A stretch of DNA of 64,000 nt from Anolis carolinensis (taxonomy: Eukaryota), in the NCBI RefSeq assembly GCF_035594765.1, contig NC_085846.1, forward strand, positions 11,643,190-11,707,189, written 5' to 3'. How positions within the stretch are numbered: position 1 is the first letter of the stretch; every line of letters starts with the position of its first letter. The notes under the pieces were generated by a model. The model had not been told where the DNA came from and ran no database searches. It worked only from the letters and a program-made list of their open reading frames with translations. Positions 1 through 64,000 of this stretch are shown in pieces. The position numbers and the translations under genes were made by a program.

Positions 1-1239
1 AACGCATCCCCTGCATGAGTGTCTAACTGTATTTTTAATTTCTATTGTTACCTGCCTTTGTTCCCATATTATGGAGTGAAATGCAATAAAATAAAGTAAA
101 ACCTCATCATCAGGACTGAAAAAGGATTGAGCTGTCAGGCAGCTCCTTTATATGAGATGGGAATGAACACTATTTCCTCCTTCGCCTCAGGCAGCAAAAT
201 ACCATGGGTGCAGTGCTGGGGAATACTTTCAATTTTTAAAGACTTCACAGAATTTGACCAACACAGTTGTACTGCACATCCATTGTACAAAAGTTTTAGA
301 CCCACAAGAAGAAGACTACATCCCAGAAGCCACTAATATGAAAGAACAGCAGAAGTTATCCAAGAAGTTTTTTCTTTCTTTCACAAACAAGTCTCCAAGG
401 GCCTTGTTAAGTATAATGAAGATGGTGGTGCCATCTTCTTCTCCTCCAGTGATAAAATGCTACCTCTAAGGTCCTCAGATGATATATTCTCAGTAATTAT
501 GTTCTTATTCTAAGCAAGGTACTGGAACTCCCACAAGGTTCAATGCATAAAAGTTCCAAGTCAGGATTCATGGCACAGTCCTTATAGTAATGGTCCTCCT
601 GGCCTAAGTCCAACTGGGAGTGTTAACTAGAGTAGGCTCATTGAATCAACAGATTAAGAGTTAGTAAACATTTTATTGTGCTTTTCCTGCATGGTTGGAA
701 GTTGAGCTAGATGCCTATGTGCTTTCTTCCAACTCTATTATCCTATGACTGTATGTGCTCATTGATGTAATAAATCTACTCTAGTTCAAAGCATCAATTA
801 AATATGGTTCCATATTTCTATGATGTACCACATCAAACTACTACTAGGTCTTAAAAGATTGACTGCTTCATGGAAAACAAACTCTCTTCCACATAGAGAA
901 AGAAGTATTTCAGGCCGAAGCATTCTGGCAACCTTCTCCTTAAAACATATCTACCAGCTTTGAGATGTAGTAATTCAACACATAGCTAAATCCCATTAAT
1001 TCAATGGGTCTGTTTTAATGGGAGCCAGGTCCTTTTCTGGGGATAGATCTGCACCACATCGTTGTCATCAGTTGGGTATCATTTTAATTGTAGTGGCTCC
1101 ATCCTATGGATTCTAAGGGTTTGTAATTTAGCAAGGTACTTCAAATTCTGTAGAGCTCTGACTAAAAACTATAAAACCCAGGATTCCACAGATACAGGGT
1201 GGGTAACCCCTGGCTTGACAATAATACATATGGAAATCT

Positions 1240-2300
1240 TCAGCTTAGGAGCTTTATAAGACCACAAGCTGAATGTGAGTCAACAGTATGATGTGGCAGC
1301 CAAAAAAACCAATGTGATTCTAGGCTGCATCAACTGGAGTATAGTGCCTACTCTGGGGGATATAATAGTACTACTCTATGCTGCATTGGTCAGATCTCAG
1401 CTGGAATACTGTGTCTAGTCCTGGGCACCACAATTCAAGAAAGACATTGACAAGCTGGAATGTGTCTGGAAGAGGAAAATCAAATGGCAAAAAGTCTGGA
1501 AACCAGGCCCCTGGACAGTGGTTCCCAACGTGTGGTCTGTGGACCACCATTGGTCCGCAAGAACTAAAATATGTTCCGCAGCCTCACCTACTACTATGGA
1601 TAATAACAGCCCGACCAAAAATATGTTTTTTTTTCTTCGTGTCTTCGTTTCTAGGCCTGTTCCTCGGGTTATCTGGGATTTAGAAAATTACCCTAGATAG
1701 ATCACATCAGCTCTAGATTATTAAATATGGTTTTCTGTAGGCGAGCAGATAGTCACTACGGGATGGCATATGTTCTCTATCAGAAACTAGAGCTAATGTG
1801 GTCTATCCAATGCAATTTTCTGAATCAGCAACCCAAATAACCAAACTGAATCTAAAGTTGACCAAAAACTGATTTGCAATCCTTTTGGTACTAATGTTGA
1901 GGTGGTCTCTAGTCAAAGTGGTCCTTAGTCAAAAAAAGGTTGGGAATCACTGCCCTAGGAGAAAGGAATTAGACATGTTTAGCCTGGAGAAAAGAAGGTT
2001 GGAGGTGACATGATAGCCATGCTTAAATATTTGAAAGGGTGTCATGTTGAAGATGGAGCAAGCATGTTTTCTGCCATAGACTAAGACATGGAGTAATGAA
2101 TTCAAACTACAGGGAAAGAGTTTGCACCTAAACATTTGGAAGAATTTCATGATACTAAGGTAGTGAGATACGCTGCCTCAGAGTGATTGAGTCACACTCT
2201 TTGGCTGTTTTTAATCAGAAGCTTGATGGCCATCTTGTCAGTAGTGCTTTGTTCATTCTTGCATGGTAGAATCTTGATAGTCCTTGGATTCTCTTCCAAC
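1240..2300 (+). mobile_element. CR1 LINE 3' fragment, interrupted by a hAT element
   Basis: Typical CR1 ORF2-end sequence (gaccacaagctgaatgtgagtcaacagtatgatgtggcagcc; tttagcctggagaaaagaagg) and a ttccaactc-type tail. Boundaries approximate. Confidence 0.8.
1516..1952. mobile_element. Non-autonomous hAT DNA transposon
   Basis: TIRs CAGTGGTTCCCAAC / GTTGGGAATCACTG; degenerate 8-bp TSD cccctgga/ccctagga. A partial second copy lies at about 46850-47153. Confidence 0.8.
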
Positions 2301-2693
2301 TCAATGACTCAATCTCCCAACTTCAGTCACCAGATTATCAACCATCAACCTTATTAAAATCCCTTCCAGTATTCAAGCAATCACATTCTTATTCATTTAT
2401 TCATCTGTATCCCACCAGTTCCTTACCTTTTTATCTAATATATTACACAACATTTTATAGTAAAGGTCAATTATATCAGACATGCATATAGAGGAATTCC
2501 GCAGTATTACAAATTCCACAACTTTTTATGAGTATAGAAATCTTCTAAGTTATTGTCACTTTGCTAAAATACAATGGCTCAGTAGAAAATCCTGTGGTGA
2601 TAACCAATTAGCATGCAGATATAAGCAGAAACTAGTTTTCTCTCACAAAATATTTTATTGAAAAAAGATGCACAACATAATAGATCAGTTCTA

Positions 2694-3665
2694 TTAAAGC
2701 AATAAGCATTTGTTACATTCTCTAACATATAGTTTGTTTCTCATTGTTCTCTTCAGAGCGACTTGGACCTCTTTGTTTCTCAAAGTGTAGATTATAGGGT
2801 TCAGCATAGACGTCACAACTGTATAAAACAAGGCCAGGAATTTGTCACTCTCCGCTGAGTAGCTGGATTTTGGCCTAAGATATGTGATTATGCCTGAACC
2901 ATAGAATAAGGAAACCACAATGAGGTGTGAAGAGCAGGTGGAGAAGGCTTTACGCCTACCCTCGGCTGATGGCATCCTCAAAATGGAGATGATGATGTAT
3001 ACATAGGATGTGAGAATCAGAAGGAAAGGTACAGTGATGAAAAGGACGGCCACCATGTATACAGCAATGGCGTTCATTGAGGTGGCCCCACAAGCTAGTG
3101 TCAAGAGGGGTGGGATATCACAAAAGAAGTGATTGATTCTGTTGGGCCCACAATATGACAGGCTAAAAACATAATTGGTTTGGCCTAACCCCACCATCAC
3201 TCCCACTGACCATGAGACCATGGAAAGCTGGGCACAGACACTCCGGTTCATGATGACATTGTAGTGCAATGGCTTGCATAGGGCCACAAAGCGGTCATAG
3301 GCCATAGCTGCAAGGAGACAGCATTCTGTGATGCCGAAGAGGGTGAAGAAGTACATTTGGGTGGCACACCCCCAGAGTGAGATCTTGCCGTTCTTTGATA
3401 CCAGACTTGCCAGCATCTTGGGAACAATGGCAGTGGTGTAGCATATTTCTAACAGGGATAAGTTGATCAAGAAGTAGTACATGGGTGTATGGAGGGTGGC
3501 ATTTAATTTGATCACTGTGGTGATGATGGCATTTCCAGCAAGTGAGGCAGTGTACATGAAGAGAACCAGCACAAAGAGGAGGGTCCGCATCTGTGGCAAT
3601 TCGGAAAACCCAACAAAGATGAACTCGCTCACGAGAGAAGAGTGATTAGGCATGACCCATGTCAT
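2694..3665 (-). CDS. Olfactory receptor, class II (OR10-like), intact 323 aa
   Basis: OR motifs LHTPMYYFL, MAYDRFVALCKPLHY, HFFCD, KAFSTCSSHL, MLNPIIYTLRNKEV; N-terminal NHS glycosylation site. Splice acceptor (ttacag) directly before the ATG; AATAAA at 2654-2659 on the minus strand. Confidence 0.96.
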   Translation of the reverse strand: MTWVMPNHSSLVSEFIFVGFSELPQMRTLLFVLVLFMYTASLAGNAIITTVIKLNATLHTPMYYFLINLSLLEICYTTAIVPKMLASLVSKNGKISLWGCATQMYFFTLFGITECCLLAAMAYDRFVALCKPLHYNVIMNRSVCAQLSMVSWSVGVMVGLGQTNYVFSLSYCGPNRINHFFCDIPPLLTLACGATSMNAIAVYMVAVLFITVPFLLILTSYVYIIISILRMPSAEGRRKAFSTCSSHLIVVSLFYGSGIITYLRPKSSYSAESDKFLALFYTVVTSMLNPIIYTLRNKEVQVALKRTMRNKLYVRECNKCLLL

Positions 3666-4986
3666 CTGTAATCAATTGAAAACATTGAAGAATCATTAGT
3701 CAGAAATGATGCACATTTCCCTCCCCTTCCCTACTCTACCAAATCTTAATTCTCTCTACATAGCTATGGATTCATAAACTTATTAAAGACTTGGATGTAG
3801 GATCTCAGCCATCGAGTTTTAAGATATTGATTGCAACTGCTCACTGTTAGTTTCAACTAAATATATTAAGATATATATAACATGTTCAAAGAACAGACCC
3901 ACTAAAATCTCATTAAAAGCTACAACGTAGATATTTGAGATCTTCAAAACAAAGTAATTAAAATGTCTACACACTCAAGCAATAGAAACTGGTAATTTCC
4001 TTTGACCTTGGGAAGCAAAATACTTTATCTGTATTGTGTGCCTGCCTATCGATCTATTGCTGTTGGCTGTCTTTAAATAATTTCTGACTTATGATTTAAA
4101 AACTCACCTATCACAGGATTTTCTTGGCAAGATTTGCCCTTGTCTTCTCTGAGGCTGAGGTTCAGAGTGTCACCCAATGGGTTTCCATGGTCAAGCTGAG
4201 ATTCAAGTCCTGTTTTACAGGGTCATAATCCAGTGCTCAAACCACAAAGCTCTAGATTTCTATCTCAGAACTGTATTAGAAAGAAAAGAGACCTTCAGAT
4301 GCATGCATAGTGTTAGTGTGTGTGTGTGTGTGTGTGTGTGAGTGAGTGTGTGTGTAGAGAGAGAGAGAGAGACAGAGAGAGTATCTCTCATTCAAAATTC
4401 AAAATACTTCAAAATTATCCACATGGATGGCTAAGATGACACCTTTGCTTTCTGATGGTTGTCAATGTCTACACAAACTTTGTTTGAAACTCAAAATTAA
4501 AATATTGTGTATAATATTACCTTCAGTCTACATGAATAAAATATAAATGAAACATCAATGAATTTCACATTTAGACTAGGGTCCCATCTCCAAGATATTT
4601 CAATGTATATATAAGTATTTCAAAATCTTTTTTAAAACCCTGAAATACAGAGCATTTCTGGTCCCAAGCATTTCAAATAAGGGATGCTCAACTTGTACTA
4701 TATTCCAATCTCTACAGAATTTCATATCAACCATCACCTCCTAGCTCTCAGCTTCCAAAGCTATAATTACTCTGAATACATCATATTTTAAAATTTTGTT
4801 TTTGAAAGAATAGATATATTCATGTCTAGCAAACTAGCAATATCTAAACTGACTTGCAGTAGCAACATCCATGATCTGCTCAAGAAACCATTTTGAAAGA
4901 CAAAAGGCTTGCCTTTTCTTCAAGGTGGACTGATTTTCTTTGAAATGTAAGCCACATCTCACTGTTTGCATTAAAAGAAATCATGC

Positions 4987-4995
4987 ACTTACCTC
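4987..4995 (-). other. Putative donor site of the non-coding 5' exon of the OR gene
   Basis: GAG|GTAAGT on the minus strand (exon end 4993), upstream of the acceptor abutting the OR ATG. Confidence 0.5.
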
Positions 4996-6104
4996 CGCCA
5001 CCCTATCACTCATCTAAAGAAAGACTTCAACAAGATTGAGTCAATGAGTATATTTCTACCATCATCTCATTGCCCAAGAGGTTTCAGCAGTAAATCAACT
5101 CCCTCCCGATTTCCCATCTCGAAGGGCACAGCTTCGAGAAAGATCTTGTTTCTAGCTTGCCTAGATGTTTTCCAAAATATGAACATCATTGATTTATTGC
5201 TGGTTAGTAAGAAAACACAGGAGTTGTCATTTCATGCATTCAGGTCAAGTCCAGTTTACGGTAATTCTATCACAGAGTTTTCTTGGCAAAGTTGGTTGGC
5301 CACTGTCTTCCTCTGATACTAAGAGTTCGTGACTATGAATCGTAGAGTTGGAAGAGATTGCAAAGGCCATCGAGTCCAAGCCCATTCTGCCATGAAGGAA
5401 TACACAATCGATGTGAAACAGTGTGCTTCCATGAAGGAGAATATGGATTCTAGCCTTAATGAGTCCACTTGCAAACCACTACACTATGCTGGTTCTGAAA
5501 GCATAATATACCACGTTTTGTATTAGCCAAGCATGTTATTAATAAGGAAGGACATTCAAGGTAGAGTAGGCTGCAAACTTTTCTTTTTGTTTGAACCTAT
5601 CAGGAAGGACAAGATTCTGCCCTCTTCTATCCTCTCCTGCCGGCTGAAGGCATTGGAAAAATTTAAAAGCATATGTAAAATGGGATAGTAGAGGATTAAC
5701 TGGTACTGTCCAAGGGTATAGATTGGGACATATGTTCTTCAAAATGCAGCTTTAAAATTGTCTGCCTATGTGTTGTGCTTATATACATTTGGAAGTGCAG
5801 CTGTTAATGTATTATCAGTACTTGGAGATAAAGTAAATAGAAGGGAGTAGGTAGATAGTCTGTATTTAGAGAGAGGTTCCAGCAAATTGTTGAGGGCCAA
5901 ATAAGTTTATTGACATATTCAAGTATCACAAAGACCAGATAGGAAAAGAGCTGATGACATTCTCAAGACCTCATTGCAAGGCAGTGTCACCTCATAACTC
6001 AGTCTTGCAAAACTGCAGTTGTTTCTGCCTTGAAAACACGAATTGTTTGTCCTGTTTTGTCTTTCAAGAACAGCCTTAAAACACTGTGGTAAGTAAATGA
6101 ACAC

Positions 6105-6575
6105 TGCTGTACTTCAGCAAAACATAAAGAACAGCACACTCAGTGAAATAATGCAAACGAAAGCAAGGAAGTCTTAGGGCAAACACAGTTCTTAGTCTCT
6201 GATAAATTCTCAAATCAAATAGCAGTCTTACTTTAGACAAAGAAACAGCAATAAATCTTTAGGAGCAGTTTCCCAGATGCAGACTCAAAGCAGGCACAAG
6301 GAGAGCGAAGAGTCAGTTTGTTACCAGCAAAAGCTGGCTGCACCTGCTTCTGCTTTATAGCCCTGAGTCCCCTCGCAGCTGCTAGGGCAGTTCCCAATCA
6401 CTCAGCTGCATTTCTGGCAGCTATTCTAGCTGAACAACGTCTCTGCTCTGTTTCCTTTCACCTCTCCTGAAATGTGGGTACATGCAAAATCTCCTCCTCA
6501 GGTTCCAACTCAACATCAGATTCATGAACATGTTCCTGCTCCCCTTCCTCTTCTGAAGGAGAGGTATCTCTAACA
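6105..6575 (-). mobile_element. Possible degraded solo LTR (Gypsy-like)
   Basis: TG...CA bounded block with TATAAA (ctttatag at about 6354) and a CCAAT box; no TSD found. Confidence 0.3.
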
Positions 6576-7098
6576 TTGTTATTGCATGTCTATTCCTTAT
6601 TTTTCTTCCAAAATGGCCTCCCATCCAGTTGCCATCAGATTGTTCGCTTTGACCTTCTTTCCCCCTTCTTGTTCTGTCTTTACCCCCTTTATCTATATAT
6701 ATTTTGCGTATAACACAAGGAAGCTTATAGAAAAATGGAAACCACTACAGATAAAAAAAACTGGGTAAAAAAATTAAAAACATATTGTTAAAATATAATT
6801 AAATGATCTGAAGATGAAAAACAATGTATAACTTATAAAAATGGTATGGCAAATGTAATCGTGTGTATTTACACAAGTCCTATCCTTATAAAGAATTAGT
6901 TCTCAAAAGCCTATACAATAAAGATGTTTCCAGCTGCTGATCTAATGACATCAAGGAGGGAGCCAGTCGGGTCTTTTTAGAAAGGGACTTCTACAGCCAC
7001 ATTACTCCACAAATGTGCCATGAATTAAGCCCCTTCTCAATGGTTCCCAACTGAAATAAAGTCAAATCTGGGTTATGCTTGGTTCCTGTTAGTTCCTG

Positions 7099-7649
7099 TT
7101 ACACCAGAGGAGTCAGGAGACACATGGGTTCACCATTGAGTCCATTTTTGTTGACACCTGGGCTGAACATTGGGTAAAGGCATTCAGTGAAAATGTCCAA
7201 GAAGGTGAAGATGTGATCCATGGTGTCAGCATCATAGAAGGAGACCTGTCCCCCTTCGTAATCCAGGTAGACCCCCACTTTCTGGGGCTTGACCTTTGGA
7301 TACAGCTGTTTGGATGGAGAGTCTAAGGCCTTGTACTCATTGCCGTTCCTCAACCAAATGGCCCAAAATCCATTGCTGGGCTTGACCGTTACTTTGGCTT
7401 CCTTCCTGTTGACCGACTCCTTGGCCACACCAATGTCCCAGCTGGTTTTATCTCCCACTTTGACTTCCCAGTAATGCCGCCCTGAAGTGAACCCCTGGGC
7501 ACCCAGAACGCAAACAGACTTGCTGAACCTCTCTGGCCCATCAGGGACTTCCTCCTCAGGGTTGTCCTCCAGGCGTACTGTGTCAAGATCCTTAGAAAGC
7601 ACAAGGTTGGGGTGGTTGGTGGCAGGATCCAAGGTTATAAAGCAAGGAG
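7099..7649 (-). CDS. TRIM exon 6 (PRY-SPRY/B30.2)
   Basis: acag|CT CCT TGC...; in frame with ORF 7099..7632; stop TAA. Confidence 0.93.
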
Positions 7650-10600
7650 CTGTTGAGAAAAGAGCAAAACACGGTCACCAAATAGTTGCCAACTTTTTAA
7701 GCATCCTCTCTAACCCCAACTCAAAGGAAATAAAGAGCATGTGTGTACTAAATTGGCAACCCAAATCCAATACTTTTTTTAAAATATCATTTATCCCCAT
7801 CTCCAAAGGCAAATGGCTCAAATGTCAACTGGTTGTGACTTTGGTCTGAATTTCAGTCTGAACTTCAACTACAAGGTACTGGACCCTAAACTTTAATAAA
7901 GCTCTGTTAAACTTCAAACTTTGGAATACTTAGTCCTGCATGCATACTTTGCGAAGATGTAAATCCCATGCTGAATTCCAGCCATTACTTGTGTCCACTC
8001 CTCTGCTAACAATGCCAGTTACAGCATGGCCCCCATATCCACAGGACCAATTTCGGTAATTTCATTTATCCACTCTGGGAAATTGTGGCTCCTCCTCATA
8101 TCTCTAAATCAAGTCTGCGCAACCTGTAGCCTTCCGGGTATTTTGGACTTCACCTCCCAGAATCCAGCTTGACCATTTAACAAGCCTCTGGGATTCCCAA
8201 ACATCTGGAGGGCCTCATCTAGTTGTTGTCTAGCCTCCCTCCCCTTTCCCCAGTGCAACTTGATACTATTATTGGGCCAGAACTCCCCTCGTTTCAGCAA
8301 GTTTTGCATATCCACACAAAGTCTGGAAATCTATCCCCTGTGGATACGGGAGCTGAACTATAATTTTGACCATTCCTCCAATACTTACAAGGCCTCAGGG
8401 CTGGCAACATTTCTTTCCACACCATGTACTGAATTGGGCCCTTGAACTGGCCCAAGTTGAAACCACGAGAAACTGTGGGCAAGGTAGACCACTTTTCTTC
8501 ACTGAGACAATACCTGTGAAGATAAATAAATCATTGAATCTTCATTATAAGCAGATTTTATAGGGATGATCTCAACTCTGTATGAGACTGATGAAGCTAC
8601 AAGATGGGGACAGCTGGGGACATGTACATTTGATAATGTACATAATAACACTTTTCACCTTGCTGATTGACATGGTTATATATGGTTCAATATTAGAAGA
8701 AAAGGGGGGAATCTGTGTGGATGTTGAGATATAGATTGAGGATGGTTCCTCATGCCTCACCCTAGGCATCATTGGATTCAGAGGTCCAACTTCCATGCCC
8801 CATCTTAGTTCATAGGTTCAGAGAGTTTCAAGTTTTCCAAATCTCCATAAAGCTTATTGAGCTCATGAAATGGCTCTTGAACCAAAAAATGGAAAGTAGT
8901 CTCCACTCTAGATATTTCCCAGAAAGTAGCCCAAGTAAACACAAAATAGGGAAGAGGGGATAAACAAACAGGTTCAAAATTTGAGAATTTTCCAAAGAGT
9001 GTGTCATGACACACTGGTGTGTTGGCTTCAGTGTTTAAATGTGTCATATGAACATAACGAGAAACGACAAACATCTTGGAGATGTACATTATTTTATAAA
9101 TCATATATTTTAAAATATATAAATGAAAAGTTTTCATGGGATATGTTGTGTCCTCATTCATTTCATAATTTCAATTTATGCATGTATCCATATCTTTTAT
9201 AAGGGGTTGGTTTAATCTTCGATTTGCTAGTAAAACTGAATTATTGCATCATGAAATTGTGCGTCTATATAAACGGTGTGTCACCAACATGAAATGTTTG
9301 GAAAGCTCAGCTCTACTTACTTCTCTGTGAAGACCTTGATGTCCTGTGGAAAAAGATAGCAGGAATTAGTCAAGGGGCAGCTGTTGTAAGGACACTGCCA
9401 GCTCAACAAACATTTCTGATTCTCCATATTTTTTATTCCTAACCCATTGTTGTCCTCACCATAAATTATATGGCTAAAGTGAAGAAAGTTTGGAGTAACA
9501 CAGAGAAAATGTAATGGCTTGATGGATAGAGAACTTCAACAAATTTCGATATTCAGCCCCACCTTGTGCCAGCCTGGTGGCCTCCAGATGTTTCACAGTG
9601 CATAGGATTAATGCAGTTTTATATCATTTTAACTTCCATGCTCAATGCTATGGATTCTTGTGAGTTGTAGTTAGATGAGACACTAGCATCTTTTGACATA
9701 GAACTACAACTTCCATGATTCAATAGCACTGAGCCAAGACAGTTAATTCTACAGTATAGATATAGCCTTGGAGTCCAAATTTCAGGATTCCTGAGAACTA
9801 ACTGTGCCAGCTGATGAGACAGTCCAAAACATATGGAGAAACAATTTTGCTGAGATATGCTCTCACCTTCAGGAAAGTTTCAGGGTCTTGGTGTTCCTCA
9901 AGCCGAGTTTGGATCTTAGCCATGTGTTCCTCTGCCATGTGCATTTGCTCTTGCCCATTGCGCTGGTTCCTCTCCAGTTCGCTCACCAGGAGTTCCTCCT
10001 CGTGCCGGAGTGTCCTCTTCATGGCCGCCTCCTTCTCCTGGAGCCACTGGTGAAGCTCAATGAACTGGGCCGAGAGGTGCTGCTCCAAACGGAGCCGCTG
10101 AGCCTAAAAAGGGGAAAATGACAGAGAAGACGACTGTATGAATGCATACTTCTCTAGGCAGCGCTTGGTCTCGCTGAAGCAGACCATAGCATTGTGCATG
10201 AGGACCAAATGGTATATGCAAAAATTATACAAAATGTCCAAGAATGAATTCCCTCACACAATACAGGGGACTATTACATTTTCCATAAAACTAGAAAAAA
10301 AACTTACTGTAATTTCTGGAATTTTCTGGGCACTCTGCTCTTGCAGTAGTCTTGCTGCTTGGGCTCTTGTTTCCAGTGATGCTTGAGCAGCTGTTAAGAT
10401 CTCCTAGACAGAAGAAGAGACATTTTTTAAAAGCCAAAACTAACATATATTTATTTGCAGGGCATCCAGTGTCCACTTGAAGTGCCATGGCTCAATGCTA
10501 TGGAATTCTGGAAATTGGAATTTTACAAGCCCTTCAGCTTTCTCTGCGCAAATGCTGGTACTTCCCCAAATTACAACTTGCAGGATTCCATTGCATTGAG

Positions 10601-13103
10601 CCACGACAGTTAAAATGCTCTCAAATTGTAATAATTCTACAGTGCAGATGCACCCACAGAAATGATACTGAAGTTTAAACATTCATTTATGGTTCATATA
10701 CACTTATACACATAGCTTGAATTTTATAAATTATTTTAAATCATGCATGAAATAACATTTGTGCAGTTGAACCACCAGAAAGCAAGAGGGACTTTATCTC
10801 ATCCACCCTCTACATCCACCCGGTAGGCTGTTAGGAATTGTGGGAGTTGCAATCCAAAACACCTGGAAGGCCAAAGTTTGCCCATGCCTGCTCTACATAT
10901 TTTCAGAGCTTGGAGTATTTCAGATTTTGGAATTCAAGGGAAAGGGTTGCTCTATCTGCATTATTATTATTAGTATTATTGATCTACTTTTCTTCAAATA
11001 AGGGGACCATAGTACCAAGCAACATATTTGAATGCTATACAAAAAAACTTTGAAAAAAGTCGTAATATAAACATTACTTTAAGGCAACTAAACAATTTAT
11101 AAAGTTAAATAGTTAAACAATAAAAAGCATCAATCTTCATTAAAAGACAATGCCAAGCATAACATAGCACATCACATCACTGAAAGCCGTTGCATTTAAG
11201 TTCTTAAAAGATTTGCGCCACGGAAATGTTTGCAATCACCAAATGGAAGTTCAAACTAAAATTTAGACTAAAACCCAGATCAGATTCACTAACATGGGGG
11301 ACATCAGCCAGAACTGGAAAAAAAATGCAAAATCAAGAGTGGCATACAAAAGTTATTTTGGGCTTTCAGAGGAACAGGATCCCCAGTTGCATTGACACAG
11401 AAGATAACGCCTATAGTATACCAAGGGATCTTGCAACATCTTAGAGACTAAAAAAGGGAATTCCAAAGTGACATGTCGCCCTCTGGTGGTGTATTGTAGT
11501 AATACAATCGGTGCTGACCAAAGAGTTTCTCCCATTAGAGTAGTCAGCCACACCAAGGTCCCACTTTGTCCAATATCTGGTTTCCTATAATGACTAAATA
11601 ATACTTTGAGGATGCTAAAACCTGGAAACCATAACAATCTGGCTTTCTGTTTTTGCATGATGACTTTCTGCATTTTCACGACTCATTCTGAGTCTGACTA
11701 TGGTGATATCTCCATCATGGTTGGCCAGGACCAAAACTACAATTTAACAGAATGAGACACCTTCCTATGTCAGCTCCCTGGTGGTTCCTCCAGACTTCCT
11801 AGAAATTATTTTGTGTTGAAGACAGAGCAGTGTATATCACACACTATCTGTCGTGAGTCTTTTTCACTAGTCTACTGTCGCTAATTTCATGGAGGATATT
11901 ATATCCCACTGCTGGCATTCAAGGGCTTCAAGTCAACAACTAATCCAATCATCTTCTGGACTTCGATAGGGGAGAGGACTTCGTCTTATCCTTCCTTTGA
12001 GGAACATCTCAAGTTTACTGGTATCTAGCAACTTCCATGTCAGAGGGTTCAGAGAGCACTCTTGGGCTTTTTATTTTCCAATTTTAGAGGAACTAGTCCA
12101 AGATGTAGACCTTTAGCATCATAGATAAGTCCTTTAAAGTATGGGATAAAGTCATTGTATGACCTAGCACAAGCCTTCCCAACTGCCACTGCTTGGGCTG
12201 AGAATTTAGGTATATTTGTTCTTTGTGAAGCCACCATATACTACTTTTTAAAGCCTCCAAAAACATATGGCCTTCACATTACACAGCAATGAATTCCACA
12301 TACTGAAGTTGCTTTCAACATTCCTTTCACATACACCTGAATCCATTTTCTATCAATTTCATAGGGTGGCTCCACAGTCGAATATTATCTATGATGCCTT
12401 TAGTAGCCCTGAATATGCTTTTCCTCGTGTAAGTTTTTTAATCCCACTTTCAAAAGGCCTCTAAAGCATGTGACCTTCATACTACAGAGCTAGTAATTCC
12501 ATACATTTGTTAAATGTTGCCTTCAGCATTCCTTTCATCTATATCTGAAACAATTTGCCATCAATTTCACGGGGTGACTCCAAATTGTATGGGCAAAACT
12601 AAGCAGGTGGTATACTTGTGCCTTGTGTTGCCCACCTAATCCAGACCTTCACAGTGACTCCTACTGACCTTATAGTGCTCCACAGCCTCATCTAAAGGAA
12701 GACATGGATGTCCCCAATGCTCCAGTTGCAACGACCTCACAAGACAGCCGTCGTCGGTGCAAAAGAGTCTGTCCCCCTGCAACTCCTCATCGTCATTCTG
12801 CTCCGTTTCGGCATCCTCATCACTAGCATGAGCGGAGAGAGACTCCATGGCCTTCCTTGCCAGCTGCCCCAGCACCCGGTTGGCTGTGAATTTTCCCTCT
12901 GGGATCTCACGCCGGCACTCCGGGCAAGTGGGATGTGGCACGTCCGCTCCACCGTTGACGGGTATCTCTGCCCAGTAGCGGGTAATGCAAGCTTGGCAGT
13001 AATTGTGCCCACATTCCAGCATGACAGGATCCAGAAAGAGCTCCAGGCAGATCGAACAACGCAGGTCTTCTGCAAAATCCTCCACTCCGGTTGGGACCGC
13101 CAT
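7099..13103 (-). CDS. TRIM E3 ligase (RING, degenerate B-box, coiled coil, PRY-SPRY), TRIM69/A33/XNF7-like; join(13103-12669,10403-10308,10103-9867,9343-9321,8513-8389,7649-7099), 488 aa
   Basis: All introns GT-AG. Exon sizes 435/96/237/23/125/551 fit the canonical class IV TRIM layout and keep the frame open. C3HC4 [23 protein letters not shown]; [16 protein letters not shown] motif as recalled for TRIM69-type proteins; LDPAT-HP-L, YWEV and [17 protein letters not shown] motifs. Confidence 0.92.
8389..8513 (-). CDS. TRIM exon 5 (125 bp linker)
   Basis: acag|G...CCT T|gtaag; [41 protein letters not shown]. Confidence 0.88.
9321..9343 (-). CDS. TRIM exon 4 (23-bp micro-exon)
   Basis: acag|GACATCAAGGTCTTCACAGAGAA|gtaag; the canonical 23-nt TRIM exon. 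Confidence 0.85.
9867..10103 (-). CDS. TRIM exon 3 (237 bp, coiled coil)
   Basis: ttag|GCT...AAG|gtgag; [21 protein letters not shown]...ETFLK. Confidence 0.9.
10308..10403 (-). CDS. TRIM exon 2 (96 bp, coiled coil)
   Basis: ctag|GAG...ACA|gtaag; [32 protein letters not shown]. Confidence 0.88.
11475..11490 (-). promoter_or_regulatory. CTCF motif
   Basis: Minus strand CCACCAGAGGGCGAC matches CCASYAGRKGGCR; a weaker same-orientation site lies at 11771-11784. Confidence 0.6.
12669..13103 (-). CDS. TRIM coding exon 1 (RING + B-box relic)
   Basis: ATG at 13103 (gtcATGg); ends HYK|gtcagt, phase 0. Confidence 0.92.
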
Positions 13104-14097
13104 GACAGTGCACAGTGCCACCGGGCAGATTGCAAATAACTTCAAAACTTCTCACCAACCCTGGCGGTATTCCTCTCCTCCCCTTCCTAATTTGCAGTTG
13201 TTTCCTCTGTGTATCCAAAACACTTCTTCACAATCTGGTTTTCCCAAATATTATCCTCACTTTTTATTTTGTCCACGTTCCTCTCTCCAGAAAAAAAGGA
13301 CAAATGTTCTCTTGAAGTATTTTAACTCCAGATGCCCTCCTCCTTTCTCTTCTTTCAAATTTCTTATATCCTTTTCCAAGTTACCTCGTGAAATACATAC
13401 ACCCCTTGGATTAAATACTCTTCTGCTATAGGACTCTTCACTTGCCCATTGTTTCCTGCTCGGCTAGGTTTCTTCACAGTATTTTCTATGCATTTCTCAA
13501 TCCAATATTCTCTTCTCCGTCTTCTTCAAAACGGGCCCTGCCCAGACGCTACAAGTCTCAACACAGCTTCTGATGAATTCTTCAAATAACAGCTGCTTTT
13601 AAAAGGGTATGCAACAGCAGTGCATGACCCATCTTTGCCTCTTATTCAATGCCTCTCCGAAATCTTTCTCATTACCTTTTGAAGCCCCACCTTTCCACTC
13701 TTTGGTCTACTCCAGATGACTCACTCAGGAAAGCAGGACCTGACGCATCCAGCTGCCCAAGCATTTCTAAACCAGATGTGGGCAATTCTGGGGTATCCAG
13801 AAGCCACAAAAAGGTTAGGCAGAGCACCTATAATTTTTCCCACATTGAATTAGAGTAAGCATGGGCAAACTTTGGCCCTCCAGTTGTTTTCCATTGTGGG
13901 AGTTGATGTCCAAAACACCTGGAGAGCTGAAGTTTGCCCATGTCTGGGTTAGAATATCTTAAAAGTTGTGTGATCCACATTTAATCCGTATTGCTTCCCC
14001 CCCACAATGCAATTCAAGATCAAACACAAGGGCAGCCATATCATTGAATGGAGGAGCTTTATAAGATGTAGAAAGGAGGAGGTGGCAAAAAAGAAAT

Positions 14098-14110
14098 AGT
14101 TTCCATTTCT
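14098..14110. promoter_or_regulatory. ISRE upstream of the TRIM gene
   Basis: AGTTTCCATTTCT matches the consensus AGTTTCNNTTTCY, about 1 kb upstream of the TRIM ATG; an AP-1 site (TGACTCA) lies at about 13717. Confidence 0.55.
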
Positions 14111-14469
14111 GGTAAAGAAGCCAGAGTACAATCAGCAACAGATGCCAACAGCCAGAACCCTTAGATCTTGATGAGCCATTGGAAAGGATTGGATGAAATG
14201 CATTAAAAGACAGAGTCTTTGTTGTGAGGGTCTAACAGAAGCAAATTTGGTCAAAAGGTTCACTGGTGTTTCTTCAGTGTTTCTTCACCAGTGGAAAGGT
14301 CTCTCCTCTGGAAGTGAGGGGAAGAGGCAAGCCAAAAAAAACAGTTGCAACCTGAACTGAAATTAGGGAGACAGCTCTGAATTTTGCCTAACTAGGAACA
14401 GACCGAGACGCTTTGGTTAGAGCTTGGAAAGGTTATTTTTTTGGACCACAACTTCCAGAAATCAAGCAG

Positions 14470-14552
14470 GATTATGGCACAGTGGGTTAAAGCACTGAGC
14501 TGCTGAAATTGCTGATCAAAAGGTTGGCAGTTCAAATTCTCAGAGCAGGTTG
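14470..14552 (+). mobile_element. Sauria SINE 5' part, split by the ERV
   Basis: tRNA-derived head ggcacagtgggttaaagcactgagctgctgaa...ggcagttcaaat; continues at 19225. Confidence 0.8.
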
Positions 14553-14956
14553 TAAGGCAGGAATGAAGGGGTAGGAGGAAATGGCCATATAAGGAGGTAC
14601 GAGCAGGCCAGGAACACAGCCGATGGGTTATCACATGGTTTCCCTGAAATCATGTGTTTTGAGAGAAACGAAAGTAATGAAGAAATGTAATACTGCACCA
14701 CAAATATGCACCAATGGTTTGATATGTGGGCGGTCGTAAACTGAACCCACTGCCTTGTATAAATAGACACTCGACCCTGTCTGCGGGGTTCTCCCTTTTC
14801 AGCATCTAGTTGTGCGTGGGATGAACCTCTGCAGCTGCAGGAACTATAGTAAACTGCTTTCTTTGGAAAAACCTCCAGTTGTCTGTCTCCTACTTCCACT
14901 GCGTCCGCACAGACACACGAGAAGCCGGGAAGAGGGGAAATCTGGCTTCCGCTACA
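14553..14956 (+). repeat. 5' LTR
   Basis: TAAGGCAG...GCTACA; CCAAT (about 14711), GC box GGGCGG, TATAAATA (14758), AGTAAA polyA variant (14848). Confidence 0.95.
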
Positions 14957-14961
14957 TTTTC

Positions 14962-14979
14962 TGGTGACCCCGACGTGAT
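14962..14979 (+). other. Primer binding site, tRNA-Trp
   Basis: TGGTGACCCCGACGTGAT, the 18-mer known as the tRNA-Trp PBS of avian leukosis/sarcoma viruses, 5 nt after the LTR end. Confidence 0.9.
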
Positions 14980-15403
14980 TCCACAATAAGACGGGCCAGG
15001 AGATCGGAGACGGATCCCGTTGGCGGGACGGTCCCAACTCAGCGGTGGGGGCCAGAGGCAACTACCGTGAGACGAGAAGGGGCCCCTGAATATTGTAAGA
15101 CCGGCTGCGGTACTTGCCTCTGATGCCAACGCCGGCCGACGGTGGGAGCCGCAACGACAGCGAGGTTCCAAAGAAACCAGCTAGGAGGAAAAGGATCCAG
15201 GGAAAAAGCCCAGGGGCGAAGGTTGGTCCGACGTCTACAGCAATCTGGCAAGTATAGTGGTTAAATGAGACACTAAGGGAACAGCGCCGGGAGGGACACA
15301 AAGGTTCCCAGGGAGATATAAAGGGGTTCTGTCTTGTGATTCCTGACACACACCGTTGAGTGTCCAGGTGCCCAGTCCAAGGCAGTCCCCTCTATTAGGC
15401 AGG

Positions 15404-15550
15404 ATGGGAGGCAGTGGGTTCAAATCCACCACCCCATTACAGTGTATGTTAGACAATTTCGGCTCAGTTGCAAGTAGAGCCGTAGAAGGAATTCCCCAGA
15501 GAACAAGACTTGTGAGGGTGCCCCAAGACCAAGTCGTGCAGGGCTCATGA
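15404..15550 (+). pseudogene. gag: gag N-terminal (matrix) stub, 48 aa
   Basis: MGGSGFKSTTPLQCMLDNF resembles ERV1 matrix starts (MG myristoylation, TPL-CML-NF) at the expected distance from the PBS; stops early. Confidence 0.65.
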
Positions 15551-16127
15551 GGAGTCGCAACTCCCGGGGGGAAAAAAAAAACTGTTTGATTTCTTTGTTA
15601 TGTGTGGGGAATAATGAGTTTCAAGTTCTGCATGTTTCGTGGTAATATTGAAGTGAAAATGAAAAATGAGTCTATAGATTTACACAAAAAATGTTGAGCA
15701 CAAATATCTAGAAATGTTTTATTACGGTTGAAAAAATCTGATTCGAAGAGGGTCTGTGTTAGTTTGCTTTTGCTGACAAGCTGCAGAGAGGCGAGAAAAA
15801 GGGAGGGTGGTGTTGAGGCTGTTAAAGTGGTGTTGAAGCTCAGAAAGTTTTCCTTGTTATTTCTGAGAAACAAAAGCTGTTTTCTTAAAAAGTTTTCTTT
15901 TGCACCTGGGCCTCATGCCAAAAAAGATAGTGGGAAAATCTTGGCAGACAGTCCAAGGTAAAAACGCCCTGTCATTCTGGTTAAACTCAGGCGAAATGCC
16001 CAGAGAAAGATAAATGGAATTCCAGTGGACAGCCAAGGTCAATGAAAGCCACTGTGAACTAGTGAAGTTTTAAAAAATGTAATGTGAATCTAATATGAAA
16101 AAAAAAAGAAAGAAAATGATGATGTAA

Positions 16128-16165
<38 letters not shown>

Positions 16166-18622
16166 TTATTGGGGTTCTGTCTTTCACCTGGAACTTAAAT
16201 CCTTGCTTTGAACTTGTTTTGGGACAACTAGGTGAGAATGTTTCATGAGCTGAGAGAGAGTGTGTGATTTTATCTAAACAACTAACCACTAATCAGAATT
16301 CCTGTGGACCTTGTGTGAATGAGATGTATGTGTTGAATTCAAAATGCATAAAGAGTTATAAACAATGTTAGTAGATTTGTTCAGAAGCAATTCGGAAGCT
16401 GTAGATATTTTTTTTTTTGGAAAAAAAAATGGTCTTAGGCTTGAAAAAAAAAATCCTTGTTTTGAAAGAACAATGCTTCAGTGTTTTTAGAGAACATGGT
16501 GATACAACAGATAAGAGCTGGACATCTGCCCAGAAATTGAATCTCAAGGGAAAAAAAAATGAGCCTGAACAAGTGTACTTTTGAAAACTCAAGCCTCTGT
16601 GGGCTACTCCCCCTTTTTCCTGTTCTACAGACTTTAAACCCCTTACAGGTTATAGGGAAATGTTGGAGGTTCTTTTTTTTGCAGCACTTTGGAATACAGG
16701 TGATCTTGGTGAGTCAAGAAGAAGGAGAAGGAATGTGAATGAATGTTTTGGAAAGGAGAGGACAAGGAGAGGAGTTATTGGTTGTGGAGACTTTGTATGG
16801 AAAACTGTCACAAGTTGGCAGTGCAAAAAAATAAATAAATATATATTTATTTTTGGAAAAAAAAATTGATCCCATATTCCTGACACAGAAGGATTAAGAA
16901 CTGACATTGATTTTTAAATTTTTGATTGACATTTTATTCAAAAAGGGAGCTAGTGCCCAAGTGATAAAAAGTTATCCTTTTGAGAACCAAAGACATGATA
17001 TAATTGGCTGCATCTCATGTTGCTTCATAATAATTTTGTGAGATTTGGATTCTGAACTTTGTGATTTTGGCCCAACTCTTTCTAAAGGTTACGGAAAGGA
17101 AGGACTAGGACTTTTGTAAACGGGACATTAGATCATGCAAATAGGGGCATTTTTTCCATCGCCCCCAGCCTGGATTTTGCCAGATTTGAGAAGCGGCAGG
17201 AGGCTTTTCAACGTGTGTTACTAACAAATTTTGAGCTGTTCAACGAGTCGGTGTAAAAGGGGAATTGAGTAAGTTTAACACTGCAGCAGGACTGGAGTGG
17301 AAGATTGCATTGCAGCAAGTGGATACACGATTGTTAAATCGTTTGCGGAAAGGAAAAGAAAAAGATGCGGAGAAGAAAGATTTTGTTGGATTTCAAGACA
17401 GATGAGTGTGTTGTCAAAGGCACAACCTCTGAGGAGGCCTGCCTTGGATGTGAGCGAAACGACTAGAGAGAGTGCTTCAAGAGCCATACAGCCTGGAAGG
17501 ATGAGTATTTCCCTCCCCTTCTTTTCCCTCTCATTGTTTTTTGCTACAGGTCCTGAACTCCTGTATGGGATAAACCCAGAAGTCTATGAGACATGTTTAT
17601 TGAGAGGCCTGGGAGGGCCTATAGGTGTTGCTGAGTGCTAAGGCTGTGATGGAGTGTGGCATCAGGCTGGAGGCTGTAAGGGCTGACCAACTCAACAACA
17701 TACAATTTTCTATTTTGACCCAACTCTCCTGGATAGGACCTTTTGTAATGGGACATTGCAAATAATTCGGATTTTTGACGGATTTGAGAGACAATGAGGG
17801 ACTTTTTCATATGCCATCTAACAACCTTGCTTTTTAAGCCAAAAGGAGGATATAGCACGGAGACAATGTGACAAAGAATAAAATAAGTTAACCATTGCAG
17901 CAGGACCAGAGTAAAAAGGATTACTGCAGATCGCGAAAGAAGGCCCATGGAGGAATCATTTCTCAAGAGGCCATGGAGGGGTCGTTTGGGAGCTGAATAG
18001 TGGCCTACCTGCCCCACCCGTGGAGAGACAAGGGATTTCAACAAGATTGGCTGAGACAAAAGTGATGCCGAACAGGATGATCGACAGATGGGTAATCCGT
18101 TCCCCCTCCCCCATTCTCTCTCACTGTCTTCCTGCTTTCTTTTTCAGCTTTTTGGACTCCTGTTCCAAAATTGGAGATCCATAAGGCATTGTTACTGAGA
18201 GGCCTGTTTTCCAAAATGGAGATCCATAAGGCATTATTACTGGAAGGCCTGTTTTGGAATCCAAAACCCGTAGGAGTTTAAGTCTACCCCACGCCACACA
18301 TACTGGGTATGACAGCTAAAGCCCTGTGAGAGATGGAGATTTTCTTTACAGACTTTTCTTTACACAGAGACAATTCTTAGAGACTAGAGACTTGATTGGA
18401 CAAAGAGACTTTCTTCAAATTAACTGAACATTATTCCTTTGATCAAGGAAGAGGAAACACACCCCCAGTTTGACTTTATGCCAAAGACTGAAAAGACCTG
18501 AAAGTTGGACATGCATGTGAATGGCCACCTCTGGCCATAGCAACAAATCCATCATCGGAAGAAGCCAAATGACTGGGCTAGATCAGAATTCTACTGTGGA
18601 CTATGTCCTTTCTAAAACCTGA

Positions 18623-18751
18623 TTAATATTTTTAATCCTCATGTGTTGTTTACCTCTGGTGATGAAACTATGTACAAATGCTATTCTGCGCTCATTTTCC
18701 ACTGAAAAGATAGCTTGGCTGCAAGCTAGAAGGGATTGGAGGAACCCATAA
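18623..18751 (+). pseudogene. env: env TM anchor / cytoplasmic tail relic
   Basis: Frame reads LIFLILMCCLPLVMKLCTNAILRSFSTEKIAWLQARRDWRNP* and ends about 45 nt before the PPT; preceded by an in-frame stop. Confidence 0.55.
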
Positions 18752-18795
18752 GTCTGCTCATTTAGTTTGCTTCAGCTTTTGTATACACGCTTCGC

Positions 18796-18816
18796 AAAAA
18801 AAAAAAAATGGGGGAA
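18796..18816 (+). other. Polypurine tract
   Basis: A13-T-G5-AA immediately before the 3' LTR. Confidence 0.85.
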
Positions 18817-19220
18817 TAAGGCAGGAATGAAGGGGTAGGAGGAAATGGCCATATAAGGAGGTACGAGCAGGCCAGGAACACAGCCGATGGGTTATCACAT
18901 GGTTTCCCTGAAATCATGTGTTTTGAGAGAAACGAAAGTAATGAAGAAATGTAATACTGCACCACAAATATGCACCAATGGTTTGATATGTGGGCGGTCG
19001 TAAACTGAACCCACTGCCTTGTATAAATAGACACTCGACCCTGTCTGCGGGGTTCTCCCTTTTCAGCATCTAGTTGTGCGTGGGATGAACCTCTGCAGCT
19101 GCAGGAACTATAGTAAACTGCTTTCTTTGGAAAAACCTCCAGTTGTCTGTCTCCTACTTCCACTGCGTCCGCACAGACACACGAGAAGCCGGGAAGAGGG
19201 GAAATCTGGCTTCCGCTACA
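18817..19220 (+). repeat. 3' LTR
   Basis: Identical by eye to 14553-14956. Confidence 0.95.
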
Positions 19221-19224
19221 GTTG

Positions 19225-19400
19225 AGCTGTCGCTGTTAGCCCCAGCTTCTGTCAACATAGCAGTTTGAAAACATGCATATGTGAATAGATCAATAAGTAT
19301 TGCTTCTACTAGGAGGTGTCTACGGACAACGCTGGCCTTTCGGTTTAGAAATGGAGATGAGTACCATTTAATGTCAGGGGGAAACTTTTACTTTTACCTT
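19225..19400 (+). mobile_element. Sauria SINE 3' part
   Basis: agctgtcgctgttagccccagcttctg...gtagatcaata-like core and a ttttacct tail. Confidence 0.8.
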
Positions 19401-19414
19401 AAATATCCTAAAAA

Positions 19415-19585
19415 TGTCAGATTCCATCTGACCTTAGCAGAGTCACACTAGCTGATACTTGGATGGAAGACCACCCAATGAAAACCAGGTGCTGTGGGCT
19501 ATATTTCAGAAGAAGGAACTGGCAAACCCATCTGTATTTCTTGCCTCTGAAAAGTTATAAGGTCTCCATAAATCAAAAGGCACTT
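19415..19585 (+). mobile_element. 5S rRNA-derived SINE (degraded)
   Basis: tacttggatggaagaccacc...ccaggtgctgtgggc resembles the 5S 3' half; its tail is shared with the 26.6 kb copy. Confidence 0.65.
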
Positions 19586-20479
19586 CTTAGAAATGTAGGG
19601 AGCATATAGTAAAACTTTCGCTCACATTTTAAAAGAACTCTTCAAAATTCAAAGCATCATGAATTCTAAAATTAAATATGGATGAAATGTATCTTTCATA
19701 TATTTCAAAATGCATGAACTATCAGTGGCCTTCCAAATGAACTCACATCAAGCCCAATGCAATGTGGTATGGGGGATGTTGGGAGTTGGAATCCAACATC
19801 ACCTGGAGGGTAGCAAATAGCAAGGAATATGTGGAGTCACAGTCCAATCCTTTCCATTCTATTCTTCCCTTCCCCAAAACATCAAACAAGGAAAAGCTTC
19901 CATAAAGAGGGACAGCCTGGAAACATTTTGCAGAAGAATATTCTCAAAAGCACTTTAGCAGGACTAGAAGGAAAGGCGTGCTTACTTTCAGACAAGGAAG
20001 AAAGGTGTTTTTGATTTTAATACGTATTTTTCTAAGCCATTAGTCATGGCACTCATTTTAGAAAGGGAAGTCCCCTGTCAATAAATTACATGCCACATGC
20101 TCCACTGCTCTCTCTCTCATGAATAAGCTTGTTGCCCATCCTCTCTGGTTTTGCAATTTTGCAAGGGTTTCATTCCTCCCTCTTGACCCCTCTAGGCATA
20201 AACCTGGTTTCTTTAAGAGGTGATTCAGTGTCGCAGGAAGTGGAGAAGAGGTTTGATGGTCCAGTGCTAAGGAATGATGCAAGTTGTTATTTCACAAGAT
20301 CTTTAGCCATCTCTGCACAAGATTTCAGGTGCCTCATGATTCCATAGAATTAGGCCATGGCAGTTAGCGTAGTGTCAAACTGCATTAATTCTACAGTGTA
20401 GATACATCCCAGGATACTTGCAGCCACACAACATCCAAGCACAGTCAAAATGGCAAAAGTTATTAAATGAAGAGGAACA

Positions 20480-20830
20480 GGTGATCATGCCTTCTAACCC
20501 TTCTGCTCCTGTCTTCTGGAGTATTAGCTATCCCTCCCAATTTGGTCCCATCTGCAAACTTGATGATCATGCCTTCTAATCCTTCATCTAAGTCATTTAA
20601 TAAAGATGTTGAACAGACTGGACCCAAAACAAAACCGTCTTATGGCTTCTTTCCAGGATGAAGAAGACACATTGGTGAGCACCCTCTGGGTTTGTTCACT
20701 TAGTCAATTACAGATCTACCTAACCATAGTTTTGCCTAGCCAACATTTGACGGTCATGGGGGACCTTGTCGAAACCCTTATTGAAATACACTCCATTCAC
20801 GGCATTCCCTGCATCTACCCAGCTTGTAAT
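20480..20830 (-). mobile_element. CR1 LINE RT fragment
   Basis: Minus strand reads ...IIKFADGTKLGG (degenerate FADDTKLGG). Confidence 0.7.
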
Positions 20831-22304
20831 TCTAATTTATATATATACGGTATATATATATTTGCATTTTAGATTTATGTTTAGTTAGAGATGTAGGTTA
20901 GTGAGAAAAATTGTGTAGTTATGTACGTAAATGTTAAGAGATGTTGTTCAAGTGTGTTTGTGCATATGTAGGCATTGTAGTTTCCTTTATTTGTGCTCCC
21001 CCCCCCCTTTTAAAATTCCAAATAAAACAGAAGAAAGAAAAATGCTGGCTGTTGACTACAGAGATTTTCTGGAAGAACTAGAAATCCCTAAAGATCCCAT
21101 ACTAATCAGTTTTAAAATGCATGTTATTTATTATGTTTTAATTGTATTTTTAACCAGGCACAGTACTATTTAATTGCCTTTAATTTTTGCATTCACTTTG
21201 TTTTAAATTGATCAAAGTGTGTGATTGTTAGCCACCTTGGTTTGTGGGGATATAAATAAACTAAATCATTTTCATCATCAAATCTGTGAGCAGTCAAATG
21301 CAGAAAAGTGAAATGCAGAGGAACAACTTTGCAAACAAGACCCTCGGTGGCTTCAAATATCCTAGAATTAAGACCCCAAGAATTTTTGACTCCCTACCCC
21401 GCTTTCTGGAAGGAGAAAATTGAATGTCATACATTGGAATGACGTCAGATTATTCATCCATCTCTGATTTATCTTTCAGTTTAGTAAAAAGTGAGAAATA
21501 CCATCCTACTAGGCTGCATATCCATTGCATCGGTTGGGCAATTCTGGCACACCCGAACTGTAGTTGAGCAACCGTCTATGACAAACAGAGACTTTATGAT
21601 GATGAGATGCAGCCATCTATGAAGTGGAGCATTCTAAAAGCAGATCAACTCAAAGATTATCAAATGGGTTTGCATGTCTAGTGCCCAAGCATTCATCCAT
21701 TGAGGTATAATGAGTCAGTAACAAATGGCAGGAAATTCTTTCGTGGGATGCTGTTTTTAATATTGCTTTTGGGATGAATCCACTCTTCCTTATTTAAGCT
21801 CCTCTTGCAAGGGTTTGGGAGAACAAATGCAGGAAGGAAAGGCACAAAGTCCAGGAAACAGGTATCTCTGTTCCACATAAAATCAGATTTCAGCTATAAG
21901 TGGATGGGAGTAATGAAAAATTGCAATCCCATTTTTGAGGACTGAAAATCATACAGGTACTCCATATGTCTCAGAGTATCAAGTAAAATAATTCAGAGGG
22001 TCTTATACAAGTAAATCATCAGAATTCTGGGAATGAAACTTGAAAAACATATATTTTTGTAAAGATGGGTTTACAAAGAAATATCGATTTTTACACTTGT
22101 TGTTAATGTTAGTATTTTCTAGCAAGGACTAGGAGTCCAAGGTGGTACAAAGAAACCTATTTCAGATCCAGGGAAAAAAGTAGCAGAAGCAAAGACATCA
22201 AGTGATGGCAATTACTCTCTTTACTCAAGCCTTTTTTGGCTAAATTACCTCACCAAAATTAGGGTGCACATTAGATTAGCATAAAATAGTAATCTTAGTG
22301 CTGA

Positions 22305-22592
22305 GGCCCTGATGTCGCAGTGTGTTAAACCCTTGTGCTGGCAGGACTGATGACTTGAAGGTTGGATTGTTGACCTGAAGTTTGGCAAGTCGAACCCAAC
22401 CCAGGGAGAGCACGGATGAGCTCCCTGTATCAGCTCCAATTCCATGTGGAGACATAAGAGAAGCCTCCCACAAGGATGGTAAAAAATCAAAACATCTGGG
22501 CGTCCCCTGGGAAATGTCCTTGCAGATGGCCAATTCTCTCACACCAAAACCAACAGGAGTGAGTTTCTCAACTCACTCCTGACACACAAAAA
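22305..22592 (+). mobile_element. Sauria SINE
   Basis: tRNA-like head and Sauria core; homologous to 48792-49170. Confidence 0.75.
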
Positions 22593-22729
22593 ATAGCGTT
22601 GAGCCAAAGCAAATGGGGAAGCTGCTTCGGGAACACCTGGAGCTTCTAAGGGATGTTGTCGCTAATTTAATTGTCATGGCTCAATGCTGTGCAATCCCGG
22701 GATTTGTAGTTTTGTGAGACATCTGCACT

Positions 22730-23340
22730 CTGTGAACCCACTTGTCCTCTTCGTTCATCCGGTAGGGCACTTCTTTCGCTCCCGCCACCATCCCAGGCTC
22801 GGTTGGCGGGGACGAGGGAGCGGGCCTTTTCTATTGTTGCTCCCCGGATCTGGAATTCCCTTCCGGAGGAGATCCGGAAAGCACCCAGCCTGGCTTCCTT
22901 CAAAAAGCTGCTTAAAACCTGGCTCTTCCGCTGCGCCTTTGGATAACCGAGCCCATAGCTATAGTAGTTGCACAGGCCATCTCTTTGACTTGAAACACTG
23001 CACTATATTCCTCTGCCCCAAAGCATCTTAGAATATAACATTGTGTTTTAGTTCTAGTGGTCCCTCCAGGCCATCCTCTCCTCCATCCCACTGGTCTTTT
23101 TTCTTTTTTCTTTGCAGATTCATATGTTATTTGAGTGAGCATACTCCTTCTGTTTATGTGATTGTTTTAGTCAATTGTTATGTTTTGTTTTTGTTTTTAA
23201 TTCTTATAGCGTTTTATAGTGTTTTCAGTGTTTTATTGTACAATGTTTTATGCTGATTTTATATTGGAAACCGCCCTGAGTCCACTTCGGGAGAGAGGAC
23301 GGTATACAAATAAACTTTTACTTACTTGCTTACTTACTTT
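22730..23340 (+). mobile_element. L2-clade LINE 3' end
   Basis: ORF2 C-terminus PLRSSGRALL...RAFSIVAPRIWNSLPEEIRKAPSLASFKKLLKTWLF*; 3' stem-loop ccgccctgagtcc..ggacgg; (ttac)n tail. Confidence 0.85.
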
Positions 23341-24542
23341 GGCAGAGAAACTCAAGGCCTTGTAAAACTACAGCCCCCAGGATTCAATAGCATTGAGCCA
23401 ATGCGATGACCCCAAGGTATTATTTTCCATTGCTGGAAGCATTGGTGTTCTAACACTTTTATTTTTAAAGGAGAAATTCTAAGCAGGCATCAACTGTATA
23501 ACAAAGAGTGCATTTTTTGCCACTGCACATTACATTTGCCAGCAAAAACTTGGTTTCAGGGTTTTGAAAATGTAGGTGTGCATTAGATTCAATGGCACAT
23601 TAGGCTCAAGTAAATACAGTATGTGGACCTCCAGATGCTGTTGGACTACAACTCCCAGCATACCTTCACTCTGCAAGTATTGGTTAGACTTCCTGAAAGA
23701 TTTGGTTCAGCAACATTTGGATGGCAATATGCTGGCCACCATTGTCTAAAGGAGGTTTATATCTACTAATTCCAATTTGGTGGCTGACAGGATGTGTTGG
23801 ACTGCCATTTTTATCATCCACAGCCCACATGATGTAGACTGGGGATGATGCGAGTGACAGCCCAACACATCCCACAGGCCACCAAATTGGGAAAGGCTGC
23901 ATTATACTAACAAGACATAGCCTTCCATTCCTAGAGAGATGGGTTTTCTCCTGTTTCTCTACCTTCTCCTTCAAACACCAGATCCAGCCAAGGATGTCAA
24001 GAGAAGCTCCCTTCCACCTCACCTTTGCCCAGACATATCAGTGTCACTCCATTGGCGTGCTGTAGACAAAACAAGTTTTTCCTGTCTACTTATCAGTCTC
24101 TCTTTCTCTTCAGCCTAACACACCCATCTCCAAGTATTTGAACAATAATTCAAATCAATGTGCCCCATAGAAGTTGAAGGCAAGTTTGCTTGCGGCTTTG
24201 GAGTGGCATTCGGATGTGTTGTGTCATGTTGATGCTCATTCTCCCTCCGAGGTGATCAAGTTGCAAAGTATAAGTCATTTCCGACTGGGATCATTTCAGT
24301 ACAACATTCAGAATTGCACAATATTGGAGTCCAGGCTTCTTTTGATTATGGGTGTTCCAACAAATCTTTGCAAACAGGTAAAGATAATGGAAAGTCATCA
24401 TTTTGGTACTGGAATTGTCTTAAACAAGAGGTTGCAGCAGAGCATACTAGGAGGCCTGGAGCAAAGAGATGGATCTGTTTCAGCACCTTTTTTTTTTTTT
24501 TTGCAAAACAGGGAACATTGAAGATCTATCTAACTATCCATA

Positions 24543-24544
<2 letters not shown>

Positions 24545-24619
<75 letters not shown>

Positions 24620-24632
24620 ATGTGTGTGTGTG
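24545..24632. repeat. Compound (CT)n(AT)n(GT)n microsatellite
   Basis: Directly visible. Confidence 0.95.
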
Positions 24633-24731
24633 CATTACAGCTCTGCTATCCTCGCAACCATATTCTGTTCATATAATCCCAACTTCAGCATCTGATCCTC
24701 TGTCATATAGGCATAGAGTTACCAAGTGAAA

Positions 24732-24935
24732 TAAGGTTGGTACATAAATTAAGGGACAGGTTGTGTATAAGAAGGAATTTCTGCATACATCACAAGCCAG
24801 ACCTACAGAAGTTTGCTCTTTGTGTACAAGAGTAAACATCTTTTAAGTCTGTCCTGTGATGCAAGCAGAAATTCCTCTTTTACACAACTATTAAACAACT
24901 AGGAGCCCTGTCCCTTAATTTATGCACCAGCCTTA
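24732..24935. mobile_element. Palindromic MITE (Harbinger-like)
   Basis: Arms taaggttggtacataaattaagggacagg / cctgtcccttaatttatgcaccagcctta, with further internal complementarity. Confidence 0.65.
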
Positions 24936-26358
24936 CTTAAGCCTCACATTGAAAAACCAACACCATTTTTTCCCTGTATGTATGGGCATCGCCTAAGAGA
25001 TGTGCAAACTTCAGTGTAAACAACTTTGTTACTCACATTATGCAAGCTATTTAAATAAATCAAATTTATTGCATCAAATCCTGGAGCCAAATCAGGCTAT
25101 ACCGGGCTTTCCCCATATACCAGCATTGAATGGTTTCCAGGAACTTGTGTGGATTTCCACTCATTACCATTTTAAAGGTTGAGGCGCAACTTCTAAAGCA
25201 GTGGTTTTCAGACTTTCTGATGTACAATATCCGCAGCTTCAAGAAGCATACCACAGTATTGCACTGGAGTGCCTAGAAAATATCTAGAAAGAACATTTTT
25301 TTGGATGAAGGTACGAAAAATCACAGGTATCAGCCCCCAGAATACAAGTACCGACATGATCTTGAAAATGTATACATTTAATATCATGCAATGAAAGGTG
25401 GATCACAATGCCTGGAGGCTTCCAAGATAGCATTCACCCAAGTTTTACTCAGAAAAAGGCAAACACCTTGGTGAATGTGTCTGGGATGTGGAAAAAAGCT
25501 TTGGGGGATATATCAGGTCCCAGCAGTGAACTTTGTCCCTCCTTTGTCCCTTCTTGGCCAGGTAACAATATCCTGGGCAAGACTTTAGCTCTGGATCAAA
25601 TCACCATGTAGTTTTGGCCAGAGGCAAAAGGCTTCAATGCATCCCTGTTGAGAATATTTACCATATCAAATATTCAACCAGAGCTCTGCAGTCGCCCAAA
25701 TGTTTTTCTAGGGAGATTGCCAACCAGCAGACTCCATGCCTCACCTAAGTTCATGATGTGTCAAACATGTCCCAAAACACCTCAACCAACTAAGTCCCAC
25801 CCTAAGTAATATGACACATGATACAAGGACTACATGGTTTTTAAATATATAAATCATGGTTTTAATAGAAATGGCAAGACCAAAAAAAAAAAAACCATTC
25901 TAAGACATCACAAACACTTTTGAGAAAAATACACCACCACATTCCAGCCTAAGGACAGCAGCACTCAAAGGCTTCCAACCAGTTGTACAGAGACATTTGA
26001 GAACACAGCCAAAAATCCATTTCAAATTTGACCTCTGGATCTCAGAAATAAAGTGGTCTGTGGAGACTAGTGAAGTTTAGAGCCACATAAACAGCTTTTT
26101 TGGGAGCTGTGTCAGAACTGCATTTTGCTCACTCCTGCCCAACAGTAAATAGTTTTATTAGGGTACTTCTAGGAACACAAAGGGAAAGATACCTCACCTC
26201 TACTATGCAAATATACACAGATCCTCTTAGATACAGATGTTCTTTCCTACAACTCCAGAAAAAATGAGAAAAGATTCTGAAATCATCTTCTCTGTTGGAA
26301 AGTAGAAGATTAAGAGTAAGATCCTTTGGACCTTGAAGTATATCATCACAGCCTTTAG

Positions 26359-26493
26359 CAGTGGTTCTCAACCTGTGGGTCCCCAGATGTTTTGGTCTTC
26401 GACTCCCAGAAATCCTAGTAGTTGGTAAACTGGCTGGGATTTCTGGGACTTGTAGGCCAAAACATCTGGGGACCCACAGGTTGAGAACCACTG
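26359..26493. mobile_element. Palindromic hAT MITE (CAGTGGTTCTCAAC family)
   Basis: TIRs plus 8-bp TSD gcctttag/gcctatag. Confidence 0.9.
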
Positions 26494-26595
26494 GCCTATA
26501 GGAACAAAAGCAGGCAACAAAACAGGCCCTAAGAAAGGTGCTATTGGATGCTGGGAGAAACCTCATATTTTGAGCAATGCTAAATAAATACTCTG

Positions 26596-26790
26596 AAGGT
26601 ACCAGATTCTATCTGATATCAGAAGCTAAGCAGAGTCAGCCCAGGTTAGTATTTGGATTGGGGACCACCAACCAGTATTAAGCAATGTAGGACGTATTTC
26701 AGAGAAAAGAACTGGCATAACCACTTATGAGTATTCCTTGCCAAAGAAAAACTTATGGAACACATTGCGGTTTTATTACATTGCAGATGT
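26596..26790 (+). mobile_element. 5S rRNA-derived SINE
   Basis: tctgatatcagaagctaagcagagtcagcccaggttagtatttggattggggaccacc is a diverged 5S A/IE/C box region, followed by a non-5S tail. Confidence 0.75.
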
Positions 26791-26859
26791 TATTTCCAGA
26801 AATAAATACAGTAACATCTAGAAAGCTTTGGCCCTTCAGATGTTGACTATGTATCTTCA

Positions 26860-27030
26860 AGTTGCCTGTCAAGTTATAGGGACCCCATGAATTCAATAGA
26901 GTTTTCTTAGATAAGGGATACTCAGATGTGGTTTTGCCACTTCCTCTGAAACATGGCCTACGCTACCCTGTATTTGCTGGCAATCTCCCATTCAAGTGTG
27001 AACCAGGACTGACCCTGCTTAGGTTTAATC
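26860..27030 (-). mobile_element. 5S rRNA-derived SINE, inverted copy
   Basis: Reverse complement taagcagggtcagtcctggttcacacttgaatgggagattgcc...gtagcgtaggc. Confidence 0.7.
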
Positions 27031-29652
27031 TGACAGGTGCCTTTGTGGCTTTTAGACAGAGCTGTTGACTACAACTACCATATTCCTTTCTTATTGGTCA
27101 TAATGGTCAACGTTTCTGGGAGTTTTTGTCCAATAATTTCAATGGAAATATATTTCTTCATTTCAAGATAATAATGTTGCACCACAAACTTCCTAAGATT
27201 GCTGTCATGTATGAAGGGGACTTTGGGGTGGCACAGTGACAGCACAATGTACAGCTTGCAGAGAATGACCCATGGGCACACTAAAGTGAGTTCTGCAAGT
27301 CGTAAGTGGAGAAACACAGAATGCCCCTTTTATAGAAAGGAGATCCATAATATCCTTAGAATACATGGGCATTTCCTTTCAACCGCAGACCCGGCAGAAA
27401 ATGGCACCAGTTGTCAGGTCATACCTGCAAGAAAATAAGCTTTCAAGGCACCGAGTGAGAGGTCAGTGTGGATGCCGGGAAGCAAAGGATTCTCTCCCAC
27501 AAAGAACAGGGGAAAGATGTTGAATGGGCTGAATTTCTGCATGAATTCAAGCCCGGAACAAATGTTTTGATATAGGTATAAAAGCTGGATAGTAAAAAAA
27601 AAAAGTGTGAAAAAGAGAATCAACATTTGAAATGTGATCCTGGAAAAGGGTTCTACGGATGCATGCAGTGCCACAAATCAAGCATGAAGCCAAAAATGAC
27701 TAAATGAAAGCTACTGTAGTTTGACCACATCATTAGACAACATTTACAAAGATAATGTCTGATAAAGTGGGAGGCAGTAGGAAAAGAGGAAGACTGTATT
27801 ACAAGTAGATAGGCTCTATCAAATTAGCCACAGCCCTGAGGATCTGGGCAAAGTTGTGTCTTGGCGACCTTTCACTGTGTGAGGGTTTGTAAAAGAGGCA
27901 CCACGATGTGATGAGTTGACTGGAAAGGGCATGTGGGAACAGCTGATTGGCTGAGCCAGTCAGGAGCCAGAATTCCAATTGGCTGCTGTCTCTAGCTTGG
28001 TGCTGAGACAAACGGTTTTAACTGCCACTTTCATCTCGGAGAGGGAGGAGAGCAGCTGACTGGAAAATGGTCAGGAAGGAAATGGCTGCCATACTCTCCG
28101 AAGCCTGATTACTTATAAGGCAAATAAGGCATATTTAAAGGAACTGTTTATTCCCTATGTTCTCTGTGTGAATTCAGAAAGGTTACTATATATATTGTTG
28201 CCCTGTTTGAACTTTTGAACTGAAGTAAAGATACTGTTACTTGTTACACAAGCCTGAGTGGCATTTTATTATACTGCAGGGTTTATCTTGATTCAGAAAC
28301 TGTGGTAAAGCATCTATTTATTTACTTCTACAACCTCAACACATTGAACGAGTCACCATTAAGTCAAAGCTGACTAGCTGCAAATGGCAACAACTGTCCA
28401 CAGAAATGAGGCTATGCATAGGAACAAGCTACTGCCACAATACAAAACGGGAGTCTGGTAGGGTTGCCATATTACATCCAAGATGGAACTTTTGCTTCTT
28501 CGGACAGAATGCCCACCACCTTTCCTACAAAACAATTAAAGTCATTGTAACACTGACTGGGGCTGTGTATCGAGGATACTTCTTTTGGATGACAATATGA
28601 CAACTCTGGATTTAAGTGAGTCCTGAAAAGGTAAAGCTCATTTCCATGTGGACTTCACATGTACACATACATACGTGTGAGAGTAGAAACTTTACTCAGT
28701 CCCCAAAGTACCAACACCAGCCATTCCCAGGTTCTCCTGAACACTGGGTTTGGGAAATCACAGTAGTTGCCATATAAGGGACTGACATTATAGCATAAGC
28801 AGAGCACATATTACAGAGCAGGACTAGGCAACTGTACCCGCTCTAGTGTCTTTGAATGCTACTCCCATCATCCCTGGTTATACTGACGAGCTGATAAGAG
28901 TTGCACCTAATGCCCCATCCCTCCCTCATCCAGCCATCTTTAGAATGCCCTAAGGTTAATTCTTGGCATTTCCAGTTAAAGTAGTTCAAGAAGAGACTGG
29001 TTACTTGCTGCAACCAGTCCAAACACAGAGAATCAATCTAAATTGATAACTAATAGAATACACCAACTGGCAGGGCTTTTTATCTCTCTTCTGTTACAAT
29101 CCAACTATTTCACAAGGCTAAGGACAAAGTAAGCTATAGCTGTATTTACTGTTTCTGGAGAAGTTTTTCTCCAGATATTTGCCCCTTCAAACACCTCTCG
29201 ATACCCTATGCATAAAAACCAATATTGGCTAGGAGGTAAGGAAGACACAGTGAGGGGTCAGGAAGGAATTTACTTGACACCTGTTTCAGAGGCAACAAGC
29301 AATGCACAAACACACACACGCCCTTAGTATTGTCCCTGCAGTCTTGGGACAGCTTTCATTCCTGCTTGCCAAAACACACCCAACACAAGGTGACATAGGT
29401 AGAACACACCATCACCTTACACCTTTCTGGGAAAGTCCTTCAGTCCAAACACCAGCCCAGTTCAGCCTTTGCTTCAACACAAAGACACAGGCACTGCGGT
29501 TCCCAGCCGGAGTAATTGAGAAGGCAAATGGATCAGTTTTGAACTCTCCAAGTTCAGCCTTTGTTGGGCTTTTGTTGTTGTTGTTTTTTTCCTTCCCACC
29601 TCCAAGCAATGGTTTTGGAATAGAAGAAAATGGCAGACAGGATTCCAGCTTT

Positions 29653-36145
<6,493 letters not shown>

Positions 36146-36895
36146 CTAGTAATTGTGTCATTTCAAGTCATTTCTGACTTGGTTCATCCACACTACAGCT
36201 TTTTAAAGCTTTTCCACTCGTGATCCCTTTGCACCTCCAACATCCTTACATGACTCCAAGTATAAAGGTATACAAAACAGATATAAAAAATCAAATATTT
36301 ATGATAATTAACCAGCATTTGCAAGGCTTGTTAAGTAGGCTGCCCTTCCCTTTTGTGGAGTACAGCTGAAGCATTTTCTGTAGAGTCCACTGTAAAGACT
36401 GCACACTATAGCTAACAGAATTGTGTAAATGGTGGCTTTCAGAAACCTTTCACTGTTGCCAAATTGTTCATGACCACACCATTGATCTTGGAGGGATTAA
36501 TTTGGGGTCTGGATCCACCGATACAGAAGAAGTAATCAACACTCGGGCTCCATCAACACTGCCATATAAAATCCAGATTATCGGCTTTGAACTGGATTAT
36601 ATGGCAGTGTAGACTCATATAATCCAGTTCAAGGTAGATAATCTGGATTATCTTATTTGTTAATCAGGATTATATGGCAGTGTAGATCAAGCCTTCATTG
36701 GAAATGACTTAAAAGGGCACAATAACAACCCAGAAAGAGCAATAAAGACAAGAAGGAATAAATTACTTCTAAAGTCCTGGGATGAGGAATTCAACTGGGT
36801 CATGAAGTAAAATAAAATAAAAAAAACCTGCTAGTGCTGGAGTGCAACGATACCAGGTATTGGCAAACTTCGGCCCTCCAGGTTCTTTGGATTTC

Positions 36896-36943
<48 letters not shown>

Positions 36944-37016
36944 TTTATTTTTATACCCTGCCTCCTCAAAGGGGACTCAGGGCAGCTTACATGGGGCCAA
37001 GCCCGAATAAAAACAA

Positions 37017-37546
37017 TCTATATATATAAAAGAGTGATGGCATCAGGGCAGCGGACAAAACAACAAAACTACAGGCCCCCCAACCTCGAAATTTGACAAC
37101 ACAACCCATCATTCACGGCTCTAGGTTGATACAAAAAAAAAGAAAAGAAAAGTAAAGTCCTAATTAGAGGGAGAGGAATAATAGTTTTTATCCAATTGCT
37201 GCCAGTTTGAAGGCTAAGCTCCACCCACTTGGTCTCCTAGCAACCTACTCAGCCCAGGAGACAGGCACAGTTAGGCCTCACTTAGGATTTGAACTGGATT
37301 ATATGGCAGTGTAGACTCAAGGCCCTTCCACACAGCTATATAACCCATTTAGAATTTTATATTATCTTATATTATCTGCTTTGAACTAGATTATCTGGAC
37401 TCCACACTGCCATATAATCCACTTCAGTGTGCATACTAAACATAAAGACAACCATACAACAGACATTCAATACCACCACTACCTCAACAATTTCTCACCA
37501 ACACCACCAGACAACACCACAGCAACATGTGGCCGGGCACAGCTAG
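37017..37546 (+). mobile_element. Non-autonomous Helitron
   Basis: A|TC...CTAG|T insertion signature, subterminal hairpin CCACA-gcaaca-TGTGG about 10 nt before CTAG, no TSD; inserted in an L2 tail on the minus strand. Confidence 0.8.
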
Positions 37547-37932
37547 TAGCAATATAAAACACAACAATAGACAAAAGACATGCACAATTATAAAAATTTA
37601 AACATTAGCCAATAGAAACAAATGACAAGAACTAATAAAAACATGGATTAAAACGGAGAGGTTGTAAAAGTAGACTGGGTAAGGTGCACCATATAAATAT
37701 TGTAAACACGAGGTGACTGATAAAGTGCTGCAAATTCTTGGAAGTGCAAATTGGGATGGGAATAGACCCTGTGTCTATATCAAGTTGACAAAGGTAAAAA
37801 GTCCCCAATTCCTAAAAGCCTACCAGCTATTGAGAACAAAGAAATGCTGGACCACTCCAGCTAATCCAATGGTTCTCAACCTATGGGTCCCCAGATACTT
37901 TGGCCTTAAACTCCCAGAAATCCTAACAGCTT

Positions 37933-38080
37933 AGTTTCCAACAGACCTCACAACCTCTGAGGATGCTTGTCATACATGTGGGCAAAACGTCAGGAGAGAG
38001 TGCTTCTGGAACATGGCCATACAGCCTGGAAAACTCACAGCAGCCTAGTAATTCCGGCCATGAAAGCCTTCGACAACACA
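37933..38080 (+). mobile_element. Penelope-like element 3' end (pLTR fragment)
   Basis: Homologous to 40230-40333; contains a hammerhead motif. Confidence 0.75.
37954..37994 (+). ncRNA. Minimal type I hammerhead ribozyme relic
   Basis: CCT-CTGAGGA-T-GCTTGT/GTGGGC-AAAAC-GTC-AGG; the core GAAA is mutated to AAAA. Confidence 0.65.
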
Positions 38081-38415
38081 TTGAGAAGAAATAGACTGCA
38101 GTGGGTTTAAGAGACTGGCAGGTGGTTAAAAGGGGGGGGGGGATGGGGAATATTATGGAATACAAAGGGAGGGGAAAGAATGGGAGATGTTATGGGTTGG
38201 AGATAAGGGTGGAGTCTTGTCAATGGGGGAGAGGATAAAGAGAAATCCGTAAGAGGAGATGGAGAAGAAGAAAAGGGAATGAATTATGAAATGGGGAACA
38301 ATCTGTATTGTAATGCAAGGATGGGTAATATACTGAGCAGAGAAAAAGAAAGATAAAAAATTTAAATATATGTGTTTCTTTCCTTTGGGATAAGGAATGG
38401 GAAGGGGCTTCTCAC

Positions 38416-38560
38416 CTGCTACAATGGGAGATCCCTTTGGAGGGCTGGGGCGGTTCCCTCTCTGGTCCGCTACTCCTGCCTCTCTCTCTCTTCTCGCCCC
38501 TCCCTTTCCCTATCTCTGTCTCAACTCTAGTCTAGGGCTCCTCCTCTGAGGGACCCGGAT
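38416..38560 (-). other. MAPK7: Putative MAPK7 non-coding exon 1
   Basis: CAG|GTGAGA donor at 38416/38415 downstream of a GC/CCAAT-rich promoter; the 5' end is uncertain. Confidence 0.55.
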
Positions 38561-38745
38561 GTTACGGCTTCGAATCCTCCTCGGCCAATCACAACACTGG
38601 GAGGCGTGGCCACGGAGGAGAAGCGGCGAGGCGTGGCAAGGAGACTACTTATGCTTGATTGGTTGGATGTTATTTAAGTCCCACCCCACTCCCTAATCTG
38701 AGCCAATAGGTAAACTTTAGGAGAGGTCCGGAGCCAATGAAAAAA
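38560..38745 (-). promoter_or_regulatory. MAPK7 promoter with multiple CCAAT and GC boxes
   Basis: CCAAT/ATTGG at about 38585, 38658, 38703 and 38734; GGCGTGGC twice; local CpG enrichment. Confidence 0.65.
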
Positions 38746-39852
38746 GGGGAGATGGGGAAAGCAAAGAACACAAACAAGTTTTATTGCCGCTTTAAGCCTC
38801 TGCGTTGGGAGAGGAAAGAGTCGAAAATCAGGACAATAAATAAAGAACAATACTCAGAAAACAGGGGAATTCCAGACAGGAAACAATCAGGGCCAGCTAA
38901 CACTGCCCAACAGAGGATTCCCCCAGGCAGGAAGCAGCCAGGCTTTGAAGCTTCGAGGCCATTGTCTGTTTGATGTAAGTGTGAATGTTCCAATTGGCCA
39001 CCTTGAAATCAGGACAGTAAGTAAAGAAAAACACTCAGAAAACTAGGGAATTCCAGACAGGAAACAATCAGGGCCAGCTAACACCTCCCAACAAAGGATT
39101 CTCCCAGGCAGGAAGCAGCCAGGATTTGAAGCTGCAAGGCCATTTAATGCTAATGAAGGTAGCCAATTGTCTGTTTGAGGTAAGTGTGAATGTTCCAATT
39201 GGCCACCTTGAAATCAGGACAGTAAGTAAAAAAAAAAAAACACTCAGAAAACTGGGAAATTCCAAACAGGAAGCAATCAGGGCCAGCTAACACTGCCCAA
39301 CAGAGGATTCCCCCAGGCAGGAAGCAGCCAGGATTTGAAACTGCAAGGCCATTTAATGTTAATGAAGGTAGCCAATTGTCTGTTTGAGGTAAGTGTGAAT
39401 GTTCCAATTGGCCACCTTGAAATCAGGACAGTAAGTAAAAAAAAAAAACACTCAGAAAACTGGGGAATTCCAAACAGGAAGCAATCAGGGCCAGCTAACA
39501 CTGCCCAACAGAGGATTCCCCCAGGCAGGAAGCAGCCAGGCTTTGAAGCTTCGAGGCCATTGTCTGTTTGATGTAAGTGTGAATGTTCCAATTGGCCACC
39601 TTGAAATCAGGACAGTAAGTAAAGAAAAACACTCAGAAAACTAGGGAATTCCAGACAGGAAACAATCAGGCCAGCTAACACCTCCCAACAAAGGATTCCC
39701 CCAGGCAGGAAGCAGCCAGGATTTGAAGCTGCAAGGCCATTTAATGCTAATGAAGGTAGCCAATTGTCTGAGGTAAGTGTGAATGTTCCAATTGGCCACC
39801 TTGAAATCAGGACAGTAAGTAAAAAAAACACTCAGAAAACTGGGGAATTCCA

Positions 39853-40333
39853 GCCTGGACACAGAATACTATTTGAGAACACAAAAATGCTGGACCATTC
39901 AAACAACTATCATGTCAGACTACACAGAGAAGCCATTGAAATCCACAAGCATGTGGACAACTTCAACAGAAAGGAAGAAACCATGAAAATGAACAAAATC
40001 TGGCTACCAGTTTTACAAAACTCCAAAATCAAAACATTAGAACGGGAACCAACACAATGAGGACTTGACTGAACAAAGGATGCCCCCAGGCAAGGGACAA
40101 AACATTTCCAATGCCAATTTGGGTGATTAACTGAAACATTAATGCTGGCTCCCAGTGACAAAGGACTCTTGCCACACCTTGGACTATACACAGATATATA
40201 TTCTTTCCTTTCCTTACTTAGTTTATCCATACCTCACAACCTCTGAGGATGCCTGCCATAGATGTGGGCGAAATGTCAGGAGAGAATACTTCTGGAACAT
40301 GGCCACACAGCCCGAAAGACATACAACAACCCT
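39853..40333 (+). mobile_element. Penelope-like element 3' portion (GIY-YIG C-terminus + pLTR)
   Basis: PGHRILFENTKMLDHSNNYHVRLHREAIEIHKHVDNFNRKEE...W is a PLE GIY-YIG tail, followed by a hammerhead motif. Confidence 0.85.
40240..40280 (+). ncRNA. Minimal type I hammerhead ribozyme
   Basis: CCT-CTGAGGA-T-GCCTGC/GTGGGC-GAAAT-GTC-AGG; core intact, stem III ACGT changed to ATGT. Confidence 0.7.
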
Positions 40334-41177
40334 GTTTGAGGTAAGTTTGAATGTTCCAATTGGCCACCTTGAAATCAGGACAGTAAATTAAAAAAAACAC
40401 TCAGAAAACTGGGGAATTCCAGACAGGAAACAATCAGGGCCAGCTAACACCACCCAACAAAGGATTCCCCCAGGCAGGAGCTCATTTGTTGGTGGAGATG
40501 TATTCTTCCATCTCTGTGCATAAAACTGTGATCACTATATTGTAGCTCTAATCACTGTATTACAGTAGTCTTCTATGATTTTTCTCCAACTGCTTACCCA
40601 TAAGACAAAGTTCAAGTTTCAAATGAATGTTAATATTACGAAGAATAAATTTTATTTTTGCCCGCCTCGCTTCAAGACTCGAACCAGGCTACAACACTGT
40701 TAAAATACATAAGATTAAATACACGAGACCATGAAAACACATATATTAAAAGACATAGCCCTAAGATTAAAACACAATAAAATAATTTGGATCCTCTGCA
40801 TTAACAGCAACGCTTTTGGGTTTCTCATACATCTTCCACACGTGGCATCTCTTTCTGATTAGCATTATAGCTTTGGAAACAAGACTCTAAAAAATTGTTT
40901 ATTCCACTTCTAAAACAGGAAAACACCATTGTAGCACATAGCAGAGTCAGTTATTTAAAACTGGAGGGTCCCTTTAAACCAAATGGCTTTAAAGTTTCAT
41001 TCCAAGTTTGGCAGCAGGATAATTTATTAAAAATGTAGAAAATATTTATAGGGGAACATTTTTGGAAACAACCATTTTAAAGAGAAATACTCCATCTGTC
41101 TGGTAAAGAGTGTTGTATGGATTTGATTTGAATTAAGAGAAGGCATGCTTCCAAGGCCAGAATTAATTACAGTCTAT

Positions 41178-41400
41178 GGGTGCATCTCTATACTGTAATA
41201 TTAATGCAGTTTGACACAACTTTAACTCCCATAGCTCAATGCTATGGATTCCTGGGGCTGGAAGTTTGGTGAGGCACCAGCACTCTTTGGCAGAGAAGGC
41301 TAAAAACCTTGTAAAACTACAACTCCCATGGTTGTATAGCATGAAGACATGGCAGTTAAAGTGGTGTCACACTACGTTAATTCTACAATATACAATGTAC
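41178..41400. mobile_element. Palindromic Harbinger-type MITE; other copies at about 9595-9765, 10460-10655, 47867-48078, 48735-49350, 49651-50000 and 63155-63295
   Basis: gggtgcatct...aatgcagtttgacac...gtgtcaaactgcatt...agatgcaccc fold-back family repeated across the window. Confidence 0.7.
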
Positions 41401-42382
41401 TCTATGTCATGAAACCAAAGCTTTAAAAAACCTACCATTTTTGGAACAGCACTATTCTGGCAAGAGGATTCTGCAACTTGCTCAAAAAAAAGGACTTTTC
41501 AAAGCTCTGCATGTCCAGGTAGATCTATGCAAACAACAAAAAAGCAGTAATATAGTGGTTTTAGCATTGAACGGATGACTCTTGAGACCAGGGTTCAAAT
41601 CTGTGCCCATAAATGAAAATTAGCCAAGTGGACTTGAACCAAGTTGCACTCTCTAAGCCGCAAATGAAGGGAAAGGAAAACCAATCTTGCCAACAAAACC
41701 CCATGATAGGTTCACCAAAAGTCAGAAATTCCTTGGACACACAAAAAATATGCAACAAATGCTGCTATTGAGTTTATTAAACGCTTAAAAGAAATGATGC
41801 CTCACACTCAAAATATAACTTATTTCCAAAATGATATATTATCACTATAACGTTATAATACTGAGCACATCAGGTACATGGCTGATAATATAATATACAA
41901 CACCAGAGAGGGGAATATTATTTCCATAAAATAGATGTCATTCTCCCCAATAAACCAAGTTTGACGCATCATGCCTCATACCTACAGGTATGTTACACTT
42001 TAAAGCAAGGAATACCAAAGTTTTCCAGATGTTATTAGATTGCAACTCCCATCCACCCTAAGAGTATAGCCAATTGTGAAGAATATTTGCAGTTCAGCAT
42101 CTGGATGTGATGTATTACCACCCAGACCAGCCCTATTACAGCTTGAGCATCATTTATCCAGAATTCCAAAATCAGAAATATCCCAAAAACAAATTGTGGC
42201 TGAGATATTGACATCTTTGCTTTCCGGTGGTATAATGTACACAAACCTAGTTTCACTCACAAAATCATTCTAAATCTTGTGCATATTAATTTCCTTCAGA
42301 TATGTGTATAAATTATCTATAAAAGATGAACTTCCATCTTTAGACTTAGATTCTATCTCTGAGATATCTCAACATGTACATC

Positions 42383-42433
<51 letters not shown>

Positions 42434-43744
42434 CATCATCCTGCTTTCCTTTCTTATTTGAGATCTAAAGCAGCTTCTGAGACTCAAAGCGGCAAATATA
42501 GGTATTCCAAAATCCAAATTCCGAAACATTTCTGGCCCCAATCATTTTGGATAAGGGAAACTCAACCAGTATTAGCCATGGTGAAGCAATTGCTTCAGAT
42601 GGATGTAATGGCAACCTACCATCCTCTCCTCCTGAATACAACAGCCTTTCTCGCTGTTGAAAGTCCAGATTTATACATGCCATGTCATTTGTGCTGTGAC
42701 CCATAAACTAACCTGTTCCTTATAGTGGATAAGGCTATCCCAATGCAAAAACCAGCATAAGTTCTTTCTCCTCATGCTTCCCTACATACCCTTCTCTAGA
42801 AATCCTTGGACTCAAAGCCTCTTATGTATTATGTTTGAGCTTCCCAGAGGCTTAAAAACACAAACTCAGGAAAATGTTCTTTATATATGTATTTTCACTG
42901 CCTATTTGAATAGGAACTTCTAAAAAAATCACACTTTTACACAGACAGAGAAACCAACCATCACACTCATATTGAATATATAAACAAGAATATTCTTTTC
43001 TCTTATTAGCAGAATTAAAGCAAAACCTAGCAGCTTGAAGGGTGGTGAGGTAGAGGAGGGGTTCTTGAGACAGACAAGTAGCCCAATTATAATGCTGCTT
43101 TCTCTGGAGAGATCCAGCTCAACCTTGCAGGATAGCACTTGAATTTTAGCTACTGAGACCCAACATTTTTGAGATGGGATACAGGGGACAAAACATTTAC
43201 ATGATGGAAGACGTGAACTACAGTTTTGTCAGTTTCATTTGGGGTTGAAAGAATCAGATAGAAGCAGTGGGGCAAAGCCTAAGAGACCGTGTTTCCCCAT
43301 TTTGGAAGGGAAGTGGAATCTAATGGTTAGAGTCACTTGTAAGATCTACCATGACCTATGTTAGCAGGAATGGCATGAGAGAGAGACTGTAGACTGGGAA
43401 TTTAGCACGTATCTTGGGTTTTCTCTTGTGCCCAACAACCTATCCAGCTGTTAGAAAGTCTATGAGCAGTTTAGAAGCGCCAATAGCCAGTCAAGAACAT
43501 TTCTACTGGTACAGGAATCCACAAATAATCACCTTTCCAGGAATACCTTCTTCTCACTTGTCAAGACATGTGAGCAACAGTGAAGCTCTGTGTAGGGTCA
43601 CTCATGGTAAGGAACTCTATCCTAGTGACTAGAGCAGAACTGTGACATTTAGAAGAGTTTTAGGGCTAAGTCATGCTGCAATTAGATCTTCCCTAACCCC
43701 TTAACCCACTTCCCGACCCAAAACTCATGCCACCTTAGATGCTT

Positions 43745-56623: not shown

Positions 56624-58240
56624 CTGGCAAAGGAAAGAGAAAGAACGAATCAGGGAAGAAACTGGTATGCATTTATTTATCTATTGACATAGTAAATTTT
56701 CAGCCTCTCCGTGACCCAAAAAACCTGAAAGCTTAAGGTTGCTGAACTAAAGTGTGAAAATGCTTGGTACTATTGTGGCTCAGCAAGCGGCAGGGGATTT
56801 TTCTGATGTTTCAGAGGATGAAACAAAGTGAAGAGTCTGCTAGTAATCAGAGAGAATTGCAGGCTGAAGAAGCTGTTGTTTGGGATTCCTGTGCTCGTTC
56901 CCAGACAACAAAAAGTGAAGATTTCAGTTCTCTTGTGAAACAGCCTTTGGCTGATGGGAAATTTTCTCAAGCAGCCAAATTAGGTTTGAGAATGGAGAGA
57001 GTAAAAAATAGACTAATTAGATGTTCTGAGAGAATCTGTGAAAAGTCCTTGAAGCCCAGGTGTGTTCGGCATGATCTCATGGCTTCCTGGTCGGGCTTAA
57101 ATTAAGTGGTGTTTACTCTGTGCCTCTTAGAGGAGACAACGTTTCCTGTCTTGGCTCTCAAGTTCATGATTCAAGTTTCCTCTTTTTGCCTATATTTCTT
57201 GAAGAGTTTGCCTTGGAAAAGGTTCCTGTTTTCATGCTTATGGATTTATGTTTGAGATTTTGGCTTCACTGATTTCCTGTACTTTGACATTCTTAGATTG
57301 CTGCTATTTTGTATTTTTTACTCTACTACACTTTTGGGAAATGCCCTTTTTCCCCTTTGCACATGCTTTTCTTAATAAACTTTTGTAGATAGTACTACTG
57401 AACTCTGGTGTGGTGATGGGTGAAAAGGCATCTCAAGGCTTGTGCAACAGATACCTCATCTAGAAGTCAACGAGGGGAGAAGGTTTTGTTAAATAATTTT
57501 TATATAAGAAAAATGCAAAGTAAAACACAAAACAGATATTTTAGTCATATAAAACTATCAAAGCTACACAACTAGATTACAAATAAAAAACAGGGGTTTT
57601 TAAAGAAAAAATCTGCAAACTTCCCACTATCTATCTGATGGTTGTTTCCCCTTATTAAGCTATTCTCTTTTTTTTAAAAAATAATGTAATCACCCTTCCA
57701 TTTAAGACAACATTTTACTTTTTTAATGGAACCCACAATTATCCCTCCATTTATGTAAAAAAAATCATTTCTCTAAAGTGCTCGTATATAATATTGTATA
57801 TAAGTCTACAAGAGTACTGAGGCAATGGAGAACACAGACCAAAATCCTAGATCTGGGAGAAGTAGCATGAACTTCCACTGGGCAAATATATGTCACATCT
57901 TCTCTCACACTGCTCATCCCAAACTCAATGGACATCAAAGATGGCAGGGAAGACTCCAGCTATATTCATGTTACTGAACATAAAGTAAAAGGCATTCTTA
58001 GTGAATGGGTTAATGGTCCTCCAGACGTCCCGGAGGCTGATGTTATTTATACATTCAGGTAGCAATAGGAGCAAGCAACATCACTTTGACGATCTCTGCC
58101 AGACAATAAGTGTTTGTTAGCCTTCTTCTATGAAGACAAGTCACCCCACTTCCATATTTCTTACTTGCACATGTGACTCCCGGTGTCTCCTCTTCCTCCA
58201 AAACTTTAGAGTCACATGCTTTCTCCTTTGTTCCTGGCAT
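53451..58240 (-). CDS. ZNF629: ZNF629-like C2H2 zinc-finger protein; join(58240-58165,56623-53451), about 1082 aa
   Basis: 13 tandem canonical fingers whose recognition helices (QWSK, QSSH, WSSN, QSTN, RSSD, QSAN, QSSE, HGAT, LSSA, LASN, MSST, RSSH, QSSN) follow the order I recall for human ZNF629, including the unusual GERPNTC linker; further scattered or degenerate fingers. Acceptor ccag|GT GAT GGT at 56623, phase 1. Confidence 0.75.
56771..57449 (+). mobile_element. Solo LTR (Gypsy-like)
   Basis: TaTTG...CAACA termini, AATAAA at about 57374, 5-bp TSD ggtac/gatac. Confidence 0.6.
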
Positions 58241-58266
58241 CTGGAAGGCAGCAGCAGGAGCCTTTT
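58165..58266 (-). CDS. ZNF629-like upstream exon (KRAB-B-like relic, ATG at 58240)
   Basis: ctag|AAAAGG...GCA A|gtaag; [25 protein letters not shown] in phase with the main exon. Confidence 0.6.
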
Positions 58267-58879
58267 CTAGGTAATTTGAAAATATGGCATTAAGAGTGGC
58301 CAAGCTAACAAAGGGTTCAGAACAACCTGAATTCTAATCCTATTTGGGTTGTCAACAGCTTTCACATCATGTTCTGGGGAGTATTGCAGTTCTTCAATTT
58401 AGGGGAGATTTGTAACAGTCAAGAAACGTGTCTGAAAGATACTACAGATTATCATCATCTTCCATAACACTTAGCCACAAGCCCACAGAGAGCATGGTAA
58501 GGCAGAGGGAAGACTTGCTCTCTCTCAGTTGCAGGATCAGCTGGTGCCTTGCACAGACTACATCTGAGCTCTATGCAGCAAACGTATGGGGCACCTGCAT
58601 CCTATCAACATGCAGAAGTTCAGAACAAGGCTTTTCCTCCAGTGCAGTAGTTTTAGTCTTTGTTCCTCTAGAAGTTTTGGACTTCAGCTGCCAGAAGACA
58701 CCTTGTCAGAGATTCGAGGAGGTCTGGGATGAAACATTCAGAGGACTGAAGGCTGAGAAGCACTCTAGTTGGCCAGTAGACATGAAAAAAATCCTGGAAA
58801 AATTACTGATTTCTCAAAGCCAGGAAAGTGGAAAAATCACCAATCTCTACTAAGCATTTGACTGCCTTTCTCTCTATAG

Positions 58880-58999
58880 CAGTGGTTCTCAACCTGGGGT
58901 CCCCAAATGTTTTTGGCCTTCAACTCCCAGAAATCCTAACAGTTGGCAAACTGGATGGGATTTCTGGGAGTTGTAGGCCAAAAACATCTGAGACCACTG
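58880..58999. mobile_element. Palindromic hAT MITE
   Basis: Perfect TSD ctctatag. Confidence 0.88.
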
Positions 59000-59069
59000 C
59001 TCTATAGTGAGTCTTTATGCCAGCAATGACTAAATCCAAGGTTTCAGCCTATGAGAAGAGCCTCTTTTG

Positions 59070-59097
59070 CTGCAAACCACTCTCCACTAGATGTCAC
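59070..59097 (+). promoter_or_regulatory. CTCF-like motif with upstream module
   Basis: CTGCAAACC-actct-CCACTAGATGTCAC. Confidence 0.4.
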
Positions 59098-59743
59098 TCC
59101 TCCTTTGAGGTGGCCACACAGTCACAAAGATAAGGGTTTATAGTACCAATTTCCTCCTCAGAAGCCCTGATCCAACTTTCCCTGAGCTTCAGGCATTTCG
59201 GGCTACAAGTCATAACCATTTACCATGCTGGCTAAGTATTGGAGTTAGAGTCCAAAACGTGTTATGGTTATCATTCTTCCACACACAGTAGAAGTGGTAA
59301 TCAAACAATCCATTAGTTGCTGTTGTACTGCAACTCCTAGCAGCCCTAGCCAACATTGCTCATGGTAAGAACCCTAGAAGTTGTAGTTCAACAACATCTG
59401 GAAAGACACATAATTCACAACCGTACAACATACCAACATGAGGTTTAAGGCTTTCTTTGTAGTCCATACATTCTGAGAGATCATGAGGCCTGGTTAACTA
59501 AAAGACCATCTTGTTGCCTATAAATGCCTCTAATAGCTGATGTCATCTGGAGAAGCCACCAGATGTGGCAACACATGCTCCTGAAGTCTACCTCATTCAA
59601 TATTTACCAATGGCATTCCCTACTAAGTGGAATCCTCTTCCTTTAGATATCAGCCTTACTGTCATGACAGTTTTTATCTTTTTGGATAGACTTGAAATTT
59701 GGATAGAGCCTAAAATCTAGACAGAAGTGACTTATGGACATAC

Positions 59744-59846
59744 ACAAAATGGTATCTGTTTCCAAGTTCTCCTGCATGGCTTTTTCCGTGTGCAAGCTCG
59801 CTGGATCCTCAGTCTACAGTGCTCCGGTAGGCAGCATCAACAGCAT
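59744..59846 (-). pseudogene. Decayed KRAB-A exon
   Basis: ttcag|...T|gtatgt, phase 0/1; MLLMLPTGAL*TEDPASLHTEKAMQENLETDTIL compared with KRAB-A LDPAQRALYRDVMxENYxxLxSL. Confidence 0.55.
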
Positions 59847-59916
59847 CTGAAACAAGAAAAGGTGTCACTATTGTTCCTTCGGTTGAAAAAAGGTTGGAAT
59901 AGCAGTCTACCTACAG

Positions 59917-60051
59917 CAGTGGTTCTCAACCTGGGATCCGCAGATGTTTAGGCCTACAACTCCCAGAAATCCCATCCAGTTTACCAGCTGTTAGGATTTC
60001 AGGGAGTTGAAGGCCAAAAATATTTGGGGACTCACAGGTTGAGAACCACTG
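59917..60051. mobile_element. Palindromic hAT MITE
   Basis: Perfect TSD acctacag. Confidence 0.9.
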
Positions 60052-61084
60052 ACCTACAGGAATGCCACATAGTGTTTCCAAAACAGGAATAATTATGGAA
60101 GACTAAGGAGGTGCATTAGACCTCAGGAGACCTTGGAGTGCCACATGTCTTCACTGTTCCTCTCCCTCCCCCCAAATCAAAACACTGTTGCCTCTAAATA
60201 CCCTTTTGGGGATGTGGTGGAATTCTTATCATGGTTTGGGGCCTTTCTGGGCCCTGGAGAGCATTTCAGACCATTCTAACTTATCCAAATGTTTATCTTG
60301 GCATCTCGTTTTGGTTCCAGCCAAGCATCTAGCAAAAACCCACAATGACCCAAGATGACACTTTTTGTTATGACTGCCTAGTAACTGCCAGAGTGGAAAC
60401 TGGAGAGGGTTTTTGTACCTATCATAGTTGAATGGAAGAGAGAATGAAATATTATGTTTTATGGGTCAGGGCCCTTGGGCAAAACAATAAAGGGAACTGG
60501 CCATAACCTCAGAATTGGCCTCTTCATGCCTTTTTTTCCTGCCTTTCCCTGCTGGGTTGCCAGAGTGAAAGCCGGAGAGGACTGCTTTACCTTTGATAGT
60601 TTTGTTCCATGCAAACAACATCTACTGAAACTCTATCTTCCATTAAACCATTAAAGATACCAGATCCGTTCCAGTTTTTACTTTGACAGCCTGAATTATT
60701 TCCTTTAGTTCCCATGAAATCCCTGCTATCAGGATATAGACTTTATTAAAGTATTGCATGTACAATGGCTTTTTTGCTTTGCTTAAAAAGTCTTCTGTCC
60801 TCTCCTCCTCAAAGTTAAATGCAAGGTTTTCCTAAGAAACATTCATCCGCCTCCTTTTAACCCTGTCTTTTCATTGCTGACTCAGTTTCAAACCTGTTTT
60901 GCCTGAGGCAAAGTCAAGAAGTAAGATCAGAAATGCAAGGCTGGAATGTGTGCCTCTGCTTTCAATGCCTAGGCCCTAGCTCATAGCTGCATCTGGGTTT
61001 TTCACTTCATAAAACAACTGAGACATAATCGTATAATCCTCCATAGAGGAGGTGTGGCATAGAAACTATACACAGATCAATATT

Positions 61085-61300
61085 AGTACAGATCGATCAA
61101 GTGCCAGTGCAGCAGTTTGAGCACTGGACTATGACTCTGGTGACCAGGTTTTGAATGCATGCACAGCCATGGAAACCCACTGGGTGACCTTGGACAAATC
61201 ACATTCTCTCAGCCTCAGAGGAAGGCAAAAACAAACCCCCTCTGAATAAATTTTGCCACAAAAACACCATGATAGGTTTGCCACAAGTTGTAAACAACTG
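61085..61300 (+). mobile_element. tRNA-derived CORE-like SINE; other copies at about 4060-4245, 32345-32510 and 41550-41745
   Basis: tRNA-like head followed by a ctgggtgaccttggacaaatcac core. Confidence 0.65.
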
Positions 61301-61375
61301 GAGACAGACAATTATTGTCAGATAGATCTCACCTGCCTGAAGTATTTGTAGAGAATACAAAATTATATCCCTATA

Positions 61376-61645
61376 GGTAAAGGTTTTCCTCTGACGTTAA
61401 GTCCAGTTATGTCTGTAGACACCTCCAAGGTAATGTGGCCGGTATGACTGCATGGAGCGCCGTTACCTTCCCGCCGGAGCGGTACCTATTGATCTACTCA
61501 CATTGGCATGTTTTTGAACTGCTTGGTTGGCAGAAGCTGGAGCTAACAGCGGCCGCTCCCGCCGCTCCCAGGGTTTGAACCTGGGACCTTTCGGTCTGCA
61601 AGTTCAGCAGCTCAGTGCTTTAACACACTTTGCCACCGGGGCTCC
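61376..61645 (-). mobile_element. Sauria SINE
   Basis: aggtaaaggt tail (ACCTTT on the minus strand), core and tRNA head. Confidence 0.85.
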
Positions 61646-61819
61646 CTATACACACACACACACATACATCTAGAAATATTGGTAAGCCCATTTCTAATGA
61701 GATTTCCCTTTGCAATTTAGACTTTTGCCGATTTGATTATTCAGGGATGTAATTAATATGTTATCTCTAAAAATCTCTTAGTCCTCTGGCACAAAATCTA
61801 ACAGAAGTTGACCATAAAG

Positions 61820-61938
61820 CAGGCATGAAGTCCAGGTGTTTTGGACCTCAACTCTTACAATTCTTAACAGCCAGGCTGTTAGGAATTATGGGAGTTGAAG
61901 TCCAAAACAACCGGAAGGTCGAAGTTTGCCCATGACTG
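61820..61938. mobile_element. Palindromic hAT MITE
   Basis: TSD ccataaag/ccatagag. Confidence 0.8.
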
Positions 61939-62426
61939 CCATAGAGTGATGCTGGAGAAACTAGATATTCCTAAAGGTGCACTCTTTGCTTAAAAAAAAT
62001 AGTATGTTTGTGGTTTTTCACTTTTGTGAGGATCCTGTGCCCTTAACTCCCAGAAAATGTAGAAGGCTGGCTGTACTGTTAAACTGAGCTTTTGTAACTG
62101 GGACGTGTTAGCAGCTGCTAACTCCCAGGGAGCCGAGTCCAGATACAAAGTCCTCCTCCCTGATTTCTTCATGCCTGGAAGCAAGACACACACTGAATTG
62201 ATGCTATCCTTACAACCCGGGCATGTTGTGGCACTGACACAATCTGCAGGGGTGAAAGGTGCAGAAGGAAAGAAAACCTGAGGTTAGTCAAGAGAGCAAA
62301 AAGACTTCAAATGGATAATGAACATCTACCCTTTGGAGGCTAGCTAATATCCAAGTGGAACACTGTTTTGATGTTAAAAGGTCTCCTTAGAAATATATTG
62401 CACACTGAATTATGTTCCCACTCTTA

Positions 62427-62752
62427 AGGTAAAGGCTTCCTTTTGACATTAAGTCTAATCAATTATGTCCGACTCTGAGGGGGGGGGGGTCATTTCCATT
62501 TCTAAGCCAAAGAGCCAGCGTTGTCTGTAGACACCTCCTAGATCATGTAGCCGTCATGACTGCATGGAACGCCATTACCTTCCAGCTGAAACAGTACCTA
62601 TTGATCTACTCACATTTGCATGTTTGCGAATTGCTAGGCTGGCAGAAGCTAACAGTGGGAGCTCACCCCGCTCCCTGGATTCAAACCACCGACCTTTCAG
62701 TCAGCAAGTTCAGCAGCTCAGTGGTTTAATCCGCTTCACCACCGGGGGCTCC
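62427..62752 (-). mobile_element. Sauria SINE
   Basis: Homologous to 61376-61645. Confidence 0.85.
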
Positions 62753-63296
62753 TACTCTTATATAAATATAAAACCACAAAGAAAACCTTATGCAAATTTG
62801 TGGGAAGTGAAAATGGACACAAAAGATTACATGGGTAGGATGGGAGAGGGATCTAAGAAGGTATGTGATTCTCACTGAAGCCGTTCCAAAGGTTATCCTG
62901 TTTTTGACAGGGTTTTTCCCCCACTTAGCTCCCCATTAACTTTTGGATCCTCTTCTGATGACATCCACATGCAGTCACTCCTCCTCAAATACTGCAACAC
63001 ATTCAGGTGCAGATTTCGAATAGGTATATATTAAAGGCATCACTTCATCTATTAACTATAATCCTTGGTAGAAGGAAGGTGAAAACCCACTTCTTAAACT
63101 ACAATCCTTATATATGTTTATTGTTTACCCAAAAGTAAGCCCAGGTAGACTCAGGGTGTACCTATGCTGTAGAATTTAATGCAGTTTGAAACCACTTTAA
63201 CTTTCATCATTCGATCTATGGAATCACAGAAATGTAATTTAATAAGGCACCTGCATTCTTTGGCACAGAAGGCTAAAGACCTTGTAAAACTATAAC

Positions 63297-63719
63297 ATCA
63301 GAAGAGCTGCAAGGCCAAGAACAAGCCATGAGAGTAAAGACAAAGATTGACCCAGAGGAAAAGTGTTCTTACCATACATCAAGGAAACTACTGACCGCAG
63401 AGGGAAGCCAATGAAGGAACACAACCTACAAACTATCTGCAGACCCACTAAAAAAATCCAACAAATGCTGCATTCAGCAAAGAACAAGAGGGATCTTCTT
63501 ATCTCTGCAGAAGTCTATCATATACCATGAAGCTGTGGACAAGTCTACATAGGGACCACTAAACGCAGTATCGCCCGAACAGGAATCAAGGAACATGAAA
63601 GGCACTGCAGACTCACTCAACCAGAGAAGTCAGCCATAGCAGAGCACTTGATGAACCAAGTCTTCTGCTATGGCTGACTTCTCTGGTTGAGTTAGTCTGC
63701 AGTGCCTTTCATGTTCCTT
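63297..63719 (+). mobile_element. Penelope-like element fragment (GIY-YIG) with terminal fold-back
   Basis: VFLPYIK...VYHIP*SCGQVYIGTTKRSIA...KEHERHCRL.QPEKSAIAEH. Confidence 0.85.
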
Positions 63720-64000
63720 AGTGGGTCTGGACAAAGCATATTACAGTAGAGTCTCCCTTATCCAACCTTCACTTATCCAACATTCTGTATTATCCAACAC
63801 ATTCTGCCGCCCACCCAGATCCGCAACTGTTTTTCTAGGCAGTAACACGCAGCAGGCCAACATGCCCAACAACAACACAAGTGTAGCCACGCTCTCAAAC
63901 AAGTGGCAGACTTGTTATAAAACATTATCCTTTGGTGCTTAATTTGTAAAATCATAACGTAATTTGACGTTTAATGGGTTTTTCCTTAATCCCTCCTTAT

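Follow-up and report, generated by a model that had tools for sequence, protein, structure and literature searches.

The stretch of Anolis carolinensis DNA analysed here, the window (64,000 nucleotides of contig NC_085846.1), carries a TRIM gene on the minus strand and, upstream of it, an LTR element on the plus strand. Also in the window, all on the minus strand, are an olfactory receptor ORF (2694-3671), exons of a kinase which we take to be MAPK7-like (30618-33845) and two long C2H2 zinc-finger exons (43745-45901 and 53451-56672); an array of 181-209-nt repeats at 38785-40479 includes an ORF fragment that is presumably similar to the terminal part of a Penelope-like element. The features of the TRIM gene, of its upstream region and of the insertion are as follows.

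7099-7649, minus strand: TRIM exon 6, PRY-SPRY
8389-8513, minus strand: TRIM exon 5
9321-9343, minus strand: TRIM exon 4
9867-10103, minus strand: TRIM exon 3, inferred coiled coil
10308-10403, minus strand: TRIM exon 2, with AG/GT sites and an open frame
12669-13103, minus strand: coding exon 1 of the A33-like TRIM, RING and a degenerate B-box-like stretch
13104-13522, minus strand: probable 5' UTR adjoining exon 1 without a break, its least extent taken from a contig of run X18
13717-13723: AP-1 consensus TGACTCA, one of 10 in the window
13856-13951: MITE-like short inverted-repeat element (repeat families D6/D14, very high depth)
14098-14110, plus strand: host ISRE AGTTTCCATTTCT, an exact AGTTTCN2TTTCN, in single-copy DNA
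14475-14548, plus strand: older SINE-like repeat interrupted by the insertion, left part
14549-14552, plus strand: target-site duplication GTTG, left copy
14553-14956, plus strand: 5' LTR, 404 bp, TA...CA ends
14632-14656, plus strand: E-box (CACATG), 2 nt, GAS (14640-14648), 2 nt, E-box (CATGTG), forming a palindrome with 11-bp arms
14664-14675, plus strand: IRF/ISRE site, reading ACTTTCGTTTCT on the minus strand
14711-14763, plus strand: CCAAT box (14711), GC-rich box and TATA box (14758), also in runs common to the sister lineage
14957-18816, plus strand: non-coding interior, polypurine tract at its 3' end
14962-14979, plus strand: primer-binding site
18817-19220, plus strand: 3' LTR, 100% match to the 5' LTR, with GAS at 18904-18912 and IRF site at 18928-18939
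19221-19300, plus strand: right copy of the target-site duplication (19221-19224), then the right part of the split SINE-like repeat

The start codon at 13103 on the minus strand, as given in the first-pass annotation, was confirmed, and the six exons together encode 488 amino acids with no internal stop; exon 1 matches an Anolis sagrei protein at 96% over 145 amino acids. Public run X18, guessed to be RNA, has contigs that give no start site, strand or level, one of which covers 12668-13522 and halts at the exon 1 donor with 29 unmatched letters, and another of which matches the exon 3 region (9866-10102) and ends with 85 and 59 unmatched letters. Contig ends at exon borders fit splicing of the TRIM. 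No piece ending at the TRIM splice sites was found in run X17, likewise guessed to be RNA.

The gene had been described as TRIM69-like, which holds in the sense of a paralogue but not of an orthologue. In a PRY-SPRY tree of 30 rows (midpoint root, mammalian TRIM69 not included) the window gene falls in a clade of A33-like proteins from squamates, turtles and amphibians (100/99), whereas another anole gene (locus L055, contig C13), 76% to turtle TRIM69, groups with three turtle TRIM69 proteins (97/92). The C13 gene is also the best genome match of turtle TRIM69, at 75% (E 2e-89) against 53% for the window gene. Finally, the C13 TRIM69 gene has upstream of it a gene whose translation, on visual inspection, is B2M-like, whereas the window TRIM is not beside B2M and has the olfactory receptor, MAPK7-like kinase and zinc-finger genes as neighbours; human TRIM69, we take it, adjoins B2M. 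Orthology with TRIM69 was rejected on these three grounds, and the window gene is a conserved A33-like paralogue, the orthologue lying on another contig. Searches of the PDB did not settle TRIM orthology. The gene has the RING, coiled coil and PRY-SPRY of the TRIM69/Xnf7/A33 subfamily, with 57% to turtle TRIM69 in the PRY-SPRY, but is set apart from TRIM69 in the A33-like clade; it is 97% to the A. sagrei protein, and its PRY-SPRY is 84-97% conserved across squamates. The earlier name is understandable, since the Podarcis orthologue is labelled TRIM69 in one database. As the gene is not TRIM69, the interferon biology of TRIM69 cannot be carried over to it; in PMC6880163 a reptile TRIM69, as distinct from the window gene, is reported to have given no inhibition of VSV.

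A second TRIM of the A33/TRIM69 group lies about 4.7 kb past the end of the window (G000:C6:11711865-11715426), with a PRY-SPRY that forms a long branch adjoining the TRIM69 clade and with no strict ISRE in the 20 kb examined. Most of the 102 B30.2 matches of the genome are held by a cluster at about 23-33 Mb of contig C2.

Upstream of the TRIM, the host ISRE at 14098 and the AP-1 site at 13717 are present where the first-pass annotation had placed them. By the ISRE consensus given in PMC5985295, the exact form occurs once in the 64-kb window and at least once in 35 of 100 window shuffles (mean 0.47); a manual rescaling to the 1.45 kb that precede the ATG puts the chance at about 1%. A relaxed ISRE is found in 9.4% of shuffles of 13104-14552. 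No host GAS was found in the same interval. The ISRE lies at least 576 nt beyond the known end of the TRIM transcript, unless the start is further upstream, and the MITE-like element sits between the two; the sole Rfam match in 13000-19600, at this MITE, was below the gathering score. As non-chance sites the host ISRE and AP-1 are weaker than the motif pair of the LTR.

The insertion itself (14553-19220, plus strand) is a non-coding element of 4.7 kb with the hallmarks of a class I endogenous retrovirus (ERV), namely paired LTRs, a primer-binding site (presumably of tRNA-Trp type), a polypurine tract and a 4-bp duplication. It splits a repeat which we take to be a Sauria SINE, the halves of which are contiguous in 11 blast hit pairs elsewhere, some of these at overlapping loci. 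All plus-strand frames of the 3.86-kb interior are of 120 amino acids or fewer, and in most of its length no clear gag/pol remnant was found; the element is not a complete provirus. The two LTRs show no difference, bounding their divergence at 0.74%, which at assumed rates of 5e-9 to 1e-9 corresponds to less than about 0.7-3.7 million years, and identical LTR pairs are present in 12 of the 13 closest family copies. The copy at this locus is a recent insertion. No second copy of its flank was found in the assembly; of 24 public runs listed, none of them on record as RNA, four were compared over 6900-14620, and in the two high-share runs, X1 and X8, the flank contigs among the matches listed end at 14503, in the older SINE-like repeat. 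Run X8 also has GATC insertions at GATC sites (window 7586, 8567 and 10397), which are probably an artefact of a proximity-ligation library and not alleles.

Within the 5' LTR, TTTCCCTGAAA at 14639-14649 (9-mer GAS at 14640-14648) and AGAAACGAAAGT at 14664-14675 lie about 85-120 nt upstream of the TATA box (14758) and hence in U3, with second copies in the 3' LTR at 18903 and 18928; here the first-pass annotation was accurate, although it did not record the two E-boxes that flank the GAS (14632-14637 and 14651-14656). A loose GAS+IRF pair, its sites within 50 nt, arose in 0.13% of 3000 dinucleotide-shuffled LTRs and the strict pair in none (0/3000), and the observed pair is therefore beyond chance. 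A TTCN3GAA and an ISRE-type site thus stand at close, fixed spacing, as in ISRE+GAS composites. Just 3' of the TATA box is GGGGTTCTCC (14785-14794), which presumably fits the NF-kB consensus, and a similar run is seen in sister LTRs.

A genome search for the element family gave 461 candidates, of which 40 were scored and 30 fetched. Both motifs are kept in 28 of the 28 closest other LTR copies, the GAS being TTTCCCCGAAA in 7, but this reflects youth more than selection, because the copies examined are the most similar ones. The exact GAS/IRF pair occurs at 359 genome sites against 1 in the control, and the junction of LTR end and primer-binding site at 420 in the genome. When 20 junctions lacking the exact pair were fetched, 2 belonged to the window's lineage and 18 to a sister lineage, mostly about 8.3 kb long, with LTRs of 477-491 bp whose identity to the window LTR is about 68% in a gapped alignment (a method which inflates identity). 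The sister lineage encodes gamma-type gag, pol and env domains (Gag_MA, Gag_p30, RVP, RVT_1, rve, MLVIN_C and TLV_coat), its best solved-structure matches are p80 RT/RNase H chains (1e-173) which we take to be of the MLV group, and its copies differ in how their reading frames are broken. Judged by these domains, and by TG...CA ends with 4-bp duplications in 16 of 17 copies, it is a class I (gamma-like) ERV, like the coding member in class I ERVs with non-autonomous partners; the window lineage differs in being without a long ORF and in an LTR that starts with TA, not TG. This TA start is found at 30 of 30 loci of the non-coding lineage, which is still widely spread and has 4-bp duplications.

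The primer-binding site, leader, U5 end and polypurine tract are common to the two lineages, the first 539 nt of the window element's interior being 83-92% like the sister leader and the last 110 nt about 73%. The window element is accordingly best classified as a non-autonomous class I ERV, gene-less and with cis elements in common with the gamma-like coding lineage; the common leader (83-92%) and 3' end point to its being copied in trans. A 9.6-kb copy considered as the coding partner was rejected, as it is another copy of the non-coding element, with a Ty3/gypsy inserted in it. Locus L031 (G000:C12:8859388-8868583) is a non-coding copy with a nested, opposite-strand Ty3/gypsy of about 5.3 kb.

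The motif block was also compared with that of the sister lineage. In the sister LTRs TTCTGGGAA and GAAATGAAAGC likewise begin 25 nt apart, and in ungapped comparison all 18 sister LTRs examined keep 15 of 15 invariant motif bases, while 5 of 5 degenerate bases are changed (Fisher 6e-5, for what is a single evolutionary contrast picked after looking). The linker shows conservation too, with 11-13 of its 16 bases matching in the 18 sister LTRs (ungapped), 20-nt windows across the block form the best-conserved part of U3 (0.84-0.89), and some of the differences between the lineages are CpG-type transitions. A flank-anchored pattern blind to the GAS matched 902 sites against 1 in the control, with TTC-N3-GAA in 99 of the 100 matches listed, and when most of the IRF site was left free in the pattern 954 sites matched; of the 100 listed, 9 came from an unrelated repeat, and by hand count 89 of the remaining 91 had both GAAA halves. 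The generic E-box/GAS/E-box/IRF layout has 1,050 sites in the genome and 64 in the control; 95 of the 100 matches listed belong to the two lineages and, clustered by hand, fall at 58 loci, which extrapolates to about 600 loci genome-wide, and no third diverged lineage was present among these 100 of 1,050. This suggests that these elements supply most of the GAS-16-IRF composites in the anole genome. Conservation of both motifs across family copies, which the first-pass annotation had named as a check, is borne out by the 28 closest LTRs, the 359 exact pairs and the diverged sister lineage, and the composite block is a family-wide trait of both lineages.

Conservation of a palindrome could also arise if the block were structural, whether as a hairpin formed by RNA of the 3' U3 or as a DNA element of symmetric form, its GAS-like appearance being a product of stem and loop. 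Two sister LTRs fold into a 17-bp stem (z = -4.9 and -3.5), most variant positions are still Watson-Crick or G.U on the sense strand, with one pair changed on both sides, and the free centre of the GAS would be the loop. However, the window copy folds into 11 bp with z = -0.9, no better than shuffles, and the commonest sister variant, present in 20 of the sense-strand sister sites counted, breaks a pair four bases from the loop and keeps the GAS. The IRF site, moreover, is outside the stem and conserved on its own (9/9 invariant bases kept and 2/2 degenerate changed, p=0.018), and the E-box variants are explained by CpG decay. A purely structural role is thus improbable, and less likely than that of an enhancer.

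The enhancer reading is strengthened by likeness to characterised elements. Two of the three GAS forms of the family equal functional sites in Table 1 of PMC5985295: TTTCCCCGAAA is there the GAS of IRF1 and distal STAT1, and TTTCTGGGAAA that of AIM2, IRF9 and BST2. The CCT centre of the window copy is absent from the sites in that table, and this copy may be weaker than they are. The IRF site of the block was compared with the MX1 ISRE of the same table (GG-TTT-CG-TTT-CT), and the 14-nt linker is within the range of its four ISRE+GAS composites (IRF9, IFITM1, STAT2 and distal TRIM69; 14-16 nt). As TTCN3GAA sites also bind STATs besides STAT1 (PMC5985295), the inducing signal need not be interferon. 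A set of GAS, E-box and IRF site is found in CIITA pIV as described in PMC6540827 and PMC6291510; the likeness is to this set, and none is claimed in base-level spacing because the CIITA GAS string was not found in the literature search. CIITA pIV and the composites are host promoters with shown binding, whereas the block is viral and known from sequence, and it differs from them in having two symmetric E-boxes, mostly not CACGTG. In the anole genome itself, GAS of the block form and an ISRE also precede the B2M-like gene, its start codon being preceded at about 250 nt by two GAS and a triple-GAAA ISRE (L064:1713-1760; G000:C13, ~18,942,200). A GAS+ISRE cluster found 7.7 kb ahead of the TRIM69 gene on C13 was considered as the counterpart of the human distal TRIM69 composite and rejected, as it precedes the B2M-like gene.

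The nearest precedent is MER41, whose LTRs in primates, and those of MER41_BT in cattle, are reported to disperse GAS sites as candidate interferon-inducible enhancers (PMC2897888, PMC9435751). Both are LTR families that spread GAS sites, and the sister-lineage GAS equals that of AIM2; MER41B, however, has two GAS 21 bp apart where the lizard block has one between two E-boxes, plus an IRF site, and the lizard family, in a different host and with very young copies, is likened to MER41 by motifs and not by sequence homology. Among titles and the openings of abstracts, no description of a lizard ERV with interferon-type motifs was found, although the families may already be named.

The likeliest reading is that the block is a STAT/IRF-responsive viral enhancer working like that of primate MER41. 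STAT dimers would bind the GAS, aided by bHLH-zip factors at the flanking E-boxes, IRF1 or ISGF3 would bind the IRF site, and the two sites would jointly drive the TATA promoter of the LTR in immune-activated cells; the coding sister lineage would copy the non-coding element in trans. The copy in the window would have landed by chance, about 1.0 kb past the known 5' extent of the A33-like TRIM transcript. That the virus has in this block a cytokine-responsive enhancer of its own, and that the proximity of this copy to the TRIM is accidental, we consider, taken together, reasonably probable.

The first-pass annotation had instead proposed co-option in progress, in which the LTR block would give the divergent TRIM a further inducible enhancer in addition to the host ISRE. 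The block is about 1.1 kb from the known end of the TRIM transcript and 0.54 kb from the exact ISRE, U3 is oriented toward a TRIM which is intact and apparently spliced, and there is mammalian precedent, including polymorphic insertions (as reported in PMC9435751). Against this, the gene is not TRIM69, its PRY-SPRY conservation (84-97% across squamates) would be unlike that of an arms-race factor, the host contributes a single ISRE and no GAS in 13104-14552, and the landing can be explained by chance. Assuming 20,000 genes, of which 300 are ISGs, the approximately 600 loci would by chance place an insertion within 2 kb upstream of 13 genes, of 0.19 of the ISGs and of 0.07 of the 102 B30.2 loci, and 0.7-1.2 landings would also have a relaxed ISRE. 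Beside a TRIM, and with an exact ISRE 0.45 kb away, an insertion is less likely than not by chance (0.07 expected, for the B30.2 loci), but a single landing, found by scanning windows and with 13 expected, is weak evidence for co-option. Early co-option of this copy is therefore unlikely and the proposal unsupported at the locus, the gene not being the TRIM69 orthologue and its landing being within chance expectation; what survives of the earlier family-level claim is the STAT/IRF-type motif pair as a family trait, judged by sequence.

Young ERVs are prime targets of silencing. The insertion may thus be silenced by DNA methylation and H3K9me3, and either be neutral or dampen the TRIM promoter, a possibility which we hold tentatively. 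The LTR and leader are CpG-rich (o/e 0.56-0.67) compared with the CpG-poor upstream region (0.08-0.21); on the other hand the TRIM is apparently transcribed in run X18, if this is RNA as guessed. Silencing is compatible with the preferred reading of a viral enhancer that landed by chance, and the two are not exclusive.

On present evidence, then, the single locus is an ordinary insertion and the interest rests on the family. In its strongest form, which we consider doubtful, the proposal would be that a gamma-like retrovirus and its non-coding parasite, still or recently mobile, have scattered about 600 working STAT/IRF enhancers, many of them polymorphic, and that some, including the copy at this locus, alter host interferon induction. 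If true, that strongest form would be the MER41 process seen at its start and outside mammals. The precedents found for mobile-element interferon enhancers are, as far as these sources go, mammalian, the best-known cases being both old and fixed. A reptile family with identical LTR pairs and a composite kept in two lineages could show whether the virus is the first to benefit from such motifs and, through natural filled and empty alleles, how often fresh insertions change a host gene.

Follow-up and report, generated by a model that had tools for sequence, protein, structure and literature searches.

Within a 64,000-nucleotide stretch of green anole (Anolis carolinensis) DNA, referred to below as the window, lies a retroelement with two identical long terminal repeats (LTRs), no detectable retroviral genes and an interior that is far older than the insertion itself (table 1). 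We consider it likely to be a non-autonomous green anole endogenous retroelement, probably of class I (gamma/epsilon-like), whose RNA was moved as a passenger by a helper.

Table 1. Features of the element and its target, in window coordinates
Feature	Positions	Strand	Remarks
Host SINE, 5' part (recipient of the insertion)	14475..14548	+	blastn 83-88% vs copies 61635-61586 and 62735-62689
Left target-site duplication GTTG	14549..14552	+	
5' LTR	14553..14956	+	404 bp; first bases TA, last CA
Primer-binding site	14962..14979	+	complementary at 18/18 positions to the 3' end of tRNA-Trp
Leader, rich in GC and CpG	14980..15403	+	putative packaging region; donor-like site near 15249
48-codon Met-Gly ORF	15404..15550	+	coding 15404-15547, stop 15548-15550; strong Kozak context
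AT-rich, CpG-poor block	15571..17050	+	34% GC, CpG o/e 0.17, 9 A/T runs, TA microsatellite; acceptor-like site 16630
Internal repeat unit A	17055..17611	+	polypyrimidine-TAG acceptor-like site 17549
79-bp Penelope-like relic (hammerhead ribozyme and ORF start)	17421..17499	+	sense orientation, inside unit A only
Internal repeat unit B	17704..18206	+	polypyrimidine-CAG acceptor-like site 18147; no Penelope-like match
45-bp tandem duplication	18163..18255	+	2 copies, 91% matches
Polypurine tract	18796..18816	+	A13-T-G5-A2, adjoins the 3' LTR
3' LTR	18817..19220	+	begins TA, same sequence as the 5' LTR
Right target-site duplication GTTG	19221..19224	+	
Host SINE, 3' part (beyond the insertion)	19225..19317	+	blastn 80-84% vs copies 61558-61483 and 62650-62577

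Results

Termini, target site and leader

The two LTRs, between which the initial annotation had seen no difference by eye, agree in an exact alignment at 404 of 404 positions; the 95% upper bound on their divergence is <0.74%, and at assumed rates such identity is compatible with an insertion age of up to about 0.4-3.7 My. The 5' LTR carries motifs of promoter type (CCAAT at 14711, TATAAA at 14758) and a poly(A)-like signal (AGTAAA at 14848), whose putative roles are read from the motifs themselves. The flanking GTTG repeat had likewise been correctly described, the chance of a 4-bp match of this kind being ~0.004. With the element removed, the pre-insertion site aligns without gaps across the junction to both of the other SINE copies in the window, and target bases are confirmed not to have been lost at insertion into this host SINE, which we take to be of Sauria type.

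Both LTRs have the CA terminus, but the 3' LTR opens with TA and not the conserved TG, the purine tract being followed directly by TAAGG. The start of the 5' LTR is ambiguous because the target-site duplication itself ends in TG. If the LTR is taken to begin at this TG (14551), the flanking repeat shrinks to 2 bp; the 4-bp duplication holds if the LTR begins with TA, a reading under which the TG at the end of the target is a coincidence (1 in 16). No 5- or 6-bp flanking repeat was found for any LTR start between 14549 and 14555. The description of the cis signals as intact is right for the primer-binding site and the polypurine tract, but with an LTR that starts TA instead of TG the signals are not fully canonical. 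A reduction in concerted integration is reported for ends that have lost this TG (PMC2857682), so this copy may be a poor progenitor.

The primer-binding site, 5 nt beyond the LTR end, is perfect as claimed (18/18 against the last 18 nt at the 3' end of tRNA-Trp, in the sequence given by 10.1101/400127), and 20 of the 21 nucleotides of the polypurine tract are purines. The segment 14957-15403 has 57% GC and a CpG o/e of 0.72, a value reached by 1 of 131 host tiles of equal size, in agreement with the view that the leader CpGs are undecayed. From its position, the leader may serve in packaging. A significant fold of the leader RNA was not found; 3 of 76 folding windows have z <= -2, about the chance level, and two of these are one LTR hairpin. 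In Rfam, 0 matches attained the gathering level, and the three with E above 1 are put down to chance.

Coding capacity

Neither Pfam nor open reading frame (ORF) searches detected retroviral homology in the interior, which bears out the claim that it has no gag, pol or env ORF. All six read-through frames yielded 0 Pfam families, and a retroviral family was matched by none of the 54 plus-strand ORFs of at least 25 aa, five of which gave weak unrelated matches (E 0.009-0.1). The longest plus-strand ORF, of 120 aa, lies within the range of shuffled sequences (median 92, 95th percentile 129). The 48-codon Met-Gly ORF, located at the expected gag start, is a possible stub of the start of the gag matrix; its product may resemble class I Gag, with no database match. 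Searched with this 48-aa stub, 5.8 billion proteins gave 10 candidates, none at E 10, 1.84 billion representative proteins gave 0 matches, the ESM Atlas gave no usable match and the PDB 0. An env TM remnant is not claimed, because the 3' hydrophobic stretch gave just two chance PDB matches (E 1.5 and 5.5). The window contains no coding-competent helper that we could find, and the protein searches with the stub were negative.

A layered interior

The 3.86-kb interior had been described as AT-rich and filled with homopolymers. As a whole it is not AT-rich, its 42% GC being matched by the 41-43% found elsewhere in the window; the description applies to the block at 15571-17050, where 9 of the 10 A/T runs of at least 7 are located, and not to the remainder. 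This block and the host DNA are equally CpG-poor, and CpG o/e falls from 0.56-0.72 in the LTR and leader to 0.17-0.20 in the AT-rich and 3' blocks. In skew, homopolymer load and repeat content the interior is unlike host DNA: its GC skew is +0.16, as against -0.064 to +0.043 in all 14 host tiles, it has 10 A/T runs compared with 0-7 per tile, and repeats common to the window amount to 79 bp, compared with 80-1470 in the 14 tiles.

Units A and B represent a ~500-bp duplication with 70% identity over 460 aligned columns (score 84, against a maximum of 43 in 200 shuffles). The AT-rich block may contain an older third repeat unit, a borderline candidate that starts at about 16175, has no match to unit A and is equalled in its score against unit B by 3 of 200 shuffles. 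Such nested duplications of differing age suggest that the interior has had a long history of its own. The three acceptor-like sites that the plus strand has in 3.86 kb do not clearly exceed the 0.45 per kb seen across the window.

The Penelope-like relic shares 76-78% identity with copies in the host DNA (E 3e-13 and 4e-11 by blastn; also found by nhmmer). The core motifs CTGAGGA and GAAA of its hammerhead are retained, while the start codon, the cleavage triplet, one helix II pair and helix I are altered with respect to the host copies; it has no Rfam match and no stable fold (z 0.57), and the ribozyme is now probably dead. The LTRs contain no hammerhead, this single internal relic being the only one. 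Its source is the Anolis Poseidon Penelope-like element PAc, in which the hammerhead core overlaps the ORF start and the cut site lies 26 nt past the start codon (PMC11167929); the window copy at 40249 has its cut site at the same distance. Unlike PAc, the sequence here is a degraded fragment only, within an LTR element and without RT or GIY-YIG sequence. A candidate second ERV at 38-40 kb was rejected, the sequence there being Penelope-like.

The age gap

The interior is far older than the insertion, because its duplication (70% identity) and its Penelope-like relic (76-78%) are internal clocks that exceed the LTR divergence bound about thirty-fold. The coding decay therefore predates the insertion, as had been proposed, and from a non-coding interior of this age it follows that reverse transcriptase and integrase would have been supplied in trans; the same clocks uphold the earlier claim of mobilisation in trans. 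A sibling or solo LTR was not found in the other 59 kb of the window, nor did a translated search with a 174-aa antisense ORF yield a sibling (none of its 40 candidates reached E 0.1), both being weak tests. Searches of the open literature brought up no account of a non-autonomous ERV from an anole; Repbase, Dfam or papers under subscription may already have the element on record.

Discussion

In the explanation that we prefer, a non-coding RNA would be transcribed from the 5' LTR and packaged, by way of the leader, by the Gag of a coding-competent relative. The helper's reverse transcriptase, with host tRNA-Trp and the purine tract as its primers, would copy one U3-R-U5 to both ends, and its integrase would insert the product into the SINE with a 4-bp stagger. 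The lineage would have lost gag-pol-env long ago and evolved since then as a passenger RNA, presumably in a multi-copy family, and in this phase it would have gained the duplications, the homopolymer runs and the Penelope-like fragment. The lifestyle is known from mice; what is unusual here is the visibly old patchwork interior. The assignment to class I, for which we rely on the target-site duplication's length and on a possible Gag resemblance, is a probable one. Target-site duplications are generally of 4 bp in ERV1, with exceptions noted, and of 6 bp in ERV2 (PMC4299795), and they are of 4 bp in VL30 (PMC4859993); GTTG has the length general for ERV1. Points that count against the preferred explanation are the failure of the two weak searches, of the window and by translation, to bring up a sibling, solo LTR or helper, the TA at the U3 end, the chance TG required of the target and an AT-rich block no richer in CpG than host DNA.

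The mosaic of CpG-rich LTR and leader and CpG-poor AT-rich and 3' blocks would also be expected if the ends of an active ERV (LTR, leader, gag start, purine tract) had been joined to old cellular or defective-ERV RNA in one round of reverse transcription, to give a one-off recombinant provirus made in trans, a dead end with no family. The TA microsatellite, the Penelope-like relic and the three acceptor-like sites are content of host type, the U3 end is non-canonical, and a sibling appeared neither in the window nor in the translated search. However, in its skew, homopolymers and few host repeats the interior departs from all or nearly all of the 14 host tiles, and its duplications of different ages point to a long separate history, so that we regard a single recombination event as unlikely. 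It is very improbable that an old provirus simply decayed in place and owes the identity of its LTRs to gene conversion or assembly collapse. The absence of differences over 404 bp cannot alone exclude conversion, and the divergence within the interior is deep, but the perfect primer-binding site, the CpG-rich leader and the intact target-site duplication are marks of youth beyond the LTRs, and decay in place should have left a longer interior with detectable pol, of which none was found. A 404-bp repeat is, moreover, shorter than ordinary long or Sanger reads, which argues against collapse.

The same parasitic lifestyle could belong to a lineage and helper of another kind, either a retrotransposon of the Ty3/Gypsy type or an alpha-like retrovirus of class II. 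No pol remains by which to classify the element, its Trp primer site is shared with avian ALV/EAV, and vertebrate Gypsy elements are also capable of 4-bp duplications. Nonetheless, the long GC-rich leader, the Met-Gly start and the acceptor-like sites would fit a retrovirus, and the ERV2 duplication is generally 6 bp (PMC4299795); we judge this affiliation improbable.

Turning from these alternatives to the passenger element that we favour, rodents have well-documented non-autonomous ERVs in abundance (PMC6466679, PMC10089650, PMC4859993), and the comparison with VL30/ETn made in the initial annotation is a fair analogy for lifestyle but fails as membership, given the Trp primer site, the anole host and the lack of a 6-bp duplication. 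Mouse VL30, a non-autonomous class I ERV (PMC4859993, PMC6466679), similarly has LTRs, a primer-binding site, a polypurine tract, a 4-bp target-site duplication and no intact ORFs, and the LTRs are identical in 42 of 86 full-length copies (PMC4859993). Its gag and pol, though riddled with stops, are recognisable, whereas none are detectable here; its primer is Gly, Pro, Gln, Met or Thr in a rodent, whereas ours is Trp in a lizard, which rules out VL30 proper. Mouse ETn, mobilised in trans by MusD, also lacks coding capacity and has only traces of retroviral homology; its helper is proven experimentally (PMC6466679), whereas ours would be deduced from the age gap. MusD and ETn are class II betaretroviral elements, and the 4-bp duplication here, in place of the 6 bp general for ERV2, led us to reject ETn/MusD and speaks against an alpharetrovirus-like class II ERV. 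The non-autonomous ERVK subfamilies of the deer mouse are likewise full-length LTR elements without a domain-coding ORF and young by LTR identity, but they are class II and are defined by at least 5 gap-free copies (PMC10089650). Plant LTR retrozymes (PMC4918200, PMC12029980) are also non-autonomous LTR elements with a hammerhead motif; theirs are working ribozymes in the LTRs, in contrast to the single relic in the interior here, whose cleavage triplet is altered and which lacks a stable fold. Membership of that group was rejected, the terminal repeats having no intact hammerhead.

It is highly doubtful that the element belongs to an amplifying squamate family of parasitic ERVs that share the TA U3 end and keep the captured hammerhead for a function, to help dimerisation or to act as a switch gated by packaging. 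Retroviruses package their genomes as dimers. Minimal hammerheads of the Penelope-like type are active only as dimers (PMC4209133). The motif could therefore aid dimerisation or gate a switch by packaging, and if it were so retained, one mobile RNA would join two unrelated retroelement classes.

A TRIM RING-SPRY gene lies on the opposite strand, with the element 1.45 kb upstream of its start codon; from this position, the element could affect an immune-type gene.

The element does not overturn current understanding, and its layered interior is a record of ageing in such passenger elements. Were siblings and an empty allele to be found, they would mean that a green anole ERV lineage supplied replication proteins in the recent past, and the element would be a squamate equivalent of VL30/ETn that could serve as a polymorphic marker.

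Structure of the Element and Its Target Site

The gene-less LTR retroelement at 14553–19220 is real and young. The initial annotation had recognized by eye two 404-bp LTRs without a difference; exact comparison of 14553–14956 with 18817–19220 shows 404/404 identical positions, and the window contains no N. GTTG flanks the element on both sides, which bears out the proposed 4-bp target-site duplication (TSD) for an LTR that starts with TA: among candidate starts from 14549 to 14555 this one alone produced a 4-bp repeat, a TG start at 14551 left a 2-bp repeat, and no 5- or 6-bp repeat was found. The flanks are the two halves of a single SINE, 80–88% identical to copies at 61635–61483 and 62735–62577; with the element removed, the junction aligns gap-free with both copies, and therefore no target DNA was lost.

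Nucleotides 14962–14979 reproduce all 18 nt of the tRNA-Trp 3' end as printed in 10.1101/400127, and the same Trp primer sequence is given for chicken ALV/EAV proviruses (PMC5029493). A 21-nt tract with 20 purines adjoins the 3' LTR. The primer-binding site (PBS) and purine tract are thus as claimed, and the wider claim of intact cis signals stands for these and for the CA that terminates both LTRs, but the 3' LTR opens TAAGG immediately after the tract, which makes them less than fully canonical as ends. On the simplest reading, the TA was already in the parent RNA and was copied into both LTRs; this demands a target ending by chance in TG (1 in 16). Alternatively, the edge of the 3' LTR could bear a later 2-bp difference or an error in the consensus. 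In Rous sarcoma virus the CA at the U3 end is reportedly not required, to judge by the titles of two papers cited in PMC5041404. Loss of the terminal CA is described as reducing concerted integration (PMC2857682).

Just 3' of the TATA box, both LTRs carry a long hairpin, possibly an R-region structure, whose z-scores (−2.15 and −2.62 among 76 folding windows) are not above chance after multiple testing.

Coding Capacity and Composition

The reported lack of gag, pol and env ORFs was upheld: six read-through frames (stops as X) contain 0 Pfam families, and 54/54 plus-strand ORFs of at least 25 aa are without a retroviral family, the longest (120 aa) falling inside the shuffle range. At 15404, 447 nt past the LTR, a 48-codon Met-Gly ORF opens in strong Kozak context. 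It presumably resembles a class I Gag start and is a lead only; protein, profile and structure database searches returned no match to it. A 42-aa ORF shortly 5' of the purine tract, the place expected for an env transmembrane tail, includes a hydrophobic stretch with cysteine and has no database support.

The interior had been described as AT-rich and filled with homopolymers. Its overall GC is 42%, against 41% and 43% in the remaining window, and the description fits solely 15571–17050 (34% GC; 9/10 of the A/T runs of at least 7). The CpGs of the leader, the GC-rich region following the PBS, are indeed retained (o/e 0.72, equalled in 1/131 host tiles).

Internal Duplications and a Penelope-like Relic

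The internal repeat copies, units A and B, share 70% identity over 460 aligned columns; their score of 84 compares with 43 as the highest in 200 shuffles. A borderline third copy, older than these, extends from ~16175: its score with unit B was reached by 3/200 shuffles, and a match to unit A is absent. Close to the end of each copy is a polypyrimidine-YAG acceptor-like site (16630, 17549, 18147), although these three are not clearly above background. A 45-bp tandem pair (91% matches) is younger than the unit A/B duplication.

Unit A contains a 79-bp relic that is 78% (E 3e-13) and 76% (E 4e-11) identical to two Penelope-like copies of the host, with scores reached by 0/500 shuffles; nothing comparable occurs in unit B. 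The host copy at 40249 codes for residues 1–29 of the anole Penelope-like ORF (93%). A hammerhead ribozyme is reported to overlap the start of this ORF and to cut 26 nt past the start codon (PMC11167929), and the window copy has the same spacing. The relic retains the core CTGAGGA and GAAA; its start codon, cleavage triplet, one helix II pair and helix I are altered. Judged by the sequence rules of hammerheads, its ribozyme is probably inactive, as would be expected in an RNA that must remain whole. The fold of the relic is unremarkable (z 0.57), and those of the host copies are weak too (−1.04 and −0.18). Minimal hammerheads are stated to need dimers (PMC4209133). A retrozyme identity of the element, considered against excerpts of published accounts, was rejected.

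Elsewhere in the window are ~five tandem Penelope-like terminal-repeat units of 180–209 bp each. A Penelope-like fragment, 39863–40057, shares 97% identity with an Anolis carolinensis protein and 84% with A. sagrei proteins (7 matches among 9 candidates). The A. carolinensis proteins named AKAP7 isoform X3, PNMT and MRE11 match the Penelope-like ORF end at 68–95%, and are probably gene models that have absorbed a repeat.

Features of the element and its surroundings
Feature	Position	Strand	Remark
Olfactory-receptor-like ORF	2694–3671	minus	presumed identity
TRIM RING-PRY/SPRY gene	7099–13151	minus	start codon 13103
LTR hairpins	14773–14840; 19037–19104
Unit A	17055–17611	+	internal repeat copy, pairs with unit B
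Penelope-like relic	17421–17499		inside unit A
Unit B	17704–18206	+	internal repeat copy, pairs with unit A
42-aa ORF	18623–18751
MAPK7-like kinase	about 29.6–36 kb	minus
Tandem Penelope-like units	38825–40479
Truncated Penelope-like ORF end	39851–40118		within tandem units
Penelope-like ORF start with hammerhead	40235–40335		within tandem units
Further Penelope-like pieces	37949–38085; 63294–63719
Two C2H2 zinc-finger ORFs	43745–45901; 53451–56672	minus
Palindromic repeats	10817–10898; 26353–26517; 30119–30198; 31813–31960; 48991–49143; 49739–49875; 50794–50933; 58858–58990; 59911–60062; 61831–61939

Age, Mobilization and Affinities

With 0 differences in 404 bp, LTR divergence is bounded at 0.74% (95%), an age below about 0.4–3.7 My at assumed rates of 1e-8 to 1e-9 per site per year. 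The unit A/B duplication is 30% diverged and the relic 22–24%, part of which may reflect an older Penelope-like subfamily. Duplication and relic capture long precede the present insertion and took place in an RNA already without genes; the replication proteins were therefore supplied in trans, as the initial annotation had proposed in dating the coding loss before the insertion.

A non-autonomous class I ERV is the probable identity of the element. That it is instead an old provirus with homogenized LTRs is very improbable, since the perfect PBS and the leader CpGs support youth beyond the LTRs. The same lifestyle with a helper of another class is hardly more credible. A one-off recombinant provirus is unlikely, if the least so of the three; in its favour, CpGs are scarce in the AT-rich and 3' blocks (o/e 0.17–0.20), and no sibling copy was found in the other 59 kb of the window or by translated search, both weak tests. 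Against such a recombinant, the interior departs from the 14 host tiles in GC skew (+0.16 vs −0.064 to +0.043 in 14/14), in A/T runs (10, the highest, vs 0–7) and in window-shared repeat (79 bp, the lowest, vs 80–1470 bp), which points to a long retroelement history more than to a single capture.

The suggested likeness to mouse VL30 and ETn holds for the working mode and not for membership of either. VL30, a class I element, has a 4-bp TSD in 76/86 and identical LTRs in 42/86 full-length copies, with no intact ORF (PMC4859993), features that our element shares; ETn is mobilized by MusD (PMC6466679). The Trp primer, the lizard host and a 4-bp rather than 6-bp duplication, a length that distinguishes ERV classes (PMC4299795), set the anole element apart. 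Among the ERVs of a genome, non-autonomous ones can rank first in abundance; the same account calls a subfamily non-autonomous only with five gap-free copies (PMC10089650). No description of such an anole element was found in searches of the open literature, though repeat libraries may already contain one.

Genomic Neighbourhood

To one side of the element is a RING-PRY/SPRY TRIM gene, to the other the 3' end of a kinase gene that we take to be MAPK7. The element runs opposite to both genes, and no Pfam family was detected in 19221–29600. The window also contains many short, MITE-like palindromic repeats that match one another in both orientations. On the minus strand, 245 bp left of the element, is a strong acceptor-like site at 14308, the only one between 13100 and 14553. 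If the TRIM gene uses this acceptor, the element would lie, in antisense, within a 5' intron and not upstream of the gene.
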